From Candidatus Daviesbacteria bacterium (GTDB lineage Bacteria > Patescibacteriota > Microgenomatia > Daviesbacterales > UBA10151): DNA of 64,000 nt. Below, one piece after another: positions 1 through 64,000 of the stretch. The DNA lies in the NCBI GenBank assembly GCA_016176465.1, contig JACOXD010000006.1:71878-135877 (forward strand), read 5' to 3'. A program made the translations under genes and the position numbers. The notes under the pieces were generated by a model that worked only from the letters and a program-made list of their open reading frames with translations, had not been told where the DNA came from and searched no databases. Numbering within the stretch: position 1 is the stretch's first letter; every line of letters begins with the position of its first letter.

Positions 1-215
1 CCAACTTGTGTCCAAAGATAAAGGAAATTGATGGCTTTAAAAGTGAAATTTTTTGGCCATTCCTCTGATCTAATCTTTGTACTGGGTCTAAGATATACAA
101 AATAGTCATTTTCTATATCAATTTTGGCTAAATTTTTTAATAAGTAATATGAATAGTTTTCAGTCCCTGTTCGCCAGCTGGCGAAGGACCTGGATCCATC
201 AAAACCAATACGCAT
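1..215 (-). CDS. Glycosyltransferase family 4 (GT-B) N-terminal fragment, cut by the window edge
   Basis: Minus-strand translation from the ATG at 215..213 gives MRIGFDGSRSFASWRTGTENYSYYLLKNLAKID, which matches a GT4 N-terminus (MRIGID...G..RY..NLL.AL). The frame stays open to the window start. Confidence 0.4.
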   Translation of the reverse strand, partial: MRIGFDGSRSFASWRTGTENYSYYLLKNLAKIDIENDYFVYLRPSTKIRSEEWPKNFTFKAINFLYLWTQV

Positions 216-237
216 AAAATAAGTTTAGCATAAGAAC

Positions 238-1155
238 TTAGGAGGATTTTGATTTGAAGTACTCAACAGTTTTTTTAAGACCTTCATCTAAACTTACTTT
301 AGCTTCCCAACCGGCTTTACTTTTTAATAAGGCGCTTGAGGCATAATTAGCATTAACATCCCCTGCTCTTTCTCCCAAATTCTCAATTTTTACATCATAT
401 CCAAATATATCAGACAATTTATTTACTACATCAATGACTTTTACTCCATTATTTGTTCCAACATTAAAAATACTAAAGCCTTTTAAATTTAGACAAGTTG
501 TATGGGCAGTGGCTAAATCTTCTATATAAATAAAATCTCTAATTTGCTCCCCTTCCCAATAAAGAGGAATTGGTCTTTTATCCAGTGCTGCTTTAATAAA
601 GTTAGGAATTGCGTGAGTTTCAGGCTGATGATTCTCTCCTGGTCCATAAGGATTAAAATAACGTAGTATAGTTACATCAAAATGATGCAAAATATGGTAA
701 GTCCGCAAAAAAGCTTCAACTGCCACCTTACTTGCACCATAAGGATTATCAGGTTGAAGTGGTGAAGCTTCTGTTAAAGGTAAAGTTTTAGGAGTTCCAT
801 AAACACAAGCACTGGAGGAAAAAATAATCTTTTTCACCCCTACTTCCCGCATAGCTTCAAGCAACTCAACAGTTCCTAAAACATTATTATCAGCATATAA
901 AACAGGCTTTTTTACAGATTCATTGACCTCAATTAGTGATGCTAAATGTATAACCCAATCTATGCCTAAGAGAGTTTTTTTAAGAAGCTCTCTATCTTTA
1001 ATATCCCCTTTTATAAATAAAGCTCTCTTATCAAGATTATCTTGCGAGCTTTTAGAGAGGTTATCATAAACTATAACTTGATGGCCAAGGTCTAATAAAA
1101 TTTTAGCTACGTGGCTACCAATAAACCCTGCACCACCTGTGATAAGAATTTTCAT
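238..1155 (-). CDS. galE: UDP-glucose 4-epimerase (NAD-dependent epimerase/dehydratase, SDR)
   Basis: Has the N-terminal Rossmann ITGGAGFIGSH, the catalytic YGASK (YxxxK), and GalE-like blocks NVLGTVELLEAM and NPYGPG. Confidence 0.75.
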   Translation of the reverse strand: MKILITGGAGFIGSHVAKILLDLGHQVIVYDNLSKSSQDNLDKRALFIKGDIKDRELLKKTLLGIDWVIHLASLIEVNESVKKPVLYADNNVLGTVELLEAMREVGVKKIIFSSSACVYGTPKTLPLTEASPLQPDNPYGASKVAVEAFLRTYHILHHFDVTILRYFNPYGPGENHQPETHAIPNFIKAALDKRPIPLYWEGEQIRDFIYIEDLATAHTTCLNLKGFSIFNVGTNNGVKVIDVVNKLSDIFGYDVKIENLGERAGDVNANYASSALLKSKAGWEAKVSLDEGLKKTVEYFKSKSS

Positions 1156-1234
1156 TGTATTATGGTATTAAGTATTATGTATTAAGGGAGGATTTATTTC
1201 AATTTCCATAATACACTCTACATGATACATACTA

Positions 1235-2263
1235 CTATTTTTTAGATACACTTCTTTTATATAAATCCAAATTTTCTAAAGCCATTCCTGTGCCTAAAAT
1301 AACTGACAAAAGTGGATTCTCAGAAATATGACAAGGAACCCCTGTTTCCTCAGTCATCAACTTATCAAGGTTACTCAGTAAAGATGTACCTCCTGACATT
1401 ACTATTCCTTTATCAATAATATCTGAGGCTAGCTCAGGTGGAGTTTGTTCTAAAACTCCTTTAACAGCGCCAATTATTTTTCTGACGGGATCGGAAATAG
1501 CCTCAGTTATCTCTACAGTAGATAAAACGATTGTCCTTGGCAAACCTGTTGGAGAATCTCTTCCCCTAACTTCCATCTTTTTTACCTCTAGCTCTTTAGG
1601 CAAAATAGCACTACCAATCCTGACTTTAATCTCCTCTGCTGCCCGCTCACCAATTATTAAGTTGAATTTTTTCCTAATATAGTTTTGGATTGCCTCATCA
1701 ATTTTATTTCCTCCAACTCTGACACTACTATGAACTACCACTCCGCCCAAACAAATCACTGCTGCCTCTGCTGTACCTCCACCAATGTCAACAATCATAT
1801 TTCCTGATGGGTTAGCAATGGGAATATTTGCTCCAATAGCTGCAGCCAGTGGTTCATCTATTAGATAGGCAGTTTTAGCTCCAGCAGATAAAGTTGCATC
1901 AAGCACTGCTCTTCTTTCAACAGAGGTAACGCCAGCAGGTACACAGACCATTACTTCTGGTTTTAAAAACCGCATAGAACCCAATACTCTGTCTATAAAA
2001 TACCGAAGCATCGCTTCTGTGATTACATAATCAGCAATAACCCCATCTTTCATCGGACGGGAAGCCATAATATTACCAGGAGTCCTACCTAACATTTCCT
2101 TCGCTTCATTGCCTACTGCTAAAACTTTATTATCATCAGTAGAAATTGCTACAACAGTAGGCTCATTTAGAACAATACCGCTACCTGCTAAATAAACTAA
2201 GCTATTGGCAGTACCTAAATCTATTCCTATACGCTTTGAAAGATTAAACATAATCTTTGTCAT
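1235..2263 (-). CDS. mreB: Rod shape-determining protein MreB (actin-like ATPase)
   Basis: Contains IGIDLGTANSLVY, DIGGGTAE and GGTSLL, the classic MreB phosphate and adenosine motifs. The true start is probably the second Met (MFNLSK) near 2251. The first ATG (ATGACA) is the terminal TGTCAT of an adjacent palindromic repeat. Confidence 0.9.
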   Translation of the reverse strand: MTKIMFNLSKRIGIDLGTANSLVYLAGSGIVLNEPTVVAISTDDNKVLAVGNEAKEMLGRTPGNIMASRPMKDGVIADYVITEAMLRYFIDRVLGSMRFLKPEVMVCVPAGVTSVERRAVLDATLSAGAKTAYLIDEPLAAAIGANIPIANPSGNMIVDIGGGTAEAAVICLGGVVVHSSVRVGGNKIDEAIQNYIRKKFNLIIGERAAEEIKVRIGSAILPKELEVKKMEVRGRDSPTGLPRTIVLSTVEITEAISDPVRKIIGAVKGVLEQTPPELASDIIDKGIVMSGGTSLLSNLDKLMTEETGVPCHISENPLLSVILGTGMALENLDLYKRSVSKK

Positions 2264-2340
2264 TCTGATGGTCCACTGGACCAGAAGAATCTAATGAGAT
2301 CCTTCCTCCCTAAAAGGGGCCCGTGCCCTCAGGATGACAA
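2259..2340. repeat. Palindromic mini-element copy A (TIR TGTCATTCTGA ... TCAGGATGACA with internal hairpins)
   Basis: Carries terminal inverted repeats tgtcattctga/tcaggatgaca and the inner palindrome ggtccactggacc. It shares its architecture with copies at 8008, 8499 and 9932. Confidence 0.7.
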
Positions 2341-2444
2341 CAAAACTGAAGAAAGTATATTTTTGTTGTCAACTTAACGCTATGAACTATACTCTAACTG
2401 AAGACCTACTCACAAGACATGCAAAGTGGATCAAAAAGGAACAA

Positions 2445-3656
2445 TTACTTTAGGTTTATACCATATAAATTGGGGCGTTCTGCTGTGGGAATTGGGAAAA
2501 AGGTAATTATTGCGAGTCTTGAGCCATCAGGCCATGCATAAACAGAGTTAATATCAAAGGTTCCTGCATAAATCACATGATTATTTCCCCCATCAAATTC
2601 AATTACGGAAATTTTATTCTCATCTACTAAGACCAGGTGAAGTGAATCAGGTAGCCATAAAGCTTGATAGCTCTCTGGCAGAGTAAAGGTTTCTCTTTTT
2701 TTTAAGTCAACAATCTTAAATTTTTTCTTTTGAGGTGTATTTGATTTCTCACTTTCCTCAGCTACTTTATTTTCAGTAAGCAACAAACTTTGAGGTTCTA
2801 CTTGCTCCAAACAATTTTCTTTATCCTCACAGATTAAAAACTTAGTTTCATCTGGTGCCCATTTCACCAAAGCAGATGATGATGCTATCTTTTGTAAATT
2901 AAGATCTTTTATAGATTGGATTCTAGCCAAATCCTTAGTACTTTTTTCCTCTTCCCAACTTGATAAAGTAGGCTGAAGAATTGGGGTAATATCTCTTGGT
3001 GATTCATTCAATCTATCATCTTCTAAAAGCAAAGTCCTATCAGGCAGCGTTACCATAATTTGGCTTGAATCAGGAGACCAACGAATCTTCGCTTGGCTTA
3101 AATTTATTCCTGATTGTGAAACCATAATTTGGTGTGGCTCATTAGCTCTTGCAAAAGCAATTGGCCTTTCAGACATTGTCCAGACCCAAATGCCACTCTT
3201 TTTGGGAGGAGATGAGGCAACGTCTGAATCAACTCCATCTGGGACGACAAAGACCAGCTTTTGGCCATCAGGTGATAGTATAGAATTCTCAATACCATTA
3301 TAAGTTAGGGGGAAAATACTAGGGATTGCTGGGAATAACCTCGCTTTAATTTCTGTAACTAACCCTTCCTTTACCTCAAGCTCTTTTTCCCAAGGAATAT
3401 AGCCTTCTTTAATAATCCTAACTTTATATTTTTTGGGGACCAAAGAGTTGATATTAGCATTGGTGGCTGTAGATAAATGCCCATCTAAATAAACTGATGC
3501 CTGGTCTGGAATAGAAGTAATAGACATAATTCCTGTACCGGAAAAAGTACCCTTTTCTGGAGAAAATCTATATCCCTTGGCAAAAAAAACTGCCCCTCCT
3601 GCTATTAAAGCAGTAGCTACAATAAACAAAATCGTGAAGAAAAATCTTCGATTCAC
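2445..3656 (-). CDS. Membrane-anchored PEGA-domain protein with a beta-propeller-like C-terminal region (hypothetical)
   Basis: Has an N-terminal TM helix and a PEGA-like block (SVYLDGHLSTATNANINSLVPKKYKVRIIKEGYIPWEKELEV). The remainder resembles a TolB/WD40 repeat-like extracytoplasmic domain. Confidence 0.45.
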   Translation of the reverse strand: MNRRFFFTILFIVATALIAGGAVFFAKGYRFSPEKGTFSGTGIMSITSIPDQASVYLDGHLSTATNANINSLVPKKYKVRIIKEGYIPWEKELEVKEGLVTEIKARLFPAIPSIFPLTYNGIENSILSPDGQKLVFVVPDGVDSDVASSPPKKSGIWVWTMSERPIAFARANEPHQIMVSQSGINLSQAKIRWSPDSSQIMVTLPDRTLLLEDDRLNESPRDITPILQPTLSSWEEEKSTKDLARIQSIKDLNLQKIASSSALVKWAPDETKFLICEDKENCLEQVEPQSLLLTENKVAEESEKSNTPQKKKFKIVDLKKRETFTLPESYQALWLPDSLHLVLVDENKISVIEFDGGNNHVIYAGTFDINSVYAWPDGSRLAIITFFPIPTAERPNLYGINLK

Positions 3657-3694
3657 AAATTAGATTGTACAATTTTAGATTAGCAAATACAAAG

Positions 3695-3766
3695 TCGGGG
3701 ACCAGGGAATTGAACCCTGTACCTCTACGACCCGAACGCAGCGTTCTACCGATGAACTAGTCCCCG
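3695..3766 (-). tRNA. tRNA-Pro (anticodon CGG)
   Basis: Hand-folded cloverleaf: acceptor CGGGGAC/GTCCCCG with C1-G72, D-stem GTTC/GAAC, anticodon stem CTGCG/CGTAG with loop TTCGGGT (CGG), T-arm CAGGG-TTCAATT-CCCTG, discriminator A, no encoded CCA. Confidence 0.8.
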
Positions 3767-3809
3767 CGCAATCCAAATTATATCCGATTTTGTTAAAATA
3801 CACTTACTC

Positions 3810-3882
3810 GCCCCTGTAGCTCAGTAGATAGAGCAGCTTCGTCCTAAGAAGTTGGTCGTGGGTGCAACTCCCGCCAGGGGTG
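3810..3882 (+). tRNA. tRNA-Arg (anticodon CCT)
   Basis: Hand-folded cloverleaf: acceptor GCCCCTG/CAGGGGT with a G1-U72 wobble, D-stem GCTC/GAGC, anticodon loop GTCCTAA (CCT), T-arm GTGGG-TGCAACT-CCCGC. The T-loop is atypical (G at position 55), so confidence is moderate. Confidence 0.6.
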
Positions 3883-3905
3883 CTTAACTCTGCTATACTT
3901 AATTT

Positions 3906-5018
3906 ATGAGTGATGATGGATCATCTGAAGGATCTTCCCCTCCTCAACTAAAGAAACATTTAACCAGGCGGCAATTCTTGGGTGCAACTGTTTTAGGGGG
4001 AGCGCTAGGAGCCGGCATGACAAAAGTGGGAGTACCTCAAGCTGTTGAAAACACATTTAAAGGAGCTAATTTTTTTGGAAAACTACTAGGAGCGTTTAAG
4101 AATAGGCGAAGCCTTTCTACGAATAGAGCTATAGTTGAACAGCCTAGACAACAGCAAGTACCTTCTCAAGAAGTTATTCTTTTATCAGCTAGAGAAGTAA
4201 ATGAGGCAATGAGTTTTTTTGGGCTAAATCCACAAAACAAGGACCAATTTATAAACCGTGTTGGTAAAGAGATAGTAGCTATGGCTAATAGACCATTTTT
4301 TGAGTCTGAAATAAAGCAAACCCTTGTCTGGCAGGACCAAGTAAAAACAGAGGTCCAGGTAGTTTGTGAAGATTTACCTTCAGATGAGCAAGAGCAATGG
4401 GTAAAGTTAATGCTTGGACTAATTTTCGTTGAAAGTAAAGGAGATTTGGAAGCGGCTTCTCCTTTGGGAGCACAAGGGCTTTGTCAAATTAAAGATGATA
4501 GAGCAAAAGAGATATATAGAAAACTAAAAAAAGATGACCTTTGGCCCAAAGAAGAATATAATTTGCTTAATCCACAAGATAACATCAGATTAGCTATTTA
4601 TATATTAAGAGATAACAATCCAATTAAGAGTTTGTCTTTAGCTTTTTACAACCTAGGCTCTAGAGTGATGATTAATAGTATGCAGGAGTATGCTAAAAGT
4701 CTTTACAGACAAGATCCATCTCTAGATCGAGAGTATCATGATGTAAATACAAACTTTACAACTTGGGGTCTTAGACAAGGTGAAGAAATCGCCACAACAA
4801 GGTACGCCCGGCAATTTAATATTTCCTTCTATGACTTGCTCTCCTCAAAACCGGCTAAAGATGCTTTAGTTAAAAGATATAATAACGAAGATGGCTCAAG
4901 TTTCCAGTATGGGGAAGATGACTTAACTTTTGTGGACAAGGTTATAGCTGCATCAATCATGTTGTTTTCAACCCCAACCAAAACTCAAATATCTGAGTCT
5001 GTAGGGAACCAGAGTTGA
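3906..5018 (+). CDS. Secreted lytic transglycosylase-like (SLT/lysozyme-like) protein with twin-arginine signal peptide
   Basis: Tat motif TRRQFLGATVLGGALGAG near the N-terminus. The SLT catalytic block FVESKGDLEAASPLGAQGLCQI has the E-S...GLxQ pattern. Confidence 0.5.
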   Translation: MSDDGSSEGSSPPQLKKHLTRRQFLGATVLGGALGAGMTKVGVPQAVENTFKGANFFGKLLGAFKNRRSLSTNRAIVEQPRQQQVPSQEVILLSAREVNEAMSFFGLNPQNKDQFINRVGKEIVAMANRPFFESEIKQTLVWQDQVKTEVQVVCEDLPSDEQEQWVKLMLGLIFVESKGDLEAASPLGAQGLCQIKDDRAKEIYRKLKKDDLWPKEEYNLLNPQDNIRLAIYILRDNNPIKSLSLAFYNLGSRVMINSMQEYAKSLYRQDPSLDREYHDVNTNFTTWGLRQGEEIATTRYARQFNISFYDLLSSKPAKDALVKRYNNEDGSSFQYGEDDLTFVDKVIAASIMLFSTPTKTQISESVGNQS

Positions 5019-5509
5019 ATTTCCCTATCTGCTTCCTCCAAAGTTCCTGAGGCGTGGACTAAATTATAGACTGCTCTACCCTCTGCATTGGCTTTATCAA
5101 ATGAATCCTCTCCAAAATCTCCTCTAATAGTTCCTCTTGGAGATAAAGATGGATCAGTTTTTCCAGTTATCTTCCTAGCCAATGAAACTGCACCAGGCCC
5201 TTCTAGAATCATTTTGATAATTTTGCCTGATAGAAGAAATTTTTGTAAATCTTTAACTATCTTGACACTTTTTTGGTATTTCTCCTCAATTTTCTCCTCA
5301 CTCCATCCTGTGATATCTACATGACCTAAATGAATTAGGTAATCTCTATTATCAAGTTGATAATGCTCTCTTACAGTAGGTTCATCAGCAGTCAGCATTA
5401 CCAACTTAGAAACTTTTAGACCTCTTTCTTCAAACCTTTTGATAATATCCCCAATTAAATTTCTTTTAACACCATCAGGTTTTATAAGGACTAAAGTTTG
5501 CTCATTCAT
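4985..5509 (-). CDS. ndk: Nucleoside diphosphate kinase
   Basis: N-terminal TLVLIKPDGV, the active-site His block NLVHASG (NxxHxSD-like), RGDFG, and C-terminal EIQLWF. It carries an internal insertion relative to canonical Ndk. Confidence 0.75.
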   Translation of the reverse strand: MNEQTLVLIKPDGVKRNLIGDIIKRFEERGLKVSKLVMLTADEPTVREHYQLDNRDYLIHLGHVDITGWSEEKIEEKYQKSVKIVKDLQKFLLSGKIIKMILEGPGAVSLARKITGKTDPSLSPRGTIRGDFGEDSFDKANAEGRAVYNLVHASGTLEEADREIQLWFPTDSDI

Positions 5510-5548
5510 AATCGCGATATGTGATACGAAATACGTAATATGTCAATA

Positions 5549-5576
5549 ACTTATCGCTTATCACTTATCTCTTATC
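5549..5576. repeat. Four tandem 7-bp repeats CTTATCN (GATAAG x4 on the minus strand) just upstream of the ndk start
   Basis: The sequence reads cttatcg cttatca cttatct cttatct. A TTGACA hexamer lies on the minus strand between the repeats and the ndk ATG. Confidence 0.5.
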
Positions 5577-6607
5577 TCGATATCCCGAACATTGTATCTT
5601 CCGTCCTCAAAAATATCAACCATGATAAACCTTGGCGACTGAGGGTTTCTTGTTGAGGTTACTGCACCTGATACAATCATTGGAATATTATTTTTAGGTT
5701 CAATGTAACTTGAGAAAAAGTGGGTATCTCCAGAAAAAACCGCATCTACATTATTTTCCTTAAATAACGACATCAAATGCTCTGCTTGATTTTTTAATTT
5801 TCCATCAAGTTTTCCCATCACATGATCTGAAGATGGATGATATAAAGGAATAGCAGTCATTATAAAAGTCAGCTTTGAATCTCCTTCTTTAGCCCTTATT
5901 AGCTCATCTTCTACCCATTTCATCTGTACCTCATCTACTCCTAAGTAGTTATCAGCATTATCAAGTAAAATAAACCTTACTTTATCATACGCAAAAGATG
6001 AATAATCAGATCCAAATACCTCTTTGTAATTAGTAGTGGGAGGTAATTTCTTTTCTCTGGCTTCCCAAAGATCGTGGTCACCTGGGATTACATAATAAGG
6101 TAGTCCAAAAGTATCAAACTGTAACTTAGCATCTCTAAGATCGCTAATAGATCCAACATCAGTGTAATCTCCTAAACCAATTACAAATTTTGCGCCACTT
6201 CCCTTTGCCTGTTTCAATGCCTTATCTAAATTGCCATTGTCATTGTGGGAATCAGATACTACTCCAAAGCTAAAAGTTAGCGGCGAGCCAGATGTTTTAT
6301 TAGAACTACTTTGAGCTAGATTGTCATTAGATAATATCTTCTTGGCTTTATTTATTGAATCTTGGGGATTGGCAGTCAAGATATTTTTGACCAATGTATA
6401 AGCATCTTCAGATTGTAAGATATTATTAAAAATAGATTGTGGATTGGCAGATAATGGATCAATCCCGGAGAAACTTCTTATTGCCTGATAAATACCTAAA
6501 ACCAAAACAGAAAGGATAACTAAACTCAAAAACAGCCTGAAAACACCAAACAATTTACCAAAAAGAGAAAATCCCATCCCTCTATGGGCAGTATGTCTTC
6601 TAAACAT
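5561..6607 (-). CDS. Membrane-anchored calcineurin-like metallophosphoesterase
   Basis: N-terminal TM helix, then metallophosphatase motifs GVVSDSHND, GLGDYTD and GDHDLW (the GDxHG / GDxxDRG / GNH(D/E) pattern). Confidence 0.7.
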   Translation of the reverse strand: MFRRHTAHRGMGFSLFGKLFGVFRLFLSLVILSVLVLGIYQAIRSFSGIDPLSANPQSIFNNILQSEDAYTLVKNILTANPQDSINKAKKILSNDNLAQSSSNKTSGSPLTFSFGVVSDSHNDNGNLDKALKQAKGSGAKFVIGLGDYTDVGSISDLRDAKLQFDTFGLPYYVIPGDHDLWEAREKKLPPTTNYKEVFGSDYSSFAYDKVRFILLDNADNYLGVDEVQMKWVEDELIRAKEGDSKLTFIMTAIPLYHPSSDHVMGKLDGKLKNQAEHLMSLFKENNVDAVFSGDTHFFSSYIEPKNNIPMIVSGAVTSTRNPQSPRFIMVDIFEDGRYNVRDIEIRDK

Positions 6608-6649
6608 ATTTAAATTATCTCAAATCTAAAAGGTCAAATGTCAAATTTC

Positions 6650-8410
6650 TCACATTTTTTTAGGAGCATTAATACCTAACAAATCTAAACCTGATCTAAT
6701 AGTCTCAACAACTTTAGCAGTTATTGCTAATCTTAGATTAGATTTCTCGGACTTAATTATGGGAAATTTAGTATAAAAAAGATTAAATGCCTTTGCCAAA
6801 TTTAGTAGGTACTCGCCAATTAAATTTGGTTTAAGCTCTTTGCCAGCTTGAGCTATTATTGAATCATAGTATTCAGTTAACCTTAGAATTTCCCTCTCCT
6901 CAAGCTCTAAATTTATACCTTGGGGATTTAATTCTTTATCTCCACTATATTTAGACTGTTCTAAAACTGAATTAGCGCGTGCGTGGGTATATTGCAAATA
7001 AGGTCCGCTGTCTCCTTGTAGGGAAACTGATTTTTCCAAGTCAAATATCACATTTGTTTTTGGGGAGTATTTTAAATAAGCAAACTTTATCGCACCTAAG
7101 GCTACAACTTTTGCCACTTCTTCATCTACTTTTAGCCTGTTCTCTCTCATAATATCTTTAACTCGATCAATAACCATATTTAATATATCATCAACTGTTA
7201 TAACCTCTCCGCTGCGGGATGACATTTTTCCTTCTTTAATATCTACCATTCCATAAGATAGGTGAAATTTTTTGCCTTTTAAGTGAGGAAAAAGCATTTC
7301 AACAGCCTTAAAAACTACTCGGAAGTAACCTTCTTGTTCAGCTCCAACAATATGGATGCTTTTGTCATAATTAAATGTATCAAACTCTAACTTAGCTAAT
7401 CCTGTTTCTTTGGCCTCATAGGTAGGGTTTCCTGCAGCTGTTATGAATACTCTATTGTGTAAACCATATTTTTCCCCTGGGAAGATAATAGCTCCTTTAT
7501 CCTCTTCAAAAACTTTACCTACATTAGCCAGTACCAGTTGCCTACCTTCCAACTCCACTTCGCTCTCAAAAAAACAGTGGTCGTATTTAATACCAAAAAG
7601 ATTATAAACAGGCTCAAAATAAGCTAGACTCCACTCCCTGGCCAGCTGATAAATCTCCATCAAATTTTGATCTTTAGCATAAAGCCTATTATTAAGATCA
7701 TCTATCTCTACTTTAGCTTCTTTATCCTCATCATATGCTTTATTACCTTGCGCATAAGATTGGCCTAAAAATTTAGCTTTTTCTTCATGAGATAATTCAC
7801 CTTTTGGTAAACCCAATTTTTCAATACCCCAAATAGCCTTAGCTATATGCAAACCAATATCCCCTTGGTAATTGGCCCTAAATACTTTATTCCCCAAACT
7901 CTCTAGTATTCTGGAAAGGCTTTCTCCTAAGAAAAAAGTTCTTAGATGACCTATGTGAATCTCTTTAAGGGGGTTAACATGACCATACTCAATTAGATAT
8001 TTTTTCTTGTCATCCTGAGCGCGGGCCCCCGAAGGGGAGAAGGATCTATTTTTCAGATTCTTCTCCGGCGAAGCCGGATCAAGAATGACAGACTCAAGCA
8101 AAATTTCATCCTTTATAAAAAAATTAATAAAACCTCCCCCAGCAACTTCTACTCTTTCTAAATAAGTTGGATGGCCTAACTCTTTTAAAATTTGATTAGC
8201 AACATCCATTGGAGACTCGCCTCGCTTAGCACTTGGCGAAGCGGGTTGCTCACTTTTTCCTTGCTTTTGTTTAGTAAGTTGTAAAGCCACATTCGTAAAG
8301 TAGTCTCCAAATTTGGGGTTTTCTGGAATAGATATAAATATATCAGTTGTTTTTAACCCTAATTTAGAAATTGCTTTTTGCAAATCTTTTTCTAATTGCA
8401 CTTTTATCAT
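6650..8410 (-). CDS. argS: Arginyl-tRNA synthetase
   Basis: Class I motifs HIGHLR and MSSRSG (the KMSKS equivalent) plus the ArgRS anticodon-binding C-terminus. It carries an in-frame palindromic-repeat insertion at residues ~108-135. Confidence 0.9.
   Translation of the reverse strand: MIKVQLEKDLQKAISKLGLKTTDIFISIPENPKFGDYFTNVALQLTKQKQGKSEQPASPSAKRGESPMDVANQILKELGHPTYLERVEVAGGGFINFFIKDEILLESVILDPASPEKNLKNRSFSPSGARAQDDKKKYLIEYGHVNPLKEIHIGHLRTFFLGESLSRILESLGNKVFRANYQGDIGLHIAKAIWGIEKLGLPKGELSHEEKAKFLGQSYAQGNKAYDEDKEAKVEIDDLNNRLYAKDQNLMEIYQLAREWSLAYFEPVYNLFGIKYDHCFFESEVELEGRQLVLANVGKVFEEDKGAIIFPGEKYGLHNRVFITAAGNPTYEAKETGLAKLEFDTFNYDKSIHIVGAEQEGYFRVVFKAVEMLFPHLKGKKFHLSYGMVDIKEGKMSSRSGEVITVDDILNMVIDRVKDIMRENRLKVDEEVAKVVALGAIKFAYLKYSPKTNVIFDLEKSVSLQGDSGPYLQYTHARANSVLEQSKYSGDKELNPQGINLELEEREILRLTEYYDSIIAQAGKELKPNLIGEYLLNLAKAFNLFYTKFPIIKSEKSNLRLAITAKVVETIRSGLDLLGINAPKKM
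8008..8090. repeat. Palindromic mini-element copy B, inserted in-frame inside argS
   Basis: TIRs tgtcatcctgag ... gatcaagaatgaca with inner hairpins gggcccccgaagggg and tccggcgaagccgga. The argS ORF reads through it as ILDPASPEKNLKNRSFSPSGARAQDDKKKY. Confidence 0.75.
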
Positions 8411-8498
8411 AGTTTAATGATAACATTCGTAACATAATTATCTAAGCACTAAAATTTGTTTTCTCATATATTCCACTAGTCAATTTTAAGAGTTGTCC

Positions 8499-8587
8499 AG
8501 TCATGCTGAGCGAATTTGTCATTCTGAGCCGAAGGCGAAGAATTTAGTCTAGAGATTCTTCCCAGGCTTTGCCTGATCAGAATGACA
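8499..8587. repeat. Palindromic mini-element copy C (composite, with an extra degenerate half-unit) in the argS-argG spacer
   Basis: The sequence reads agtcatgctgagcgaatt + tgtcattctgagccgaaggcgaagaattt ... agattcttcccaggctttgcctgatcagaatgaca. Confidence 0.7.
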
Positions 8588-8596
8588 TTTTCCTTT

Positions 8597-9845
8597 TTAC
8601 TTACCACCAATCTGCTTTGCTAGCCTCATTTGCAGAGAATAAATTTCTATAAACCCTGCTGAAGCATTCACATTAAATGAATAGCCTCCCAAATTAGTAA
8701 ATGAGGTATGATCTAAACCATAAGGAGACTGCATTGCCACCACATCTACTTTACCTTTATAAAGTTTAAGGGTAACTTCTCCAGTCACCTTCTCATTTAC
8801 AAAGTCATTAAAAGTATTTATTGCCTCCATAACAGGATCAAACCATAAAGCACCATAACAAAGATAGCCCCATTTAGTATCAAGTTCTTGCTTTAGCTCA
8901 TTTAAATTCCTGGTAGAAACATATTTTTCCAATGCTTTATGAGCCTCAATCAATACATGTCCTGCAGGCATTTCATAAACTCCACCATTCTTAACTCCAA
9001 CTAATCTATCCTCAAACATATGAACCACCCCTACCCCATGTTTTCCTGCTAACTTGTTGAGCTTTGCTATCAACTGAGAAAGTTTCAACTTTTGGTCATT
9101 TAAAGCCACAGGAATTCCTTTTTTAAAGGTTACTTTAATTAGTTCCTCCTTATTTGGTGCGTTTTTAGCCAAAGTATAGGTAGTTAGGAATTTTTCAATG
9201 GGAGCTATTAGTTGTGGCTCTTCAATTTCTCCACCTTCCCAGGTCATTCCCCACATGTTGTCATCAACTGAGTAGGGAAAATCTAATGATGCTGGTACAG
9301 GAATTCCATTAGCTTTGGCATATTTAATTTCTTCATTCCTATCCATTGCCCATTCCCTGACAGGTGCAATTATTTTCATTTTAGGATCAAAAGTTAAAAT
9401 ATAGCCTTCAATCCTGACTTGATCATTACCCTTACCAGTACAACCATGGGCTATAGCATCAGCTCCTACTTTTTTAGCAATCTTAACTGAATTTTTAGCT
9501 AACACCGCTCTTCCCATTGGCGTAGAAAGATAGTAATTACCTTGGTATGAACCATTAGCCTTAATTCCTTTGGCAATATAATTCTCTGCAAACTCATCTT
9601 TTAAATCTAAAACTAAAGCCTGCTTTGCTCCAAACTTTAATGCTTTTTGTTTAATGGCTTCCAAGTCATCATGTTGCTGTCCTAAATCAGCGGTTAAAGT
9701 TATTACTTCACACTTATACTCATCCTGAATCCATTTAAGCATTACTGAGGTATCCAAACCTCCTGAATAGAGCAAAAGTACTTTTTTAACTTCTCCTATT
9801 TTTCCCTCATATGAGGCTACTTTGATATATTTAGTATCATTTTTC
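8597..9845 (-). CDS. argG: Argininosuccinate synthase
   Basis: N-terminal PP-loop KKVLLLYSGGLDTSV, then GCTGKGNDQVR and the ArgG-type C-terminus. The tracked ORF runs to 9937 through repeat copy D (MTIVSPPSRLLGRSFEGRARLRRARRE...). The more likely start is GTG at 9845, preceded by GGAGGTG (MKNDTKYIKV...). Confidence 0.8.
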
Positions 9846-10937
9846 ACTATTCTCACCTCCCTTCTTGCCCTCCGAAGCCTTGCTCGGCCTTCGAAGCTCC
9901 GGCCAAGGAGGCGCGAAGGAGGGCTTACTATTGTCATCCTGATGGTCCAATGGACCAGAAGGATCTAAATACAGATTCTTCGCTCCGCTCAGAATGACAC
10001 TCGCCACTTTTTTGTATGCCTCTCTGAAAGGCATCCCCTTACTAACCAATTTCAATGCTTTTTCTGTGGCATATAGCTCTTCAGTCATAGCTTTATCTAG
10101 AATCTCTTTATTGGGAGTTAAGCCCTTAACTAACAAACTAGCCACTTTTAGCGAGCCTAAAGTTAAATCCAAACTTTCCATAAATGGCTTTTTGCTATCT
10201 TGGAAATCCCTATTATAGCCTGAAATTAAATTTGTAGATAAAGAGACAATTTGAACATAATTTCCTAAGACTAGGTGGACCTTGGCTCTTAAAACCTCTG
10301 CAACATCAATGTTTTTCTTTTGTGGCATGATACTGCTTCCAGTAGTTAGGTTCCCTGCTACAGAAAAAAAGTTAAATTCAGATGTGGTAAATAACAATAC
10401 ATCTGATGCAAACTTATTAATATCCTGCAAGATTGTAATTAGGCAAGAAAGTATTAATTCTTCAAATTTTAGCCTTGAGTGCTGGCAATAAATGGGATTT
10501 TCTTGGACTTTAGCAAAGTTAAGTAGTTTTGCACTTAATTGCCTATCTATTTTAATAGGAATTCCATAACCTGCTCCTGATCCATAACCTGCTCCTGAAC
10601 CTAAGGGAGATTGGTCAATCAATTTATAGATAGTATCCAGATATATCAAATCATCACTTAATGAATCAACAAAGCAATCAGCCCACAACTTTATTGAGCT
10701 TGGCATTGCTTTTTGCATATGGGTATAACCAGGCATAGGAATATCTTTATGTTTCTTCCCAAAACTCTTAAAGCTTGTTTTTAGGTTTTCCAATTCTTGT
10801 TTCACTAAATTTAGCTGCTCTTTTGAATAAAGCCTTAAGGCTGTTAAAACTTGATCGTTTCTTGATCTGGCTGTATGGATTTTTTTCCCTGCTTCGCCAT
10901 AATTTTTTGTTAAGTAATCCTCTATCTTTGTATGCAT
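9837..10937 (-). CDS. argH: Argininosuccinate lyase, atypical (N-terminal region missing or compressed; C-terminal tail reads into repeat D)
   Basis: Signatures TARSRNDQV, GSSIMPQKKN and SPLGSGAG identify ArgH. Upstream of the reported Met the frame continues only as ...KLWKQGKFNLELGDEDMHTK to a TGA. A separate short ATG frame gives MKKLWQKGN followed by a stop, so about 70 N-terminal residues typical of ArgH are absent. Confidence 0.7.
   Translation of the reverse strand: MHTKIEDYLTKNYGEAGKKIHTARSRNDQVLTALRLYSKEQLNLVKQELENLKTSFKSFGKKHKDIPMPGYTHMQKAMPSSIKLWADCFVDSLSDDLIYLDTIYKLIDQSPLGSGAGYGSGAGYGIPIKIDRQLSAKLLNFAKVQENPIYCQHSRLKFEELILSCLITILQDINKFASDVLLFTTSEFNFFSVAGNLTTGSSIMPQKKNIDVAEVLRAKVHLVLGNYVQIVSLSTNLISGYNRDFQDSKKPFMESLDLTLGSLKVASLLVKGLTPNKEILDKAMTEELYATEKALKLVSKGMPFREAYKKVASVILSGAKNLYLDPSGPLDHQDDNSKPSFAPPWPELRRPSKASEGKKGGENSEK
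9932..9999. repeat. Palindromic mini-element copy D at the argH 3' end / argG 5' end, with degenerate GC-rich repeat debris upstream (about 9850-9930)
   Basis: The sequence reads tgtcatcctgatggtccaatggaccagaaggatct ... agattcttcgctccgctcagaatgaca. The left half is nearly identical to the left half of copy A. Confidence 0.75.
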
Positions 10938-11045
10938 ATCCTCATCCCCTAGCTCTAAGTTAAATTTCCCTTGTTTCCAAAGCTTGAGAATTTCAATTAC
11001 CTTTTTGCCATAACTTTTTCATAATTTTTTCCTTTCTTAGCTTTT

Positions 11046-11100
11046 TTAAAACAAAAAAGCCCTTGTCTGCTCACCTAAAAATAGATGAACAAACAAGGGC
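11046..11100 (-). terminator. Rho-independent terminator-like hairpin (minus strand) followed by a U-run
   Basis: Minus-strand GCCCTTGT(T)TG...CAGACAAGGGC stem, followed by TTTTTTGTTTT. Confidence 0.45.
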
Positions 11101-11368
11101 CTTCTAAAAGGCGGTACCACCTTGTATTTAATTTCCCATTAAAAATCCACCTTGCGGTGGAGCTAACTGCCTATGAGAAATTCTCATTTATAGCGCTCCG
11201 TTGCCGACACGCTTGCTATCTTTTACAGTTTTGCCTCTGTCATGGTATTGTCTCGATAAATAATCGGACCTGACCCATGCTGCTTGTCTACTGCGGTAGA
11301 CTTAAACGCATTTAAAATATTAAATTGTCTATTTAGTATAACATAAATTTTTTACTTGTCAATAACTA

Positions 11369-11764
11369 CTATGGGTTCAATCTCAAAAAGAGTGGCCATT
11401 GCCCTTTAAGCTGCTTACTAAATCCCATTTTTTCAAACAAGCTAATCTTATCTGTAACAGCTAGCACCTCATAGATTTCTTTAGCTTTAGCTTCATTCAC
11501 ACAAGCTTGGATTAGTTTAGACCCTATCCCCATTCCTTGATATTTAGGAAGTACTACTAGTGAGCGGACCTCTGATAGTTTTTTGTTATATATTTCCAAA
11601 CTGACACATCCAGCAACTTCTTTATCTTCTACCCAAACATAGAAGGAACTAAGCACTTGCTTTATCTCTGATTTAGGCCTTTTCAAAACTTTACCCTTTT
11701 TGGCTGCATCTGAAATTAATTTATAAATTGAGTCTAAATCTTCTATTTTAGCTTTGCGCAACAT
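11369..11764 (-). CDS. GNAT family N-acetyltransferase
   Basis: GNAT motif A: VVLPKYQGMGIGSKLIQ (Q/RxxGxG/A). The protein is 131 aa. Confidence 0.7.
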   Translation of the reverse strand: MLRKAKIEDLDSIYKLISDAAKKGKVLKRPKSEIKQVLSSFYVWVEDKEVAGCVSLEIYNKKLSEVRSLVVLPKYQGMGIGSKLIQACVNEAKAKEIYEVLAVTDKISLFEKMGFSKQLKGQWPLFLRLNP

Positions 11765-12776
11765 CTTTTAGCTGCCTCCTTTTATTTTTATTGTAGATCA
11801 TTAAAAAAATACCTAATAGTAAAAAATAATACCCCATCCAAACTAAATAAGAGATTTTCCCAATATATATACTGGAAAAAGAGACCTTGGAAAAAAAATT
11901 AACAATATAAACAAAATAAGTTAAGAGGACTCCTGGAATTAGTGCCATTAACTGACCAAGAGGGAAAATAAAAAATGAGGTAATAATAGAAACTGCACCG
12001 GTAATCATTATGCCTGGTACTGTCCAAAGTATCAAACTATTAACTAATATACCAATCAAACTCACTTGGTGAAAATTAACGGCTATAATTGGCCAAGTCA
12101 TTGCTTGAGCAGCTATTGAAACTGCTAAATCCTCTCTTAAGATATCAGGCATAGATTTTAAAAGCCTTATTAATTGTGGAGCTACTATTACTACCCCAAT
12201 TGTAGCTAAAAAGGAAAGTTGAAATGAGATTGATAAGAGCCAATTGGGATTGTAAATTAGCATAATTAAGGCTGTAATACCTAAAATCCACCAATCTATT
12301 TTCTCTCTCCCCAAAATTTGAGCAACTGAAGAAAAAGAAAGCATGATAAATGCTCTAATTACGGGTACAGCAAATCCTGTTAAAAAAGTATAAAAAAGGC
12401 ATACTAAAATAGATAAAACTATTGCTTTTTTTCTGCCAATCAAAGCTGCTCCTGCTAAAATAAAACCTCCAAGTAAAGTTAAGTTTTGGCCTGAAACTAC
12501 CACTATATGAATTGTAGATGTATCTCTTAAGTTTTGTTTAAATTCCTTAGGTAAATCTTCCTTGACTCCTAAAACCATACCTGATAAAAGACTTGCTTGT
12601 GGCTCAGGAAGCAAATATTTAGGCATACCAGATAAAATCTCTCTAAGCTTAGTAAAATAATAAATTTCTTTTTCTGTTTCTAGGTTAGATTGTCTTTGAA
12701 GAGGTGCTTCAGCCTGGATTCTTAAAAGTAAAACAAGTAGAAGTGCTATTAGAATTAAAACTAAATTGCGATTCAC
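11748..12776 (-). CDS. comEC: ComEC/Rec2-like DNA internalisation channel (competence-domain only; short form)
   Basis: Competence-domain block LLSGMVLGVKEDLPKEFKQNLRDTSTIHIVVVSGQNLTLLGG (the ...G..sgl...r..G..H..aiSG.h.. pattern) in a polytopic membrane protein. It overlaps the upstream comEA-like gene in operon fashion. Confidence 0.65.
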   Translation of the reverse strand: MNRNLVLILIALLLVLLLRIQAEAPLQRQSNLETEKEIYYFTKLREILSGMPKYLLPEPQASLLSGMVLGVKEDLPKEFKQNLRDTSTIHIVVVSGQNLTLLGGFILAGAALIGRKKAIVLSILVCLFYTFLTGFAVPVIRAFIMLSFSSVAQILGREKIDWWILGITALIMLIYNPNWLLSISFQLSFLATIGVVIVAPQLIRLLKSMPDILREDLAVSIAAQAMTWPIIAVNFHQVSLIGILVNSLILWTVPGIMITGAVSIITSFFIFPLGQLMALIPGVLLTYFVYIVNFFSKVSFSSIYIGKISYLVWMGYYFLLLGIFLMIYNKNKRRQLKDVAQS

Positions 12777-13349
12777 TTAGTTTAAATCTATTAAATCTTT
12801 AATTTTTTCATAGACGCTCCTGGAAACTATTTTTTTACTGATAAGTTCACTAATATCAGCATATGGCCTACCATTCATAATTTTACTAGCGGTTGCAGGT
12901 CCAACTGCGGGTAGTTCTTCTAACTTACTTTTAGACGCTCCATTAATACCAATTAGGCTTGTATTACTTACACCAACCACCTCAGGTGTAGTAGCTGTTT
13001 TTTCTCCTTTAAAAGGAATATAGATTTTTTGACCATCAACTAATTTTGCTGAGAGATTTAAGTTTTTGGAGATATACAAAGGATCTGCATTTTCTAAGAA
13101 CCCACCAGCCATGCCTATTAGATCTTGAATTCTATCTCCAGACTTCAAACTATAAACACCAGGTTTATTAATTGCTCCGGCAACATCTACTTTAATAGTA
13201 GTTTGAACAAATGGTTTATTTTCAAGAGGTTTTTGCAATTTAGCAAGTAAACCAGAAGAAAGTATCCCGCCAAGGATCAAAACCAAACCTAAGAAACAAA
13301 GAATAAGGGCCAGTTTATAATCATTTAGAAAGTTATTAATGGATTGCAC
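12777..13349 (-). CDS. comEA: ComEA-like DNA receptor (SLBB domain + helix-hairpin-helix)
   Basis: N-terminal TM helix; SLBB block VDVAGAINKPGVYSLKSGDRIQDLIGMAGG; C-terminal tandem HhH INGASKSKLEELPAVGPATASKIMNGRP. Confidence 0.8.
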   Translation of the reverse strand: MQSINNFLNDYKLALILCFLGLVLILGGILSSGLLAKLQKPLENKPFVQTTIKVDVAGAINKPGVYSLKSGDRIQDLIGMAGGFLENADPLYISKNLNLSAKLVDGQKIYIPFKGEKTATTPEVVGVSNTSLIGINGASKSKLEELPAVGPATASKIMNGRPYADISELISKKIVSRSVYEKIKDLIDLN

Positions 13350-13433
13350 GGACTTGGTATATAGTATTTAGTATACAGTATAGAGGAATGCTTTAAATTT
13401 CTTCCCCATATACTACATACCATATACAATATA

Positions 13434-13877
13434 CTATCTAAGATTACGCTTATACTGTTTTACCCACCCAGCATAGGCAACCACAAGGTGATGCAGGCTT
13501 CTGGCTTCTAGTTCTTTCTTTATAACCCCCCCATGATGAGGATATTTATGGAGCCTTGTCTTGGGTGAAGAGAATCCATGAGCATAATGACAAAGTTCGT
13601 GCGCAATAGTATGGTCCACTATTTCCTGAGGAATTCTAGGATCCTTAAACATGCCAGTAATAGTTATGTATGAATTTTTATTGATACTATCTAGTCTAAT
13701 AGAGCCTAATCTTAACCTCGAGTGTCTGCCAAACTTTATAAAGACAGGATTTACTTGTTTAACACTTCCAAAATAGTTAGTCCATAAATGATCAAGTCTG
13801 GAGAGCAACCATTTATCATCCCTAATAGATTTATATAAACTTTCGCTTAAGCGTTTAGAAATTTTTAACTTTCTCAT
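13434..13877 (-). CDS. DUF45/YgjP-family zinc metallohydrolase (HExxH)
   Basis: HELCHYAHG lies inside ...ITITGMFKDPRIPQEIVDHTIAHELCHY..., matching the WLM/YgjP architecture. Confidence 0.55.
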   Translation of the reverse strand: MRKLKISKRLSESLYKSIRDDKWLLSRLDHLWTNYFGSVKQVNPVFIKFGRHSRLRLGSIRLDSINKNSYITITGMFKDPRIPQEIVDHTIAHELCHYAHGFSSPKTRLHKYPHHGGVIKKELEARSLHHLVVAYAGWVKQYKRNLR

Positions 13878-14115
13878 AAAAAAGATTGTAGCGTAAGATT
13901 ATTGTAAGCAAAGCTTGCAACAAGATTCTCTTATTAAGATTCTCTTATTGTAAATTTTGGGTAAGAAAATTGTCAAGCAAGTAGAGGAAGTTAATTTACT
14001 GATCTAGTTTATTATATTTATTCTATAGGATAATATTTTAAAGATTAATTATTTGGGCTTTTGTAAGAATCTTTTCAAGAAAGCATTTTCTATTAGCAGA
14101 ACTAGAAGTTAGTTG

Positions 14116-16484
14116 CTAGCTTATTAGACTAATTATTTTTCCTGGGACATAAATAACTTTTTTAGGATTTTTCCCTCCCAAAAAATTTTGTACTTTTGGA
14201 CTTTTAAAAACTAATCTTTCTATTTCTGCTTGTTTTGAAATTAAGTCATTACTTACGGTAATTACATCTCTTACTTTTCCATTAACTTGGATAATTATTT
14301 TAATATTTTCTTCTTCCAAAAATTTTTCATCTACTTTTGGCCAAGATGATAAATGGATAGATTGTTTCTCCCCCAGCATTTCCCAAAGCTCTTCAGTAAT
14401 ATGAGGTGCAAAAGGAGAAAGCATTACTAAAAAGTTCTTATACTCATCCAAAGATACTTTTTCTTTCCTGGATAAATGATTTAGCCACTCCATCAAACCT
14501 GCAACCGAGGTATTATATTTGAGCTGATCAATATCTTTTTCTAACTTTTTAATAAATTTAGCCATGATTCTTTGATCATCTTGGGATGGTTTGGTATCTT
14601 TGCTAACCTTTTCAAATAATCCCCAGACTCTTTGCAGAAAATGATAGACTCCGTTTATTCCTTCTGCTTTCCAGGGGGCGACTATATCTGATGGTCCTAT
14701 GAAGGCTAAATAGACCCTCACAGCATCTGCTCCATATTCTTTAACTTGATCATCAGGATTAACTACATTTCCCTTAGATTTGCTCATTTTTTGGCCGTCA
14801 GTACCCAATATTGTTCCATGATGAATCCTCTTTCTGGTAAACTCCTCAAAAGATATTAGACCTATGTCTTTAAAAAACTTAGTAAAATAACGGGAATAGA
14901 GAGCATGTCCTAGCGTATGTTCTTCACCACCTATGTATAAGCCAACAGGCATCCACCTCTTAATTAGCTCTTTATCAAATATAAACTTGTCATTATGTGG
15001 ATCTAAATATCTAAAAAAATACCATGAAGAATCCATAAAAGTATCCATTGTTTCTGCCTCTCGTTTGGCATCCCCACCACAATTTGGACATTTTACATTT
15101 ACCCAACCTTCTGCAGTGGCTAAAGGTGGTTTACCTTGAGGTTTATAATCAACTTTATAGGGAAGCTCCACTGGTAATTGATTTTCAGGAACAGGTACTA
15201 ATCCACAATTAGGACAGTTTATAAAAGGAATGGGAGTTCCCCAATACCTTTGTCTGGATATAGACCAATCATGAAGATGATATTGAGTCTGTTTTTGTCC
15301 AAGTTTATTTTTCTCTAAGTAATCAGTAATCTTCTCTCTAGCCTCACTGGAGGGTAGGTTAGCATATTTATCACTATTAACCAGAACTCCTTCGCCTGTA
15401 TAGGGAAGCTTGGTTTCTTTGATATCTACTTCTTCAATTACTTTAGTTATGGGTAAGTTAAACTTCTTTGCAAACTCAAAATCACGTTCATCGTGAGCAG
15501 GCACAGCCATCACTGCACCAGTTCCATAGCCTGGTAAAACATAATCAGCTATCCAGACAGGTATATCTTCACCTGAAAGAGGATTTTTAACATATGAACC
15601 GCTAAAGACTCCTGTTTTATCTTTATTTTCCTTTCGTTCAAGTTCAGTTTTCTTTTTAGCTTTTTCTAAGTAAACCTCTGTTTCTTTCTTTTGATTTCTT
15701 GTTGTATATTTTGATACTAATTGATGCTCGGGTGACAAAACTACAAAGGTTGCCCCAAAAATTGTATCTACTCTGGTTGTAAAAACCTCTATATCTTCAA
15801 ATTTGATTAAACTGCCTTCTGATTTACCAATCCATTTGTTCTGTGCTTCAATTAAAGCTTTAGGATAGCTAGCTTGAGGCGCCTTTTCATCCCAAATTAG
15901 CCTATCTGCATAAGCTGTTATTTTACCTCCTTTTGTACTATCTCTGTTCCGCACCTCCAACATTTACCTGCTTCAACATTCTCATTAGCTAATACAGTTT
16001 GACATGAAGGACACCAGTTTGATAGAGTTTTTCCTCTATAAACTAGCCCCCTTTCGTACATCTTTAAAAAGATCCACTGATTCCACTTGTAGTATTCTGG
16101 CAGACATGTAATGGTAAGTGAACTCCAGTCAAATGAGAAGCCTCCAGTTTTAAACTGTTTACTCATTTGTTCAATATTAGCTAAAGTCCAATCTTGGGGA
16201 TGAATTCCCCTCTGTATTGCTGCATTCTCTGCAGGTAAGCCAAAAGCATCATAGCCATTTGGAAAAAAAGTATTATAGCCTTGTAGTCTTTTGAATCTAG
16301 CTAAAATATCCCCATAATTGAAGGTGTACCAGTGACCAATATGTAAATCTCCAGAAGGATAGAGCAGTTCCACTAAAACATAGTAATTATTTTTTTTTGA
16401 GGCCAAATCAGTTTCGTATAATTTATCTTCTTCCCACTTTTTTTGCCATTTAGGTTCAATTTGGGACGGAATATATTTTTTCAT
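14116..16484 (-). CDS. leuS: Leucyl-tRNA synthetase, interrupted by an apparent -1 frameshift near 15935 (two ORFs: 15918..16484 and 14116..15963)
   Basis: The N-terminal ORF has HIGHWY and CWRCGTEIVQKEVK. The C-terminal ORF continues KITAYADRLIWDE, the editing domain, and KMSKSKGNVV. The junction lies in the run GAGGTAAAATAACAG; adding one A restores EVKITAYADRL. Confidence 0.85.
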
Positions 16485-16898
16485 ATAGCTATTTTATCCT
16501 AATCTTATTTTATATTCTAGTTTGTCTATCTATTAACTATGAACAATGAACTTTTAACAATTAACTTTCCACTTATCCACAGCCTATTCAAAATATATCA
16601 AAAATCAATAATTTAATCCCTGCATAGCCTCAAAAATGAAATGGTTTAAATAGCTCAAGGCTAGCATTTTTTCTTTTTTATAATCAAAAGCTATATATCT
16701 ATATCAAATTTATAAAATTTACGTATATGAAAAGGGCATGAAAATATATTAAAAGGAGCTTGTTAATCTTTTGTTTCGATTTCCGTTGAACCCTAATTAT
16801 TCACAAAGGCTTGTTGCTACTAATCCTATTACAGAAAAAGTTAAGAATTTTGATGCTATGGTTTATCAACCTGAGCTTATTTACATGAGACGTGTACA

Positions 16899-16972
16899 TG
16901 GTGGACTCACCGAGAATTGAACTCGGAACTGTACAATGCGAATGTACCGGTATGCCGTTTACCTATGAGCCC
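16899..16972 (-). tRNA. tRNA-Ala (anticodon CGC), CCA encoded
   Basis: Hand-folded cloverleaf: acceptor GGGCTCA/TGAGTCC with the G3:U70 Ala identity pair, D-stem GGTA/TACC, anticodon stem GTACA/TGTAC with loop TTCGCAT, T-arm CCGAG-TTCAATT-CTCGG, then ACCA. Confidence 0.8.
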
Positions 16973-17006
16973 AATTCTGCTATTTGTACTGAGCAAAGTC
17001 GAAGTG

Positions 17007-17080
17007 TGGACCTGATCGGGCTCGAACCGACAACCTCAGCTATGCCATAGCTGCGCTACTACCAATTGAGCTACAGGCCC
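17007..17080 (-). tRNA. tRNA-Ala (anticodon GGC), no encoded CCA
   Basis: Hand-folded cloverleaf: acceptor GGGCCTG/CAGGTCC with G3:U70, D-arm GCTC-AATTGGTAG-TAGC, anticodon loop ATGGCAT (GGC), T-arm GTCGG-TTCGAGC-CCGAT. Confidence 0.85.
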
Positions 17081-17264
17081 TTACTTAGTAAAAACTCAAG
17101 TTATTTTATCAAAGTTTTATCCTTTTCTCTATAGATTTTAATGTTTATGTTTTTTGAGGCTAAAATACTTATTAGCAGTTAAAAATAACTATTTGCTAAT
17201 TTGAAATTGAAGAAGTTTTAGATATCTTTTGATAGCCTAATAATATAATAAAGAAGTAATTTGA

Positions 17265-18380
17265 TTATTTAAGAATTCCTAGAGGATTGACAGCAATACC
17301 TTTGAACCTAATTTCTAAATGAAGATGTATCCCTGTTGATCTGCCCGTTGAGCCCATTTGTCCTATTACCTGGCCACGGCTGATCTTTTCTCCAACTGAT
17401 ACATAGATATTTGATAAATGACCATATAAGGAAGAATAACCATTTCCATGATCAATAACTACCCTATTACCATAGCCATAACCATCGGGCCAGCCAGCCA
17501 CGACTACAGTTCCCCCATCTGATGAAACTATTCCAGGTGCGCTTCTATTAGCAATATCTATACCAGGGTGATACCAAGCAAAATATTGAGAGACTTCTCC
17601 TCCTGCTGGCCAGACAAAATTACCTCCTCCTGGAGCTGAGAAGGCTGGAGATGATGGTCCCTTAGCCAAATATTGAGGTTGAGGTCTTTTTGGTGCTTTA
17701 ACCTCTGGAGGATAACCATCAGGAATAATAATAACTTGACCTACTTTTAGCTTTAAGTCATCAGGTACATTATTAAATGGAAAATCCAAAACAGCCTGGG
17801 AAGAAGCAGAATACTTCTTAGCAACTCCTTCTAACGTTTCTCCTTCCTTAACAGTGTGGGCCACCCCAGTTAATGGTAAAATTTTTAGTTTATCTCCTGG
17901 TTTGACTGAATTTACATTATCTAAATTATTGGCCCATTTAACAGTATCTGAGCTAATTTGATACTTTTCAGCTATTTGTGATACCGTTTCTCCGCTTTTT
18001 ACTTCATATTCAATTATTTCTGAGCGGGGTTTATCAGAAACAATAGTATTCATATCTATTAAAGTATTTAAACTTATACCTGAAGCATTTGGATCAAATG
18101 TTTCAATTAAGCGAGGATCTTGATCAATCATTCCCGGGAAAGTAGTAGCAACAATATCATTGCCTCCAAAAATTCCAGAACTGACTAGCCCTATTGAAGC
18201 TAAACCCACCATAGAAGCATGCCAGACATGGCGTTGAAATTTACCACGTCTATGCATTAAAAGATTAACTGAGTGGTTTTTAAAACTTTCAAAGCGGACT
18301 GCGGCTTTTTTAGTCTTACGTCCCTGGTAAATTACCAGGAATTTAAGCAAATCTGTAAGATCATCTTTTGCAGAATTCAT
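17265..18380 (-). CDS. Peptidoglycan hydrolase: two LysM domains + M23 (LytM-type) metallopeptidase
   Basis: LysM blocks YEVKSGETVSQIAEKYQISSDTV and HTVKEGETLEGVAKKY. M23 motifs HPGIDIA, SLYGHL and GSTGRSTGIHLHLEI (HxxxD ... HxH). Confidence 0.8.
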   Translation of the reverse strand: MNSAKDDLTDLLKFLVIYQGRKTKKAAVRFESFKNHSVNLLMHRRGKFQRHVWHASMVGLASIGLVSSGIFGGNDIVATTFPGMIDQDPRLIETFDPNASGISLNTLIDMNTIVSDKPRSEIIEYEVKSGETVSQIAEKYQISSDTVKWANNLDNVNSVKPGDKLKILPLTGVAHTVKEGETLEGVAKKYSASSQAVLDFPFNNVPDDLKLKVGQVIIIPDGYPPEVKAPKRPQPQYLAKGPSSPAFSAPGGGNFVWPAGGEVSQYFAWYHPGIDIANRSAPGIVSSDGGTVVVAGWPDGYGYGNRVVIDHGNGYSSLYGHLSNIYVSVGEKISRGQVIGQMGSTGRSTGIHLHLEIRFKGIAVNPLGILK

Positions 18381-18479
18381 CAGTTAATAGAAACAAGCAA
18401 TTAACAATTAGCTATTATCTATCAGCAATTAAATCTTAGCAAGTTGACAGGATGTGGTATTACAATTTTGAATTTTGAT

Positions 18480-19751
18480 TTATTTAATATCCTTTAGTGA
18501 GGCAAGAAATTCCACATTAGACTCTGTTTTAGCTAATCTTTGTAAAAAAACTTCTGTTCTTTCATTCTCATTCAATATTCCAAGCATTCTTCTCATAATT
18601 ACTATTTGTCTATATGTAGGTTCATCAAATAATAGTTGTTCCTGTCTGGTACTTGAGGCTTCAATGTTAATTGCAGGATAAGTTCTTCGCTCAGCAAGCT
18701 GCCTATCAAGGTGCAGCTCCATATTGCCTGTGCCTTTAAATTCCTCATAAATTAGATCATCCATCCTGGACCCTGTATCAACTAATGCTGTTCCAATAAT
18801 GGTTAGCGATCCTCCCTCTTCACAGTTTCTTGCAGCTCCAAAGAAGTGTTTTGGAGGATAAAGTGCAACAGGATCAAATCCTCCTGATAAAGTTCTACCT
18901 GATGGGGGGACAGAAAGATTATATGCTCTTCCTAGTCTAGTTATGGAATCAAGCAAAATAATTATATCTTTTCCTTCTTCAACCAATCGCTTTGCTCTCT
19001 CTAGCGCAACTTCTGCAGCCCTTGTTTGCGCCTCTGCTGGTTCATCAAAGTTAGAAGCAATTACATCTCCTTTTATAGAACGTGAGATATCGGTTACCTC
19101 CTCAGGTCTCTCCCCAACCAAAACAGCCATTAAGATAACATCAGGGTGATTTTTAGCTATACCTGAGGCAATATCTTTAAGAATGGTTGTTTTACCGGCT
19201 TTAGGTGGCGAGACAATTAAACCTCGCTGACCAAAACCAATCGGAGCTATCAGATCAATTACCCGCGCAGATAAGGGTTGTTTGCCTGTTTCTAATTTAA
19301 GATGTTTATTGGGATATATAGCAGTTAAATCCTCAAATTTAACTCGTTTTACTCTAGATCCATCAGCTGATTGGCCGACTAATTTTTCTGGATCTTTCCC
19401 GTTAACTTTATTAACCTGAAGTAATCCAAAATATCTTTCATTCTCTTTTGGTGGTCTTGCACCTCCTTCAATTAAGTCTCCGGGGCGCAAATTAAATCTT
19501 CTAATTTGTGAAGCAGAGATGTAGACATCTCTGTCTGATGGGATATACTTAGGTCTTAAAAAGCCGTGTCCTTCGGGCATTATATCTAAAACCCCACTTA
19601 CTTCCTCAGTTGGAACATCTTTTGTTTCGTACAAAGGCCTAGATCTTCGATCCATATCCGGACTTTCACTGGGAGCACCTACCACTTGATCAATATCAAG
19701 TTTTTGGGACAGTTCAGTCAATTTTGGTTTAAATGAACGTGTGTTTGGCAT
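18480..19751 (-). CDS. rho: Transcription termination factor Rho
   Basis: N-terminal OB/RNA-binding region, Walker A GQRGLIVSPPKAGKTT, Rho-specific Q and R loops, and C-terminal EEFKGTGNMELHLDR. Confidence 0.9.
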   Translation of the reverse strand: MPNTRSFKPKLTELSQKLDIDQVVGAPSESPDMDRRSRPLYETKDVPTEEVSGVLDIMPEGHGFLRPKYIPSDRDVYISASQIRRFNLRPGDLIEGGARPPKENERYFGLLQVNKVNGKDPEKLVGQSADGSRVKRVKFEDLTAIYPNKHLKLETGKQPLSARVIDLIAPIGFGQRGLIVSPPKAGKTTILKDIASGIAKNHPDVILMAVLVGERPEEVTDISRSIKGDVIASNFDEPAEAQTRAAEVALERAKRLVEEGKDIIILLDSITRLGRAYNLSVPPSGRTLSGGFDPVALYPPKHFFGAARNCEEGGSLTIIGTALVDTGSRMDDLIYEEFKGTGNMELHLDRQLAERRTYPAINIEASSTRQEQLLFDEPTYRQIVIMRRMLGILNENERTEVFLQRLAKTESNVEFLASLKDIK

Positions 19752-19951
19752 TTTAGATTTTTAAAACATGTTAAAGGGAGGGCTTGAGGGTTTAAATCAG
19801 TTTAAGTTTGACACATTTTATGTTTTACTGTCAATAGTTGGAATTTAATGACCTATATCGGGGACTTATCCCTGCCCAAGATAAATCCCCGGTACAAGTC
19901 ACAAAATTTCCCCTCTTGACAAAGTTATCCTTTTATGAAATCTTAAATAGT

Positions 19952-19986
19952 GAAAATATAATTTCGCTGCTCTGAAATTATATTTT
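19952..19986. promoter_or_regulatory. Perfect 14-bp inverted repeat (GAAAATATAATTTC-N7-GAAATTATATTTTC) in the rho 5' leader/promoter region
   Basis: Exact palindrome read directly from the sequence; a possible operator or leader hairpin. Confidence 0.4.
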
Positions 19987-20003
19987 CGAACTTAATAAAA
20001 AGG

Positions 20004-20048
20004 GCATTGCTATTCGAGTCCGTCTGCGGTAGTAATGCTCTTTTTTTG
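20004..20048. terminator. Hairpin flanked by an A-run upstream and a T-run downstream on both strands (bidirectional intrinsic terminator or attenuator in the rho leader)
   Basis: GCATTGCTA-ttcgagtccgtctgcgg-TAGTAATGC followed by TCTTTTTTTGT, and preceded by AAAAAGGG, i.e. a T-run on the other strand. Confidence 0.45.
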
Positions 20049-20061
20049 TCCTACCAAAATT

Positions 20062-20098
20062 AAAGACTACTGAATCCGTCTGCTATTCAGTAGTCTTT
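20062..20098. promoter_or_regulatory. Second leader hairpin, with the same loop motif tccgtctgc
   Basis: AAAGACTACTGAAT-ccgtctgct-ATTCAGTAGTCTTT is a 14-bp perfect stem. Its loop sequence is shared with the hairpin at 20004. Confidence 0.4.
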
Positions 20099-20419
20099 AA
20101 TTTCTTACCATTAATATTAATGTTTGATCCCCACTTGATAGAACCTTCCTAACTTGTGAAGTTAGAGGGTTTTCTATCTTTTTACTTAATCTTTTTGAAT
20201 TTTCTTTGCCTTTTTGAATCCTAAAGTTAAACATAACTAGAAGATAACAGAAAAAATACTATTTGTCAAGGTTTTTAAAACCCATAGCAAAATTTATTGT
20301 CAAATCTCTATATCCTAGAGTTTATTTAAAGGGGTACACAGCACAGTTTAGACTGATCTAATAAGCCAAATTGAAATAGCTTTTTTTATTATTAACAATT
20401 AATATGTCTTGTGGATAAC

Positions 20420-20782
20420 TTATTTAGGTTGTGGATTTTTACAAAGAAAGCAGACCCCCTTATTGTAGGAAGGTGAAAATACAGATAAAGTTGCACTCAA
20501 AAGCGAGTTAACTGTTAAACCAACTGAGATTAAAATAACGACCAGACCCAAGATGATATTCAAAGGTGGGGCCAAAGAGAAAAAAAGAGCTAAGCCTATT
20601 ATCGTTAGTATTATCCAAAATATAGATGCTAGAATCCCTTTTAGTAGATAAAAGATTAAGACCACTAGATAGTGCCAAGGTTGATGAATATTTTTGTTAC
20701 TTGATTTTTTCACAGTGAGTTTATTAATATTTTTAAGATGTAAACACAATGAAATCTCCCCTACTTTCAGTAATTGTACCAA
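20420..20782 (-). CDS. Small multi-pass membrane protein (hypothetical; GtrA-like size, possible polyprenyl-sugar flippase)
   Basis: 120 aa with 2-3 predicted TM helices, divergent from a GtrB/DPM1-like GT2. No diagnostic motif was seen. Confidence 0.35.
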   Translation of the reverse strand: MVQLLKVGEISLCLHLKNINKLTVKKSSNKNIHQPWHYLVVLIFYLLKGILASIFWIILTIIGLALFFSLAPPLNIILGLVVILISVGLTVNSLLSATLSVFSPSYNKGVCFLCKNPQPK

Positions 20783-21555
20783 TATATAGGCAAGAAAAAA
20801 GAGTTGTTAAAGATTTAAGAAAAATCAAGGCTGTTTTAGATAAAATACGTTACCGATCTGAGCTAATTTGTGTGGTAGATGGAATGGTTGATGATACTTA
20901 TAAAAACGCTAAAGCTTTTGCTAAAAAAAGCAGCAATGTTAAACTCAGCGGATATGAAAACAATAGAGGTAAGGGTTACGCTGTTAGATATGGAATGGCC
21001 CAAAGCAAAGGAGATCTGATTGCCTTTATTGATTCTGGAATGGATTTAAATCCTAATGGTTTATCCATGCTCCTCGAGCATTTTGAATGGTACGATGCTG
21101 ACATTGTTGTAGGCTCCAAACGCCATCCTGTATCAAAGGTTGATTATCCAAAGATAAGAAGACTCTTTTCCTGGCTTTACCAGCTATTAACAAAGATTCT
21201 TTTTGGTTTAAAAATAAGAGATACCCAAGTTGGAATGAAGTTGTTTAAAAGAGAGGTTTTAGAGAAAGTACTACCTAGATTATTAGTTAAACAATATGCG
21301 TTTGATATAGAAATACTGGCAGTCGCTAACTATCTCGGGTTTAAGCGTATATATGAGGCACCAGTTGATTTGAAGTATGATTTTGGGAATAGCTCTATTT
21401 TACCCAGTAAACACTTTGTCAAAACAGTTAGCTTGATGTTAAAAGATACCTTAGCCATTTTTTATCGCTTAAGGATTCTTAATTACTATTCGGATGTTAA
21501 TCAAAGAAAATGGAAATTTGATCCCGAACTAAATTTCAGAGTTAATATTGGCTAA
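20749..21555 (+). CDS. GT2 glycosyltransferase, polyprenyl-phosphate sugar synthase-like (GtrB/DPM1-like)
   Basis: LSVIVPIYRQEKRV...VVDGMVDDT (GT2 N-terminal fold with a DxD-like motif), ~270 aa with a C-terminal amphipathic region as in DPM1/GtrB. Confidence 0.7.
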   Translation: MKSPLLSVIVPIYRQEKRVVKDLRKIKAVLDKIRYRSELICVVDGMVDDTYKNAKAFAKKSSNVKLSGYENNRGKGYAVRYGMAQSKGDLIAFIDSGMDLNPNGLSMLLEHFEWYDADIVVGSKRHPVSKVDYPKIRRLFSWLYQLLTKILFGLKIRDTQVGMKLFKREVLEKVLPRLLVKQYAFDIEILAVANYLGFKRIYEAPVDLKYDFGNSSILPSKHFVKTVSLMLKDTLAIFYRLRILNYYSDVNQRKWKFDPELNFRVNIG

Positions 21556-21567
21556 TCAAACCCTCTT

Positions 21568-22695
21568 ATGAGAATTCTCATCTTCTCCTGGAGAGATCCT
21601 AAACATCCTCTATCAGGAGGAGCAGAAAGAATGATTCACGAACATACAAAAGGCTGGATTAAAGCCGGACATGAGGTCACACTTTTTGCATCAGCGCTAA
21701 AGGGTTTACCTAAAGAGGAAGTTTTAGATAAGGTTAAAATTATTAGGCGAGGCTATCAGTATCTTGGAGTGCAAATATCAGCTTTTCTTTATTATCTTAA
21801 AAATTCAGGTAAATTTGATTTCCTGGTTGATCAATTCCATGGCATTCCTTTTTTTACACCGATTTATTCCAATAAACCAAAATTGGCAATAATTCATGAA
21901 ACAGCTAAAGAAGTTTGGTTTTTGAATTCACTTCCTAAACCTATAAATTGGTTTGTAAGTCTACTCGGATTTATAACCGAACCTTTAATCTTTAAGTTGT
22001 ATAAAAAAGTTCCTTTTATTACTGTCTCTAAGTCAACTAAATTAGATATTGCTAGGTTTGGGATTCCAGAGCAAAATATTAATGTTATTCAAAATGGAAT
22101 TTTTAAGCCAAAAAAAATTATTTTGCCAGCTAAAACTCAAATTCCAACTATTACATTCTTAGGGACTCTATCTAAAGACAAAGGGATAGAGGATGCAATC
22201 AAATGTTTTGCCATTCTAAATAAACAAGGCAAATTTAACTTTTGGGTAATAGGCAGAAAGGAAGGAGAAGTTTACTTTCAAAAATTATTAAGGTTTGCTA
22301 AATCCTTAGGCCTAAAAAAGAATTTAGAGTTTTGGGGATATGTATCTGAAGAGCAAAAATTTAAGCTTTTATCAAAGAGCCACCTTTTATTAAATCCATC
22401 AATTAGAGAGGGTTGGGGCTTGGTTAACATAGAGAGTAACTTGGTTAAAACTCCTGTTGTTGCCTACCCTTCACCTGGACTCATTGATTCTGTAAAAAAC
22501 AATATTAGCGGTATTATTTCTAAAGAAAAAACTCCTCAAAATTTAGCAAAAATAGTCTATGATTTATGTAAAGACAAGGAAAAATATGCTAAATTACAAA
22601 ACTCCTCTTATCTTTTTAGCCAAAAATTTGACTGGAAAAAATCTACCCAAATGAGTCTCAAATTAATAAATAATTTATATCAAAATAGCTCATAA
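21568..22695 (+). CDS. GT4 (GT-B fold) glycosyltransferase
   Basis: N-terminal MRILIFSWRDPKHPLSGGAERMIHE and C-terminal EGWGLVNIESNLVKTPVVAY (the E-x7-E region of GT4). Confidence 0.75.
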   Translation: MRILIFSWRDPKHPLSGGAERMIHEHTKGWIKAGHEVTLFASALKGLPKEEVLDKVKIIRRGYQYLGVQISAFLYYLKNSGKFDFLVDQFHGIPFFTPIYSNKPKLAIIHETAKEVWFLNSLPKPINWFVSLLGFITEPLIFKLYKKVPFITVSKSTKLDIARFGIPEQNINVIQNGIFKPKKIILPAKTQIPTITFLGTLSKDKGIEDAIKCFAILNKQGKFNFWVIGRKEGEVYFQKLLRFAKSLGLKKNLEFWGYVSEEQKFKLLSKSHLLLNPSIREGWGLVNIESNLVKTPVVAYPSPGLIDSVKNNISGIISKEKTPQNLAKIVYDLCKDKEKYAKLQNSSYLFSQKFDWKKSTQMSLKLINNLYQNSS

Positions 22696-22706
22696 TATAA
22701 ACTTGT

Positions 22707-23510
22707 ATGTCTAAACTCTCTATAATTATTCCTACCAAAAACGAAGAAAAAAATATTGTCCGTTTACTTAAATCTATTGATCCAAAATTAGCTGAGGTTA
22801 TTTTGGTTGATAACTTTTCAACCGATAAAACAGTTAAGCTGGCGACCCCCTATTTAAATAAACTATTTTTGGCAGGGCCTGAAAGATCAGCCCAGCGCAA
22901 TTTTGGAGCAAAAAAAGCTAGTGGAGATTATCTACTTTTTCTAGATGCAGATATGGCACTTTCTAAAAATTTGATTGAAAAATGTTTAAATGCTACATCA
23001 GAAAAAAAGACAATATGGGCAATTAAGGAAAAATCTATCGGCAGATCTTTTTGGGGGAAAGCTTTGGCGCTGGAGAGAAACTGTTATATCGACCAAGATT
23101 ATATAATAGCTGCGAGGTTTTTTTCTAAAAAAGATTTCCTAAAGATTGGAGGCTACGACCCTAACTTGCCTGCAGGGGAAGACTGGGATTTAACCCAAAG
23201 ATTTATTAATAAAGGCTACCGTATCCAAATTATTAATACTCCCATTATTCATCATGAATCTACTGATTCAATTCTTAATTTATTAAAAAAAGAATACTAC
23301 TATATCAAAAATATTCAAAAGTATGCTAAAAAGCATCCCAACGCCTTTAAGAATCAAAGTAGTATTATTTACAGGATAAAAATTTGGTTAAAATGTTGGG
23401 AAGAGTTGATTAAATATCCCCTTCTTACTTTAGTATTCCTTTTTTATAAGTTTTTAGTCTGGCTGATGTTTTTATCTCATTCCTATCTTTTTTCCAAAAC
23501 TAAACGATAA
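22707..23510 (+). CDS. GT2 glycosyltransferase
   Basis: LSIIIPTKNEEKNI...ILVDNFSTDKT...LFLDADM (DxD). Confidence 0.7.
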   Translation: MSKLSIIIPTKNEEKNIVRLLKSIDPKLAEVILVDNFSTDKTVKLATPYLNKLFLAGPERSAQRNFGAKKASGDYLLFLDADMALSKNLIEKCLNATSEKKTIWAIKEKSIGRSFWGKALALERNCYIDQDYIIAARFFSKKDFLKIGGYDPNLPAGEDWDLTQRFINKGYRIQIINTPIIHHESTDSILNLLKKEYYYIKNIQKYAKKHPNAFKNQSSIIYRIKIWLKCWEELIKYPLLTLVFLFYKFLVWLMFLSHSYLFSKTKR

Positions 23511-24607
23511 ATTTGCAATAACTTCTGATTAGTTTTTTTTACTGAATATAACTTTTGAAACTTAACTTTAGCAGCAGTCCCCATCTTTATTAATAACTTC
23601 TTATTCTTGATAAGTTTTTCCAGAGAGCTTACCAACTGATCTAAGTTTCCAGGTTCAATTACCAACCCTGTTTTATTATTATCTACAATCTCAGGAAGAG
23701 CATAGATTTTAGTAACTATACTGGGAACTGCAAAAGACGCAGCTTCTATTACTACCAAACCATATCCTTCAGCTTTAGATGGAACTAAAACCAACAGGTC
23801 TGCTTTAGGATAAATCGATCTTATTAAATCCTTTCTGGATATGTATCTTTTTTGACCAACATCCTTAGGTAACCTAAGTGATTTATCAACCTCACCTATA
23901 ATTGTCAATTTTAACTGAGGATACTTTTTTTTGAGAATAAAGTAAGCTTCCACTAATAATTCTCCCCCTTTTCTTCTAAACCATGTTCCTATAAATAAAA
24001 TGTGTATGCTCTTTCCAGAAACTTTTTTTTTAAATAAGGGAGTCTTTACTCCTGGAGGTATTACAAATATTGTTTTGGGATCGATCCCTAAGCTTTGATG
24101 TATTTTTTTAGCAAAGTTTGACCAAACTATTAAAAAATTCTCTCTTAGGTTTAAATTTTGATCATATATTTTGAAAAATGAAACTAAAGCTTTTTTTATT
24201 TGGTAGCCAAACTTTATTCTCCACCTACTCCATCCTAAATAATCTCTCAAAAAAAGATAATTACTAGAGCTGTCGGAGAGAACTACAGGCGTAGAATCAT
24301 TAGCAAGGTGCAGGTTATATCCATGGCAATGGATTAAATCAAATTTTTGGTTTAATTTTATAGTTTTTATTCCAGCATCAGGCGGTAAAATTTTAAACTT
24401 CATCAGTTTTGAAAAGATCTTTTCCAGGAAAGTAGTTTGTATCAATTTTTTATCTAGTGCTTCTTGGTAATAAGTATATTCAACATCCCTGGGAGGATAT
24501 TTAAGAAGAGTTTGAGTATAAGTGTTCTCTCCTCCCATTAAAAATTTTAAATTTCCTGGTTTTTTAGGATCAGCAGGACTAATTAGTAAAACCTTTATCT
24601 TCTTCAT
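23483..24607 (-). CDS. GT4 (GT-B) glycosyltransferase
   Basis: C-terminal PSKAEGYGLVVIEAASFAVPSIVT is the GT4 EX7E-like block. Confidence 0.7.
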   Translation of the reverse strand: MKKIKVLLISPADPKKPGNLKFLMGGENTYTQTLLKYPPRDVEYTYYQEALDKKLIQTTFLEKIFSKLMKFKILPPDAGIKTIKLNQKFDLIHCHGYNLHLANDSTPVVLSDSSSNYLFLRDYLGWSRWRIKFGYQIKKALVSFFKIYDQNLNLRENFLIVWSNFAKKIHQSLGIDPKTIFVIPPGVKTPLFKKKVSGKSIHILFIGTWFRRKGGELLVEAYFILKKKYPQLKLTIIGEVDKSLRLPKDVGQKRYISRKDLIRSIYPKADLLVLVPSKAEGYGLVVIEAASFAVPSIVTKIYALPEIVDNNKTGLVIEPGNLDQLVSSLEKLIKNKKLLIKMGTAAKVKFQKLYSVKKTNQKLLQIYRLVLEKR

Positions 24608-24652
24608 TCAAGCAATTCTAACATGATAATTTTTTAATGGTAAAATTCTGCT

Positions 24653-25705
24653 ATGACTTTAAGACAAACAATAGCTAATAAGAAAGCAGAGGTCCAATTC
24701 AGAGAAAAACTAGTCAAACAACATAAAGGAGAACAAAGTTATTTCCCCGGACAACCGGATAATCTAAGAATCTTAATTGAGTTAAAAAAAAGGCTGTCTG
24801 ATACAAAAAAGGATATATTGAACCTAAAAAAAGAAGGTTTGCTTAAAAGTCCATATTTGGAAATCGGTGCTGAAAAGTGTCAGAGAAGCATGTTATGCGA
24901 AAATCAATTCAAGATTAAAGGTATTGCAGCTGATATCTCCTTTCATAGCCTAGATTCTGCAAATTTTTTTGCTAAAAAACTCGGGTTTAAAAAAATGCCA
25001 TTAAGAATCTGCTTGGATGCTTATAATCTCCCTTTCCTAGATAACTGCATTCCCTTTATCTTTTTTTATCAAACACTTCATCATTTTCCAGATCCTTCTC
25101 CTATACTTAGAGAATCAGCCAGAGTTTTGCGCTCTGATGGAGTAGTGTTTATAAACGAGGAGCCTATAAAGCAACTTTTTAATTTAAATCTATTTAGGCG
25201 TGATTTTAATTTAAATAATCTTCAGAAGCTACTCAAACGCTTACTTATACTTCCTTTTATTTCAACCATTGGTAAATCAGAGATGGAGAGTGGAATTATA
25301 GAAACCTCTTTTTGGTTGGATAAATGGGAAAGTATCCTCAAAGATTTCGAGCGGGTTAAAGTTACCGCTACTCCCCTTTTTGGGAAAGGGCAGCTTTTAG
25401 AAAAAAATGCTCATCAAGGTTGGTTAAATCCCAATTTGTTAACCAAGGCTTTGATTGCAATTTTGGGTGGTGGAATCAAGGTAATAGCTACTAAGAATAA
25501 AAAACCTAGACTTGATTTTCTTTCAAATGATATCTTCGATATTTTAGCCTGCCCAGATTGCAAAGTGAGAGTGTCGCTTAAAAAAAGCGGCTCAAATTTA
25601 TTCTATTGTCAAAAGTGCGGCAGTGAGTTTCCAATCAAAAAGGATATCCTGATTTTTTTACCCAGGAGACAAAGACCTTTATTAAAAAAAATTTATGTAT
25701 CCTAA
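24653..25705 (+). CDS. SAM-dependent methyltransferase with a C-terminal Trm112-like zinc-ribbon
   Basis: Class I MTase core (LEIGAEKCQRS..., motif I-like) and a C-terminal DILACPDCKVRVSLKKSGSNLFYCQKCGSEFPIKKDILIFL (CxxC...CxxC, Trm112p/DUF343-like). Confidence 0.55.
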   Translation: MTLRQTIANKKAEVQFREKLVKQHKGEQSYFPGQPDNLRILIELKKRLSDTKKDILNLKKEGLLKSPYLEIGAEKCQRSMLCENQFKIKGIAADISFHSLDSANFFAKKLGFKKMPLRICLDAYNLPFLDNCIPFIFFYQTLHHFPDPSPILRESARVLRSDGVVFINEEPIKQLFNLNLFRRDFNLNNLQKLLKRLLILPFISTIGKSEMESGIIETSFWLDKWESILKDFERVKVTATPLFGKGQLLEKNAHQGWLNPNLLTKALIAILGGGIKVIATKNKKPRLDFLSNDIFDILACPDCKVRVSLKKSGSNLFYCQKCGSEFPIKKDILIFLPRRQRPLLKKIYVS

Positions 25706-26231
25706 AGTATCAATTATTTTTGTTAACTATAATGGAGGAAAACAGCCTATTGAGTGTTTAAAATCTATCTTTAGGCTTAATTATCCCCAAAGAAAAATAG
25801 AAATTATTGTAATTGATAACGGATCAACTGATGGTTCATTAAAGAAAATAAAAAGATTCCACAAGGTAAAACTAATAGAAAATAAAAGTAATCTTGGTTT
25901 TGCTGGATCTATTAATCAAGGAGTTTTAATTTCGAAGGGGGAATATATTTTTATGGGAAATGATGATATTGTCTTCGAAAAGGACAGCCTGCTTGAGATG
26001 GTTCAGTTTGCTAAGAGCCGTCCCGAGATAGGAGTAATTGGAGGAAAAATACTAGATAAAGTAAATCCAAAAAGAGTAATTTCTTTGGGATATTTTATGA
26101 ATAAAATAACTGGCAATGTTTATCCCAATAAGAGTGAGGATTTAAGTAAATCAATTGATTGGCTTCAAGGTTGTGCTTTGTTAATTTCCAGAAAGACTTT
26201 AAAAAAAGTAGGCCTTTTTGATCCGGTATAG
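25695..26231 (+). pseudogene. Truncated GT2 glycosyltransferase (N-terminal 178 aa only)
   Basis: VSIIFVNYNGGKQPIECLKS...IVIDNGSTDGS...MGNDDIV...ALLISRKTLKKVGLFDPV, then a stop where GT2 proteins continue (DEDYF...). The following 68-aa ORF (26218..26424) in another frame is not GT2-like. Confidence 0.5.
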
Positions 26232-26496
26232 AAATAAGATTCGATTTATGCTAAAAAACCTACCCTTAATTAATATTCTATCAATACTTTTTTTTCAATC
26301 TTTTCTAGTTATCCCCTACAGATTCTTGATCTTAAGAGACCGAAGATCTTTGCCCTATTTAAAAGGACTCTGGTGGAATATTTCAAATATTAAACAAACT
26401 TTTAAAGTAAGAGGAAAATTATGAAAAGCATTTAGCTTTTATTTTTCCTTTTGGAGTTATCTATTACACACTTGTGATTGATAAGGGCAGAAAACG

Positions 26497-27204
26497 ATGA
26501 AATTTGTTTTAATTTATTTAACTTCTCTTTGGCACAAAAGTGCTTGGTCAAATAATCAAACCCTTTCTTTTCTTATCAAGTCTGAAAAGAAGGCTAAAAT
26601 ATTAGACCTAGGAACTTATCGGCCGGAATTGATAATTGAAAGGGTTAAACAAATTAAAAATCCGGAAATTTATGTGGTAGATATAGACAAAGAAACGATT
26701 AAACTTTGTAAGAAGGCAGGACTTCACAGTTTACAAAGAAACCTAGAGAAACCCTTGCCCTTCAAAGATAATTTTTTTGATTTAATAACAGCAAACCAAA
26801 TAATAGAACACCTGGTCAATGTTGATTTATTTATTGAGGAAATTTACAGGGTCTTAAAACCCAACGGATATTTATTGATATCTACCGAAAATCTATCCAG
26901 CTGGCATAATATTTTTGCATTACTTATGGGTTGGCAAGCATTCTCACAACATATATCAAAAAAACAAGGGATTGGAAACCCTATCAGATTACAAAAAGAT
27001 AGTCATACCGAAAATTCCATTCACATCCATATTTTTACACTTAAAGGATTGTTGGAGCTTTTAGAGTTAAATAATTTTAAGATCATAAATACATTTGGCA
27101 GCGGATATTACCCTTTACCAACTTTTTTTGCAAAGTTTTTTACTAAGCTGGATATTTGCCATTCTGCATTTATTGGCGTAAAGGCGCAAAAAATAAAGCA
27201 ATAA
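26497..27204 (+). CDS. Class I SAM-dependent methyltransferase (Methyltransf_11-like)
   Basis: ILDLGTYRPE (motif I), FDLITANQIIEHL, and LKPNGYLLIST (motif post II). Confidence 0.7.
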   Translation: MKFVLIYLTSLWHKSAWSNNQTLSFLIKSEKKAKILDLGTYRPELIIERVKQIKNPEIYVVDIDKETIKLCKKAGLHSLQRNLEKPLPFKDNFFDLITANQIIEHLVNVDLFIEEIYRVLKPNGYLLISTENLSSWHNIFALLMGWQAFSQHISKKQGIGNPIRLQKDSHTENSIHIHIFTLKGLLELLELNNFKIINTFGSGYYPLPTFFAKFFTKLDICHSAFIGVKAQKIKQ

Positions 27205-27206
27205 AT

Positions 27207-27971
27207 ATGAAATACTCATATGTACGATCTCTGGCTTGCCCAAGCTGTCTTCAGAGTTTGTCTAAAGGTGTTCATAAAATAAGTTGTCCCCAAACTCATG
27301 CAAAATTTCAGAAAAAGTCTGGGATTTGGGACTTTTTATCTTTTAGAAGAGCTTCTCCCTCCCAAATTGAAAATGAAAGTCAGCACGCAAAAGGACCCTG
27401 GGGCAGAATAAGTGATGGATCTTATGAGATTTTAGCTGCTTTTGCCAGGGGGAATAAAACCCTAGATATTGCTTGTGGTGAAGGCTGGATCGAAGCTTTA
27501 GCACCTGAAACTGTTGGTTTAGATTTTTCTTTATCAGCACTGAAAAAAGCCAAGAAAAATGGAGCTAAAAATTTAGTATGGGGCAATGCCGAACATTTAC
27601 CCTTCTTAGACAATACCTTTGACTTAACGATTAACTCGGGAAGTTTAGAAAATATCGAAAACCCAAAAAAAGCGATCATGGAGATGGCTCGAGTATCCAA
27701 AATGCAAATTATGGTGGTTCATCGAGAATTCAATTTACCTTTTTTTAGATCAGTTCGAAATCTCTTCTCTTTTATTTTAAAAATCAAACATCAACCGGTA
27801 GAGAAACCTCTTCTATTTAGAGAGCTAACTAAAATGCTGGTACAGGCTAACTTAAAAGTAGTTTACAAGGGACATTGGACTCTTCCTTTAAATTACGGTC
27901 GAGCCATTAATTTTCTGCCTGAATTTAGCAAAGTTAATAGCTGTTTTTTTGTAATAACGATAAGGCAGTGA
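27207..27971 (+). CDS. SAM-dependent methyltransferase with an N-terminal Cys4 zinc-ribbon (Trm112-like)
   Basis: N-terminal LACPSCLQSL...ISCPQTHAKF; MTase motifs TLDIACGEGW and FDLTINSGSLENI. The likely start is ATG at 27207 (MKYSYV) rather than 27156. Confidence 0.6.
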   Translation: MKYSYVRSLACPSCLQSLSKGVHKISCPQTHAKFQKKSGIWDFLSFRRASPSQIENESQHAKGPWGRISDGSYEILAAFARGNKTLDIACGEGWIEALAPETVGLDFSLSALKKAKKNGAKNLVWGNAEHLPFLDNTFDLTINSGSLENIENPKKAIMEMARVSKMQIMVVHREFNLPFFRSVRNLFSFILKIKHQPVEKPLLFRELTKMLVQANLKVVYKGHWTLPLNYGRAINFLPEFSKVNSCFFVITIRQ

Positions 27972-28014
27972 ATGAAAATATCAGATTTACTTGGTAAGAT
28001 AAATCTTAAAGCAA

Positions 28015-30681
28015 ATGAAAAAAAGAATAATCAACACCACTATTACTTTTTCCCACTTAATTATCTTCTCTCTACTTTCTGCTTTAGTATCTTTTATTTA
28101 TTGGATCTGGGCTGGCAAAGATTATATTTTTGCTAAAACTCCAATAGGTGGAGATTATTTTAATGCCCTTACTTACGCTCAGTTTTTTAAAGATCACTTA
28201 AATCTACCACCCCAAGGTTGGGTACCTTTTTGGAATGAGGGTTCACCAATAATTAGTGGTTATCCTTGGGCTTTTTTTTATCTGCTTTATCCTCTAACTA
28301 AATATTTTGATCTTCCAACAGCCATGGATTATCTTTCCATAGCTTTCTTATTGCTATTTTTTATCTTCTCGCTCACCTTTTTTTATCAAGCTGCAAAAAA
28401 CTGGCTGGTTGCATCCGCTTTTGTGTTAATTCTTCTAATCACCCGTGCTAGTTATTATCCGTTAATGACTGGTGGATTTATCTCATCAGCTTCAGCCATG
28501 TGGTATTTACCAGCTATCTTATTTTTAATTCTAAAGTTTGCAGACTCAAAAAAACAATTTTTTTTAATTCTCGCTTCAATTTTAGAAGGTTTATCATTAA
28601 TTCACCATGCTCCGACCTCTTTACTTATGGTTATCGCTCCAACTACATTAGTATTAGCCTTACTCCCCAACCAAGGAAATATTAAAAAAAGATTTTTTAC
28701 TACCGTTAAATTTCTGATCATCTCTTTTTTAATTGGAGCAATGAGTTTATATACTGTAATCTTACAAGCCTATCTAGGATCAGGTTCCGGAGCCTGCGCA
28801 AGTCCCCAATGTTGGGGAATTTACCCGAAACATTTAATAACTTGGTTAAATCCCCTAACTTTAGGAATCATAGGGGGAGGTGTAATGCTAATCTTAATAA
28901 CCCGAATCATAAAAAGAGATTCTAAATCAGTAGAGTTATTGTTACCTTTACTCCTTGGATTTGCTTTTTTTGTCTTCTACGCAATGCTGGCAAAACTAGA
29001 ACTGATAAACGGCTTCGCCAACGTTATCTTTCCTACTAGAACTTTTTGGGCCGCAAATTTATTTGCATTGGGTATAGGGGCAATATCTTTTAGAATTTTT
29101 AATCTCAAATTTAGGAAAATTGGCCATATTTTAGCCTTAATTATCCTTATTGGCATAGCTATTCCGACTTATCTTTATTCTGTTCCTCCTGACATCCACC
29201 ATGACTTTACAGCTACAGATCCTTTGGATGTAGCCATCTATACAATCCCTAAATACCAAACAAAACAAGTCTCTGAATTAGTAGCGGACTTTGTACCACT
29301 TAATGAAGCAAACTGGAGGCTTGATTCATTTAACCCAGGACTCATACATTGGTGGAACTATGTGGCAACTACTCCCTCAGTGAGGGGGTATTCAAACCAC
29401 CCTGTTGGGAAACTTCGCGATTGGCAATATTTTTTACAAACATCAACCAGAGATCCTCAGGATGAAAACCAAGAATTAATTAAAAACAGAGCTCATTTTT
29501 TGATTGATGCTTTTGGGATAGGATTTAGAGATAATTCTGTAGCAAGTTACCCAATTTCCATCCTTTCTGATCAAAGCCTAATTACTAAATCTTCCCCCCA
29601 AATGCGCAGTTTCTCCTGGATGCAGCTTTCACAGGATAAATTTAGCCCTATTATTTATCCTACTAACTCCCCTGCTGTTTTGTTTATTGGAGACGAAGGA
29701 GGTTATGAGAATTTTTTAAGGGCAATTGCATTAGTTAATTTAAACTCAAAAGTTTTAACTCCGGTCAGAGGTCCAAACGACATAGGAAAAATATCACTAG
29801 ATGAATTAAACCAGTTTGATTTAGTGGTAGCTTATGGCTATAAAGGCAATAACTTCGACAAGATCGCTAGATATGTTAAAAATGGTAAAGCTTTATTTAT
29901 TGACACTGCCTCGGGAAGTGACCAGACACTTAAGAATACTGCTGATATTTTTCCACTTACTAAACTTTCTAAAAGAGAAGTTAAGGAAAGCTGGAAGTCT
30001 GTAATTGTAGGGCGGGAATTTGCTTTGAATGTTGATTCTAAGCTATTTAGCCCCTTCTCTTTTCAAGGAGGTAATTGGAAGTTAAACCTAGCTTCAGAAT
30101 CTAACCTAAGATCTTGGGGTAAAACCATTGTTAAACATAATCAAAATGTATTGATAGCAGGGGGGCAATTAGAAAAAGGTAAAGTTATCTGGAGTGGAGC
30201 CAATCTTTTCTATCATTTGGTTACTAATAATAACTTCGAGGAGGCTAAATTAATTAAAAACATTTTTGATTTTCTTTTACCAGAAGTGCAAGTTAAACCT
30301 GAATATAGCGTTAATCGAATTTCCCCGGAGAAAGCTATTATCGAGGCTAAAAATATCAGGGGTATTTACTTTAAAGAGAATTTTGACTTGGGATGGAGGG
30401 CAAAAATGAATGATCAATCTTTGAAAATTTATCCGGCTGGTATGGGTTTTATGTATGTACCTCTTAAGAAAGAAGTTAAAGAAGCTACCATCTCTTTAGA
30501 TTATGGGGGAAGTTTACTAGCCTGGTTGCTCTTTTTGATAAGTATCATCTCTTTTGTTTTTACCCTAATCTATTTACTACTTCCAAAACCTTTTATACTT
30601 ATATCCAGCGCCATCCAAAAACCAATTATAGAAAGATTTAATAAAAAAGTTAAGGAGTTACTTAAAGAAGAAGATGAGTAA
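28015..30681 (+). CDS. Large polytopic membrane protein, YfhO-like (GT-C-type glycopolymer glycosyltransferase candidate), paralog 1
   Basis: About 13 predicted TM helices in the first ~400 aa, then a ~430 aa extracytoplasmic domain, a C-terminal TM (LLAWLLFLISIISFVFTLIYLL) and an acidic tail KELLKEEDE. It is paralogous to 37972..40845 and 40818..43706. Confidence 0.5.
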   Translation: MKKRIINTTITFSHLIIFSLLSALVSFIYWIWAGKDYIFAKTPIGGDYFNALTYAQFFKDHLNLPPQGWVPFWNEGSPIISGYPWAFFYLLYPLTKYFDLPTAMDYLSIAFLLLFFIFSLTFFYQAAKNWLVASAFVLILLITRASYYPLMTGGFISSASAMWYLPAILFLILKFADSKKQFFLILASILEGLSLIHHAPTSLLMVIAPTTLVLALLPNQGNIKKRFFTTVKFLIISFLIGAMSLYTVILQAYLGSGSGACASPQCWGIYPKHLITWLNPLTLGIIGGGVMLILITRIIKRDSKSVELLLPLLLGFAFFVFYAMLAKLELINGFANVIFPTRTFWAANLFALGIGAISFRIFNLKFRKIGHILALIILIGIAIPTYLYSVPPDIHHDFTATDPLDVAIYTIPKYQTKQVSELVADFVPLNEANWRLDSFNPGLIHWWNYVATTPSVRGYSNHPVGKLRDWQYFLQTSTRDPQDENQELIKNRAHFLIDAFGIGFRDNSVASYPISILSDQSLITKSSPQMRSFSWMQLSQDKFSPIIYPTNSPAVLFIGDEGGYENFLRAIALVNLNSKVLTPVRGPNDIGKISLDELNQFDLVVAYGYKGNNFDKIARYVKNGKALFIDTASGSDQTLKNTADIFPLTKLSKREVKESWKSVIVGREFALNVDSKLFSPFSFQGGNWKLNLASESNLRSWGKTIVKHNQNVLIAGGQLEKGKVIWSGANLFYHLVTNNNFEEAKLIKNIFDFLLPEVQVKPEYSVNRISPEKAIIEAKNIRGIYFKENFDLGWRAKMNDQSLKIYPAGMGFMYVPLKKEVKEATISLDYGGSLLAWLLFLISIISFVFTLIYLLLPKPFILISSAIQKPIIERFNKKVKELLKEEDE

Positions 30682-32068
30682 AGAAGAAAAAATCCTAACC
30701 TTTTTAATCTTCTGCCTAGCCATAGTAATTCGAGTTTTCCTTATCTTTAACAAAGATCTTTGGTTTGATGAGGCAATCGCTTACTTTATTGCCATAGAAT
30801 CAATCCCTAATTTAATCCAAGCAGCTTTAGCTGATAACCAACTCCCCTTTTTTTATTTAATTTTGCATTTTTTTATTAAACTGTTGGGAGATAATGAATT
30901 TATTTTAAGATTGCCTTCCCTTTTAGCCAATTTAGCCTCATTGGTACTCATTTATTTATGGGGTAAGCAGTTATTTAAAGATAAAGGTTCTTTTTATTTA
31001 TTAGCATTAGCCAGTTTTTCCCCTTTAATGGTTTATTTTTCTGTTGAAGCCAGACCTTACTCTCTTTTAACCTTGCTTACTCTTTTATCCAGTTTTTTGC
31101 TTGTTAAGTTTATTAAAAAGAGTTCATTTAAGATTGGCTTCGGATTTTTTTTATGTTTATCTCTCTCTTTATATACCCACTATTTTGCTTATCTTTTATT
31201 TATTCCTTATTTTCTGATAGCCTGGATATATGCCAAGAAGGCTTTATTTTACCTGGCAATCTCTTTTCTTATTAGCCTCCCAATCATTAGCAGCTATTTA
31301 TATTTTCCTCATCCAGCAATTTTTTCTATAAACCCACTACTTGGTTTAGTGGCCACTTTTGCTTCATTTTTAATTGGGGGAGTTGGATCAATCAGCTTAA
31401 GAAGCTATCTAATTGACTCTCACATTCTGACTAGATTACTTAACTTCATAACCTTAGCTTTGGGACTATTTTTAGCCTTTAGAGGCACAAAGTTAGCTTT
31501 TAACTCAAACCATCTAAGATCCATCATATTAATCCTTTTTTTGCCTATATTTGCTTGCTTGCTTATCTCTTTTTTTATCCCCCTTTATTCAGCTCGTGCC
31601 TTTTCTTTCCTTGCTCCATATTTTTTTGTCCTATTAATATTTGATCTTAATAAATCCAAAAAAATATTAATTCTACCTTTGCTGGCATTTTTGGTGACCA
31701 TAAACATTTTGCCATTTATTGACCCCAAACTTTCTTATCCTCAAATTAAACACGCGACAAAGGCAATTGGCGATCAAAATACTATTTTGCACACCAGTGT
31801 ATTAACTTATTATCCATTTAAGTTTTACTCACCAAAACAGTCATTACTTATTGCTCAGAATCCTCTCTCTAGTAAAACTATAGAGATTATTGGTGGAAAG
31901 ATTAGTCAAATTCCTCTAAAAAAAGAGATTTATTTAGTTAATATAGACTATGGAAACAATCCAAGAGAAGTACTTAGAGTAAATAAAATTATAGAAAAAG
32001 AATACAGACTGATTGGCCAAAAGAGGTTAGGCTCTATAACCTTGTACCATTACAATCAGCATCAATAG
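30674..32068 (+). CDS. GT-C family membrane glycosyltransferase (PMT_2/ArnT-like)
   Basis: Polytopic; first extracytoplasmic loop DLWFDEAIAYFIA (the DE motif of ArnT/PMT-type GT-C). It overlaps the upstream paralog-1 gene by 8 bp. Confidence 0.5.
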   Translation: MSKEEKILTFLIFCLAIVIRVFLIFNKDLWFDEAIAYFIAIESIPNLIQAALADNQLPFFYLILHFFIKLLGDNEFILRLPSLLANLASLVLIYLWGKQLFKDKGSFYLLALASFSPLMVYFSVEARPYSLLTLLTLLSSFLLVKFIKKSSFKIGFGFFLCLSLSLYTHYFAYLLFIPYFLIAWIYAKKALFYLAISFLISLPIISSYLYFPHPAIFSINPLLGLVATFASFLIGGVGSISLRSYLIDSHILTRLLNFITLALGLFLAFRGTKLAFNSNHLRSIILILFLPIFACLLISFFIPLYSARAFSFLAPYFFVLLIFDLNKSKKILILPLLAFLVTINILPFIDPKLSYPQIKHATKAIGDQNTILHTSVLTYYPFKFYSPKQSLLIAQNPLSSKTIEIIGGKISQIPLKKEIYLVNIDYGNNPREVLRVNKIIEKEYRLIGQKRLGSITLYHYNQHQ

Positions 32069-32091
32069 TATAATCCCTCTGCCCTTAAACC

Positions 32092-33219
32092 ATGAATATA
32101 AAAATCGCGGTTATAACTGAATCTATTAACAATCATTCAGGCGCCAGGGCTCCGCTTGAGCTGGCAAAAAATTTATCCTTGCTTGGAAATGAGATAAGAG
32201 TTTATTCCTATAATAACAACTTAGATAAAACCGCCCTAAAGGAGCTTAAGGCAAGTAAAGTTACAGCTTCTTTATTATCCAAGATTAGGACTCCTTTTCT
32301 TAGTAGGAGTCTTCCCGATTTAAGATTAACTAAAAAAATTTGGCAAGATAAACCCCAAGTAATTATCTTTTGCGGCTCTTTTCCCTCATTTTGGGGGTCT
32401 AGATTAACCTTTATACCTTTAATCCGTATCTATATGGGAACACAATTCGGAGCTTTTAAAGAAAATTTTTTGCCAAACACTAAACTCTCACCTATTCAGC
32501 TAGCAATTAACCTTTTGACTGATTGCTTTATCTTTTTAACAGAACTACTTATGGTTTATTCTGCCAGTTACGTTATTGCAATTTCTAACTACGCGGCAGT
32601 TGAGCTAAAAAGGCTTTACAACAAAAAAGCTAATAAAGTAATTTATTTAGGGGGTAACCACTTAAGACATACAAAACCCTCTAAGTTTAGAAAAATAAGT
32701 AATTTAATCTCAGTCTCTCGAATAACTCCTTATAAGGGCCTCCATCTATTAATCGATTCATTAAGGGATTATTTAATAAAAAATAATCTGACTTTTACAA
32801 TTGTAGGCACCAAAGTTAAGGCAAACTATTTTAAATACCTTAAAAAGATTGCTGGAAGAGGAATTAAATTTGTAATTAACCCCTCGGACAAAGAGTTAGC
32901 AAAGCTCTACGAACAATCAGATCTATATATTAGTGCTGATAAATACCTATTTTTTGGCTTACCCATATCTGAGGTGGCTTTTTTTGCTAAACCGGCAATT
33001 TCCCTTGATTTTGGAGCAGCTAAGGAGTTAATCAATAATAATCAAACTGGGTTTATTGCTAAAAACACAAATGAGTTAGTTCCGCTTATAGACAAACTTT
33101 TAAAGAAGCCGAGTTTAAGAGTTAAAATGGGGCAAAATGCAAAAAAAAGAGCAAGTCAACTTTTTAACTGGAGAGAGATAAGTCTAATATACTTAAGATT
33201 CATTAAGTCTATTTTATGA
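32092..33219 (+). CDS. GT4 (GT-B) glycosyltransferase
   Basis: C-terminal region FGLPISEVAFFAKPAISLDFGAAKELINNNQTGF is GT4-like. Confidence 0.65.
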   Translation: MNIKIAVITESINNHSGARAPLELAKNLSLLGNEIRVYSYNNNLDKTALKELKASKVTASLLSKIRTPFLSRSLPDLRLTKKIWQDKPQVIIFCGSFPSFWGSRLTFIPLIRIYMGTQFGAFKENFLPNTKLSPIQLAINLLTDCFIFLTELLMVYSASYVIAISNYAAVELKRLYNKKANKVIYLGGNHLRHTKPSKFRKISNLISVSRITPYKGLHLLIDSLRDYLIKNNLTFTIVGTKVKANYFKYLKKIAGRGIKFVINPSDKELAKLYEQSDLYISADKYLFFGLPISEVAFFAKPAISLDFGAAKELINNNQTGFIAKNTNELVPLIDKLLKKPSLRVKMGQNAKKRASQLFNWREISLIYLRFIKSIL

Positions 33220-34970
33220 AGAAACCCATTTATATTTTAGGGATCAGTGAAAGTCACTGCGCCAGCGCAGCTTTACTTAAGGATGGTGAGCTGATCGCTT
33301 GTGTGTCAGAGGAAAGATTCACTAGAAAAAAATTACAATCAGGCATTCCTAAAAATGCAATTAAATATTGTTTTAATTTTGCCAAGATAACTGCATCTGA
33401 TTTATCTTTAGTCGCTTTAGCTGATTTTGAATCACCATTTTTGACTGCTAGGGAGTCTACTTACGACAAATTCAAAATTCTATCCATACTGGGGAAGCCG
33501 GTCTTATGGCTAGAAGAAAAAATAGAGAGAAAAGTTCCCAATTCCCAGGAACTTTTTTATCGAATTTATAGATTCTTTGCTAAATCGAACCAAACGCAGA
33601 GGCAAAAAAGGAGAATTAAAAAGCTAAAGGCTACAGTTTCTTTACCCTCAGATAAATTTAAGTTTGTCCAGCACCATCTTTGTCATGCCTCTGCGGCATT
33701 GTTTTCCTCTCCTTTACCCTCAAAGGAAAAAGAAGCACTCATTTTTACTTGCGATGGTGTAGGCGATTTTGAATCAGCTACTCTTTCAAAATACAGTGAT
33801 GATCGGATTAAAAAAATAGTCAGTATAAACTCTCAACAATCACTAGGTTTTTTTTATCAACATATCACCCAATTTTTAGGGCTTAAACCAATTGAGGATG
33901 AATATAAAGTCATGGGCCTAGCCCCCTACGCAGATCCGAAAAAAGCATTTCATACATATAAACTACTCTCTCCCTACTTCAAATTTAGCCTTAAGCAAAA
34001 CAAGTGGCAAATATTGGTAAGTGAACATCACCTTCAGGGAAAATTTCCCAAACTACTCCTTAATAAAAGATTTGACCATATCGCCTACTCTGCACAAAGA
34101 ATCATTGAAGAGTTACTAATAAGATGGGTAAAGAAAGCGCTAGAGGAATTTAAAATTAATAACCTAGTATTTGGTGGAGGAGTTTTCGCTAATGTTAAAG
34201 TAAATCAAAAAATTGCCAGCCTGGATAGAGTTAATAGCTCCTTTTTCATGCCCTCACCTGGTGATGAATCAAACGCCATAGGTGGTGCATTTTACTCTTA
34301 CTTTCAATTAACAGGGCAAAAACCCAAGCCTATCTCACATCTTTATCTTGGCCCACAGTTTTCGGAAAAAGAGATAAAACGATCTTTAAAAGGAAAATCA
34401 AAGTATAAGGTAGAAAAAATAAGTGACATCAATAGTACTCTTGCTAGGTTATTAGCTAAAGGAGAGGTAGTAGCTCGTTTTGCTGGTAGAATGGAATATG
34501 GAGCAAGAGCTTTAGGTAATCGTTCAATTTTAGCTAATCCTAAAAATCCATCCATAGTAGAATTCATCAATTCTGCTATTAAAAACAGAGATTTTTGGAT
34601 GCCTTTTGCCCCAACGATTTTAAGAAGCAATGCCAAGAAGTATTTAAAAATTCACTCAAGTGATTCTTTATTTATGAATGTTTCATTTGAAACAACAAAA
34701 AAAGCCTGGGAAGATTTAGCCGCGGCTTTGCATCCTTTTGATAAGACAACCAGACCTCAAATTCTGGATCAAGAGATAAATCCTAGCTACTATGATTTAA
34801 TTAAAAAATTTGAAAAACTTACTGGAGTGGGAGCAATACTTAATACTTCTTTTAATCTTCACGGTGAGCCGTTAGTTGCTAGCCCAGAAGATGCACTTCG
34901 GGTTTTTGACTCATCTAAGCTAAAATATCTTGCTCTGGAAAATATTTTAATAGAAAAAAAAGATGGGTAA
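33216..34970 (+). CDS. Carbamoyltransferase (NodU/CmcH/NovN family O-carbamoyltransferase)
   Basis: N-terminal ILGISESHCASAALLKDGELIACVSEERFTRKK (the YqgF/Kae1-like Carbam_trans_N signature) and HHLCHAASA. A 584 aa length is typical of the family. Confidence 0.8.
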   Translation: MKKPIYILGISESHCASAALLKDGELIACVSEERFTRKKLQSGIPKNAIKYCFNFAKITASDLSLVALADFESPFLTARESTYDKFKILSILGKPVLWLEEKIERKVPNSQELFYRIYRFFAKSNQTQRQKRRIKKLKATVSLPSDKFKFVQHHLCHASAALFSSPLPSKEKEALIFTCDGVGDFESATLSKYSDDRIKKIVSINSQQSLGFFYQHITQFLGLKPIEDEYKVMGLAPYADPKKAFHTYKLLSPYFKFSLKQNKWQILVSEHHLQGKFPKLLLNKRFDHIAYSAQRIIEELLIRWVKKALEEFKINNLVFGGGVFANVKVNQKIASLDRVNSSFFMPSPGDESNAIGGAFYSYFQLTGQKPKPISHLYLGPQFSEKEIKRSLKGKSKYKVEKISDINSTLARLLAKGEVVARFAGRMEYGARALGNRSILANPKNPSIVEFINSAIKNRDFWMPFAPTILRSNAKKYLKIHSSDSLFMNVSFETTKKAWEDLAAALHPFDKTTRPQILDQEINPSYYDLIKKFEKLTGVGAILNTSFNLHGEPLVASPEDALRVFDSSKLKYLALENILIEKKDG

Positions 34971-35661
34971 ATTTTACGACAACCAATACTTTAAAGATCG
35001 TGACTTTTTAGCTACTCATTTAGCTGAAGCTGTGGTGATTTTACTTAAATCACATAAGTTAAGAAAAATTTTGGATGTAGGATGTGGTACGGGCCGTTTG
35101 GTTAAATATTTAAATGATGTCGGGTTTGTGGCTAAAGGCGTTGACTTATCACCTATAGCTGTTAAAAAAGCTAAGGCTTTGGTTAAGAAAAAAAATACTA
35201 TTTTTAAAACTTCAGCCACCAAGCTACCATTTAAAAATAAATCTTTTGATTTAGTGATCGCCATTTCAGTTATTGAGCATATTAGCAATCTAGCGGTAGA
35301 AAAATTTCTTAAAGAAACTCATCGGATTTTAAAGCCAAAGGGGTTTATATTTTTAATTACTCCAAATCTTTCTACCCCAATCAGGCTTGTGCAAGGGAAA
35401 AATTGGTTTGCTTATAAAGATCCTACTCACATTAATTTTTATACTCCTTTAGGAATCGCTAGACAGTTAAAAGAAAATAACTTTCAAAGAATTAAGTTTT
35501 GGGCGAAGACTAAATACAATCAAAGCTTTGACTATGAATTTCCCACAGTTTACGCTAAATTACCTAGATTTCTGAAGATGTTTTTTATTTATTTATTCTT
35601 TTCTACTCCTATTGCCTTGATTAGAAACGCTGTTTGGATAATTGCTCAAAAAAATGACTAA
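34963..35661 (+). CDS. Class I SAM-dependent methyltransferase
   Basis: ILDVGCGTGRLVKYL (motif I), FDLVIAISVIEHI, and LKPKGFIFLITPN. Confidence 0.7.
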   Translation: MGKFYDNQYFKDRDFLATHLAEAVVILLKSHKLRKILDVGCGTGRLVKYLNDVGFVAKGVDLSPIAVKKAKALVKKKNTIFKTSATKLPFKNKSFDLVIAISVIEHISNLAVEKFLKETHRILKPKGFIFLITPNLSTPIRLVQGKNWFAYKDPTHINFYTPLGIARQLKENNFQRIKFWAKTKYNQSFDYEFPTVYAKLPRFLKMFFIYLFFSTPIALIRNAVWIIAQKND

Positions 35662-37975
35662 AATAGCCATAATTATAGATAAACTCCAACCTGGGGGAGT
35701 TCAAATAAGTGCGATTGAATACGTTCGCAACTTAAATAAGCTGAATCACCAAGCTAAACTTTTTATCCTAATGAGGGAAGAGATCGATCAAAGCCCCCCT
35801 TTGCTAACATCAGATGTACCCTTTAGTTATCTTTCTGATTCCTATCCCAAACCGTTTAGAAAAAGTATTAAATTTCCTTTTTTTAATTTTTTCTCTACCA
35901 ATCATCTTTGGTCAATACTTTTTGCTCCAAGACAATTTAGTAAAGATAAATTCGACATTATCATCGGAATGGGAGCTTCCACCTGTCTTACTGTAGCCTC
36001 AATCAGTAAATTAAAAAAGATTCCCTATATTGCCATAATTCATGACCCCATAACTTTTATTCTTAAAAAGTGCTACTATGATACTCCCCTAAGGTTTGCA
36101 TTTCCCATACTTTTGCCACTGGGAGAATTTTTGGAAAAAATAATAGTTAAATCAGCCACAAAGACTATTTTAATTTCCAAGGTTCATTTCAATTACTTTG
36201 TATCGAATTTTAAAATCCATCCTTTAATCTTACCCTTAAGCACAGATTTTCCTAAAAGATTATCCTCTAGAAAAAAAGAGCGAATTCTTTCCTTTGGCCG
36301 TTGGGATAATCAAAAAAAACCGGAGTTCTTGATAGAGCTAGCAAAGTCTTTGCCCAAAATTCCCATAACTATTGCTGGCAGCTGGACAAATCCTAAAGAA
36401 TTAGCTGATTTTAAACTAAAGATAGTTCAATCAAAACTTACAGATCAAATTCAAGTTACCCAAAGCTATACTAAAACTAAATTAGCTAGACTATGTCGTC
36501 AAGCCCTTGTCTGGGTTTATCCTAGCTTTGAATCATTTAGTCTTTCAGCATTGGAAGCAACATCTTTCGGATTACCTATTATTATCCCCGCCAAATCAGG
36601 TATAACTGAGTATTTTGAACATGGAATTCACGGTTTTTTTCCTAAAGGCTTGGATTTAAATGAATATAAAAAATACATTTTGAAACTACTTAGAGATAGA
36701 AGTCTTGCTGAGAGAATGGGTAACCTAGCCTACAAAACTGCCAAAAGTAAGTTTTCATCTCTAGCTAATACTAAAGATTTGCTAACTTCAGTTAATACAA
36801 TCTTAAATAAAGATAATCCAAGGATATTTGTCTTGGAAACTGCACACACTAAAGAAGCAACTCCAGCTGGCGGAGACTTACTTATGCGACCGATGGCTGA
36901 AAAGTTAAAAGAAAAGTTTAAATTTACAATTATTGTACCCAAAATTGCTAATAAATATTGGCAAGAAAGTCCAATCCATAAAGAAATTATCTCCCTCCCT
37001 CGGACTTCTCTTGATAATTCTGTTAATCCTTTTTCTATTTTTATCAATTATGTAATAAGAATAGTAAAATCAACGAAGATTTTACTTAATAACTCAAAAA
37101 AAGATACTATTTACTCATCAACTGATATTTTGACAGACACTTTCCCGGCTTTTATAACTAAGCTTATTCATAAAGATAGTAGGTGGATTGCAAGAGTACA
37201 CCACCTTATACCTCCCCCTCTTAACAGAGAAGGCAATTTTCTGGTTAATTTAATCTCTTTTTTACTACAGAGGATTTCAATTAATTTAATTAAACTTCAG
37301 GCTGATTCAATTTTAGCTTTAAATGATAATTTAAGAATAAACTTAGATAAATTGGGGTTACCCAAAGCTAAATTAAGGGTGTTGGGTGCTGGAATAAATT
37401 ATCATGATATATCCTCTCAAAAGGTCCTTACTAATACTAAATCATATGATGGTGTCTTCTTGGGTAGGTTACACCGTACTAAGGGGGTCTTTGATTTGAT
37501 CCCGATTTGGAAAGAGGTCGTTAAGAAATATCCAAAAGCTAGACTGGGAATTATTGGCAAAAGCTATGATAGTACACCTTTAAAACTAAAGAGACAGATT
37601 CAAAAATCAAATCTTCAAAAAAATATCTTCCTACTAGGTTACTTAAAAGAGAAAGAAAAAATTTCTATCTTAAAAAAAGCTAAGGTATTTTTATTTACTG
37701 ATCATGAAGCTGGTTTTGGGATAGCGGTTGCTGAAGCTATGGCAGCAGGACTACCTGTTGTCGGTTGGGACATTGGAATATTAGGGAATGTATATAAAGC
37801 AGGTTATCTTTGTAGCAAAAAAGGAGATTATCAAGATTTTGGGTTAAATATAACTAAATTGCTAGAGAATGGTCAAACTTACAAGAAAGTTTCTAGCTCT
37901 GCTCGCAGGGTAGCCTCGGGATTAGATTGGAGTAAAACATCTAATCAGTTTTTGAAAATTGCAGAACAAATTTAG
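35654..37975 (+). CDS. Tandem double GT4-domain glycosyltransferase (777 aa)
   Basis: Two GT4 C-terminal signatures, ESFSLSALEATSFGLPIIIPAKSGITEYF (~residue 300) and EAGFGIAVAEAMAAGLPVVGWDIGILGNV (~residue 700). The likely start is ATG at 35654 (MTKIAII). Confidence 0.6.
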   Translation: MTKIAIIIDKLQPGGVQISAIEYVRNLNKLNHQAKLFILMREEIDQSPPLLTSDVPFSYLSDSYPKPFRKSIKFPFFNFFSTNHLWSILFAPRQFSKDKFDIIIGMGASTCLTVASISKLKKIPYIAIIHDPITFILKKCYYDTPLRFAFPILLPLGEFLEKIIVKSATKTILISKVHFNYFVSNFKIHPLILPLSTDFPKRLSSRKKERILSFGRWDNQKKPEFLIELAKSLPKIPITIAGSWTNPKELADFKLKIVQSKLTDQIQVTQSYTKTKLARLCRQALVWVYPSFESFSLSALEATSFGLPIIIPAKSGITEYFEHGIHGFFPKGLDLNEYKKYILKLLRDRSLAERMGNLAYKTAKSKFSSLANTKDLLTSVNTILNKDNPRIFVLETAHTKEATPAGGDLLMRPMAEKLKEKFKFTIIVPKIANKYWQESPIHKEIISLPRTSLDNSVNPFSIFINYVIRIVKSTKILLNNSKKDTIYSSTDILTDTFPAFITKLIHKDSRWIARVHHLIPPPLNREGNFLVNLISFLLQRISINLIKLQADSILALNDNLRINLDKLGLPKAKLRVLGAGINYHDISSQKVLTNTKSYDGVFLGRLHRTKGVFDLIPIWKEVVKKYPKARLGIIGKSYDSTPLKLKRQIQKSNLQKNIFLLGYLKEKEKISILKKAKVFLFTDHEAGFGIAVAEAMAAGLPVVGWDIGILGNVYKAGYLCSKKGDYQDFGLNITKLLENGQTYKKVSSSARRVASGLDWSKTSNQFLKIAEQI

Positions 37976-40845
37976 TCCTCCTCCTCTTTCTCCCACCACT
38001 TTTGTGTCCTCTTTTGCAATTTATTCCAGGTATAGTTTTTAACTTTGCCGGAAATTATTCCTCTTAGAAGTATTAGCTCTAACAGAAGTAGTATGAGAAG
38101 GCCTGATAAAGTAATGATAACTTTGTGCTCAAGCGAGCCACTAAAGGAAAATTTAACCTCCATTTTATCCTTGCTCGGTAAAAAAACATACATATAGCCT
38201 GGAAAGGTGGGTCCAGCTTTAAAGATTTTCAGCTCTCCCCGCTTTCCGCTTGGAGTTTCATACCAGGCTCGCCAACCATCATAGGCTTGCTCTTTAAAAA
38301 GTACCCCCTTAGCATTTTCACCCTCGATTAACCTTAAATTTGGGTTTTTAAAATTAACCTGAAAAGGAATTGGTGGTTTTTTACTTAAATCAAGCATGCC
38401 GGAAAATATATTTTTAGCAAATTTTGCCTCTTCTTGATTGTGGTTTCGGGTAACATGGTAAGCAAAGTTTAATCCTGACCAAATAACTTTTCCACTCCCT
38501 ACAGCATAAGTTGCCATGACTACCTGATTTTTATTTTTAAGTATTATTTGAGCACCACTTCTTAGTTCTTTTTCTTCACCATAAGACAACTTCCACTCTG
38601 ATTCATCAAATATTGGCGCTGAGAATTTTTGAAAGTCAATTTCTTGATTAAACGGGTGGTTGCTAGCATCCAACTTCCATTCCTTACCCATTCCCCTTCT
38701 TTGAACCTTTTTAATTGGGAAAAAGTCCGGCAGTTCCCCTGATGATTGTTTCACTTCTACTCCGGTATCAATAAAGACTTTTTTTCCATCAGTTACATAT
38801 TGCTTTAGTCTTCTAAATACCGCTTCCCCATCTCCTACTTCATAATCATAGAGATAGAGAGCATCAAAATTTTGCAGAGTAGTTAAATCTATTTTATCTA
38901 AGGACCTACCAAGCTTAATTGGTATTAAAACTTGGGAATTAAGATTGTCTTTTTCAGCAATAAGTCTAATCACTGTTTCATATCCTTGATCTGATGCAAA
39001 TACCCCCATGGTGGGCACATTGGTCGCAGCCATTACCGGTGAAGTTACCTCAGGTTTAAATTCATAGTAATTTAAAGTTACCGGTCTATTAGTATATTTC
39101 TCATCATTGAAATCAAGTGTTTCTGTTTTATTAACTAGCAACTCTTGAAGATATTTAGGAACAGGTGTATAAACATTGCCGATATGACCACCCTCAAAAT
39201 AACGAATAGCGTTCCAGTCAACCAGGAATAATGCATTGGATATGGTTGTCTCCAGGGGGTATTTAAAGGATTTAACCAATTGTGGTTCACCTTCAGACTC
39301 AGAGAGTGCTGAATCAAGCCAAAATATATAACCACGCTGGCTGGCGTTTATCGGCGGGTCAATATATCCCCTGGCTAAAGGCATTTTAAACATACTGGGC
39401 CACCAGATATTTACAGTCTGATCTCCCTCATAAAATCTAAAATTGCTACTCTCACCATCAAGCCAAGCAGGAACTAACCTCTCTTTAAGTTTTTCTCGAT
39501 CAACCTCTGAAATCCTTAGATTCAAAATATCAGGATGGGCGGATGTAACTTGACCTCTATATATTAGATTACTAAGGGTTAAATTTATAGGGTAAGAGAC
39601 TAAATGGATAGCACCTACATAAATTACCACCAGGTTCAAAACTAAAATTGTTGCCAAGCGCAAAGTTTTTGTTTTGAAAAAAGTATTTAAATTATCGACA
39701 CTCGCTCTCCAAAAAACTGCAGCTAGCATACCTATCCAAATAGGAACTGACCAAAATAGTCTATACCAGCCTCCATGATAAATTGATATCCCTTCCCCAA
39801 AAAGCCAGACATAAAGAAAAAAATAGGCAGTAATCAGAACATATGGCAGTACTGTCAACATACTTTTTAAGTTTCTACTAATAATCAGGCTAAGTACAAA
39901 AACTAAACCTAACGTAGCGGCCATTATAAAAGGTAAAAGATGGTTATCAGTAACCACCCGTTGAACTTGGGCTCTGCTGAAGGTTTGTTGTATCTGTTGA
40001 TACTCTTTATCTGCGGCAGTAGTGGTCGAAAGACTTATCCTTTCGGTATCAGTCTGAATAGCCGCTTGAAGAGAGCCTTCAAAAGTAGAATAAAATAGCG
40101 GTAAACCAATAAGCAGCGAGACTAGCAAAAAAAACAACCATTGCTTTATCTTGGAAAAAATTCGCCATCCCCCACTCAAGTTGGCGAATATCAAAATAGA
40201 AACTGCTGGTAGAATATAAACCACAAAAATCAAAGGATGTCCCAAAATTGAGATTCCAGCAATTAAGACACTGGATAATAAATAATAAGGTTTAAAACTT
40301 TTAAGGTATAAAACCAAAAACATTAAGCTCCAGGGAAGGGCTGCTTGAGTACCGTAGCTTGGTAAGCTTCCCGCCCAAGTTAATGTTTGATAGACCCCCC
40401 CGGAAAATCCCACTGCAATACTTAAAAAGATAGACAAAAGAAAATTGCGGCTAATGGCGAAAAATAAAAAGTATGCTCCTATGATAAAAAGGGCGGCAGA
40501 TACCATCATCCAAATTTGAATTGAATAAACTAAATCAAAAAAGTTAGAAAAAAAATAAGCTATATACCCATGTAGCGGAGGATAAATGAAGGCCGGCCAC
40601 CCACCAAAGCCAGAATAATTCCATAGGGCAAAAGGTGCAACAAAGTTTTGCTTTAAAAGTTGTGTGATAGTTACGAGTAAATGAAAATCTACACCAAATA
40701 AGGGTCGGAAGTTTATATACCAATCTGCAATAGGTTTCCAGATATAGATAATCAAACTAATTGACAATAAGTGGAGCAAAATCAAAACAGGAAGTGTCAA
40801 CTTACCAATAATTTTCATCAAGCTTCCTCCTCTTTCTCCCACCAA
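37972..40845 (-). CDS. Large polytopic membrane protein, YfhO-like, paralog 2
   Basis: Same architecture as 28015..30681. Shared blocks include NIWWPSMFKMPLARGYIDPP, GSGKVIWSGLNFAYH, AGPTFPGYMYV, a C-terminal TM and the tail WWEKEEED. Confidence 0.5.
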   Translation of the reverse strand: MVGERGGSLMKIIGKLTLPVLILLHLLSISLIIYIWKPIADWYINFRPLFGVDFHLLVTITQLLKQNFVAPFALWNYSGFGGWPAFIYPPLHGYIAYFFSNFFDLVYSIQIWMMVSAALFIIGAYFLFFAISRNFLLSIFLSIAVGFSGGVYQTLTWAGSLPSYGTQAALPWSLMFLVLYLKSFKPYYLLSSVLIAGISILGHPLIFVVYILPAVSILIFANLSGGWRIFSKIKQWLFFLLVSLLIGLPLFYSTFEGSLQAAIQTDTERISLSTTTAADKEYQQIQQTFSRAQVQRVVTDNHLLPFIMAATLGLVFVLSLIISRNLKSMLTVLPYVLITAYFFLYVWLFGEGISIYHGGWYRLFWSVPIWIGMLAAVFWRASVDNLNTFFKTKTLRLATILVLNLVVIYVGAIHLVSYPINLTLSNLIYRGQVTSAHPDILNLRISEVDREKLKERLVPAWLDGESSNFRFYEGDQTVNIWWPSMFKMPLARGYIDPPINASQRGYIFWLDSALSESEGEPQLVKSFKYPLETTISNALFLVDWNAIRYFEGGHIGNVYTPVPKYLQELLVNKTETLDFNDEKYTNRPVTLNYYEFKPEVTSPVMAATNVPTMGVFASDQGYETVIRLIAEKDNLNSQVLIPIKLGRSLDKIDLTTLQNFDALYLYDYEVGDGEAVFRRLKQYVTDGKKVFIDTGVEVKQSSGELPDFFPIKKVQRRGMGKEWKLDASNHPFNQEIDFQKFSAPIFDESEWKLSYGEEKELRSGAQIILKNKNQVVMATYAVGSGKVIWSGLNFAYHVTRNHNQEEAKFAKNIFSGMLDLSKKPPIPFQVNFKNPNLRLIEGENAKGVLFKEQAYDGWRAWYETPSGKRGELKIFKAGPTFPGYMYVFLPSKDKMEVKFSFSGSLEHKVIITLSGLLILLLLELILLRGIISGKVKNYTWNKLQKRTQKWWEKEEED

Positions 40846-43706
40846 GAAAATACCTTCCGTCTTACCCTTTTTGTTAATCTAAAAATACGTCTACCCAACA
40901 CTTTTGAGTCAAGCAAAATATATTCCAGAATAAATAAAACAATAACTACATTGGTGATGGCAACTATCCAATAGGTTAACGTACCATTATATTGAAATTT
41001 AACATGAAGAGGCCAATCTTTCTGGTTGATTGGAACATACATAAATCCAGGAAAAGTTGGCCCAACTTTATAAATTGGCAGGGTTTTTCCATCCAAGGTT
41101 GCTCTCCAGCCTGGCCAAAGTTGTTCCTTAAATAAAATACCCTTAGCTTTTTGATCAGTCTTAATTTCAACATCCTCTGGTCGAAACCACTTTGTTTGGG
41201 CGGATAATGGAGCTTTCTCATCTATATTAGTAAAACTTTTTAATATATTGATAAACATATCTGCTTCTTCCTGAATCTTATATTGGTTATAGTGGTAAGG
41301 AAGATTTAATCCCGACCAAACAACCTTACCTGATCCCAGACTTCTCTCCACCAAAACAGGTTTCCCTTGATGTCTTAAGATTACCTTTGCCCCACTTCGT
41401 AGATCGCGATCATTTTCTAGAAAGGAAAGTTTCCATTCATCCTCATTAAAAATAAGTGGTCCAAACTTTTTTAAATCCAAAGAGGCAAGATATTCTCCCT
41501 CACCCTGTATCTCCCAACTTTTTCCTAAACCTTTTCTTTGCAATGAATTCATGGGGAAAATTTGGGGAAGGGAACTATAAGCAGACTCCTTTACTTCTGC
41601 TCCTGTATCAATAAAAACTTTTCCTCCTTCTTTAACATAGCGCTCAAGGATGCTAAATGCTTTATTTTTATTATGGTATCTATATTCATGAATGATTACC
41701 GCATCAAAAGCTTTAAGATCACTTAGGCTGTATTTATCAATATACTCTCCTCCCAAAACTGGAATTATTTTTTTTGAGTTTAAATTCCGTGAAGCGATAA
41801 TTCTTAAAATATCTTCATATCCTGGATCTGAAGTAAAAATTATTACAGCTGATGCATTGGTAGGGTACAGAATGGGGGAAGTTTGGCTATCTGCTACCTT
41901 ATAGAATCTTAAACTTTGGGGAATATCCAGATTAAGTTCTGGTTTCCCTGAAGCCGTTTGATATTTTATAAGCGCACCATGAGTAATTACCTCCTCTTCT
42001 TTATCAAACACTTTATTTTTTAGAAGATACGATGAGGGCGGAGCACTTGGCCCTTTGCTGCTTAATCTTCCTCCCTCAAAGTACCCTATTCCATACCAAT
42101 CAATTAAAAAGAGGCTATTTTGTAAAGCTACCGCTTCTTCAATTTTGAAATCTCGCACTAAAGTATCATTAGCTATACCAATATCCAACCAAAAAAAGCC
42201 ACCTTTTGAACGGGTTCCTACCGGTGGATCAATATAACCTCTTGCTAAAGGAACATCAAAAAAGCTATTCCACCAGATATTGACAGTTTGATCAGCTACA
42301 TACAACCTTTTATTTTTATCATCTGGTCTAATAAAGGAAGGTAGCACTTGAGCCTTAATTTTATCTAAATTTTCTTTTTTAAGGTTAAGGCTTAGGACCT
42401 CTGGGAAAGCTGATGAAAGTTCTGATTTACTATCAGCGACTTCAATTAGTTTATTTATATCAGAGAGATATATAACATATGTAGCTCCTAAAGCAGCGAG
42501 GCTAACAATTACAGCTGTCAATAAATTAACGCCCTTAAAAAAAATATTAATGTGTAATCTCTCTTTTACTGCAGATAAAGTAAATCCCCATAGAAATGCA
42601 GTTAGTAAAGCTAAAGTCACCGGGAACTGCCAAAAAGCCCGGTAGGGATCATGTCTAAGTAAGTTTAAATATCCCCCCAAATTAACAAATGGATGAAACA
42701 TGCTATAGCCAACAATTAATAGAAATGGCATCACTAAAAAAAGTTGCCCCTTTTTTCTAGCTAGAAAAAAGCCAAAAGGAAAAAGTACTAAGCCCAAAAT
42801 TAAAGCAATAAATAGCCATGAATTAGTTTGGGTAAATAAAAGATTAATTTGATCTCTATAAAAATTAGCAATTGCATCTGCTGCCGGACTAGAGGTGGTT
42901 GTGCGCGCAGTTTTACTAACAACACCTGATGGAAGGAGAACTTTTTGAGTCAACATATCTAGTAAGTATTTATAAGTAAAAACAAAGGCAGAAAATAACC
43001 AAGCTAGATTAAAAAGAAATAGATGTTTGATTACTTTTTTAGGGGAATAGCTTCTACTAAATGAGCCAAAAACGAGCATAATCAACAGGGAAGGTATTAA
43101 GAAAGCCAGCACTCCTAGAGGGTGAATAAGAAAACCCAAAGCAGTAACTAAACTCATCCATAGTAAGTTTTTAGTACTGGGATTATTTAGATAGTTATAA
43201 CCCATCAATAAACCCAAGGGTAGGAAAAGCTGAGAAGCAAAGTAAGGGATTGATCCCGCCCAAGTCAGTGAACCATAAATATTAACTGATAAAAGAACAC
43301 ATACTGCTAAGAAAATAGCTACTCCAAAATTTTTGGAGACTCTGAAAAAAAGTAAAAAGCAACAAAAGATAAACAGAAATAAAGAAGATAAGGCAAAAAT
43401 TTGAACTCCACTTGGAGCCCCATATTTGGAAGCAAATGGGACCATTGCATAATAGGTAAATTGGGGAAAATCAAGCATCAGTGGATAACCTCCAAACCAA
43501 ATATCTTTAAAACCATTAAATGGCATCGATAGGTGTTTTAAATGTATAGTGGCATGAGTAGCGCTGTTAAATAAATCAACCCCTAATGCGGGTACTTTAT
43601 TTAGATACCAGTTAAAAAAAGGTTCAAGAGCTTTATAAATTAAGGGGGCAGCCAGGATGGCGAGGAAAACATACGTAAAAGCTTTTAGGTAGGAGTTAAG
43701 CCGCAC
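40818..43706 (-). CDS. Large polytopic membrane protein, YfhO-like, paralog 3
   Basis: Shared blocks VNIWWNSFFDVPLARGYIDPP, GSGKVVWSGLNLPYH, VGPTFPGFMYV, a C-terminal TM and the tail WWEKEEEA. It overlaps the downstream paralog 2 by 28 bp, in operon fashion. Confidence 0.5.
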   Translation of the reverse strand: MRLNSYLKAFTYVFLAILAAPLIYKALEPFFNWYLNKVPALGVDLFNSATHATIHLKHLSMPFNGFKDIWFGGYPLMLDFPQFTYYAMVPFASKYGAPSGVQIFALSSLFLFIFCCFLLFFRVSKNFGVAIFLAVCVLLSVNIYGSLTWAGSIPYFASQLFLPLGLLMGYNYLNNPSTKNLLWMSLVTALGFLIHPLGVLAFLIPSLLIMLVFGSFSRSYSPKKVIKHLFLFNLAWLFSAFVFTYKYLLDMLTQKVLLPSGVVSKTARTTTSSPAADAIANFYRDQINLLFTQTNSWLFIALILGLVLFPFGFFLARKKGQLFLVMPFLLIVGYSMFHPFVNLGGYLNLLRHDPYRAFWQFPVTLALLTAFLWGFTLSAVKERLHINIFFKGVNLLTAVIVSLAALGATYVIYLSDINKLIEVADSKSELSSAFPEVLSLNLKKENLDKIKAQVLPSFIRPDDKNKRLYVADQTVNIWWNSFFDVPLARGYIDPPVGTRSKGGFFWLDIGIANDTLVRDFKIEEAVALQNSLFLIDWYGIGYFEGGRLSSKGPSAPPSSYLLKNKVFDKEEEVITHGALIKYQTASGKPELNLDIPQSLRFYKVADSQTSPILYPTNASAVIIFTSDPGYEDILRIIASRNLNSKKIIPVLGGEYIDKYSLSDLKAFDAVIIHEYRYHNKNKAFSILERYVKEGGKVFIDTGAEVKESAYSSLPQIFPMNSLQRKGLGKSWEIQGEGEYLASLDLKKFGPLIFNEDEWKLSFLENDRDLRSGAKVILRHQGKPVLVERSLGSGKVVWSGLNLPYHYNQYKIQEEADMFINILKSFTNIDEKAPLSAQTKWFRPEDVEIKTDQKAKGILFKEQLWPGWRATLDGKTLPIYKVGPTFPGFMYVPINQKDWPLHVKFQYNGTLTYWIVAITNVVIVLFILEYILLDSKVLGRRIFRLTKRVRRKVFSWWEKEEEA

Positions 43707-43745
43707 TATCCCAAAATACCAGACTAAGCTTTAGAAAATCAAGAC

Positions 43746-44933
43746 TTAAAAGAAGGCAATTAGGAGAAAAACTTGAGATATAAATGCTATATAGCTTGTT
43801 TGAATGATCCTGGAAAATAAAAGCAGCACACAAAGGTTAATTATAAAAAGTAGACTAAGCATTTCTATCTTTAAGTTTCTTTGAAATATCTTTCTTGCCC
43901 AAAGCAAAAAGATGACCTCGATAATAAGCTGGAAGATGTAAAATGGAAAACTCGAGCTGGGACTAATAACCTGCAAAGAAGATAACAGTTGTGGCAAACC
44001 TAAAAACCCAGCTATAACATGGGACTCTACTCCTCCTTTTAAATGAAAAAAGATTACATCCCCAACTAATCCAGGAAAATCCCAAACAGCAAAGGGTAGA
44101 TAAATTAACATGGTTAAGATCAGAAAAACTAAAATATTTTTTATAAATAAAGAAAGATTGCGATAACCTTTTATGTAGTAGAACAAAAAAATAAAGTAAA
44201 GCGGCACAAGGGGTAATATCAAAATTTTAGTTCCCAGTCCAAGTACCAACATGCTTGTAGAGAGTAGTGTCCGCTTATATTTCAAAAAAAACAAAACCAA
44301 GAAAATAAAAAACAACAAAATTGCTTCATTCGCTCCATAAAATGAAAGAGGAAGAAATAAGGGATTTAAGAAAAAAAAGCTGGCAAAAAGTATCTTTTCT
44401 TTTACAAGGCTACTTCCTACCAAACCTGCTAAAATTAAAAAAAATAACACTGTTACTTTAAAATCTGCAACCTTAAAAGCCTGCATTGAAAAAAACTGTA
44501 TCGGAGCATTAATAATAAACATTAGCGGTGAATACATATAATGTTCATAAACTTCTTTTAAGGGCGCTACATTAGTATTCTCAAAAAGTTTTTTGTAGTT
44601 GAAGGAGTAGGGATTTTTTCCATCTAAAAATGCTTGCGTAGCGAACTCCGTTAAAATTGCCCCATCATGTTTTTGCCACCTCTCCTCCCCTTTTAGAGAA
44701 AAAATCTTCAGGAATAAAAATATATACAAAGTAAGGATCAGTAATAAAAAAGCAAAAAAGCGAATGGAGTTGTTAGATTTTTTACCAAATAAGGTTAAGA
44801 TTGAGAAAATGAAAAAAAGTGTTAAAAGAAATGCTAGAATAATTAGCACCAACTGATTTGTCAAGTTTAGCACCCTTAAAATATTTACCAGCAATACTAA
44901 AAGAATTGTTGCTTCCAAAATATCTTTTTTCAT
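43746..44933 (-). CDS. Polytopic integral membrane protein (hypothetical; possibly a GT-C/DUF2029-like glycosyltransferase)
   Basis: 395 aa with at least 10 predicted TM helices and no soluble domain. It sits directly upstream of (co-directional with) paralog 3. Confidence 0.35.
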   Translation of the reverse strand: MKKDILEATILLVLLVNILRVLNLTNQLVLIILAFLLTLFFIFSILTLFGKKSNNSIRFFAFLLLILTLYIFLFLKIFSLKGEERWQKHDGAILTEFATQAFLDGKNPYSFNYKKLFENTNVAPLKEVYEHYMYSPLMFIINAPIQFFSMQAFKVADFKVTVLFFLILAGLVGSSLVKEKILFASFFFLNPLFLPLSFYGANEAILLFFIFLVLFFLKYKRTLLSTSMLVLGLGTKILILPLVPLYFIFLFYYIKGYRNLSLFIKNILVFLILTMLIYLPFAVWDFPGLVGDVIFFHLKGGVESHVIAGFLGLPQLLSSLQVISPSSSFPFYIFQLIIEVIFLLWARKIFQRNLKIEMLSLLFIINLCVLLLFSRIIQTSYIAFISQVFLLIAFF

Positions 44934-44954
44934 ATACTTGATGAAATCTCAACC

Positions 44955-45830
44955 ATGAAACATACCTTAGATCTTTCTATATCGTTAATTAGCTTTAATA
45001 ATAAAGATCTTTTAGTGCAATGTTTAAACTCCATTTACAAAAATAATAATGAATTATCTTTTGAGATTTTGCTGGTAGATAATGGCTCATTGGATGGGTC
45101 TCCTGAAATAGTAAGACAGAAATTTCCCAAAGTAAAGCTAATTGCAAATAAAAGAAATCTCTATTTTATAAAAGCACACAATCAAAATTTAAAAAAAGTT
45201 ACAGGCCGTTACTTCCTAATTTTAAATGAAGATACCCGAATCCCTCCAGGGGTTTTAAAAAAAATGGTTAAGTTTATGGATCAAAATCCAAAAATTGGTG
45301 CTGCTAGCCTAAGACAAAAAGATGAAGCAGGAAGGGTAGATTTGACTTGTTCCCGCTTCCCCACCCCCTGGGTTGAGCTTTTAGAAACAAGTTTTCCCTG
45401 CAAACTCTTAAATAAATATGTTTTATACCCGTTTACTAACTCTATATTATCTAAGTATCGTTATAAAGGCTGGAAAAGAGATACTATCAAAGAGGTAGAT
45501 GTCATTCCTGGTTCCTTTTTTTTAGGAAGAAGTGGGCTTCTTAAAACAGTTGGGTTATTGGATGAAAAATTGATCTTTTTTTATGTAGAACCGGATTATT
45601 GCCAAAGGGTTAAAAAGATGGGTTATTTGGTGGTGCATAATGGCAAATTAACGATCATTCATCTAAAATCAAAAGGGATTTCTAATCTTACACCCCTAAA
45701 AAGGTATTGGCTCATGGAGCAAGGTATTTTGAATTATTATAAAAAATACTTTGGGACTTTTTGGTGGTATATAATTTGGCTATTTTTGAGACCTAATTGG
45801 CTTTACTGGCATTTGCAATTTAAAAAATAA
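44955..45830 (+). CDS. GT2 glycosyltransferase
   Basis: LSISLISFNNKDLLVQCLNSI...LLVDNGSLDGS...ILNEDT. Confidence 0.7.
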   Translation: MKHTLDLSISLISFNNKDLLVQCLNSIYKNNNELSFEILLVDNGSLDGSPEIVRQKFPKVKLIANKRNLYFIKAHNQNLKKVTGRYFLILNEDTRIPPGVLKKMVKFMDQNPKIGAASLRQKDEAGRVDLTCSRFPTPWVELLETSFPCKLLNKYVLYPFTNSILSKYRYKGWKRDTIKEVDVIPGSFFLGRSGLLKTVGLLDEKLIFFYVEPDYCQRVKKMGYLVVHNGKLTIIHLKSKGISNLTPLKRYWLMEQGILNYYKKYFGTFWWYIIWLFLRPNWLYWHLQFKK

Positions 45831-45831
45831 T

Positions 45832-46929
45832 ATGGATTTTTTTCACTCCCATATATCTTCATACTCTATTAAACTTGTTAAAGATACTCTAAAGTCTGGA
45901 TTCATCTCTGAAGGTAAATTAGTAAAAAGGTTTGAGGAAGAACTGGAAAAAAAGCTAGGCTTAATAAACCCTATCGCTTTAAATGGCGCAACTTCTGCAC
46001 TGCATTTAAGTTTAGTTTTAGCCGGTGTTTCGCAGGGCGATGAGGTAATTATTCCTGCCCAGACATTCGTAGCTACGGGCCTGGCGGTTTTAATGCAGCG
46101 GGCTAAACCTATTTTTGCGGATATTTTAATAGATAGCGGAAATATTGATCCCCTATCAATTAAAAAAAAGATAACTAAGAAGACTAAAGCAATTATTGCT
46201 GTTCACTGGGGCGGATATCCTTGTGACTTAAAAGAAATTAATGAGATAGCCAAAAAAAATAACCTAGTAGTTATTGAAGACGGCGCTCATGCTTTGGGAG
46301 CAATGTATAGGGGTAAACCAATCGGATCTATTTCAAGATTCACTATTTTCTCTTTTCAGGCTATTAAACATTTAACCACCGGAGACGGTGGAGCACTCTG
46401 CTGTTTTAATAAAAAAGATGGAGATAATGCAAAAGTACTACGCTGGTTTGGAATAGATCGGGCGAACTCAAAACCTTCTATCCTAGGTGAGAGAAAGTAT
46501 AATATTAACCAACTTGGCTTTAAGTATCATATGAATGATTTAGCTGCCTCACTGGGACTTGGAAACTTAGAAGACTTATCTAAAACTATTAAACGTAGAC
46601 AAGAAATCGCTTTGAGGTATCGATCTTCTCTTAATAGAGTTCCTGGAGTTAAACTTCTAGATTATAAAGATGATCGCCAAAGTTCATTTTGGCTTTTTAC
46701 TATATTAGTTAAAAAGCGCAACAAGTTTATAAAAAAACTACTATCAAAAAATATCCCAAGTTCAGTAGTTCATTTAAGAATCGACCATAATAAAATTTTT
46801 GGCGGATTAACTCCTAATCTTTTTAACCAGGAAAGGTTTAACCAAGAACAAATTTCTATTCCTATCCATGATGCGCTGACAGATCAAGATGTTGAACTAA
46901 TTATTAAAACTATAAAAAGCGGTTGGTAA
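45832..46929 (+). CDS. DegT/DnrJ/EryC1/StrS-family PLP-dependent sugar aminotransferase
   Basis: Has GFISEGKLVKRFEEELEK, the PLP-lysine block FSFQAIKHLTTGDGGAL and WFGIDR. Confidence 0.85.
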   Translation: MDFFHSHISSYSIKLVKDTLKSGFISEGKLVKRFEEELEKKLGLINPIALNGATSALHLSLVLAGVSQGDEVIIPAQTFVATGLAVLMQRAKPIFADILIDSGNIDPLSIKKKITKKTKAIIAVHWGGYPCDLKEINEIAKKNNLVVIEDGAHALGAMYRGKPIGSISRFTIFSFQAIKHLTTGDGGALCCFNKKDGDNAKVLRWFGIDRANSKPSILGERKYNINQLGFKYHMNDLAASLGLGNLEDLSKTIKRRQEIALRYRSSLNRVPGVKLLDYKDDRQSSFWLFTILVKKRNKFIKKLLSKNIPSSVVHLRIDHNKIFGGLTPNLFNQERFNQEQISIPIHDALTDQDVELIIKTIKSGW

Positions 46930-46943
46930 ATTTAAGTAAACAG

Positions 46944-47834
46944 ATGTCTAAAATTAGAGTCAGAAAAGCCGTTAAATCCGATGTTCCCAACTTAGTAAAA
47001 TTAATGAACGCTCAATATACTCGTAAGAAGAGTAAGAAATATTTTAAGTGGCAATATTTTAATAATGTTCAAAAAACATATTTAAGCGTAGTTGAGGTAG
47101 ATATGACTATTATAGGAATGTTCGGTTTGCAAATAAGGAGATTGACCAATGGGGCTACAGTAGGTCAGGCAATAGACATGTTGATTGCGCCAAATTACAG
47201 AGGTCAGGGTCTTTTTAAATTCCTTGCGGAAACAACTATCGCCTATTCCAAGACTATCGACCTTGTATGTGTTTTAGCGAATTTAGTTGGCAAAAATGCT
47301 TGTGAGAAAAACCTAGGTTGGCTAACATTACACAAAATCGATTCACTAAATTTTAATTTAGACAAACAAGTCTTTGAGCAAAAAAATAAATTGCCAATTG
47401 ATGGAGATATAAGTTTGGTTAGGTTTAAGCATACCAACAAGTACCACCATTGGCGTTTTGAGATAAATCCTGAGTATCGCTATAAAAAGATTGTGACTAA
47501 ATCCTCGGAATATATTTTTGCTAAGGTATTTAAAGATCGTAAAACTGACGTACAGTATGGCGATGTTGTAGATATCGAATTAAAAAGTATAGAATATGAT
47601 AGGATCTCTCAATTAATAAAAATAGCAATAAGGGATTTTAGGTCTCACAGAATACAAGCTGTAACAACTTGGGCACTTCCTCATACCTTACTCTATAAAG
47701 TTTTAATCAACATGGGCTTCCTTAAAGTCGAGCAAGAAAGGTATTTTTGTATCAAAATTTTAAATCACCGATTCGATTATCTTAAAAGTATTAACAATTG
47801 GTACTTAGTTCAAGCAGATGCAGAAATTTACTAA
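46944..47834 (+). CDS. GNAT-fold N-acyltransferase (probable amino-sugar N-acetyltransferase)
   Basis: GNAT motif A-like GQAIDMLIAPNYRGQGLFKFL. Its position between an aminotransferase and a formyltransferase suggests the role. ATG at 46944 (MSKIRV) is more likely than the TTG at 46923. Confidence 0.5.
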   Translation: MSKIRVRKAVKSDVPNLVKLMNAQYTRKKSKKYFKWQYFNNVQKTYLSVVEVDMTIIGMFGLQIRRLTNGATVGQAIDMLIAPNYRGQGLFKFLAETTIAYSKTIDLVCVLANLVGKNACEKNLGWLTLHKIDSLNFNLDKQVFEQKNKLPIDGDISLVRFKHTNKYHHWRFEINPEYRYKKIVTKSSEYIFAKVFKDRKTDVQYGDVVDIELKSIEYDRISQLIKIAIRDFRSHRIQAVTTWALPHTLLYKVLINMGFLKVEQERYFCIKILNHRFDYLKSINNWYLVQADAEIY

Positions 47835-47844
47835 TATAAAATAA

Positions 47845-48606
47845 ATGTCTAAACTGAAGGTGGCTTATTTAGGTGGTAGGATCTTGGGTTTACAAGGATT
47901 AAAAATCCTCTCGGCTTATAAAAATAAGGTAGATGTTTGTTTTGTAATTGCTAATAAAGAAGATGGCGTTAAAGGTTCAGACTGGGATCCTCCTATTTTG
48001 CCCTATGCTAAATCGCTTGGTTTTAAAACAGCTAAATTAAAATCCCTAAATTCTAAAGCTGCAGTAAAGTTATTTAAGAGTAACGCAGTTGATGTTATTT
48101 TTAATCTTTTTTGCAATAGATTGATCCCGCAAGAAATTCTTGATATCCCTAAATTAGGTGCTATTAACTTTCATTATGGCAAGTTACCACAATACAGGGG
48201 CAGATTCATTGTCAGTCATATTGTTTTAAATAACGAGAAAAAAAGTTTTGCCACTGCTCATTACATGAGTGCAAAAGTAGATACCGGAGATATAATCTAT
48301 GAAAGATCAGTTCCAGTACTGGAAGATGACAGTGCTAAAACACTCTATTTCAGATTTACTAACGCAACACTTGAATTATTTAAAAAGATTTTAAATGACC
48401 TAATTGATGGAAAAGTACTTCCTCGCAGAAAACAAAAAGGGTCGGGCCACTATTATCCGTTTAAAGAAATAAACGGATGTGAGATTAATTTAAACTGGAA
48501 GAAAGATAAAGTAGAGCGATTTATCCGTGCGGTAACATTTGAGCCGATCTCCCGACCTTGGATTCGTATTGGTAATCTTAAATTTGATATTATAGCGCAA
48601 GTATGA
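47845..48606 (+). CDS. Formyltransferase-family protein (sugar N-formyltransferase, Fmt/ArnA-N-like)
   Basis: Formyl_trans_N signature INFHYGKLPQYRGRFIVSHIV (N...H...LP.YRG) and a downstream Asp. Confidence 0.7.
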   Translation: MSKLKVAYLGGRILGLQGLKILSAYKNKVDVCFVIANKEDGVKGSDWDPPILPYAKSLGFKTAKLKSLNSKAAVKLFKSNAVDVIFNLFCNRLIPQEILDIPKLGAINFHYGKLPQYRGRFIVSHIVLNNEKKSFATAHYMSAKVDTGDIIYERSVPVLEDDSAKTLYFRFTNATLELFKKILNDLIDGKVLPRRKQKGSGHYYPFKEINGCEINLNWKKDKVERFIRAVTFEPISRPWIRIGNLKFDIIAQV

Positions 48607-49523
48607 AAATTGCAATTTTGGATAGTGATAGCTTTTTTGGCAAGAACATGCTAAAAATCTTACCCAAAAATTCTTATCAGATTTATCCTCTCTCTAAAGA
48701 AGATAATATTGATTTTTTAAGTTTTAACTCATTAAAAATGGTCTTTAAAAAAATAGCTCCAGATGTAATATTTAATTTTGCCTCTCATCTTGGTGGAATT
48801 CACTACGTCAGCAAATATCAAGCTGATGTAGTTAATGACAATATGCAAATGGTTTTAAGCTTTTATAAGGCAGTCCTAGCCAGTTGCCCAAAAGCAAAAG
48901 TAATCAACCCGATGTCAAACTGCTCTTATCCAGGTGATGCTAATATTCACCAAGAAAGCGACTGGTGGATGGGTGAGGTTCATGAATCTGTTTATGCTTA
49001 TGGGAATGCAAAAAGGATGCAGTATGTAGTTTCTTGCTGTTATAAAAAGCAATATGGAATAAAAAGTCTCAATTTTTTGGTACCTAATTATTTTGGTCCA
49101 GGTGATGAGACTGATCCAACTAAGGTACATGCCCTTCCTGGGATGATTATTAGGATGATAAAAGCACACAGGGAAAAAGCTTCTACATTTGAAATATGGG
49201 GCACTGGCAAACCAATTAGGGAATGGGGTTATATTGATGATTTAATCAATATTTTAATAAAAGGTATTACACTTAAAGAAGATCTAACTTACCCTGTTAA
49301 TATTGCTCAGAATAAAGGATATTCTATTAGAGAATCTGCAAAATTAATTGCAAAAGCGATAGGCTATAAAGGTAAGCTAACTTTCAACACCAATTATCCT
49401 GATGGAGCAGCCATAAAAGTTCTGGATAATCGAAAATTTAAAAGCCTATTTCCTAATTTTAAATTCACCGATCATAAAAAAGCTATTCAAGAAACCGTTA
49501 AGTATTATCTTTCAATTTTGTAA
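48603..49523 (+). CDS. NAD(P)-dependent epimerase/reductase (GDP-fucose-synthase-like SDR)
   Basis: Catalytic YAYGNAKRM (YxxxK) and NYFGPGDE blocks. The N-terminal nucleotide-binding motif is degenerate (ILDSDSFFGKNM). Confidence 0.55.
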   Translation: MKIAILDSDSFFGKNMLKILPKNSYQIYPLSKEDNIDFLSFNSLKMVFKKIAPDVIFNFASHLGGIHYVSKYQADVVNDNMQMVLSFYKAVLASCPKAKVINPMSNCSYPGDANIHQESDWWMGEVHESVYAYGNAKRMQYVVSCCYKKQYGIKSLNFLVPNYFGPGDETDPTKVHALPGMIIRMIKAHREKASTFEIWGTGKPIREWGYIDDLINILIKGITLKEDLTYPVNIAQNKGYSIRESAKLIAKAIGYKGKLTFNTNYPDGAAIKVLDNRKFKSLFPNFKFTDHKKAIQETVKYYLSIL

Positions 49524-50359
49524 TGATGAAAAGGATTTCCTTTTTATTGGCTACCAAAAATAGAGCCAAATTTCTGGAAAAAGCGCTTAAAAATCATCAA
49601 AAACTCCTTAAGGAAAATGATGAATTGATACTAATTGATGGCGGATCATCAGATGACACAATCAAAGTGGCTAAAAAGTTTTCAAAAATAATTAGTGTTT
49701 TTATTTCAGAAGCGGATATTAGTGAGGGACACGCCTTTAATAAAGGTATTCTACTATCCAGTGGGAAATATATCAAAATCCTCTCTGATGATGATATATT
49801 CTTCTCTCAAGCAATAGAAAATGCCTACACCATAATGGAAAAAAATCCAGATATTGATGTTTTACTTTGCGGAGGAGTCAAATTAAGAGGGAAAGATTTA
49901 TCTTTTGCTTACGCCCCTCCCGGAGTGGACTATGGAAAAAAGGTTTCAGATGTTTTTAAGTATGGGGGGTGTGGGTTAGGGCTTTTAATTAGAAAAAAAT
50001 CTTTTGCGCTAACAGGTTTATTTAATCCGTACTCTTTTTCTTTAGATAACGATTATATTACTCAGGCTATTAATAGCGGTGCTAATGTAAAATTCTGTCG
50101 AATCAAGATGTTCCATCACTTCCTGGAAGACCATAGCGGTTCTATTAAACAGGGTGAAAGATTAAGGAAAGATATCGCTAGGATTAAGAATCGCTACAAC
50201 TATTCAGATGAAAACTTTTTTTTGAATTTAAGAGTGAGTTTCTCTCAAATTCTCTTTCCTTTACTTCCTAAAAATATCCAAACTGCCTATAAAAAAATAT
50301 TTAAACTAACAAAAAGCAAACCAAAAATCAAACCCATTTGGGATGGAGGTTTTAGCTAA
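49523..50359 (+). CDS. GT2 glycosyltransferase
   Basis: ISFLLATKNRAKFLEKAL...ILIDGGSSDDT...ILSDDDIF. Confidence 0.65.
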   Translation: MMKRISFLLATKNRAKFLEKALKNHQKLLKENDELILIDGGSSDDTIKVAKKFSKIISVFISEADISEGHAFNKGILLSSGKYIKILSDDDIFFSQAIENAYTIMEKNPDIDVLLCGGVKLRGKDLSFAYAPPGVDYGKKVSDVFKYGGCGLGLLIRKKSFALTGLFNPYSFSLDNDYITQAINSGANVKFCRIKMFHHFLEDHSGSIKQGERLRKDIARIKNRYNYSDENFFLNLRVSFSQILFPLLPKNIQTAYKKIFKLTKSKPKIKPIWDGGFS

Positions 50360-50366
50360 TCTTATT

Positions 50367-51344
50367 ATGTCAAAGAAAGTTCTAATCACTGGGGCAGGAG
50401 GATTTATTGGTTCACACCTGGTAGAAAGGTGTGTACAATTAGGATTCAAAGTTAAAGCTTTTGTTCATTATAACTCTGCTAATCGATGGGGCTGGTTAGA
50501 TAATTCTATACATAAAAAAGAGGTTGAAGTTGTTTCTGGGGATATTCGAGATTTTGACTCAATATATAACTGCCTAAAAAATTGCGACACGGTATTTCAC
50601 CTAGCAGCTCTAACAGGGATTCCCTATTCCTATATCTCACCTCTAGCTTATATCAAAACTAATGTTGAAGGAACTTATAATATTTTAGAGGCTTCCAGAT
50701 TAAGAGATGTTAAAAATATAGTGATAACTTCCACAAGCGAGGTTTATGGGAGCGCGGTGTATACTCCAATTGATGAAAACCATCGACTTTTTGGTCAATC
50801 TCCCTATTCTGCTTCCAAAATTGCTGCTGATCAATTAGCTTTAAGTTATTATTTATCTTTTGGCTTACCAGTAAAAATTGCTAGACCTTTTAACAGTTAT
50901 GGACCAAGGCAGTCGGCCCGCTCAATCATTCCAGCAGTCCTAACTCAAATTCTTTCTGGTGCAAAAAAAATAAGGGTTGGAAATCTTAATACCGCTAGGG
51001 ATTTTACTTATGTTAGTGATACCGTAGAAGGTATAGTGGAAATTAGCAAGTCAAGTCAGTTATTTGGTGAGGTCACTAATATAGGTTCTAATAGTAGCCT
51101 CAAGATGGTTGATTTGGTGAAACTGTTAAGTGATTTAATCGGGATCAAAGTTAAAACAGTAGCAGATCCATCTCGTATCAGACCAGATAAAAGCGAAGTT
51201 GAGAATCTGCTTTGTAATAATTCTAAACTAATCAGACATACCAGCTGGAAGCCAAAGCTTAACTTAGAAGAAGGACTCACAGAAACAATTAAATGGTTTA
51301 AGGAAAATCATCATTTATACAAAGATGAAATTTACAATATTTAG
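50367..51344 (+). CDS. NAD-dependent nucleotide-sugar 4,6-dehydratase/epimerase (extended SDR)
   Basis: VLITGAGGFIGSHLVERC (GxxGxxG), TSTSEVYG, and YSASKIAADQL (YxxxK). Confidence 0.75.
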   Translation: MSKKVLITGAGGFIGSHLVERCVQLGFKVKAFVHYNSANRWGWLDNSIHKKEVEVVSGDIRDFDSIYNCLKNCDTVFHLAALTGIPYSYISPLAYIKTNVEGTYNILEASRLRDVKNIVITSTSEVYGSAVYTPIDENHRLFGQSPYSASKIAADQLALSYYLSFGLPVKIARPFNSYGPRQSARSIIPAVLTQILSGAKKIRVGNLNTARDFTYVSDTVEGIVEISKSSQLFGEVTNIGSNSSLKMVDLVKLLSDLIGIKVKTVADPSRIRPDKSEVENLLCNNSKLIRHTSWKPKLNLEEGLTETIKWFKENHHLYKDEIYNI

Positions 51345-52058
51345 ATGAAAGCTGTTATTTTAGCTGGAGGGTTAGGTTCAAGACTTGCTCCTTTTACTCA
51401 AATAATTCCCAAACCCCTACTTCCTATTGGAGAAAGTTCGGTGTTAGAAATTCAAATCTTAAGTTTAAAAAAACACGGCTTTGATGAAGTCTTTATAGCT
51501 ACTAATTATTTAGCTAAATATGTAAAAGCATTCTTGGGCAAAGGAAAAAAATATGGAATCAAAATTAGCTTTAGTCAAGAGAAAAAACCTCTAGGAACTT
51601 GTGGTCCCATAACACTTTTAAAAAGTAAGCTAACTGAACCTTTTTTTCTATTAAACGGAGATATCCTGACTACTTTAAATTTTAGGAAAGCCTATGATTT
51701 TGCTTTAAAAAATGAAGCAAATTTAGTTGTTGTTACAAAAGAGATTCCTGCCCCATTTGATTTTGGAAACGTAAAATCAAGAGGAGATTATTTAATTGAT
51801 GTTGAAGAAAAACCAAATTTTAAGTTAGAAATACTGGCTGGGATGTATATTATGAAACCAGCTATTTTTGACCTTATTCCTAAAAATACCTACTACGGCA
51901 TTGATATGCTCATTAAAAAGATGGTCTCTAAAAAAATGAAAGTGGGAAGATATTTAATGAAAGAATATTGGCTTGATATAGGTAAAGCTTCCGATTATAC
52001 AATCGCTCAAGAGCAGTACCATAAGAGGTTTAGTAAATTAAAAGATGGCAAAAAATGA
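51345..52058 (+). CDS. Sugar-1-phosphate nucleotidyltransferase (NTP_transferase family)
   Basis: MKAVILAGGLGSRLAPFTQIIPKPLLPIGE is the canonical G-x-G-T-R-L signature region. Confidence 0.8.
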   Translation: MKAVILAGGLGSRLAPFTQIIPKPLLPIGESSVLEIQILSLKKHGFDEVFIATNYLAKYVKAFLGKGKKYGIKISFSQEKKPLGTCGPITLLKSKLTEPFFLLNGDILTTLNFRKAYDFALKNEANLVVVTKEIPAPFDFGNVKSRGDYLIDVEEKPNFKLEILAGMYIMKPAIFDLIPKNTYYGIDMLIKKMVSKKMKVGRYLMKEYWLDIGKASDYTIAQEQYHKRFSKLKDGKK

Positions 52059-52956
52059 TAGGGTTTTAATACTTGGTGGAGCAGGATTTATTGGATCTAA
52101 TATCGCTAAAAAGTTTGTTTCTCAAAATTACAAAGTAACTATAATAGATGGATTCTTACCTCAGACAGGAGCGAATCTAAAAAATCTTCGAAGTATTCTA
52201 AATAAAGTTAAGCTTATTAGGAAAAAGGTTGAGAAGATAGATAATCTAGAAAAGCAAGTGGCAGACAATAATTTGATCATTGACTCTATGGGATGGACAC
52301 GACATATATCCGGCATGGAAAATCCACTTTATGATTTAGAGCTTAACTTACTCTCCCATATAAGCTTAATTAACGCTCTTAGAAAACTGCCAGGAGTAAA
52401 GGTTATATATCTAGGCTCTGAGGGCCAGTATGAACCTTTTGATGTGCAAGGAATTAATAAGCAAGCTGCAGAGACCTATTTTAAAAGTTTCTCAAAGATA
52501 TATGGATTTAGTACTCTTTCACTTCGTATCTCCCATTGTTTTGGGCAAAATCAACCAACTAAGGATACTGATATAGGTTTAGTGGGTTTATTTATTAGAA
52601 ATCTACTCACACATAGATTAATCAGGGTATTTGATAAAGGAAGGAAACGTAACTTTATTTATGTTGAAGACCTTACGGAAATAATCTTTTTACTGTCAAA
52701 GAGAGAATTTAGTGGCTTTTCTTCTCTAGATGTAAACGCTTATAGTATAGTCCTGGAGGAGTTGGCGCAAAAATTGATTAGGATTGTGGGCTTTGGCGAG
52801 TATAAGAAAGAAGTATTACCTAAAAACCTCGTAGTTAATGATAATTATCATAGCTTAGATACAGTAGAGTTAAAAAAAATGATTGGTCAATTTCCTAAAC
52901 ACCAATTTGACAAGGCTCTTATTGCAACTGTTAATTACTTTAAGGAAAACCTATGA
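52045..52956 (+). CDS. NAD-dependent epimerase/dehydratase (SDR)
   Basis: VLILGGAGFIGSNIAKKF Rossmann motif, about 300 aa. Confidence 0.6.
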   Translation: MAKNDRVLILGGAGFIGSNIAKKFVSQNYKVTIIDGFLPQTGANLKNLRSILNKVKLIRKKVEKIDNLEKQVADNNLIIDSMGWTRHISGMENPLYDLELNLLSHISLINALRKLPGVKVIYLGSEGQYEPFDVQGINKQAAETYFKSFSKIYGFSTLSLRISHCFGQNQPTKDTDIGLVGLFIRNLLTHRLIRVFDKGRKRNFIYVEDLTEIIFLLSKREFSGFSSLDVNAYSIVLEELAQKLIRIVGFGEYKKEVLPKNLVVNDNYHSLDTVELKKMIGQFPKHQFDKALIATVNYFKENL

Positions 52957-54047
52957 TTTTACGCGCAGACATTCTGGCTCAATATAAAACTCACAAAAAA
53001 GAAATAAATTCCGCTATACAAAAGGTTTTAAATTCTGGGTATTATATCCTGGGTAAAGAGGTGGAAGGATTTGAAAAGGAATTTGCAAGATATTTAAAAG
53101 TAAAATTTGGGGTTGGAGTAGCATCAGGCACGGATGGATTAATTCTTTCCCTTAAAACTTTAGGTATAGGCGTGGGAGATGAAGTAATCACTAGTGTTTA
53201 TAATACTTTTGCCACTTCATCAGCTATTATTGCTGCTGGAGCAATCCCAAAATTTGTTGATATAGATTACCAAACATTTTTGCTTGATATAAAAAAGATC
53301 CCTTTAGCAATTACAAAAAAAACTAAGGCAATTATTCCTATTCACCTATTTGGAAATGTGGTTGATATCCCTGCTTTAATAAAAATTCTTTCTAAACAAA
53401 TTCCAATTATAGAAGATGCTTGTCAGGCTCATGGAAGCAAAATCAGTGATCAATTTGCCGGATCGATTGCTCAAATTGGGGTTTTTAGTTTTTACCCTAC
53501 CAAAAACTTAGGAGGCTATGGGGATGGAGGCATGGTAGTTACTGATAATAAAAAAATTGAAAAAAGATTAAAACTACTTAGAAACTATGGCATGATAGAT
53601 AAAGATCATATAATCCAACCTGGAGTAAATAGCCTGTTGGATGAGCTACAAGCAGCAATTTTGCAAATAAAGCTTAAATATTTAGAATATGGTAATCAAA
53701 AAAGGCAGGAGATTGTAAAACAATATAAAGCTAAATTAAGATCTGATCTATTTGAATTTCAATTAATTCCTAAAAATGTTTACTGCAACTTTCATATTTT
53801 TGCTGCCAGGTTTAAGAAAAATAGAGCCAAGTTTATTAGTTATCTAACTGAGAAAAAAATTCAAACAAATATTTATTATCCCCTGCCTCTTCATTTACAG
53901 AAAGCATTTCAGTTTTTAGGGTATAAAAAAGACGATTTTCCAATCGCTGAAAGGTTAGCAAAAGAAGCTATTGCTTTACCAATTTACCCGCAGCTTCTAA
54001 AGGAAAATCTTGACTATATAATTTCAACTATTAACTTCTTTAAATGA
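52953..54047 (+). CDS. DegT/DnrJ/EryC1/StrS-family PLP-dependent sugar aminotransferase (ArnB/Per-like)
   Basis: Has GYYILGKEVEGFEKEFARYL, DACQAHGS and the PLP-lysine block FSFYPTKNLGGYGDGGMVVT. Confidence 0.85.
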   Translation: MILRADILAQYKTHKKEINSAIQKVLNSGYYILGKEVEGFEKEFARYLKVKFGVGVASGTDGLILSLKTLGIGVGDEVITSVYNTFATSSAIIAAGAIPKFVDIDYQTFLLDIKKIPLAITKKTKAIIPIHLFGNVVDIPALIKILSKQIPIIEDACQAHGSKISDQFAGSIAQIGVFSFYPTKNLGGYGDGGMVVTDNKKIEKRLKLLRNYGMIDKDHIIQPGVNSLLDELQAAILQIKLKYLEYGNQKRQEIVKQYKAKLRSDLFEFQLIPKNVYCNFHIFAARFKKNRAKFISYLTEKKIQTNIYYPLPLHLQKAFQFLGYKKDDFPIAERLAKEAIALPIYPQLLKENLDYIISTINFFK

Positions 54048-54964
54048 GAATAATCTTAGCTGGTAAACATGAGCTATCTTGCACTCTGTTTGAAATCCTA
54101 AAGAAATCTTTTTCAAAAAACACCCTGGGGTTTATAACCTCTAAATCTGAGGATCAAAAGAGACGTAAATCCCTAAAGCGGTTATTATCTAAACATAAGA
54201 TTTTAGCCTTAAATAAAGATTTTTCGGATCAAGAGCTCAAAAAAGTTATCTTGATATTTAAACCTGATCTAGTTATCTCTGCTGGGTTTGACAAGATTTT
54301 AAAGAGGGATTTAATAAAAAAAATTCCTCTTGCTATTAATATCCACTTCGGGCTATTACCAAAATATAGAGGTTCTTTCTCTATCCCTTGGGCAATCATT
54401 AATGAGGAAAAATATATTGGTATCACAATTCATAAAATTGTTCCCGGAATTGATAGTGGTGAAATAATCTTACAGTCTAAAATTAAAAACGATCCAAATC
54501 TTTCATGTAAACAGATCTATTTTGATGCTGTTAAATATGCTTCATTGCTTACCAAAAAAGTCTTGGACTCAGTTCAAAGAGGCAAGAAATTAATCACTAC
54601 AAGACAAGATACAAAGAAGGCTACTTTTTTCCCCTTTAAAAAGCCTTATGATTTTCAAATAGATTGGAGCAGTCGTGCAAAGTTTGTCTTTAATTTAATA
54701 AGGGCAGCTTTTTTCCCTCCTTATGATCCAGCCTATTCAATCTTACAGGGCAGAAAAATATTTTTTTACTTTCCCATAAATTTAAAAAAAGTTAAACTTA
54801 AATTTTCTCCTGGGGAAATTATTTATTATCAAAAAAATTACTACATAGCTTGTCAAGATGGATTAATTAAGCCACAAAAAGTTAGGGTAGCGGCCAGAGT
54901 TTATAACTTTAATCAATATGTTAAGCTAGAGAAATTAGAATGTCACCCAGCTCAATCTCTGTAG
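54044..54964 (+). CDS. Formyltransferase-family protein with C-terminal domain (sugar N-formyltransferase, ArnA-N/Fmt-like)
   Basis: INIHFGLLPKYRGSFSIPWAIINEEKYIGITIHKIVPGIDSGEII, i.e. the N..H..LP.YRG formyl-transfer signature plus the ligand-binding Asp. Confidence 0.75.
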   Translation: MRIILAGKHELSCTLFEILKKSFSKNTLGFITSKSEDQKRRKSLKRLLSKHKILALNKDFSDQELKKVILIFKPDLVISAGFDKILKRDLIKKIPLAINIHFGLLPKYRGSFSIPWAIINEEKYIGITIHKIVPGIDSGEIILQSKIKNDPNLSCKQIYFDAVKYASLLTKKVLDSVQRGKKLITTRQDTKKATFFPFKKPYDFQIDWSSRAKFVFNLIRAAFFPPYDPAYSILQGRKIFFYFPINLKKVKLKFSPGEIIYYQKNYYIACQDGLIKPQKVRVAARVYNFNQYVKLEKLECHPAQSL

Positions 54965-55629
54965 TTATCCCTATTTATAACGAAGCCAAATTAATAAACA
55001 AATCAATCCCTCTAATAAACTTTTTCTTGAAAAAAAACTTTAAAGACTATGAAATTATTATTATTGAAAGTGGTAGCACTGATAACTCCTACCAACTATC
55101 TGAGAAACTCACAAAAAAGTATCCAAAGATTAAACTTATTTCTCAAAAACGCCGTGAGGGCTTTGGGTCTGCTCTTAGATTAGGTTTTCAAAAGGTAAAT
55201 AAAAAGTTAGTCTGGCCTTTAGTAATTGATCTTCCTTACCCTTTAGAGTCGATACTTAAGGCTCTTCCCTATTTTGATAGCTACGATTGTATTTTAAGCT
55301 ATAGATCATCTGATAACCGAAGCTTTTCTAGAAAGCTGAAATCTACTATTTATAACTTTTTAGCTAAAATAATCCTAAATTTGCCAATGAAGCATATTAA
55401 TTCTGCTTTTAAGGTTTATAAAAAATCAGCTTTGGATAAGATGAAACTAACTTCTAGCGGATGGTTAATTGATTCCGAGATACTTTATCAGATAAAAAAA
55501 CAAAAGATATCTTATATTGAAATACCAATAGGGTTAAAGAAAAGAACAATGGGTAAATCCTCTATTAATCTAGCTACTCCAATTCAGTTAATATTTGATT
55601 TAATTTCTTTCCGCTTAAAACAAAAATGA
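54940..55629 (+). CDS. GT2 glycosyltransferase, polyprenyl-phosphate sugar transferase-like (ArnC/DPM1-like)
   Basis: ISVVIPIYNEAKLI...EIIIIESGSTDNS; small (229 aa); adjacent to the aminotransferase/formyltransferase genes as arnC is in arn operons. Confidence 0.65.
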   Translation: MSPSSISVVIPIYNEAKLINKSIPLINFFLKKNFKDYEIIIIESGSTDNSYQLSEKLTKKYPKIKLISQKRREGFGSALRLGFQKVNKKLVWPLVIDLPYPLESILKALPYFDSYDCILSYRSSDNRSFSRKLKSTIYNFLAKIILNLPMKHINSAFKVYKKSALDKMKLTSSGWLIDSEILYQIKKQKISYIEIPIGLKKRTMGKSSINLATPIQLIFDLISFRLKQK

Positions 55630-57248
55630 ATCTAAAAATATTTTTACTAATCCTAAGCTTGGGAATATTGATTCACTTTCTTCCAAATTTAAATATCCCC
55701 TTACATAGTGATGTTACCTGGTATTTCAGGTTGCAAGCTACCAATAATCCTAAATTAATAGAATCTATTCCCGAGGGCTTTAAAGAATTTGGAGCCTATC
55801 CAATGCCTATATTTGAATCCATAGTCAATTGGTACCAACTAACAGGCAGGATTAATGTTTTGGACTATTTATCTTTAAGACTCTTTGCTTTTTTAGCAGG
55901 TGCTGATGCGAATTTATGGAGGTTTTTTTATATACTGATTCTTTCATCAAGCATCACTCTTTTTTATCTGATTTTAAAAAAACTAAATATTCCAGCTAAA
56001 ATTGCCTTGTTTTTTTCTATAGGATTTTTCTTTATTCCTATTGATATTTGGACTGACTATAAAAGCGCAGAACCAAAAGCACTCCTTTTTTTAATGTTAA
56101 GTCTTTATTTTGGATTAACCTCCAAAGATAGGTTACATTCTTTACTAAGCTGCACTTCCTTGCTGGTGGCACTTTTATTTAAAGAAACCTTTATCCTATC
56201 CTTACCTGCTATCTTGGGACTTATTCTTTGGAAGGAAAAAGTTATAGACCAGATAAAAAGACCTGTAGTTGTGACTGTACTTCCTTATTTAGTCGTAGTC
56301 CTTATTATAGCTTTATTTAGCCTATCTTTTAGATTTTTAATTCCAATGAAAACATCTGGTTATGTAATTGCGCCCTTTTCTCAGTTAGATTTTTTATCTT
56401 ATCTTTTAAAATTCACTCCATCTTTGATTCCCGGGCTTTTATTAGGAATAGGACCATGGCTAATTACTTTATCTTTGATCTTAATTTTTATTAGTTTTAA
56501 ATACCTTAAAATGGAAAAGGTTAAGAAATTTTACCTAAATGCTTCATTCTTAACTCTTATCCTTATTCTTCTTTGCACAATTTTACTTAATATCTTGCTT
56601 TATTATTTAACAAATAGAGATTTTAGAGATAGATACTTACTGCCTAGCAATTTTTTTACTGCTTTAACTCTAGCGCTACTTACTATACCACTAACTACTC
56701 AACTTTACTCTAAGTTAAAAAAAAATAAAGCCAAACTATCTATTATTTATCTATCTATTTTGATGATTTTATTTTGTTTTCAATTTATTAAGGTGATTGA
56801 TGTTTCATTCCAAAATAGAATTGACCAAAACGCTTGGCAAAGTTTAATAAATCAAGTAAAAATTAAGGTTCCAAAAAATGGACATATTTTAATCTCAATA
56901 AATGATCCTTTCCTTATTGAAACAGCCCAAAGTCTTGAAGCTAATACACTGTTTTTAGGTAGATATGACCTAACTTATCATCTAGTAGCAGCCAGGGAAT
57001 TAAAAGAATACCAGAAAGGAAAAGATTACTTAGCTTTTTTAATTTCCTCGTTTAATAAAGATAGAAAGTCGCTACCTCTTAAGAAAGAAGGTAAAATTCT
57101 AACTATTCATCTTGAAAGACCCAAAACAACTATCCCTTATTTCCCATTTAGTCTAAAAAGCTTAATTGTTAACCCAAAATCTTACCTATACCAGCGATTT
57201 ATAAAAAGTAAACAACCCTATTTAAAATACTCAATCCTTATTTCATAA
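55626..57248 (+). CDS. Polytopic membrane protein, putative GT-C glycosyltransferase (ArnT/PMT-like), low confidence
   Basis: 540 aa with at least 11 predicted TM helices. Its position directly after the ArnC-like GT2 suggests the role; no unambiguous DE motif was seen. Confidence 0.35.
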   Translation: MNLKIFLLILSLGILIHFLPNLNIPLHSDVTWYFRLQATNNPKLIESIPEGFKEFGAYPMPIFESIVNWYQLTGRINVLDYLSLRLFAFLAGADANLWRFFYILILSSSITLFYLILKKLNIPAKIALFFSIGFFFIPIDIWTDYKSAEPKALLFLMLSLYFGLTSKDRLHSLLSCTSLLVALLFKETFILSLPAILGLILWKEKVIDQIKRPVVVTVLPYLVVVLIIALFSLSFRFLIPMKTSGYVIAPFSQLDFLSYLLKFTPSLIPGLLLGIGPWLITLSLILIFISFKYLKMEKVKKFYLNASFLTLILILLCTILLNILLYYLTNRDFRDRYLLPSNFFTALTLALLTIPLTTQLYSKLKKNKAKLSIIYLSILMILFCFQFIKVIDVSFQNRIDQNAWQSLINQVKIKVPKNGHILISINDPFLIETAQSLEANTLFLGRYDLTYHLVAARELKEYQKGKDYLAFLISSFNKDRKSLPLKKEGKILTIHLERPKTTIPYFPFSLKSLIVNPKSYLYQRFIKSKQPYLKYSILIS

Positions 57249-57354
57249 AAAGTTATTTTTTAAATATTTTGACTTTTACTTGAAGCTAAAGCTTGTAAAA
57301 AAATACCTTATTGCATTTTTTTTTGAAATAACATATTCTAAAAAAGCCACTCAC

Positions 57355-58464
57355 ATGCCCAAAAAGAGAGAATTAAAAATAGGTAATAAAATTATAGATG
57401 ACTCTTCTGACTGCTTTGTTGTAGCTGAGATTGGACAAAATCACCAAGGAGATGTTGAGGTTTGCAAAAGACTTTTTGAGGCTGCCAAGTTCTGTGGTGC
57501 TGATGCGGTAAAATTGCAAAAAAGAAATAATCGAACTTTATATACTAGAAAATTCTTTGACTCCCCGTATAACTTTGAAAATGCTTTTGGCCCAACCTAT
57601 GGCAAGCATAGACAAGCTCTGGAATTTAATAAAAAGGAGTATAGAAAGCTTAAAAAATATGCTGAAAAGTTAGGTTTAATTTTTTTTGCAACTGCCTGGG
57701 ATGAAAGCAGCGGCGACTTTTTGGAAGATTTAGATGTTCCAGCTTTCAAAATTGCTTCAGCAGATCTTATCAACACTCCCCTTTTAAAATATATCGCCAA
57801 ATTTAAAAAACCAATGATTGTAAGTACAGGAGCAGCCACCATAGACGATGTCAAAAGGGCTTATCAAGAAGTAATGCCAATAAACAACCAGCTTTCTTTA
57901 CTCCACTGCACTGCTGTTTATCCTGCCTCAGCAGAGTATCTAAACTTAAAAGTCATTGAAACTTACCGCCAAGAGTTTCCGGAGATTGTCATTGGATTTT
58001 CCAACCATTTTAACGGCATTTCTGTTGACCCAGTGGCTTACTGTTTAGGAGCCCGAATTATTGAAAAACATTTTACTTTAAATCGGGCAATGCAAGGCTC
58101 AGATCATTCTTTTTCGCTAGAGTTTGAAGGAATGAGGAAGCTGGTTAGGGATCTAAGAAGAGTCCGCCTGGCACTGGGAGATGGCTTAAAAAAGTTTTAT
58201 CCTGAGGAAGAACCAGCTAAGTATAGAATGGGAAAGTGCATTGTCACTACAAAATCACTGCCTGCAGGGCATATCTTGACAAAAAAAGATCTGGCTCTAA
58301 AATCACCCTGTGAAGGTCTACCCCCTTATTTATTAGATGAGTTAATTGGCAAAAAAACTATTGTTGCCTTAAAAACAGACCAGCCTCTTTCTCTAAAGCA
58401 TTTAGAATCTTTTAAAAAGCCTGCCAGAAAGACAAATGGTCATCAATCCATCTTCCCTACTTAA
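57355..58464 (+). CDS. NeuB-family sialic-acid-type (ulosonic acid) synthase with C-terminal SAF domain
   Basis: CFVVAEIGQNHQGDVEVCKRLFEAAKFCGADAVKLQKR (the AEIGxNHNG...A.K.Q NeuB signature) and a C-terminal SAF/antifreeze-like block GKCIVTTKSLPAGHILTKKDL. The likely start is ATG at 57355 (MPKKREL). Confidence 0.85.
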   Translation: MPKKRELKIGNKIIDDSSDCFVVAEIGQNHQGDVEVCKRLFEAAKFCGADAVKLQKRNNRTLYTRKFFDSPYNFENAFGPTYGKHRQALEFNKKEYRKLKKYAEKLGLIFFATAWDESSGDFLEDLDVPAFKIASADLINTPLLKYIAKFKKPMIVSTGAATIDDVKRAYQEVMPINNQLSLLHCTAVYPASAEYLNLKVIETYRQEFPEIVIGFSNHFNGISVDPVAYCLGARIIEKHFTLNRAMQGSDHSFSLEFEGMRKLVRDLRRVRLALGDGLKKFYPEEEPAKYRMGKCIVTTKSLPAGHILTKKDLALKSPCEGLPPYLLDELIGKKTIVALKTDQPLSLKHLESFKKPARKTNGHQSIFPT

Positions 58465-59362
58465 AGACTTAAATAAAAATAACCTTAAGTCCAAAGTCAT
58501 TCAGTCTGATAAGTTTGGTAGAGCATTTTTGGCTTTAAATCGAATTACCCAAACAGGCAAGGTTGAACAACACGATCAAGCATCTGATATTACTTTTATT
58601 CTCCAAGGAGAAGCCAAATTGGAAAAAGATGGAGAAATTGAGGATAAAACCTTAAGATCTTTACATGAATGGCAGGGAACAAAAATTAAAAATGGAAGAT
58701 ACTTAGCTGTTAAAAAAGGAGACTTATTAATTATTGAGCCTGGAAGTCCTCATCGGTTTATTATTACAAGATCATCCCAGTTAGTCTATTTAACTTTTAA
58801 GAAATATCTTTCTGATTATATAGAAATAGAAAAATTAGATCCTAATCTAATTGAAAAAATAAAAAAGATTGAAGGAATAATAATGGATGTTGACGGGACA
58901 ATGACTGATGGAAAGGTTTTGGTAAATGATCAGGGAGAGGAGTTTGCCTCTTTTTCTCGGATTGACTCTTTAGCGCTTTTACCCTGGCAAGGAATGGGTA
59001 AAAAAGTAGGCGTTATCTCTAGAGAAGAGATCTCTATTGCCAGTGCTAGAGCCAAAAAGTTAAAGATTAATTGTGTCCAAAATATTAAGGATAAACTTCA
59101 AGCTGCAGAAAAAATGATTAAAGCTTGGAAGCTAAGCTGGGATCAAGTTTGTTTTATAGGAGATGATGTTAATGATATTTCCCTTTTGCAAAAGGTTGGC
59201 TTTTCTACTTGTCCAAAAGATGCCCAGCCTCAAGTTTTAGAAGTTGTTGATTTAGTACTTCCTAAAAAAAGAGGAGACAGTGTTATAAGAGAACTGCTAG
59301 ATTTAATATTTTTAGTACAACTTGGCAAATATCCAGAAGTTTACGAGAGAGAAAAATCTTAA
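58436..59362 (+). CDS. Cupin domain fused to a KdsC-like HAD phosphatase (ulosonate-phosphate phosphatase)
   Basis: The C-terminal half IMDVDGTMTDGKVLVNDQGEEFASFSRIDSLALLP...CFIGDDVNDISLL matches KdsC/YrbI-type HAD (DxDG...GDD.ND). The N-terminal ~140 aa has a cupin-like beta-barrel block (ITFILQGEAKLEKDGE...LLIIEPGSPHRF). Confidence 0.65.
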   Translation: MVINPSSLLKDLNKNNLKSKVIQSDKFGRAFLALNRITQTGKVEQHDQASDITFILQGEAKLEKDGEIEDKTLRSLHEWQGTKIKNGRYLAVKKGDLLIIEPGSPHRFIITRSSQLVYLTFKKYLSDYIEIEKLDPNLIEKIKKIEGIIMDVDGTMTDGKVLVNDQGEEFASFSRIDSLALLPWQGMGKKVGVISREEISIASARAKKLKINCVQNIKDKLQAAEKMIKAWKLSWDQVCFIGDDVNDISLLQKVGFSTCPKDAQPQVLEVVDLVLPKKRGDSVIRELLDLIFLVQLGKYPEVYEREKS

Positions 59363-60189
59363 TGGAAAGATTTAGATTAGATGGAAAAATAGCGGTTGTA
59401 ACAGGAGCGCTTGGGTTACTTGGACCTACTTTTTGTGAAGGTTTGTTGGAGGCTGGTGCAACAGTTATAGGAATTGACTTAACAACCCAAGTCCCAGAAA
59501 GATTTAGGGTTTTACAAGAAAGGTTTGGTGATGATAAAGCAGGAGTGGTAAGAGCAGATATTACTTATAAATCTGAAGTTGATGAGGCTCTGGCTGCATG
59601 TATTAGAAGGTTTGGTGTTCCAGCTATTCTAGTAAATGCTGCTGGGATAGATAAGCCTCCCTTGGCAAGTGCCAGATCCTACCCGCTTGAAGAGATTCCC
59701 CTGGAGGTAAATAGAAGATTTCTGGAGGTTAATGTGCTTGGAACATTTAGGATGATGCAGGTTTTTGGGGGTGCGATGAGAAAGCATGAAATCAGGGGAA
59801 GTATTATTAATATTGGTTCACAATATGCTGATGTTGTACCTGACCCTCATTTTTATGATCATTTAAAAGGATTTTTAAAACTCCCTATATATGGGGCATC
59901 CAAAGCTGCTTTGATTGAACTAACAAGAGAGTTCGCAGTTCACTTTGGAAGATACGGAATTAGAGTTAACGCACTTTCTCCTGGAGGTATTTATAATGAA
60001 CAAAAACCACAAGATCCAGAGTTTTTAAGAAAGTTTTCTGAAAGAGTTCCGTTAGTTAGAATGGAATATCCTCATAGAATGGGCTTTGCTCATGAGTTAA
60101 TTGGGCCACTTTTATTTTTAGCTTCTGAGGCTTCATCTTATATGACTGGAGAAAATTTAAGAGTTAATGGAGGATTTACTGCTCTCTAA
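59362..60189 (+). CDS. Short-chain dehydrogenase/reductase (classical SDR)
   Basis: Has GKIAVVTGALGLLG (TGxxxGxG), NAAG and YGASKAALIELTRE (YxxxK). Local GC is about 50%, much higher than the window average. Confidence 0.8.
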   Translation: MERFRLDGKIAVVTGALGLLGPTFCEGLLEAGATVIGIDLTTQVPERFRVLQERFGDDKAGVVRADITYKSEVDEALAACIRRFGVPAILVNAAGIDKPPLASARSYPLEEIPLEVNRRFLEVNVLGTFRMMQVFGGAMRKHEIRGSIINIGSQYADVVPDPHFYDHLKGFLKLPIYGASKAALIELTREFAVHFGRYGIRVNALSPGGIYNEQKPQDPEFLRKFSERVPLVRMEYPHRMGFAHELIGPLLFLASEASSYMTGENLRVNGGFTAL

Positions 60190-60194
60190 ATTTA

Positions 60195-60941
60195 ATGGTT
60201 AGAATTAAAAAAAATAAAAACAACTCTATACCCAAAGTACTAGGGGTGGTGGGAGCCAGATCTGGCTCAAAATCTATTCCTTATAAAAATATTTATCCCC
60301 TAGCTGGAAAACCCTTAATGGCCTGGATTATTGAGGCTGCTAAAAATGCCAAATTTATCACCAGACTGATACTTTCAACAGACTCTGAAGAGTTTGCTAA
60401 AATAGGCAGGATCTACGGCGCAGAAACGCCTTTTTTAAGGCCTTTAGAACTGGCAACAGATGAGGCAGATGATATATCCTATCTGACCCATGCTGTTTCC
60501 TACCTTGAAAAAAATGAAAACTGGAAACCAGATATTATCTTAAGGCTTCCTGCAACCTCTCCTTTTTGTAGTAGTGAAAGTATAGATGCTTGCATCCAAA
60601 TTTTATTAGATGATCCTAAAGCTTCCTCTGCTAGAACTATAAAAAAAACTCCTAAGCACCCTTTTAAACAATGGAAGATAGAGGGAGATGAGCTAAAACC
60701 TTTTTTGCCAAAGGAAATTACAGGCTTAAAAGAACCGTCTCAAGCCTCAAGGCACTCTTTTCCCCCAGCTTATGCCCATGTCGATGTAATAGCTGTCCGC
60801 TATAATACTTTAATGAAAGAAGGGCTACTGACTGGAAAAAGAACCCGTTTTGTCTTGTTAAATAGTGAGGCGGCTATTGATATAGATGATTTAAATGATT
60901 TTTTACTTGCAGAAATAATTATTAAAAGAAAACTTAGCTAG
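60195..60941 (+). CDS. CMP-ulosonic acid synthetase (acylneuraminate/Kdo cytidylyltransferase, CTP_transf_3 family)
   Basis: VLGVVGARSGSKSIPYKNIYPLAGKPLMAWII...LSTDSEEFAKIGRIYGAE is the canonical NeuA/KdsB N-terminal signature. Confidence 0.8.
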   Translation: MVRIKKNKNNSIPKVLGVVGARSGSKSIPYKNIYPLAGKPLMAWIIEAAKNAKFITRLILSTDSEEFAKIGRIYGAETPFLRPLELATDEADDISYLTHAVSYLEKNENWKPDIILRLPATSPFCSSESIDACIQILLDDPKASSARTIKKTPKHPFKQWKIEGDELKPFLPKEITGLKEPSQASRHSFPPAYAHVDVIAVRYNTLMKEGLLTGKRTRFVLLNSEAAIDIDDLNDFLLAEIIIKRKLS

Positions 60942-60948
60942 ATTAGAT

Positions 60949-62835
60949 ATGGAGACAGAAGGAAAATTGCAATTTATCCCTATTTCTGAAATTGAAAGAG
61001 TTTGGGATGGTAAAATCTTAGCAGATATTTTAAGAATTAATAGCCTGTCTATGATTATGGAGGCAGGTTCTGGACATCCTGGGACTTGTTTAAGTAGCGC
61101 CGAGATTATTGCCACCTTATTTTCTTCTGAGTTAGTTAACCCTAATGATTTTGCTAAAGATCCTTCAGATATTTTCTTTTCTTCAAAGGGGCATGATGCT
61201 CCTTTAATTTATGCTGCCTTAATAGCTACAGGTAGATTGCCGGAGGACAATTTACATAAATTAAGAAGATTAAATGGTCTACCAGGGCATCCTGATATTC
61301 ATACTCCAGGCATTACTACAAATACTGGTTCTTTAGGTATGGGATTATCTAAAGCTGCTGGAATGATTGAAGCAAATCGTTTACAAGGTAAAAAAGGCAG
61401 AGTATTTGTTTTACTGGGGGATGGTGAGCTACAAGAAGGACAAAATTATGAAGCGTTAAGATATGCTACTCAACACAAAATGGGTGAGCTGATAGCTATA
61501 GTAGACCATAATAAAATACAATCTGACACTTGGGTTTGGCAAGTTGGAGACTTAGGAGATCTCGTTGGAAAGTTTAAAAGTTTTGGTTGGGAAGTTGCTA
61601 GGTGTGATGGAAATAATGTTGATGAGCTTCTAGAAGCTTTTGACCACTTTAGAGACTTTACAGATAAACCAAAAATTCTAATTGCTGATACTCTAAAAGG
61701 GGCCGGAGTTACATTTATGGAGTCCTCAAACTTTGGTGAGGAGCTGCAATTTTATCCTTTCCACTCAGGAGCCCCAAGTCTAGAACACTACCAGAAAGCA
61801 ATTACTGAATTAAGAGAAAGAATAGATTCAAAATTAGTCTTATTAGATAGAGATCCAATCCAGTTAGTTTTAAAAGAGATTCCCCATCGAGCTAGCTTAG
61901 TTAATCCTGAGCGTTTAATTTTAAGTTATGGAAATCATTTGGCTACACTGGCTAATACTCATCCAGATATTATTGTTTTAGATGCAGATTTACTAAAGGA
62001 CCATAATTTACAACCCTTTCAAGAAGTTGCACCCGATAGATTTATAGAGTGCGGTATTTCTGAACAACATATGACTTCAGTTGCCGGAGGATTAGCCAGA
62101 AAAGGAAATCTACCTATAACCCATACCTTTGCTGCTTTTCAGTTGAGAGCTTTAGAGCAAATGTATAACAATGCTACAGAAGAAGGGAAGATTATATATG
62201 TAGGATCACTAGCTGGACTTTTGCCAGGAGGTCCGGGACACTCTCATCAAGCTGTAATGGATATTGCCTCCTTTAGAGCAATTCCAAACCTTACTATGAT
62301 TGAACCAAGTTGCGAGCAAGAAGTAAGAATGGCTTTAGACTGGGCAGTGAAAGAAAATCCTCAAAGTAGCTATCTTCGCTTAGTGAGCATTCCTGTTGAG
62401 ACTCCATATATCCTTCCACAGGAATATAAATTAACACTTGGCAGAGGGATAGAACTAATATCTGGAGATGATGCTGTTTTATTTGCTTATGGCCCAGTAA
62501 TGCTTTCTGAGGCAACAAGAGCTTCCATATTTTTAAGAAATCTAGGGATATCTTTATCTGTCATTAACCTTCCCTGGTTAAACAGAGTTGATTTAAGATG
62601 GTTAAAAAACACTTTATTACCTTACCAAATAGTGTTCACTTTAGATGATCACTACATCAGCGGGGGTCAAGGGGAATTAATTGCTGTAAATGTCGCCAGA
62701 ATGTCTGGGAAAAAACCTAAAGTAATTTCTTTTGGGGTGGAGGAGATTCCTGTTTGTGGATTAAATACTGAGGTCCTAAAATACCATGGTCTTGATGCAG
62801 AAAGTTTAGCAGAGAAGGCAAGAAAGATCCTTTAA
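60949..62835 (+). CDS. Transketolase (fused N-terminal TPP-binding and C-terminal pyrimidine/transketolase-C domains, 628 aa)
   Basis: Has GSGHPGTCLSSAEIIATLF (the TPP-binding GHPG motif), GDGELQEGQNYEA, and a C-terminal Pyr/TK-C region. Confidence 0.7.
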   Translation: METEGKLQFIPISEIERVWDGKILADILRINSLSMIMEAGSGHPGTCLSSAEIIATLFSSELVNPNDFAKDPSDIFFSSKGHDAPLIYAALIATGRLPEDNLHKLRRLNGLPGHPDIHTPGITTNTGSLGMGLSKAAGMIEANRLQGKKGRVFVLLGDGELQEGQNYEALRYATQHKMGELIAIVDHNKIQSDTWVWQVGDLGDLVGKFKSFGWEVARCDGNNVDELLEAFDHFRDFTDKPKILIADTLKGAGVTFMESSNFGEELQFYPFHSGAPSLEHYQKAITELRERIDSKLVLLDRDPIQLVLKEIPHRASLVNPERLILSYGNHLATLANTHPDIIVLDADLLKDHNLQPFQEVAPDRFIECGISEQHMTSVAGGLARKGNLPITHTFAAFQLRALEQMYNNATEEGKIIYVGSLAGLLPGGPGHSHQAVMDIASFRAIPNLTMIEPSCEQEVRMALDWAVKENPQSSYLRLVSIPVETPYILPQEYKLTLGRGIELISGDDAVLFAYGPVMLSEATRASIFLRNLGISLSVINLPWLNRVDLRWLKNTLLPYQIVFTLDDHYISGGQGELIAVNVARMSGKKPKVISFGVEEIPVCGLNTEVLKYHGLDAESLAEKARKIL

Positions 62836-64000
62836 ACTGAAACTATTTCTAAAATTTTATTAGCAAATCTCTCTGTTGATCTGCCATCATTCATCTGCTT
62901 CCAAACCCTAGATGCTGCCCACATTCTTTCTCTAGTGGCTCGATCATTTATAATTGAATTGAGTATTCGAGGGAAATCTCTCCAGCCTCTAACTACCGCA
63001 CTTGATCCATCTAAAACCACACTTGGATCTGGAGGAAGCTCGTTTGTCCACTCAGGTCTTAGTCTCATATTAGCAGGAATCATGGCGTGAACTACTAGTC
63101 TTGGTCCTTTTCCTCCTCTCATCCCCTTATCAAAAATAGCCTCTCTTCCCGTTGTTGAGGTATCTGTTACTACAATATCTGCAGCCTGCCTAATCTCATC
63201 CATTGAGTAGCGCAATCTTCCATCTTTATTTCTGATCATAGTATCAACCCCATGATTTCCTAAACTTTCTAAAACTCCAGCATATCTGGCAGCAATTAAA
63301 GGATCATTATACTCATTTGGATGAACTCTGAAAGTAAATTTATATCTTTGGGTATCTAGTTCTTTTATTGCATGTTGAACTAAGTCATTTCCGGTATGGA
63401 AGGTAGCTTCTGTTTTAGTTGCAGCATAAACTATAAACCACTCATCATCTTCAACTCCCAACTCTTTTCTAACTCTTTCATAATTCTCTTCCGTATCTTC
63501 ATAAAAAAACCTATCATCAGCCGGATTACCGACCACAACTCCTCTTCCTTGGTAAGCGCTTACATATTTTATACTTTGCTCTAAAGATCTCTCACTGGCA
63601 AAAAATGCAAAATCAGGCACTACCAACAATCCTTGTCTAGCTAAAACCCGATCATAATATGCCATAAAGGGAGAATTATCTTCATACTTAATAGTTCTTT
63701 CTCCCCTACTTATTCCCTGTGCTATTAAGACTTGTTCTAGATGTTTAGTTGGATCTGAACCACTGACTACTAAATCACCTGTTAACCGCATTAAGTCCTT
63801 AGAAGGTGAAAATCTAGTTGCTCTTAATCCTAGCGAATCAATCTTTCCCTGAAGCGATCTGCTTGCTGCCCCTCCGGCCACTACAAAAACGTCTACGGCA
63901 TCTGCCAGAAGTAATTCTATAACGGGTATTCCAGCTTTATAAGCTCCCTCATCATATACCCCCCAAATAATTCTTTGTCTATCATGATATTCTCTAGGAA
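62832..64000 (-). CDS. Putative KpsC/KpsS-like (Capsule_synth) ulosonic-acid transferase, 5' end beyond the window
   Basis: The frame stays open from the reported GTG (63881) to the window edge. It contains LVQHAIKELD (QxxxKE) followed 13 aa later by FRVHPNEY (HP), the two motifs associated with KpsC/KpsS beta-Kdo transferases. GC is about 45%. Confidence 0.4.
   Translation of the reverse strand, partial: PREYHDRQRIIWGVYDEGAYKAGIPVIELLLADAVDVFVVAGGAASRSLQGKIDSLGLRATRFSPSKDLMRLTGDLVVSGSDPTKHLEQVLIAQGISRGERTIKYEDNSPFMAYYDRVLARQGLLVVPDFAFFASERSLEQSIKYVSAYQGRGVVVGNPADDRFFYEDTEENYERVRKELGVEDDEWFIVYAATKTEATFHTGNDLVQHAIKELDTQRYKFTFRVHPNEYNDPLIAARYAGVLESLGNHGVDTMIRNKDGRLRYSMDEIRQAADIVVTDTSTTGREAIFDKGMRGGKGPRLVVHAMIPANMRLRPEWTNELPPDPSVVLDGSSAVVRGWRDFPRILNSIINDRATRERMWAASRVWKQMNDGRSTERFANKILEIVSV

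Follow-up and report, generated by a model that had tools for sequence, protein, structure and literature searches.

The Pfam family PF10131 ('PTPS_related') is placed in the GT-C glycosyltransferase clan CL0111 (PMC7801869). Its function is unknown, and no functional study emerged when the literature was searched for PF10131 or 'PTPS-related' and for GT-C enzymes of Patescibacteria/CPR. Among the described enzymes, YfhO, which in Bacillus, Staphylococcus, and Listeria transfers GlcNAc to LTA/WTA, combines an N-terminal GT-C core, a large and possibly carbohydrate-binding outer domain, and a C-terminal transmembrane (TM) helix, and works with a GT2 making the C55-P-sugar (PMC8035078). In oligosaccharyltransferases (OSTs), the GIFT domain of the subunit Wbp1/OST48 has been proposed to bind sugar (PMC7226087). 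In mycobacteria, EmbA, EmbB, and EmbC are diverged GT-C paralogs, partly in tandem, within a cell-envelope glycan locus. The cell envelope of Patescibacteria, which are mostly uncultured, is almost entirely unknown.

A 64,000-nucleotide stretch of a Candidatus Daviesbacteria contig (the window) encodes three large membrane proteins, P1, P2, and P3 (Table 1). All three open reading frames listed in the initial annotation are present, and their products are homologous over the full length far beyond chance (BLASTP: P2/P3, 33% identity, E 3e-163; P1/P3, 26%, E 3e-73; P1/P2, 26%, E 1e-64). The common architecture described there also holds: each protein comprises a multi-TM N-terminal domain of 11 helices, a hydrophilic ectodomain of 431-489 residues, a last TM helix, and a charged, basic-then-acidic tail of ~21-30 residues. 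The sequence blocks reported as common to all (NIWW..F..PLARGYIDPP, GSGKV.WSG.N..YH, and GPTFPG.MYV) are found in P2 and P3, while P1 carries degenerate versions only (IHWWNYVATTPSVRGYSNHP; EKGKVIWSGANLFYH; YPAGMGFMYV). The frame of P2 is open up to TTG 40845, which is probably not the start; ATG 40818, which a GAGGAGG Shine-Dalgarno site precedes and which overlaps the stop codon of P3 (TGATG), is most likely used. P3 is identical (100%) to the NCBI hypothetical protein HYS91_02940 from Candidatus Daviesbacteria, and its named relatives are Microgenomates proteins annotated as 'hypothetical' (Davies-, Curtiss-, and Chisholmbacteria); most matches are nameless.

Table 1. Positions of the genes and protein regions discussed, in window coordinates
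Feature	Position	Strand	Remarks
P1	28015..30681	+	888 aa; most divergent of the three PF10131-like GT-C paralogs
P2	37972..40818	-	948 aa from ATG 40818; second gene of the tandem pair
P3	40818..43706	-	962 aa; first gene of the tandem pair; structure-modelled copy
P3, GT-C core	42467..43706	-	residues 1-413; 11 TM helices
P3, Asp44 codon (GVDLF)	43575..43577	-	putative catalytic base; first extracytoplasmic loop
P3, extracytoplasmic domain	40989..42467	-	residues 414-906
P3, ThuA/GIFT-type GATase1-like domain	41217-41870	-	residues ~613-830
P3, last TM helix and cytoplasmic basic helix	40821..40988	-	residues 907-962; ends SWWEKEEEA
PMT_2-type GT-C glycosyltransferase	30674..32068	+	464 aa; PF13231 52.1 bits vs 26.1 cutoff, E 1.2e-13
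Polytopic protein	43746..44933	-	395 aa; 39 nt upstream of P3; PIG-M/ALG3/ALG6/PimE-class GT-C
GT2, candidate polyprenyl-phosphate sugar synthase (possible donor maker)	20749..21555	+	268 aa; PF00535; no TM helix
GT2	54940..55629	+	229 aa; no TM helix; best match ArnC
TagF-like glycerophosphotransferase gene	62832-63881

The three proteins had been taken for members of the YfhO family, which profile searches do not support: PF09586 matches none of P1-P3 (E<=10) and none of 38 relatives (E<=0.01), whereas PF10131 matches 26 of the 38 (best 57.3 bits, E 1.3e-15). DUF2079, also suggested, gives no match. P3 itself exceeds the gathering threshold of PF10131 (29.1 vs 26.4 bits). The matches are collinear and in two parts, with protein residues 80-425 corresponding to profile positions 4-324 (the TM part) and the ThuA-like ectodomain to profile positions ~463-621. 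P1 and P2 are very divergent and alone give no Pfam or NCBIfam match, even at E<=10; they are placed in PF10131 through their homology to P3, and a P1 ortholog from a related locus (L001) matches the family weakly. Relatives of full length came only from Patescibacteria, for the most part Microgenomates; more distant ones, from Chloroflexi, Dormibacterota, Actinomycetota, and archaea, have the ectodomain and the C-terminal TM anchor in common with them. From these comparisons, P1-P3 appear to constitute a divergent, Patescibacteria-restricted branch of PF10131, distinguished by an added conserved WW-x-K-EEE C-terminus and by three fixed orthologous groups. No new kind of system is seen here: the branch is unstudied, but its enzyme type is known.

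The assignment to GT-C-type membrane glycosyltransferases, made in the initial annotation, is upheld by the P3 model, which matches the folds of about a dozen solved GT-C enzymes, and by the invariance of an Asp in outer loop 1. The core of P1-P3 is placed in the same structural class as STT3/PglB, PMT, ArnT, and the Aft enzymes. At the sequence level no solved structure matches: PDB sequences searched with a profile yielded chance matches only (E about 2). PMT1/2/4, ArnT, AftA/AftB/AftD, ALG9/12, and DPY19 contain 11-16 TM helices, compared with 11 in P1-P3, and have a different outer domain and lack the extra C-terminal TM anchor and cytoplasmic tail. Across 38 sequences, including all three copies from the window, the invariant core residues are D44, G73, G151, P163, H195, F358, and W359 (P3 numbering), with R356 conserved in at least 90%; all the invariant ones fall in predicted outward-facing loops or at loop edges. 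Asp44, part of an invariant G42-x-D44 motif, lies 8 residues past TM1 (its P1 counterpart sits in 'GGDYF') and is the sole invariant acidic residue of the TM core. It is a putative catalytic base, its match to the catalytic Asp of GT-C enzymes being positional only.

The active-site loops and the large soluble domain are both predicted to be extracytoplasmic. The proposed location of this domain outside the cell agrees with the positive-inside rule: in 38 family members, the density of Lys and Arg is 0.26 in the predicted inner loops and tail and 0.058 in the outer loops. In P3, the ectodomain consists of a membrane-proximal alpha/beta part holding the invariant W478-W479 and R489-G490-Y491, a ThuA/GIFT-type GATase1-like domain, and a beta-sandwich (residues ~837-906). 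The ThuA/GIFT-like domain is non-catalytic. Amidotransferase activity was considered for the ectodomain and rejected because it has no conserved Cys; the Cys-His-Glu triad of class I glutamine amidotransferases is absent.

No published function for PF10131 was found in the literature searched, and the activity, donor, and acceptor of P1-P3 are drawn from analogy. The paralogs, which form a divergent, Patescibacteria-specific branch of an already well-known superfamily of enzymes, probably transfer a lipid-linked sugar to an extracytoplasmic acceptor. A sugar would be loaded onto polyprenyl phosphate at the cytoplasmic face, where the two soluble GT2s (20749 and 54940) are candidate loaders, and the lipid-linked sugar would then be flipped across the membrane. 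Each paralog would pass it to an acceptor held by the ectodomain, with the loop-1 Asp as the base. As acceptor, either a polymer of the envelope or a protein of the surface would serve, made by the ~43-kb glycan cluster in which P1-P3 are enclosed by genes for GT2, GT4, methyltransferases, a carbamoyltransferase, sugar-nucleotide enzymes, and a TagF-like protein.

The core's best Foldseek matches are the oligosaccharyltransferases STT3/AglB/PglB, and P1-P3 could instead move an oligosaccharide en bloc from polyprenyl diphosphate to a surface protein (N- or O-linked) or a polymer. The invariant W478-W479, located ~50-65 residues past the last core TM helix, would then act as the counterpart of the acceptor-binding WWDXG motif. 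The many cytoplasmic GT4, GT2, methyl-, and carbamoyltransferases would suit the making of a complex lipid-linked oligosaccharide, a Wzx-type flippase is encoded two genes upstream of the P3 ortholog in L001, and the ectodomain is similar in fold to the OST48/Wbp1 GIFT domain. However, the motif reads (I/H)WW(N/P)(S/Y) rather than WWDXG, the soluble domain is arranged differently, and no similarity to STT3/AglB/PglB is found at the sequence level. OSTs hold a metal ion with several acidic residues, whereas D44 is the only invariant one in the TM core of P1-P3; neither a WWDXG motif in the soluble domain nor a set of conserved acidic metal ligands in the core was found. In addition, enzymes using Pol-P-monosaccharides (PMT, Aft, ArnT, and ALG) score as well as OSTs in fold matching. 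En bloc transfer is considered quite unlikely.

A second alternative is the YfhO assignment itself: P1-P3 would be YfhO-family enzymes and the GT-C part of a classical GtrB/GtrA/GtrC-type system that adds single sugars to teichoic acid or O-antigen. They have the same overall layout as YfhO (PMC8035078), the TagF-like gene is consistent with such an acceptor, and the best NCBIfam matches of the GT2 at 20749, none of which comes near its curated cutoff, are PgfS, PpgS, ArnC, AglJ, and a dolichyl-P hexose transferase. The GT2 at 54940, which overlaps by 4 nt the start of a gene for an unassigned 540-aa membrane protein, matches ArnC (NF007986) over residues 5-223 with E 1.9e-18, also below the cutoff. 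The description of these two GT2s as GtrB-like agrees with their sub-threshold matches to Pol-P-sugar synthases, but not with their topology, as they have no hydrophobic segment and lack the C-terminal TM helices of GtrB, CsbB, and ArnC. The GtrA-sized protein at 20420 was rejected for a GtrA role: it has no GtrA match and only two hydrophobic segments, and its frame overlaps the neighboring gene. Within the 64-kb window, no flippase or GtrA-family protein was found, nor a GtrA/GtcA partner or a TM-anchored GT2 of the GtrB/CsbB type, and the three-component scheme proposed for the locus is not borne out. PF09586 matches none of the proteins; P1-P3 may work like YfhO, but their being YfhO is not supported, and the classical system as a whole seems decidedly improbable.

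That P1-P3 are no transferases at all, but scaffolds, accessories of glycan export or polymerization, or outward-facing hydrolases with the GT-C-like core as a membrane anchor only, is very improbable: although the strongest single structural match is that of the ectodomain to ThuA/GATase1-like proteins, with further resemblance to C-terminal domains of GH42/GH164 glycosidases, the GH42/GH164 parts matched are non-catalytic, no invariant Cys is available for an amidotransferase triad, and conservation is centered on the core's outward loops, among them loop 1 with the Asp that active GT-C enzymes typically have.

P1, P2, and P3 are not recent copies. A recent duplication had been proposed for P2 and P3; it is contradicted by three orthologous clades common to at least seven other Microgenomates genomes, each of which has one ortholog of P1, P2, and P3 in conserved order. 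The clades were recovered in a neighbor-joining tree (without support values), in which P1 forms a clade of its own. In L001, for example, the P1 ortholog (887 aa) is 47.5% identical and the P2 ortholog (963 aa) 42.5% identical to its counterpart, and the P3-P2 tandem occurs in at least 13 loci. Judged from these sequences, the duplications appear ancient and the copies diverged. Since the three are fixed orthologous groups, differences between them in donor, acceptor, or linkage are most likely, and the comparison with EmbA/B/C, as an analogy only, offers a reasonable, if hypothetical, picture of diverged GT-C paralogs with different specificities. The trio is common to Daviesbacteria, Curtissbacteria, Levybacteria, Chisholmbacteria, and Gottesmanbacteria. 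A conserved trio of giant outward-facing GT-C enzymes provides a concrete handle on how the surface of Patescibacteria is built or decorated, as well as a first structural and functional framing of an uncharacterized Pfam family.

A smaller polytopic partner had been proposed for each paralog, which is true for P1 and, with rare recurrence, for P3; the neighbor of P2 is P3. Next to P1, the gene at 30674 scores above the gathering threshold of PF13231, in agreement with its earlier description as PMT_2-like. This gene starts at an ATG 8 nt before P1 ends (ATGAGTAA), and in its product TM1 is followed by an 'FDE' motif; the adjacency to P1 recurs in four loci besides the window (L001, L012, L014, and L036). 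Next to P3, the 395-aa protein agrees with the PIG-M/ALG3/ALG6/PimE class in its fold and in the conservation of an acidic residue within the first long outer loop; its TM3 is followed by an invariant H89-D90, and it also carries a G-x-N-P-Y motif. Its pairing with P3 is present in only two other loci. Alignment of the P1-P3 family profile with the family of the 395-aa protein (hhalign) was not significant (probability 11%), and the two GT-C types appear unrelated at the sequence level. Stop and start codons overlap in P3-P2 and in P1-PMT_2, which suggests that the products are made together and that they may form hetero-oligomers like Pmt1-Pmt2 or EmbA-EmbB.

By extension, the triad, the PMT_2 protein, and the PIG-M-like enzyme might form a multi-subunit machine on the outer face, acting on an envelope glycan and possibly by OST-like transfer to surface proteins, with the cytoplasmic WW-x-K-EEE terminus as a new docking or sorting signal; such an assembly is speculative and rather unlikely. 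If it existed, it would be specific to Patescibacteria, with P3-P2 co-translated and P1 joined to PMT_2, and its task would be the assembly or attachment of an envelope glycan peculiar to the lineage. WW478/479 would be the analogue of WWDXG, and the tail would couple the machine to donor synthesis in the cytoplasm.

The WWEKEEE tail attributed to all three paralogs ends P2 (KWWEKEEED) and P3, while P1 ends in KELLKEEDE, without the WW pair. The WW-x-K-EEE motif occurs in 172 of 211 full-length relatives and is absent from relatives outside Patescibacteria; the conserved C-terminus appears specific to this group. That the acidic tail is a mere by-product of the Shine-Dalgarno site of P2 was rejected, as P2, with no coupled gene downstream, has itself retained the tail, and so have those 172 relatives. 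A P1 ortholog from another genome keeps the pair, ending in SWWQKEDE.

The three large paralogous membrane proteins P1, P2 and P3 represent three old orthologous groups within a Patescibacteria-specific branch of the Pfam family PF10131 (PTPS_related). They are most likely outward-facing transferases using lipid-linked sugars, a putative role that bears on CPR envelope biology. As the initial annotation described, the three ORFs are present in the window (G+C about 34%) and paralogous, matching one another over their full length in BLASTP (P2 and P3, 33% identity, E 3e-163; P1 and P3, 26%, E 3e-73; P1 and P2, 26%, E 1e-64).

Coordinates of P1-P3 and of the genes of the Arn-like module (positions in the window)
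Feature	Position	Strand	Description
P1	28015-30681	+	888 aa
P2	37972-40845	-	ORF as first described; likelier start, ATG at 40818
P3	40818-43706	-	962 aa
Arn-like module	50343	+	4,6-dehydratase
Arn-like module	51345	+	nucleotidyltransferase
Arn-like module	52045	+	epimerase/reductase
Arn-like module	52953	+	DegT aminotransferase
Arn-like module	54044	+	formyltransferase with C-terminal domain
Arn-like module	54940	+	ArnC-like GT2

The proposed membership in the YfhO family is not borne out: neither PF09586 nor DUF2079 or GtrC matches P1-P3 or any of 38 aligned relatives. PF10131 is matched by P3 above threshold (29.1 bits, gathering score 26.4) and by 26 of the 38 relatives (best E 1.3e-15). 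The alignment places the transmembrane (TM) region on profile positions 4-324 in some relatives and the large extracytoplasmic domain (ectodomain) on about 463-621 in others, so the family constitutes a collinear, divergent PF10131 branch. PF10131 belongs to Pfam's clan of GT-C membrane glycosyltransferases, its function being listed as unknown (PMC7801869); a literature search found no functional study of it.

The GT-C character proposed for P1-P3 is supported by the predicted structure. In the AlphaFold2 model of P3, with the 38-sequence alignment as input (mean pLDDT 90.1, pTM 0.87), the membrane core matches the folds of Pmt4 (14.4), STT3B (14.1), AftD (13.6), PglB (13.6), ALG12 (13.4), AftA (13.3) and ArnT (13.2), along with those of Pmt2, ALG9, DPY19, AglB and AftB. 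Among the best 60 structure matches, none is to an unrelated membrane fold. Foldseek concurs, ranking STT3 first (E 1.4e-6), then AglB, ALG12, AftD and PglB. Model helices and hydropathy combined predict 11 TM helices, the ectodomain (residues 414-906), TM12 and a tail of about 30 residues. Across the 38 sequences, the density of Lys and Arg is 0.26 in the predicted cytoplasmic loops and tail versus 0.058 in the short outer loops; the large domain is thus predicted to lie outside the cell, as originally suggested, and not in the cytoplasm, the placement at odds with that suggestion.

The invariant residues of the core (G42, D44, G73, G151, P163, H195, F358 and W359 in the 38 sequences, with R356 conserved in at least 90%) are all located in predicted outward-facing loops or at loop edges. 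D44 lies 8 residues past TM1, the position of the catalytic acidic residue of GT-C enzymes, and we infer the two to be equivalent. A second conserved cluster (R467, W478, W479, P486, R489-G490-Y491, D536) is found in the membrane-proximal ectodomain. The GATase1-like domain within the ectodomain is ruled out as an amidotransferase, because the 38-sequence alignment contains no invariant Cys. Sugar binding has been proposed for GIFT domains, including the one in Wbp1/OST48 (PMC7226087).

The initial annotation paired the paralogs with smaller partners and GtrA/GtrB-type helpers. The PMT_2-like gene at 30674-32068, overlapping P1 by 8 nt, indeed encodes a PMT_2 GT-C enzyme, and the 395-aa protein, whose gene terminates 39 nt ahead of P3, is likewise of GT-C type; the region therefore holds five GT-C enzymes, not three with helpers. 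For the GT2s at 20749 and 54940, the best NCBIfam matches are polyprenyl-phosphate sugar synthases (PgfS, PpgS, ArnC, AglJ), but the two proteins score far below the cutoffs and are devoid of TM helices. The supposed GtrA-sized partner is not GtrA-like: this TTG-initiated 120-aa ORF (20420-20782, -) has two hydrophobic segments and no family match and shares 34 nt with the beginning of the divergent GT2 gene; as called here, it is possibly not a real gene. No flippase was recognised within the window; in L001, a contig of 894 kb from a different Microgenomates genome, a Wzx-type gene lies two genes upstream of the P3 ortholog.

L001 encodes clear one-to-one orthologs of P1 (887 aa, 47.5% identity), P2 (963 aa, 42.5%) and P3 (959 aa, 43.7%). 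In a neighbor-joining tree of 64 full-length relatives, built without support values, three clades each contain one member from the window and from each of seven other genomes. Gene order is also conserved: the P3-P2 tandem recurs in at least 13 loci, a PMT_2 gene adjoins P1 in L001, L012, L014 and L036, a PMT_2-like gene separates P3 from P2 in L003 and L011, and the 395-aa gene precedes P3 in L003 and L008. Triplication consequently happened long ago, contrary to the recent P2/P3 duplication first assumed. More distant relatives in other Patescibacteria and Anaerolineae also form tandem pairs or triples (L057, 1872-13287; L029, L032, L045, L058, L062, L065), so tandem multiplicity is general to the wider family.

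The Candidatus Daviesbacteria MAG protein annotated as "hypothetical protein HYS91_02940" is a 100% match to P3. A word-indexed search returned 116 relatives, none with a functional name; the few named by organism come from Microgenomates MAGs (Daviesbacteria, Curtissbacteria, Chisholmbacteria). A full HMM scan covering 1.84 billion cluster representatives yielded 599 matches at E<=1e-30, rising to 1380 when the limit was E<=1e-3. Within the species genomes of GTDB, only Patescibacteria have full-length relatives (Curtiss-, Levy-, Davies-, Chisholm-, Gottesman- and Woesebacteria, CPR3 and some bins labelled Saccharibacteria); in Chloroflexi, Dormibacterota, Eisenbacteria, Actinomycetota and a number of archaeal lineages, the match covers the ectodomain alone. 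Many TPA_asm MAG contigs titled "uncultured Gammaproteobacteria bacterium" (L007-L012, L016, L017, L019, L024, L026, L030, L033, L053) carry this Patescibacteria-type family in the same gene order; these labels are probably placeholders or errors. Some members (L002, 6013-9954; P0078, P0085, P0093, P0119, P0128 and P0133, 1264-1338 aa) extend C-terminally about 350 aa beyond the usual profile end, and P0175 (2159 aa) is twice the normal length.

The sequence blocks and WWEKEEE terminus thought common to all three paralogs hold for P2 and P3, whereas P1 has degenerate blocks and ends in KELLKEEDE; within the window, the acidic end is restricted to P1-P3. WW falls in the final 14 residues of 172 out of 211 full-length relatives, and 185 of the 211 terminate in an acidic run; the consensus reads (K/R)(K/R)(V/I)x(S/G)WWEKE(E/D)E-COOH. 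Paceibacterota relatives carry W-D-K-x-EEEEY; in relatives from beyond Patescibacteria, the TM anchor and basic stretch are retained but the motif is absent. The true P2 start is most likely the downstream ATG at 40818; it overlaps the P3 stop (TGATG), and the GAGGAGG site ahead of it sits inside the P3 tail codons. These codons (GAG AAA GAG GAG GAA; 40821-40865, -) double as Shine-Dalgarno sequence for the overlapping start, a single stretch thus acting as protein motif and as ribosome-binding site.

The window forms a single glycan cluster from about 20.4 kb to its end. Besides six GT2s and several GT4s, one of which is a double-GT4 fusion, the cluster holds a NodU-like carbamoyltransferase and at least five methyltransferases, together with two aminotransferase/formyltransferase sets, dehydratases and epimerases, a TagF-like gene, and NeuB accompanied by a cytidylyltransferase. 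The carbamoyltransferase and SAM methyltransferases lie amid glycosyltransferases (33216-34970, 24653-27971, 34963-35661, +), which suggests a glycan bearing carbamoyl and methyl groups; at its C-terminus, the methyltransferase at 24653 weakly matches the IBR zinc finger. The double-GT4 protein (35642-37975, +; 777 aa) comprises two complete units, each a Glycos_transf_1 match, and its gene overlaps the convergent P2 end by 4 nt. An amino-sugar set (45832-49523, +; DegT aminotransferase, GNAT acetyltransferase, formyltransferase, epimerase) is bordered by GT2 genes at 44955 and 49523. The Arn-like module (50343-57248, +) forms the other; its GT2 overlaps by 4 nt an unassigned 540-aa polytopic protein (55626) with "HSD" just past the first TM helix, a possible ArnT-like GT-C acting with a formylated amino sugar. 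The genes at 57280-62835 (+; NeuB-type synthase with SAF domain, HAD/cupin protein, SDR, CMP-sugar-type cytidylyltransferase, full-length transketolase-like protein) together resemble a pathway for nonulosonic or ulosonic acid. The TagF-like CDP-glycerol glycerophosphotransferase domain (62832-63881, -; PF04464, 37.7 bits) hints at a teichoic-acid-like polymer as a possible acceptor.

Elsewhere in the window, leucyl-tRNA synthetase (14116-16484, -) is divided between two ORFs that share 46 nt: one of 188 aa holds the N-terminal catalytic part, and the other, of 615 aa, spans the editing to the anticodon-binding domain. This stems from a frameshift or an assembly error, or else the gene is genuinely split. 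At 8597-10937 (-), the argininosuccinate lyase ORF (366 aa) aligns to no more than positions 97-312 of Lyase_1 and overlaps the argininosuccinate synthase ORF by about 100 nt; a truncated gene or a miscalled start is possible.

Follow-up and report, generated by a model that had tools for sequence, protein, structure and literature searches.

A predicted three-component glycosylation cassette for an N-formylated amino sugar in a Candidatus Daviesbacteria bacterium

What does a run of genes resembling the Arn pathway do in an organism unlikely to make lipid A, and which acceptor would receive its sugar? The genes lie in a 64,000-nt stretch of DNA (the window) that matches a contig of Candidatus Daviesbacteria (CPR); the 540-aa membrane protein encoded at 55626 is 100% identical to NCBI HYS91_03010 from Candidatus Daviesbacteria bacterium, so that the original prediction of a CPR-like organism was right. 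ORF coordinates and Pfam families also bear out the gene order it gave for 52045-57248, namely SDR, DegT, formyltransferase, GT2, and membrane protein. Together with two upstream genes, the locus reads as follows:

50343..51344, + strand, LegB-like sugar-nucleotide 4,6-dehydratase gene (Pfam GDP_Man_Dehyd, NCBIfam TIGR04180)
51345..52058, + strand, predicted sugar-1-phosphate nucleotidylyltransferase gene, 237-aa product (Pfam NTP_transferase)
52045-52956, + strand, SDR gene (Pfam Epimerase/SDR)
52953-54047, + strand, DegT aminotransferase gene, DegT2 (Pfam DegT_DnrJ_EryC1, 338 bits)
54044-54964, + strand, formyltransferase gene (Pfam Formyl_trans_N and Formyl_trans_C)
54940-55629, + strand, GT2 gene, 229-aa product (Pfam Glycos_transf_2)
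55626-57248, + strand, polytopic membrane protein gene, 540-aa product (no Pfam family)

Our best reading is that the cassette belongs with the three-component polyprenyl-phosphate-sugar glycosylation systems, as a variant whose GT-C enzyme comes from an uncharacterised family, and we think it fairly likely that the genes from 50343 to 57248 make up one such (Arn/Gtr-type) extracytoplasmic glycosylation cassette for an N-formylated amino sugar.

Gene order and conservation of the locus

The five genes from 52045 to 57248 overlap by 4 to 25 nt at each junction and belong to an 18-gene co-directional run from 44955 to 62835 (junctions of -29 to +31 nt). In the same run, 3' of the membrane protein, are genes for NeuB (57280), a KdsC-like phosphatase, an SDR, a PseF-like cytidylyltransferase, and a transketolase, and the window annotation places many further GT1 and GT2 genes in the surrounding island. 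The arrangement of the five genes is not due to chance, because the same GT2 subfamily (GT2c) occurs within 10 kb of homologs of the membrane protein at 12 of the 12 loci that could be assessed, that is, those with upstream DNA available. GT2c lies directly 5' of the GT-C homolog at eight of these 12, separated from it by nothing more than a methyltransferase and/or a small EamA gene. Since the loci include one Rhizobiaceae MAG and one marine contig besides those from CPR, the cassette is not CPR-specific.

Predicted enzymes of the donor sugar

The dehydratase at 50343 matches Pfam GDP_Man_Dehyd at 229 bits and the LegB model TIGR04180 at 431 bits, below the cutoff of 475. Its orthologs (59-61% identity) stand directly 5' of the NTP-transferase/SDR pair in the CPR relatives L004, L005, L010, and L012, and it is probable that this LegB-like, NAD-dependent 4,6-dehydratase catalyzes the first committed step of the donor-sugar pathway. 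The 51345 product, predicted to make the NDP-sugar, scores 128 bits against Pfam NTP_transferase; its closest solved relatives are mannose-1-phosphate guanylyltransferases (104 bits), and the top NCBIfam models (MurU, archaeal GlmU, and ManC-like, about 120-127 bits) are all below cutoff. Orthologs lie immediately 5' of the SDR gene in L003 (58% identity), L005, L010, L012, L013, and L014, and two genes intervene in L004. The SDR itself (52045) is of an atypical extended type (Pfam Epimerase, 83 bits), with an intact NAD-binding motif (GGAGFIGS) and Gln in place of the catalytic Tyr (DVQGINK, thus QxxxK versus YxxxK). This replacement is kept in the orthologs of L003, L004, L005, and L010, and the remaining SDRs at these loci retain PYGxxK; the solved SDRs all match only weakly, at 61 bits or less. 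Assignment as an ArnA-C-type decarboxylase was rejected because the catalytic Tyr is missing.

The aminotransferase at 52953 had been taken for an ArnB-like enzyme, an assignment that did not hold. Solved structures place it among C-3 enzymes (7b0d, 330 bits; QdtB, 269; DesV, 238; WlaRG, 223; WbpE, 204; and NtdA, 173), as against 137 bits for ArnB and perosamine synthase, and a second DegT in the window (45832) gives the opposite pattern. By similarity, 52953 is therefore a predicted PLP-dependent sugar aminotransferase of the QdtB/DesV/WbpE C-3 type. Counting against the cassette reading, a 3,4-ketoisomerase is missing although 52953 groups with C-3 enzymes, and the SDR lacks its catalytic Tyr, which leaves a gap in the chemistry between the dehydratase and the aminotransferase.

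For the formyltransferase the comparison with Arn stands. The 54044 product is a predicted sugar N-formyltransferase whose N- and C-terminal domains correspond to those of the N-terminal half of ArnA (Formyl_trans_N, 80 bits; Formyl_trans_C, 34 bits). Among solved proteins it is closest to the ArnA formyltransferase domain (E 9e-22, residues 4-275 aligned to 4-274), and the Asn-His-Asp triad is intact, with N99/H101/D137 aligned to ArnA N102/H104/D140. Among relatives this gene is the variable part, replaced or accompanied by a NeuD/PglD-like acetyltransferase. The cassettes of L005 and L010 lack both DegT2 and the formyltransferase, and in that of L004 DegT2 is missing and the formyltransferase, again with N and C domains, is a different one; because some related cassettes lack them, DegT2 and the formyltransferase may be optional tailoring steps.

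The LegB-like score of the dehydratase and the NeuB module directly 3' in the same run allow another reading, in which the amino-sugar genes (for the dehydratase, nucleotidyltransferase, DegT, and formyltransferase) feed this NeuB/CMP-transferase module to yield an N-formylated nonulosonic acid of legionaminic or pseudaminic type, and the GT2 and the membrane protein are mere neighbours that handle another sugar or assemble the final glycan. L006, L011, and L013 likewise have NeuB beside their GT-C homolog, NeuB and CMP-sugar genes are recurrent neighbours of the cassette, and the NeuD/PglD-like acetyltransferases of related cassettes recall the Leg pathway. We nevertheless consider this route unlikely: annotation of the window shows no hydrolysing 2-epimerase of the LegG/NeuC type, DegT2 groups with C-3 aminotransferases and not with LegC, PseC, or PglE, and the phosphatase and transketolase of the module itself point to a sugar-phosphate route. 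Synteny also speaks against it: at most loci the gene immediately 5' of GT2c, and in many cases overlapping with it, is a formyltransferase or acetyltransferase ortholog, and L003 and L014 keep DegT2-(formyltransferase)-GT2c together with NTP-SDR-GT-C while their 10-kb flanks contain no NeuB.

The GT2 and the membrane protein

The original prediction described the GT2 as ArnC/DPM1-like, which agrees with its sequence and fold and does not extend to the two TM helices of ArnC. In the PDB, the sequence of 54940 is best matched by ArnC (E 1e-15, covering residues 5-223) and by DPMS, whereas ordinary GT2s align over the first 80-120 residues only; Foldseek searches with the AF2 model (pLDDT 93) returned only ArnC (TM 0.81, rmsd 2.7 Å), DPMS, and GtrB among the top 16. 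ArnC, DPMS, and GtrB are polyprenyl-phosphate glycosyltransferases, and 54940 is accordingly a short GT2 with this predicted type of activity. The protein lacks TM helices, and its last segment is an amphipathic helix. Compared with ArnC, the GT2c subfamily has ESGS for DDGS and xVD for DxD, with D97 invariant; that the GT2 has neither TM helices nor the leading Asp of DxD counts against the predicted activity.

The 55626 protein is predicted to cross the membrane with about 11 TM helices and has an extracytoplasmic α/β C-terminal domain of ∼145 aa. Pfam gave no match even at E<=1, PMT_2/ArnT included, and NCBIfam no significant family, the sole weak match being CBO0543_fam (E 7e-4, 19.7 bits against a cutoff of 35). 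The AF2 model (pLDDT 75, pTM 0.78) nonetheless retrieved GT-C enzymes for all of the top 18 Foldseek PDB matches (PglB, STT3, AftA, ArnT, ALG9, and AglB), with modest scores (TM 0.35-0.41, E about 1e-3 to 1e-4) that do not separate ArnT-like from PglB-like folds. At the profile level, the 55626 family reaches proteins above the Pfam PMT_2 threshold (P0070, E 9e-13; P0084, E 5e-8; E values library-wide, about 1e-12 to 1e-8), and hhalign of the family against its tail of remote homologs, of which 18 of 75 members match PMT_2, gave a probability of 99.9%. Of the membrane-protein families that the remote matches represent, only PMT_2, PMT, and TMTC recur, Wzy_C and Cation_efflux occurring once each; when the profile was compared directly with the PMT_2 protein encoded in the window, the result was not significant. 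PMT_2, PMT, and TMTC families use polyprenyl-monophosphate-linked monosaccharide donors. The GT-C fold and the remote PMT_2/PMT relationship thus sustain the tentative GT-C reading first given to this protein, although as a family separate from ArnT.

The remark that no DE motif was seen in the protein was wrong in detail. Asp29, in the first loop just after TM1, does not vary among the 11 closest homologs and is present in 94% of the 49 representatives of the family; solved GT-C structures have a catalytic Asp after TM1 (PMC11127046). The conserved residues D29, R75, W142/E149, K186-E187, Y246, and R331/Y337 lie without exception in loops that the positive-inside rule places outside, and E432, R446, D448, and N477 are invariant in the C-terminal domain of the family. 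From sequence and model, we propose that 55626 is a member of an uncharacterised GT-C family and a transferase to a surface acceptor.

The slight lead of PglB and STT3 over ArnT in the Foldseek matches, together with the many GT1 and GT2 genes of the island and a Wzx-like Polysacc_synt gene with a Bac_transf priming enzyme in L012, would suit a conventional Und-PP pathway, in which the GT2 is an ordinary cytoplasmic enzyme that adds the formamido sugar to a lipid-linked oligosaccharide as it grows, and 55626, like PglB, PglL, or Wzy, moves the glycan as a whole in the role of oligosaccharyltransferase, polymerase, or ligase. We find this quite improbable, since the closest relatives of the GT2 are only polyprenyl-monophosphate enzymes, and 55626 has neither a WWDYG motif nor an STT3 or Wzy Pfam match and finds its remote relatives in families that use monophosphate-linked monosaccharides. 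Across the loci, moreover, GT2c and the GT-C gene are paired strictly one to one, the hallmark of three-component systems (PMC11127046).

Proposed pathway and comparison with known systems

From the gene families, the catalytic residues of the formyltransferase, the predicted folds, remote homology, and conserved synteny, we infer a three-component pathway, including its direction, the kind of sugar, and a lipid-linked intermediate. In the cytoplasm, 51345 would activate a sugar-1-phosphate and 50343 would convert the NDP-sugar to a keto-deoxy sugar, the Tyr-less SDR possibly contributing a non-canonical step; 52953 would then aminate the sugar, probably at C-3, and 54044 would N-formylate it. 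The GT2 would load the formamido sugar onto polyprenyl phosphate at the inner membrane face. None of the genes in the window could be recognised as a candidate flippase; in relatives, flipping could fall to a 118-aa protein encoded between the methyltransferase and GT-C genes (L011 and L012; top NCBIfam matches ArnE and ArnF) or to a TIGR00374 flippase-like protein (LPG_synthase_TM, MprF-type) directly 3' of the GT2 (L003). Finally, 55626 would transfer the monosaccharide to a surface acceptor by means of Asp29 and its outside-facing C-terminal domain. In line with the original remark that no ArnD-type deformylase is obvious, Pfam/NCBIfam annotation of the window contains no ArnD-type deacetylase, and the formyl group may be retained on the final glycan.

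In line with the original prediction, the acceptor in this CPR organism cannot be lipid A; the probable candidates are a polymer of the cell-wall or teichoic-like kind and a surface protein. A classical Arn pathway modifying lipid A with 4-amino-4-deoxy-L-arabinose, to which the gene order and the solved relatives of the formyltransferase and GT2 might point, is effectively refuted by the absence of lipid A genes from the CPR genomes studied (PMC5220378) and of lpx and kds genes from the profile annotation of the window, by NCBIfam equivalog scores far below cutoff (score/cutoff of 183/631 for ArnB, 115/777 for ArnA, and 66/529 for ArnC), by the lack of a UDP-GlcA decarboxylase, ArnD, and an ArnT Pfam match, and by the C-3 type of the aminotransferase.

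The Arn system of Enterobacteria (PmrHFIJKLM; ArnB, ArnC, ArnA, ArnD, ArnT, and ArnE/F) nevertheless shares with the proposed pathway N-formylation, GT2 transfer to undecaprenyl phosphate, flipping, and GT-C transfer outside; ArnA-N and ArnC are the closest solved relatives of 54044 and 54940, and related loci encode an ArnE/F-like small membrane protein. The suggested arnBCADT logic is thus retained in formylation, polyprenyl-phosphate loading, and GT-C transfer. It is departed from in the QdtB-type aminotransferase, in the LegB-like dehydratase and Tyr-less SDR that stand in place of the oxidative decarboxylase, in the lack of a deformylase and of TM helices in the GT2, in the unclassified GT-C family, and in the acceptor. 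The Arn-like interpretation as a whole is partly supported, and the cassette is not an Arn pathway.

With the PMT_2/PMT/TMTC enzymes (GT39, GT83, and GT105-like), the 55626 family shares profile-level homology over about 320-430 residues, the acidic residue of loop 1, a GR ending that loop, W..E in loop 2, KE(S/T)F, and RY..P; it differs in having no direct Pfam match, a C-terminal α/β domain of its own, and a single conserved loop-1 Asp (HSD29VTW) rather than DD or DE. The N-formyltransferases of O-antigen synthesis (WlaRD, QdtF, FdtF, WbkC, VioF, and Rv3404c) have the same catalytic fold and triad as 54044 and act on NDP-3- or 4-amino-deoxyhexoses from DegT enzymes, WlaRD and QdtF partnering QdtB-type C-3 aminotransferases. 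There, however, the formamido sugar enters Und-PP-linked repeat units via ordinary cytoplasmic glycosyltransferases, and not by way of a polyprenyl-monophosphate carrier and a GT-C enzyme as proposed here.

Three-component Gtr-type systems (PMC11127046), found in monoderm and diderm bacteria alike, include O-antigen glucosylation by GtrA/GtrB/Gtr*, teichoic-acid glycosylation by CsbB/GtcA/YfhO, GacI/GacJ/GacL of streptococci, and the GT136 pentofuranose systems. The cassette resembles them in pairing a predicted polyprenyl-phosphate sugar synthase with a GT-C enzyme, in the small or MATE-type flippase encoded nearby in some loci, and in that the glycoconjugate it would modify is assembled elsewhere. 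It differs in that its GT2 has no membrane anchor, its GT-C family lies outside those described, as far as Pfam and NCBIfam show, and the same operon encodes multi-step tailoring of the donor by a dehydratase, an aminotransferase, and an N-formyl and/or N-acetyl transferase.

Gene cassette and surrounding glycosylation island

ORF calling returned the five-gene array of the original prediction exactly where it had been placed, with overlaps of 4 to 25 nt between successive cassette genes. The cassette is part of a run of 18 co-directional genes (44955-62835; junctions of -29 to +31 nt) in a single large glycosylation island, which extends from ~20.7 kb to the end of the window and holds at least six small GT2s, several GT1/GT4 enzymes, several methyltransferases and a carbamoyltransferase. 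The organism had been guessed to be a CPR bacterium, correctly, since the membrane protein encoded at 55626 shares 100% identity with a Candidatus Daviesbacteria bacterium protein annotated as hypothetical.

Cassette genes and associated features of the window
50343: LegB-like 4,6-dehydratase, directly upstream of the five-gene array; TIGR04180, 431 bits against a cutoff of 475
51345: sugar-1-P nucleotidyltransferase, 237 aa, directly upstream of the five-gene array
52045-52956, +: extended SDR; Pfam Epimerase, 83 bits
52953-54047, +: aminotransferase; Pfam DegT_DnrJ_EryC1, 338 bits
54044-54964, +: formyltransferase; N- and C-terminal domains in Pfam
54940-55629, +: GT2, 229 aa; Pfam
55626-57248, +: membrane protein, 540 aa, ~11 TM helices; no Pfam family
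62832-63881, -: Glyphos_transf gene, adjoining the cassette
30674-32068: bona fide PMT_2 GT-C protein of the glycosylation island

Directly downstream of the array lies an ulosonic-acid module (57280-62835) encoding NeuB, a cupin-KdsC-like phosphatase (a cupin/YhcH-KdsC fusion, 58436-59362), an SDR, a PseF-like cytidylyltransferase and a transketolase. Judging by its content, the module may make a CMP-activated nonulosonic or octulosonic acid by an unusual sugar-phosphate route, and it is kept in the related locus L013 (11964-21842), there with additional APH-type kinases and an aldehyde dehydrogenase. A second amino-sugar module (45832-50359) lies upstream.

Second amino-sugar module
45832: C-4-type DegT aminotransferase
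within 45832-50359: GNAT-like protein, 303 aa
47845-48606: second formyltransferase, N-domain only
48603: GDP-fucose-synthase-like SDR
49523: GT2

Several further features were recorded. Within the island, three paralogous polytopic proteins of 888-962 aa (28015-30681, +; 37972-40845, -; 40818-43706, -; mutual identity 26-33%), one with a weak match to PTPS_related (PF10131), may be further GT-C-like enzymes; homologs (≤52% identity) occur near the 55626 homolog in three related loci (L004, L005 and L009). A 395-aa protein with ~10 TM helices (43746-44933, -), placed divergently to the neighbouring GT2 gene (44955) and matching nothing in Pfam or NCBIfam, could be another GT-C-like enzyme, a flippase or a polymerase. 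Between a GT1 gene and a methyltransferase gene, a NodU/CmcH-type carbamoyltransferase (33216-34970) suggests carbamoylated sugars in the surface glycan. Leucyl-tRNA synthetase is seemingly split into two overlapping ORFs (14116-15963, -, and 15918-16484, -), of which the 188-aa product is the N-terminal catalytic part and the 615-aa product comprises the parts for editing, catalysis and anticodon binding. A frameshift or an assembly error could account for this, or the gene could be truly split.

The membrane protein and its paired GT2

The original prediction had tentatively called 55626 GT-C-like, with PMT_2/ArnT as the relatives to look for. Pfam gave no match to these or other families at E ≤ 0.01 or even E ≤ 1. 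A profile search of PDB sequences was also negative, and the sole NCBIfam match, CBO0543_fam, fell below its cutoff (E 7e-4; 19.7 bits against 35). Close relatives are few, only 11 in 5.8 billion clustered proteins, and an exhaustive profile search with the family found 51 representatives at E < 1e-30 and 180 at E < 1e-3. An AF2 model (pLDDT 75, pTM 0.78) gave 18 top Foldseek matches that are all GT-C proteins (PglB, STT3, AftA, ArnT, ALG9 and AglB), at modest TM scores of 0.35-0.41.

Some proteins in the weak tail of the profile search score above the Pfam threshold for PMT_2, such as P0070 (E 9e-13 to the family profile) and P0084 (E 5e-8). When 49 family representatives were aligned with 75 tail proteins by hhalign, the two groups matched at 99.9% probability (E 3.6e-34, 430 columns). 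Of the 75, 18 have a match to PMT_2, 6 to PMT and 3 to the TMTC domain; no further membrane-protein family recurs, Wzy_C and Cation_efflux being matched once each. The connection to PMT_2 runs through these intermediate tail proteins, since a direct hhalign comparison of the family with the window PMT_2 protein at 30674, used as a single-sequence template, was not significant (probability 0.2%).

Among the conserved positions of the protein is D29, present in 94% of representatives and invariant among close homologs. It lies directly after TM1, and in the alignment the PMT_2-like tail has its DD motif one column away; in GT-C structures that have been solved, the Asp proposed to be catalytic likewise directly follows TM1 (PMC11127046). 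Other conserved residues are R75, W142/E149, K186-E187, Y246 and R331/Y337/P340, and a C-terminal domain carries conserved E432, R446, D448 and N477. Using the helices of the model, Lys/Arg number 19 in 64 residues of the inferred cytoplasmic loops and 14 in 163 residues of the external ones, a distribution that places the conserved residues and the C-terminal domain outside the cell. From profile similarity and the predicted fold, 55626 is probably a GT-C enzyme of an uncharacterised family, a remote relative of PMT_2/ArnT-type enzymes and not a member of that group. A Wzy/WaaL-type function was considered and rejected, as just 1 of 75 remote relatives matches Wzy_C and no such fold appears among the structural matches. 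Its fold likeness to PglB goes no further than the GT-C superfamily (TM 0.36-0.40), and the sequence lacks both WWD and an STT3 Pfam domain.

The sole full-length matches of the 54940 GT2 among PDB sequences are ArnC from three species (E 1e-15 to 1e-13) and an archaeal Dol-P-Man synthase; ordinary GT2s cover just its first 80-120 residues. Its AF2 model, built from an alignment of 43 homologs (pLDDT 93), has as its 16 best Foldseek matches exclusively ArnC (TM 0.81, rmsd 2.7 Å), DPMS and GtrB, the three solved polyprenyl-phosphate glycosyltransferases. On the NCBIfam ArnC model it scores 66 against a cutoff of 529. Its catalytic domain and C-terminal helix match ArnC best. Whereas ArnC and GtrB run on into TM helices (two in ArnC), 54940 stops at residue 229 after one C-terminal helix and has no TM helices, and its subfamily, here termed GT2c, has 'ESGS' in place of the DDGS of ArnC and 'xVD' in place of DxD. 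At the level of sequence and predicted fold, 54940 appears to be a polyprenyl-phosphate glycosyltransferase of the GtrB/DPMS/ArnC type. Across 54940 and 42 homologs (224-252 aa, TM helices absent), N14, E15, E38, S46, D48, D97 and R122 are invariant. GT2c is seemingly larger than the paired GT-C family, with ~65 against 11 matches at ≥35% identity.

Donor-sugar enzymes, flippase searches and related loci

The best solved relative of the 54044 formyltransferase is the N-terminal domain of ArnA (E 9e-22, residues 4-275 aligned to 4-274), and N99, H101 and D137 align with the ArnA triad N102, H104 and D140, as expected of the ArnA-N-type enzyme originally proposed. Other sugar N-formyltransferases (WbkC, WlaRD and QdtF) rank after ArnA. 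On the NCBIfam model of the bifunctional ArnA protein it scores 115 against a cutoff of 777, so it is a relative of ArnA and not an equivalog. Met-tRNA formyltransferase (Fmt) was also considered; its score equals that of the ArnA-type model, and it was ruled out by operon context and by the sugar-formyltransferase identity of the solved relatives.

The proposal that the 52953 aminotransferase (DegT2) is ArnB-like did not hold. It scores 173-330 bits against solved C-3 aminotransferases (7b0d, QdtB, DesV, WlaRG, WbpE and NtdA) and 137 bits against solved ArnB and perosamine synthase, and reaches 183 bits on the NCBIfam ArnB model, whose cutoff is 631. Comparison with solved structures does separate the C-3 and C-4 types, because the 45832 DegT shows the reverse pattern, with AtmS13, CalS13, TlmJ and ArnB scoring above QdtB.

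The 52045 SDR matches all solved SDRs weakly (≤61 bits) and has QGINK in place of YxxxK, so that the catalytic Tyr is replaced by Gln. The replacement is kept in orthologs from four other loci, while neighbouring SDRs retain PYGxxK. This Tyr-less subfamily has the motif D[VI]QG[IV]xK and an intact NAD-binding motif, and ranges from CPR to a Rhizobiaceae MAG.

Orthologs of the Tyr-less SDR in related loci
L003: 8994-9932
L004: 6850-7815
L005: 2729-3679
L010: 2168-3124

The Tyr-less SDR may be a non-redox enzyme (an isomerase or epimerase), or inactive. An ArnA-C-type UDP-glucuronate decarboxylase was rejected on the missing catalytic Tyr, a score of 21 bits against a cutoff of 294 on NF008872 and 45 bits to UXS-type structures. 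No cupin 3,4-ketoisomerase is present, though DegT2 looks C-3-type, and we speculate that the Tyr-less SDR supplies the missing non-redox step before DegT2. The donor nucleotide may be GDP, as the best solved relatives of the 51345 nucleotidyltransferase are Man-1-P guanylyltransferases and the dehydratase is LegB-like.

Thirteen related loci carrying homologs of 55626 were recovered and compared with the window proteins; a scan of genome contigs gave three, a scan of metagenome contigs only two short fragments, and exact look-up the others. All 12 loci with upstream DNA (the window counted) have a GT2c gene no more than 10 kb from the GT-C gene, and in 8 of these it is directly upstream, with at most a 335-aa methyltransferase and/or a 118-aa EamA protein between. 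The recurrent CPR order is [LegB-like dehydratase]-NTP transferase-Tyr-less SDR-[DegT2]-[formyltransferase and/or NeuD/PglD-like acetyltransferase], and, after this acyltransferase slot, GT2-[methyltransferase]-[EamA]-GT-C-[NeuB ...]. The SDR gene always adjoins the NTP transferase gene of the cassette. L013 is nearly syntenic with the window and has both acyltransferases. The Rhizobiaceae MAG locus L003 has the order DegT2 (48% identity)-formyltransferase-GT2-flippase-like protein-methyltransferase, followed by NTP transferase (58%)-SDR-GT-C, and the marine contig L014 has DegT2-GT2-NTP transferase-SDR-GT-C. The cassette core is the NTP transferase, the Tyr-less SDR, the GT2 and the GT-C enzyme; amination and N-acylation (formyl or acetyl) are variable tailoring steps.

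In two loci, L001 (CAZJBV010000002.1) and L002 (CAZFVS010000001.1), the GT-C homolog is flanked by parts of the 45832-50359 module instead of the 52045-55629 genes. Both are MAG contigs labelled 'uncultured Gammaproteobacteria'; the label may be wrong, because the G+C content of the fetched stretches (33-35%) and a very CPR-like gene content resemble the CPR loci. Protein identity to window genes is ≤68%.

ArnE/ArnF were not found in the window by a scan for hydrophobic ORFs or by tblastn, for which the EamA protein of L011 and the flippase-like protein of L003 served as queries. No GtrA or LPG_synthase_TM protein occurs among the 54 scanned window ORFs of ≥100 aa. The flippase candidate of L003 is a TIGR00374 flippase-like protein, and within NCBIfam the 118-aa EamA proteins of L011 and L012 come closest to ArnE (38 bits, cutoff 92) and ArnF, both below cutoff. 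At the start of the island, a very hydrophobic 120-aa ORF (20420-20782, -; GRAVY 0.95) overlaps the start of an opposite-strand GT2 gene and has no family match; it could encode a small protein of the flippase type, or not be a gene.

The absence of an ArnD-type deformylase, noted originally, was upheld in a Pfam scan of 54 of the 55 window ORFs of ≥100 aa, which contained no polysaccharide deacetylase (PF01522); the precomputed Pfam lists of L004-L006 and L009-L014 contain none either. The same 54 ORFs include no lpx or kds genes. CPR genomes studied lack lipid A synthesis (PMC5220378), which supports, for this CPR organism, the earlier view that lipid A is not the acceptor; the lpx search covered the window.

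Proposed route, rival readings and known systems

The observations comprise gene families, catalytic residues, predicted folds, remote homology and synteny, and the reading they support best, which we hold with moderate confidence, is a three-component system of the Arn/Gtr type. An NDP-linked N-formylated amino-deoxy sugar would be made in the cytoplasm and moved onto polyprenyl phosphate by the anchor-less ArnC/DPMS-like GT2; the lipid-linked sugar would then be flipped, by a protein not recognised in the window, and the new GT-C enzyme would hand the monosaccharide to a surface acceptor. Plausible acceptors are a surface protein or a polymer that is teichoic-like or contains ulosonic acid, because a Glyphos_transf gene and the NeuB module adjoin the cassette in the window, L011 and L013. 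What we infer is that the intermediate is lipid-linked, which sugar is carried, what becomes of its formyl group and which acceptor receives it.

More tentatively, 55626 might found a GT-C family at the CAZy level that transfers an amino-deoxy sugar, its N-formyl group still in place, from a polyprenyl-monophosphate carrier to a non-LPS polymer or protein on the CPR cell surface, with the Tyr-less SDR carrying out a non-redox step (keto-isomerisation or epimerisation) that feeds the C-3 aminotransferase. This possible elaboration would amount to an Arn-like pathway minus deformylation and minus lipid A.

It is unlikely that the amino-sugar genes instead supply the NeuB/CMP module to make a formylated nonulosonic acid: the LegB-like dehydratase and the recurring NeuB neighbourhood would fit, but a LegG/NeuC epimerase is absent from the window, the DegT is of the C-3 type and the cassettes of L003 and L014 lack NeuB in their 10-kb flanks. 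We consider quite improbable a conventional Und-PP pathway with 55626 as its oligosaccharyltransferase, polymerase or ligase. By fold, 55626 matches PglB best; however, the protein has no WWDYG motif, its sequence relatives belong to families with monophosphate donors and the GT2 is a polyprenyl-monophosphate-type enzyme. True Arn modification of lipid A can practically be dismissed, as every NCBIfam Arn equivalog score is far under its cutoff and the cassette lacks several parts that define the pathway.

Little is known about the cell envelope of CPR/Patescibacteria, which are mostly uncultured. The cassette offers a concrete, testable route by which a Daviesbacterium may decorate its surface, with an unclassified GT-C family that occurs also in a few Proteobacteria, and it is a solid lead for both GT-C enzymology and the biology of the CPR envelope. 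If the three-component reading is true, it would add one more GT-C family, extend the logic of 'formylate, load on lipid, flip, transfer' beyond lipid A modification, and provide a portable set of seven genes (~7 kb) for heterologous reconstitution and for glycoengineering with formamido sugars. Two puzzles for enzymology stand apart from this: an SDR without its catalytic Tyr and a polyprenyl-phosphate GT2 without DxD.

The principle is established, and new GT-C families are still being described. The literature searched held no account of the 55626 family or the cassette, and searches on 7B0D, on Patescibacteria with ArnT and on formyltransferases with undecaprenyl and GT-C returned nothing relevant. 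Among known systems, the cassette would work like the Arn pathway and the Gtr, CsbB-YfhO, GacI-GacL and GT136 three-component systems, but it belongs to none of the defined families: its GT-C enzyme has no family model, its GT2 has neither a membrane anchor nor the first Asp of the DxD motif, its SDR lacks the catalytic Tyr, and there is no deformylase. In Arn, the aminotransferase is ArnB, whereas that of the cassette is of a different type, and ArnT (GT83; Pfam PMT/PMT_2) acts on lipid A, whereas 55626 shows just remote profile and fold similarity. With its predicted GT-C fold, a conserved Asp after TM1 and GT2 pairing in 12 of 12 assessable loci, 55626 has the features of the GT-C partner in a three-component system.

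Follow-up and report, generated by a model that had tools for sequence, protein, structure and literature searches.

The segment between positions 57,355 and 64,000 of the window (the whole stretch of 64,000 nucleotides analysed here) is best read, with slightly better than even confidence, as one copy of a module for the synthesis and CMP-activation of a 3-deoxy-2-ulosonic acid of the KDN/sialic acid type, with the last ORF and a paralogue as candidate transferases. Six closely packed genes are present, from the NeuB gene to the convergent last ORF (Table 1). The genes from NeuB to the transketolase (TK) overlap or are separated by gaps of at most 7 bases, and the stop of the last ORF overlaps that of the TK. 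All ORFs listed in the sequence-only reading were recovered at their positions, and their domains were confirmed by Pfam matches which, for these predicted proteins, are far beyond chance. No description of the module was found in the open-access text searched; it is widespread in many uncultured bacteria and apparently not yet described.

Table 1. Predicted features of the module and of the gene directly upstream (positions in the window).
Feature	Position	Strand	Remarks
Polytopic membrane protein, 540 aa, directly 5' of NeuB	55626..57248	+	module membership uncertain
NeuB-SAF synthase	57355..58464	+	likely start ATG 57355; mechanical ORF from TTG 57280
Cupin part of cupin::HAD fusion, YhcH/YjgK (DUF386)-like	58436..58840	+	N-terminal domain
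KdsC-type (C0 HAD) ulosonate-phosphate phosphatase part of fusion	58841..59362	+	TIGR01670
Classical SDR	59362..60189	+	adh_short_C2
NeuA/KdsB/PseF-type CMP-ulosonate synthetase (cytidylyltransferase, CMPt)	60195..60941	+	CTP_transf_3
Variant single-chain transketolase (TK), 628 aa	60949..62835	+	three TK domains
TagB/TagF-like GT-B transferase (TagF1)	62832..64000	-	PF04464; window end cuts ORF

A complete set for making, dephosphorylating and CMP-activating a 3-deoxy-2-ulosonic acid, as proposed earlier, is present by domain homology. By homology, the predicted NeuB-type synthase (Pfam NeuB 7e-77, SAF 1.6e-8) condenses PEP with an aldose. Its nearest solved structure is SpsE of B. subtilis (1VLI, 7e-52), and it scored below the cutoffs of the NCBIfam equivalogs NeuB/LegI (287, cutoff 399.65) and PseI (236, cutoff 340.25). 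The homologue from locus L010 aligns to it from residue 26 onwards. The NeuB proteins of the module, including that of the window, share the motif GFSNHFNGI, whose S-x-H-x-x-G-I pattern resembles animal NANS.

The second gene encodes a fusion protein of 308 aa with both a cupin (Cupin_2 9.5e-7) and a HAD domain (Hydrolase_3 1.8e-11). The HAD domain possesses the nucleophile motif DVDGT, exceeded the cutoff of the KdsC-subfamily model TIGR01670 (120.5 bits, cutoff 106.95) and did not reach that of the KDN-9-P phosphatase model (116 bits, cutoff 180); its best PDB match is the KDN-9-P phosphatase BT1713 (3E81, 3e-24). A phosphatase of the KdsC/KDN-9-P type implies a phosphorylated condensation product, and BT1713 as closest solved relative is consistent with this earlier suggestion. 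The cytidylyltransferase (CTP_transf_3 1.4e-19; PseF model 113.6 bits, below the cutoff of 205.7) is predicted by homology to be of the NeuA type and to activate the ulosonic acid.

Two known routes, the KDN pathway of B. thetaiotaomicron (KDN-9-P synthase BT1714, KDN-9-P phosphatase BT1713 and CMP-KDN synthetase) and the Neu5Ac-9-P route of animals (NANS/NANP/CMAS), resemble the module in that the synthase belongs to the NeuB family, the phosphatase is a C0 HAD enzyme of the KdsC type and the cytidylyltransferase is of the NeuA type. In contrast to these routes, the module has an additional obligatory SDR and variant TK, usually also an aldehyde dehydrogenase, and every module protein lies below the curated NCBIfam equivalog cutoffs. 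The phosphatase-cupin fusion is likewise foreign to both routes and occurs in this lineage only, the full-length protein being present in 11 protein clusters among 5.8 billion.

The cupin domain matched Cupin_2 (28.9 bits, cutoff 27.2) and stayed under the cutoff of DUF386 (19.9 bits, cutoff 26.5). Its AlphaFold model (pLDDT 88.9) had the best PDB fold matches to YjgK (9JRR) and YhcH (1S4C/1JOP), with E-values from 1.4e-5 to 4e-5 and only a slight lead over other cupins. In these folds and in the sub-threshold DUF386 match, the domain resembles YhcH (NanQ), a DUF386 protein that is encoded in the nan operon and acts as a Neu5Ac 'openase', opening a nonulosonic acid ring (PMC8141875). YhcH serves a catabolic aldolase, whereas the YhcH-like cupin here, so classed by a small margin, shares its chain with a biosynthetic phosphatase.

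NeuB, cupin-HAD, SDR, cytidylyltransferase, TK and TagF1 co-occur in six CPR-type genomes at 32-74% identity, with rearranged gene order and differing accessory genes. Since the TK is syntenic in every related locus, it is functionally tied to the ulosonate set, as had been supposed from its position. The SDR, too, keeps its synteny in all of the related loci. The cytidylyltransferase gene lies directly 5' of that of the variant TK in most of 27 mapped loci, and the SDR adjoins an aldehyde dehydrogenase (Aldedh) in most of them. In an independent metagenome sample of TK loci of at least 8 kb, the 15 loci with a variant TK contained CMPt (14/15), SDR (13/15), Aldedh (11/15) and NeuB (11/15), whereas none of these four occurred in the 14 loci with a canonical TK, one of which had a KdsC-like HAD match. 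As shown by comparative genomics, SDR and variant TK are integral to the module, and so is the aldehyde dehydrogenase in most other genomes; none was detected in the window or in locus L005.

The variant TKs form a large family that extends beyond CPR. The best 120 matches, the window's own protein aside, are 50-68% identical and include Sung-, Doudna-, Buchanan-, Curtiss- and Giovannonibacteria, a Spirochaetales MAG and Cyanosarcina. The Spirochaetales locus shows the same order (NeuB-HAD-SDR-Aldedh-CMPt-TK). A Sungiibacteriota genome has a TagF-like protein, CMPt, a CMPt::SDR fusion, Aldedh, KDPG aldolase and TK, and the Cyanosarcina locus has Aldedh, CMPt, TK and HAD_2. In some loci, CMPt, TK and Aldedh, together with SDR and/or phosphatase, were found without NeuB within 8-10 kb.

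The SDR (Pfam adh_short_C2 7e-38) had its best NCBIfam matches to models of sugar and sugar-acid dehydrogenases, namely glucose 1-dehydrogenase, gluconate 5-dehydrogenase, mannonate oxidoreductase and KduD, and the aldehyde dehydrogenases to 2,5-dioxovalerate and alpha-ketoglutarate-semialdehyde dehydrogenases, whose substrates are omega-aldehydes of 2-keto acids; for both, all subfamily matches are below the curated cutoffs and barely ahead of alternatives. Gluconate 5-dehydrogenase and KduD both oxidise the carbon adjoining the terminal CH2OH of a sugar acid.

The variant TK carries Transketolase_N, Transket_pyr and Transketolase_C on a single chain, scored under every NCBIfam transketolase cutoff (395 vs 488) and has human TKT as nearest solved structure (3OOY, 4e-75). 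With canonical TKs (human TKT 3OOY/4KXU; bacterial short or split-chain enzymes) it has in common the arrangement of three domains, the GDGx..N motif for ThDP, the Glu that activates the cofactor and the four histidines of the active site that handle the ketol donor. H37, H77, H110, H258 and E366 (human numbering) are kept in the window protein and in 40/40 variant TKs from metagenomes. The residues of phosphate and C2-OH recognition (R318, S345, H416, D424 and R474), by contrast, are replaced throughout the family, which also differs from canonical TKs in being genomically locked to a cytidylyltransferase. In the window protein the changes are S345 to D, H416 to L, D424 to P and R474 to S, and R318 is paired, according to the alignment used, with Ile or with a gap. 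In the 40 variant TKs, R318 is hydrophobic or small, S345 is Asp, H416 is L/Y/M, R474 is S/N/I or another residue, and D424 is P in 38, T in one and a gap in one partial sequence; the canonical short TKs of the same scan have R, S/A/T, H, D and R at the five positions in 26/26. The predicted variant TK has thus, as shown by comparative genomics, kept the ThDP and ketol-transfer residues and lost the sugar-phosphate pocket, although the loss of the canonical residues is no proof against phosphate being bound elsewhere. Because the C1-hydroxyl-binding histidines are kept, it is most probably still a ketol transferase.

It is tentatively proposed that SDR and TK remodel the side chain of the CMP-ulosonate. 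The terminal phosphate would be removed first, and the SDR would then oxidise the penultimate side-chain carbon, yielding a terminal ketol, which the TK may cleave off as a C2 unit and pass to an acceptor. The remaining aldehyde would be oxidised to a carboxylate by the aldehyde dehydrogenase in loci that have one; as the window and L005 have none, trimming would end there in the aldehyde. The kept TK histidines, the SDR models, the adjacency of SDR and Aldedh, the Aldedh models and the loci without NeuB are consistent with such trimming. Furthermore, by reasoning from Fischer projections, the tail of 8-keto-KDN presumably has the D-threo configuration required of TK donors. The order NeuB-HAD-SDR-Ald-CMPt-TK, which places the TK outside the SDR-Ald interval, counts against the proposal, as does its need for an acceptor of the C2 unit.

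The sequence-only reading had the TK supply a sugar-phosphate precursor. Synteny upholds its tie to the ulosonate set, but a role with phosphorylated sugars is weakened by the replaced substrate-phosphate residues. Spelled out, the TK would form the aldose phosphate for NeuB, e.g. erythrose-4-P or ribose-5-P from fructose-6-P or sedoheptulose-7-P, and the SDR (with the aldehyde dehydrogenase, if present) would later convert the terminal CH2OH, once dephosphorylated, into a carboxylate. This simple linear order employs every enzyme and suits a TK that is encoded last in the operon. Nearly all loci contain a phosphatase of the KdsC type or HAD_2, and a HAD_2 gene that comes after the TK gene or overlaps it, as in at least six loci, hints that a TK-related intermediate is phosphorylated. 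Nevertheless, precursor supply is rather unlikely: R318, H416 and R474, together with the Asp that recognises the C2-OH, have given way to other residues in 40/40 family members, and S345, which binds phosphate in canonical TKs, is Asp, whereas the canonical TKs scanned alongside retain their phosphate residues. In addition, the aldose phosphates made by a TK are only ordinary central metabolites, and loci without NeuB within 8-10 kb keep TK, cytidylyltransferase, Aldedh and usually the SDR.

Chain extension is less probable still. Here the SDR would turn the terminal CH2OH of the ulosonate, once dephosphorylated, into an aldehyde, to which the TK would add a C2 ketol, giving an 11-carbon (or n+2) ulosonic acid; we know of no such sugar. 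The loss of the phosphate site with retention of the ketol-transfer residues would fit, as would the window, where no aldehyde dehydrogenase competes for the aldehyde. In 11/15 loci, however, TK and aldehyde dehydrogenase occur together and would compete for one aldehyde, and the donor ketose is normally phosphorylated and would need the lost site. That the TK is the ordinary pentose-phosphate enzyme of the genome and a chance neighbour of a glycan locus, as the plain annotation 'transketolase' in the sources and the small CPR genomes, often with one TK, might suggest, is close to refuted by the systematically replaced substrate site, the scores below every curated TK cutoff, the 14/15 versus 0/14 loci with CMPt nearby, and a synteny with the cytidylyltransferase that persists in CPR, spirochaete and cyanobacterial loci although they are rearranged.

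The last ORF, extended past the window end, encodes a protein of 433 aa (P0001; 388 residues inside the window; 5 clusters in the database) with a match to PF04464 Glyphos_transf (TagB/TagF; 2.2e-9), which is above the gathering score in 5/5 family members. R269-x-H271-P272, VVTDTST and VGNP..D are invariant in this family, and the model shows a GT-B fold (pLDDT 80). TagF1 and its paralogue just past the window end (TagF2) are candidate transferases for the activated sugar. Genetic precedent comes from the TagB-domain nonulosonic-acid transferases of Tannerella, the knock-outs of which lose terminal Pse/Leg (PMC5420450). Like TagF1, the T. forsythia proteins Tanf_01245, TFUB4_00887 and BFO_1060 are GT-B proteins of the TagB/TagF type with an HP motif and a CMP-nonulosonate pathway alongside. 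The TagF1 and BFO_1060-like TagF2 families matched each other in hhalign (probability 97.6%). With the BFO_1060 model NF046086 (NCBIfam), the best match among TagF1 family members had an E-value of 1.3e-7 and that of TagF2 one of 3.6e-15, the scores of 15-56 bits being far under the cutoff of 200 bits. Instead of the D/E-D/E-G motif of the Tannerella type, the TagF1 family has an invariant E151-D152 and no Gly.

In another possible but improbable reading, the last ORF encodes a genuine transferase of the TagF type for polyol or sugar phosphates, which uses a CDP-activated donor for a teichoic-acid-like polymer, and the CMP-ulosonate is transferred by the paralogue or another enzyme. PF04464, the sole Pfam family matched, suggests a CDP-polyol phosphotransferase by default, and its match takes in the HP motif and the half that binds the donor, as in TagF/TagB CDP-glycerol glycerophosphotransferases (TagF 3L7I-L). 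TagF2 is the more widespread module partner (10 loci vs 6) and scores higher with the BFO_1060 model (56 vs 15 bits). A negative precedent is the TagB-like SpsB of B. subtilis, encoded beside a legionaminic acid pathway, since the transfer of Leg did not need SpsB (PMC7439481). On the other hand, no TagD/TarI-type gene for CDP-polyol synthesis was found in the window or in L002, nor a CDP-glycerol synthesis gene nearby. In six genomes the last ORF keeps strict synteny with the module, and 4/5 TagF1 family members have weak matches to the BFO_1060 model. TagF1 further differs from TagF/TagB by an N-terminal domain outside the Pfam match in 4/5 members and by lacking an invariant His in its N-terminal half; TagF structures rank 37th among its fold matches.

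For TagF1 as transferase of the CMP-sugar, the idea of a cytidine-nucleotide-activated donor stays plausible, while the assignment to the KpsC/KpsS type (retaining beta-Kdo transferases) is refuted at the sequence level and has next to no probability. The latter was founded on a QxxxKE and HP motif pair in VQHAIKELDTQRYKFTFRVHPNEY. Both strings exist, and RxHP is invariant, with the QxxxKE-like string 12 residues upstream, but QHAIKE is conserved in no TagF1 homologue, and the two strings are no meaningful pair of motifs. The motif of beta-Kdo transferases is QXXXD with an Asp nucleophile (PMC10148158, PMC12887879), which lies about 34 residues before HP. The sequence-only reading had named a lack of Capsule_synth similarity as evidence against its assignment, and PF05159 gave no match even at E<=10 in the last ORF and four homologues. 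With KpsC/KpsS/WbbB/KrkA (GT107/GT99/GT140), the last ORF shares the cytidine-binding motif (K/R)XHP; in contrast to them it has no QXXXD motif and a generic GT-B fold, with no KpsC, WbbB or KrkA structure among its top 50 fold matches. Comparison by hhalign with a Capsule_synth-like family of related loci gave a probability of 2%. A different family in non-CPR copies of the module, designated unk582, does show Capsule_synth similarity.

The 540-aa protein encoded upstream of NeuB has about nine hydrophobic segments; the Pfam scan assigned it to no family, and it was unrelated to the soluble unk582 family. At the same place before NeuB, L010 has a homologue with 31% identity. This membrane protein is possibly associated with the module and may be glycan polymerase- or ligase-like.

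The module comprises the last five genes of a plus-strand run of overlapping or almost abutting genes (44955-62835), and it is followed by a convergent open reading frame (ORF), designated TagF1, which continues beyond the window. The sequence-only reading had described this gene set at 57355-64000 correctly, with domain matches far beyond chance. Public proteins identical to those of the window bear the label Candidatus Daviesbacteria, a lineage of the candidate phyla radiation (CPR). The module is best read as a pathway to a CMP-ulosonate to which a thiamine-dependent step has been added; it is widespread and hidden behind generic annotation. None of the five module proteins reached a curated equivalog cutoff in NCBIfam, and the only subfamily threshold passed was that of KdsC by the HAD domain. 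Promoter and terminator sites at 57-64 kb were no more numerous than in shuffled sequence.

Positions of the module genes, candidate transferases and genes of the adjoining glycan island (window coordinates unless a locus is given)
Feature	Position	Strand	Remarks
NeuB + SAF	57280/57355-58464	+	NeuB 258.6 bits, SAF 35.4 bits, both above cutoffs
Cupin::HAD fusion	58436-59362	+	308 aa
Classical SDR	59362-60189	+	
CTP_transf_3 cytidylyltransferase	60195-60941	+	71.2 vs cutoff 22.6 bits
Transketolase	60949-62835	+	628 aa, all three transketolase domains in one protein
TagF1	62832 to beyond window end	-	convergent, stop overlaps transketolase stop
TagF2, home genome	L002:3881-5236	- (of window)	451 aa, ~2.3-3.6 kb past window end; PF04464 24.7 bits
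unk582 family	L015:1720-3378, L016:10663-12357, L034:11847-13577, L051:12630-14375, and others		
PMT_2-type GT-C	30674-32068		glycan island
Carbamoyltransferase	33216-34970		glycan island
Double-GT4 protein	35642-37975		777 aa; glycan island
Formyltransferase-like genes (two)	47845-48606, 54044-54964		glycan island

The synthase was assigned to the NeuB family by its PF03102 TIM-barrel and a C-terminal SAF/AFP-like domain. It scored below the equivalogs of the Neu5Ac/Leg synthases (TIGR03569, 287.4 vs 399.65 bits) and of the Pse synthases (TIGR03586, 236.3 vs 340.25 bits), and its nearest solved relative is SpsE of B. subtilis. The HAD domain falls within the KdsC-type C0 HAD phosphatases (TIGR01670, 120.5 vs 106.95 bits) and carries the DxDxT nucleophile motif as DVDGT. 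Its best solved match is the KDN-9-phosphate phosphatase BT1713, whose residues E56, R64 and K67, presumably specificity residues, are aligned with E, R and K; the score for the corresponding equivalog stays below the cutoff (NF058599, 116.2 vs 180 bits). The cytidylyltransferase belongs to the CMP-ulosonate synthetases (NeuA/KdsB/PseF) according to PF02348, and the N-terminal 'ARxGSKxxxxKN' loop was found as GARSGSKSIPYKN; its score lies under the PseF equivalog (113.6 vs 205.7 bits). Homology of these three enzymes thus bears out the proposed set for making, dephosphorylating and CMP-activating an ulosonate.

The cupin::HAD fusion is scarce (11 clusters). The model of the cupin domain (pLDDT 89) gave YjgK and YhcH as top fold matches by a narrow margin, but its score for their family DUF386 remained below the gathering threshold (PF04074, 19.9 vs 26.5 bits). 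YhcH is a ring opener of Neu5Ac (PMC8141875).

The transketolase possesses three transketolase domains, the ThDP-binding GDG..N motif and all catalytic His and Glu residues, and its nearest solved relative is human transketolase. It scored below the NCBIfam equivalogs NF004559 (394.8 vs 488 bits), NF004556 (265.9 vs 575 bits) and TIGR00232 (184.5 vs 682 bits), and five relatives likewise stayed under these transketolase cutoffs. Forty full-length members of this variant family from a metagenome scan were aligned to human TKT, whose numbering is used here. H37, H77, H110, H258 and E366, which serve cofactor binding and ketol handling, are kept in all forty. The phosphate-site residues R318, S345, H416 and R474 and the C2-OH residue D424 are replaced in all of them (one partial sequence has a gap at 424): position 345 is always Asp, H416 is exchanged for L, Y or M, and D424 for Pro in 38 of the 40 and for Thr in one. 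The window enzyme has Ile or a gap at 318, D at 345, L at 416, P at 424 and S at 474. In canonical short transketolases the substrate phosphate and C2-OH residues are kept (26/26). Since the cofactor and ketol residues are retained and the phosphate and C2-OH residues replaced, the variant, judged from its sequence, is still a ketol transferase but is probably not built for sugar phosphates. A sub-variant with 40-47% identity to the window enzyme (loci L038, L041, L044, L046, L047, L048, L054 and L059) has Ile at position 474 and, at 416, Tyr where the window enzyme has Leu. It often occurs with a cytidylyltransferase and TagF2, and without NeuB or SDR in the flanks at hand; it may represent a second specificity.

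NeuB, cupin-HAD, SDR, cytidylyltransferase, transketolase and a TagF-like ORF were found together in five further genomes by tblastn (32-74% identity; NeuB is cut by the contig end in one). Gene order varies among the six genomes, and an aldehyde dehydrogenase adjoins the SDR in four of them; the window contains none. Variable accessories are APH-type kinases with a HAD_2 phosphatase, a DHDPS/NanA-like or KDPG-type aldolase, and an MR_MLE dehydratase with an ApbA reductase. The closest module copies lie in three public MAGs titled 'uncultured Gammaproteobacteria bacterium' (L011-L013, on the same contigs as L005-L007), and their module proteins are nearest to CPR of the Microgenomates type; the label looks like a placeholder.

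Homologues of the window transketolase with 50-57% identity are very numerous and occur in many CPR phyla, in a Spirochaetales MAG (order NeuB-HAD-SDR-Aldedh-CMPt-TK, where Aldedh is the aldehyde dehydrogenase, CMPt the cytidylyltransferase and TK the transketolase) and in the cyanobacterium Cyanosarcina (Aldedh, CMPt, TK, HAD_2). A metagenome scan with the transketolase profile matched at least 600 stretches, and 80 loci were returned. Among the variant loci of at least 8 kb, a module-type cytidylyltransferase was present in 14 of 15, an SDR in 13, an aldehyde dehydrogenase in 11 and NeuB in 11 of the 15; each of these four was missing from all 14 canonical loci of that size from the same scan. 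Partnership of the variant transketolase with a CMP-sugar synthetase is obligatory. The commonest order is NeuB-KdsC-SDR-Ald-CMPt-TK-(HAD_2), Ald again being the aldehyde dehydrogenase, and within flanks of 8-10 kb some loci keep cytidylyltransferase, transketolase and aldehyde dehydrogenase, usually with the SDR, without NeuB.

A HAD_2 phosphatase resembling phosphoglycolate phosphatases directly follows or overlaps the variant transketolase in at least six loci (L007, L010, L016, L021, L034, L051), where it mostly takes the place of the KdsC-type enzyme; in L007 and L010 the two phosphatases coexist, accompanied by two or three APH-type kinases. The Sungiibacteriota genome CP066690.1 (locus L014) encodes a TagF-like protein, a cytidylyltransferase, a natural cytidylyltransferase-SDR fusion of 531 aa (L014:2854-4449), an aldehyde dehydrogenase, a KDPG-type aldolase in the place of NeuB and the transketolase, with separate E1-alpha/E1-beta-like ThDP genes further along. 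The fusion suggests that the SDR step is adjacent to the CMP-activated sugar or acts on it.

As homology indicates, PEP and an aldose, probably phosphorylated, are condensed to an ulosonate phosphate, which is then dephosphorylated and CMP-activated. The side chain would be remodelled by the SDR and the transketolase, together with the aldehyde dehydrogenase where present. The nearest NCBIfam models of the SDR include gluconate 5-dehydrogenase and KduD, which oxidise the carbon beside the terminal CH2OH of a sugar acid. On stereochemical grounds, once the SDR had oxidised a dephosphorylated KDN-type tail, the tail would end in a ketol of the D-threo configuration that transketolase donors require. 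Cleavage of this ketol by the transketolase would leave an omega-aldehyde as substrate for the aldehyde dehydrogenase; the co-occurring enzyme best resembles 2,5-dioxovalerate and alpha-ketoglutarate-semialdehyde dehydrogenases. Such side-chain remodelling accounts for the lost phosphate site, the adjacency of SDR and aldehyde dehydrogenase, and the loci that retain cytidylyltransferase, transketolase and aldehyde dehydrogenase without NeuB. It leaves the C2 acceptor, the gene order and the missing aldehyde dehydrogenase of the window unexplained.

Two rival functions of the transketolase are the supply of a precursor, as the sequence-only reading had suggested, and the extension of the sugar by a C2 unit. 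In a de novo route, the transketolase would build a ketose, and SDR and aldehyde dehydrogenase would oxidise its C1, giving a 2-ulosonic acid. This route is less parsimonious, because most loci contain NeuB yet a single cytidylyltransferase, and because a sugar phosphate would have to serve as the acceptor. Decarboxylation of a 2-keto acid at C2 of the ulosonate is unlikely, since the cytidylyltransferase needs the intact 2-keto acid and the histidines binding the C1 hydroxyl of the donor are conserved. A housekeeping transketolase is contradicted by synteny and by the replaced substrate residues of the active site.

As a reading that we regard as possible rather than probable, the variant family may perform thiamine-dependent tailoring of free or CMP-linked ulosonic acids, trimming two carbons from their glycerol-like side chain (or adding two). 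This could give a hitherto unrecognised class of acidic sugars, e.g. 7-carbon ulosonic or ulosaric acids, which would decorate many uncultured bacteria, CPR, spirochaetes and cyanobacteria among them, on their surfaces. Nonulosonic and related acidic sugars influence the recognition of bacterial surfaces. To our knowledge, none of the known Neu5Ac, KDN, Pse, Leg and Kdo routes includes a thiamine-dependent step. Open-access full texts yielded nothing relevant on a transketolase combined with NeuB, nonulosonic acid, or both ulosonic acid and a cytidylyltransferase, and a 2026 review of sialic-acid pathways does not mention transketolase. The significance lies in a transketolase without a sugar-phosphate pocket that is locked to a CMP-sugar synthetase. 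If it tailors the sugar, the plain name 'transketolase' in current annotation masks an enzyme activity along with an entire class of surface sugars, and this would be the first case of a transketolase family drawn into nonulosonic-acid biosynthesis. Metabolic reconstructions of CPR often take any transketolase as evidence of the pentose-phosphate pathway, and the variant family may therefore be mis-scored in them.

The sequence-only reading had advised extending the contig past the window end; the home genome was followed for 8 kb, and the complete last ORF was obtained (P0001, 433 aa). It has only four relatives (P0002-P0005) in 5.8 billion clusters, and a search of genome contigs with the family profile returned only the three MAGs already known. 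R269-x-H271-P272, VVTDTST and VGNP..D are invariant in all five members. PF04464 (TagB/TagF) exceeds its gathering score of 22.1 in each of them (36.7, 25.4, 57.0, 23.2 and 22.8 bits). H271 and H294 are the only invariant histidines, and the N-terminal half contains none; the catalytic His of the TagF acceptor domain is H444. The AlphaFold model (pLDDT 80) shows a generic GT-B fold with TagF among the matches, and neither the ORF nor its family profile matched a PDB sequence.

This ORF had been taken for a KpsC/KpsS-like transferase on account of QHAIKE and an HP motif, with missing Capsule_synth similarity named as the refuting result. Retaining beta-Kdo transferases are defined by QXXXD, which provides the Asp nucleophile, and (K/R)XHP (PMC10148158, PMC12887879); QXXXD was expected ~34 residues ahead of HP. 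The QHAIKE of the window lacks the Asp, lies 12 residues ahead of HP and is conserved in none of the homologues. R269-V-H271-P272 does satisfy the CMP-binding motif (K/R)XHP, but this is also common to sialyltransferases (PMC10148158, PMC12887879) and therefore not diagnostic. Capsule_synth PF05159 gave no match at E<=10 in P0001-P0005, KpsC and WbbB structures are absent from the best 50 fold matches, and hhalign to a Capsule_synth-like family also argues against the assignment. Consequently, KpsC/KpsS identity is ruled out, and a cytidine-nucleotide-type GT-B enzyme remains. A precedent for such an enzyme exists in Tannerella forsythia, whose TagB-domain proteins are needed for the transfer of Pse/Leg derivatives (PMC5420450), and four of the five TagF1 members weakly match the family of BFO_1060 from this organism (NF046086; P0001 15.1 bits, best member E 1.3e-7, cutoff 200).

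Past the window end, the home genome encodes a sugar-1-P nucleotidylyltransferase, a second TagF-like gene (TagF2), a GT4 and a flippase. TagF2 matches BFO_1060_trans (3.6e-15, 56 bits), is homologous to the last ORF with aligned HP motifs (hhalign probability 97.6%), and forms one operon with it and the nucleotidylyltransferase. Since the TagF2 family accompanies the variant-transketolase module in more loci than TagF1 does, the true transferase of the CMP-sugar may be TagF2. In non-CPR module copies, a ~570-aa soluble family ('unk582') without a strong Pfam match follows the transketolase or precedes NeuB. It carries an invariant 'V-x-W-D-A-Q' 37 residues ahead of 'R-x-H-P', matches Capsule_synth weakly but consistently (4/4 tested, E 4e-4 to 0.014) and is unrelated to the window's last ORF (hhalign). 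It is a candidate KpsC/KpsS-like retaining ulosonate transferase of this pathway elsewhere, not in the window. TagB/TagF-like and Capsule_synth-like proteins are thereby added as alternative candidate transferases for one module.

The module forms the end of a ~43-kb glycan island (20749-57248 plus the module). Across the module, the G+C content climbs from ~0.31 (54-58 kb) to 0.36-0.39 (58-64 kb) in 54001-64000, perhaps because the module has another origin or another codon usage. Besides the tabulated genes, the island holds two DegT aminotransferases, a GNAT, NDP-sugar dehydratase/epimerases and several GT2s, and this content points to an amino-deoxy sugar, N-formylated or N-acylated, within the same glycan. 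Two neighbouring ORFs of ~960 aa lie on the minus strand at 37972-43706, one without a Pfam family and the other with only a weak PTPS_related membrane-domain match; an 888-aa ORF (28015-30681) likewise has no family. The leucyl-tRNA synthetase (14116-16484, minus strand) appears as a 615-aa ORF beginning in the editing domain and an overlapping upstream ORF of 188 aa, and is either a split gene or the result of a frameshift.
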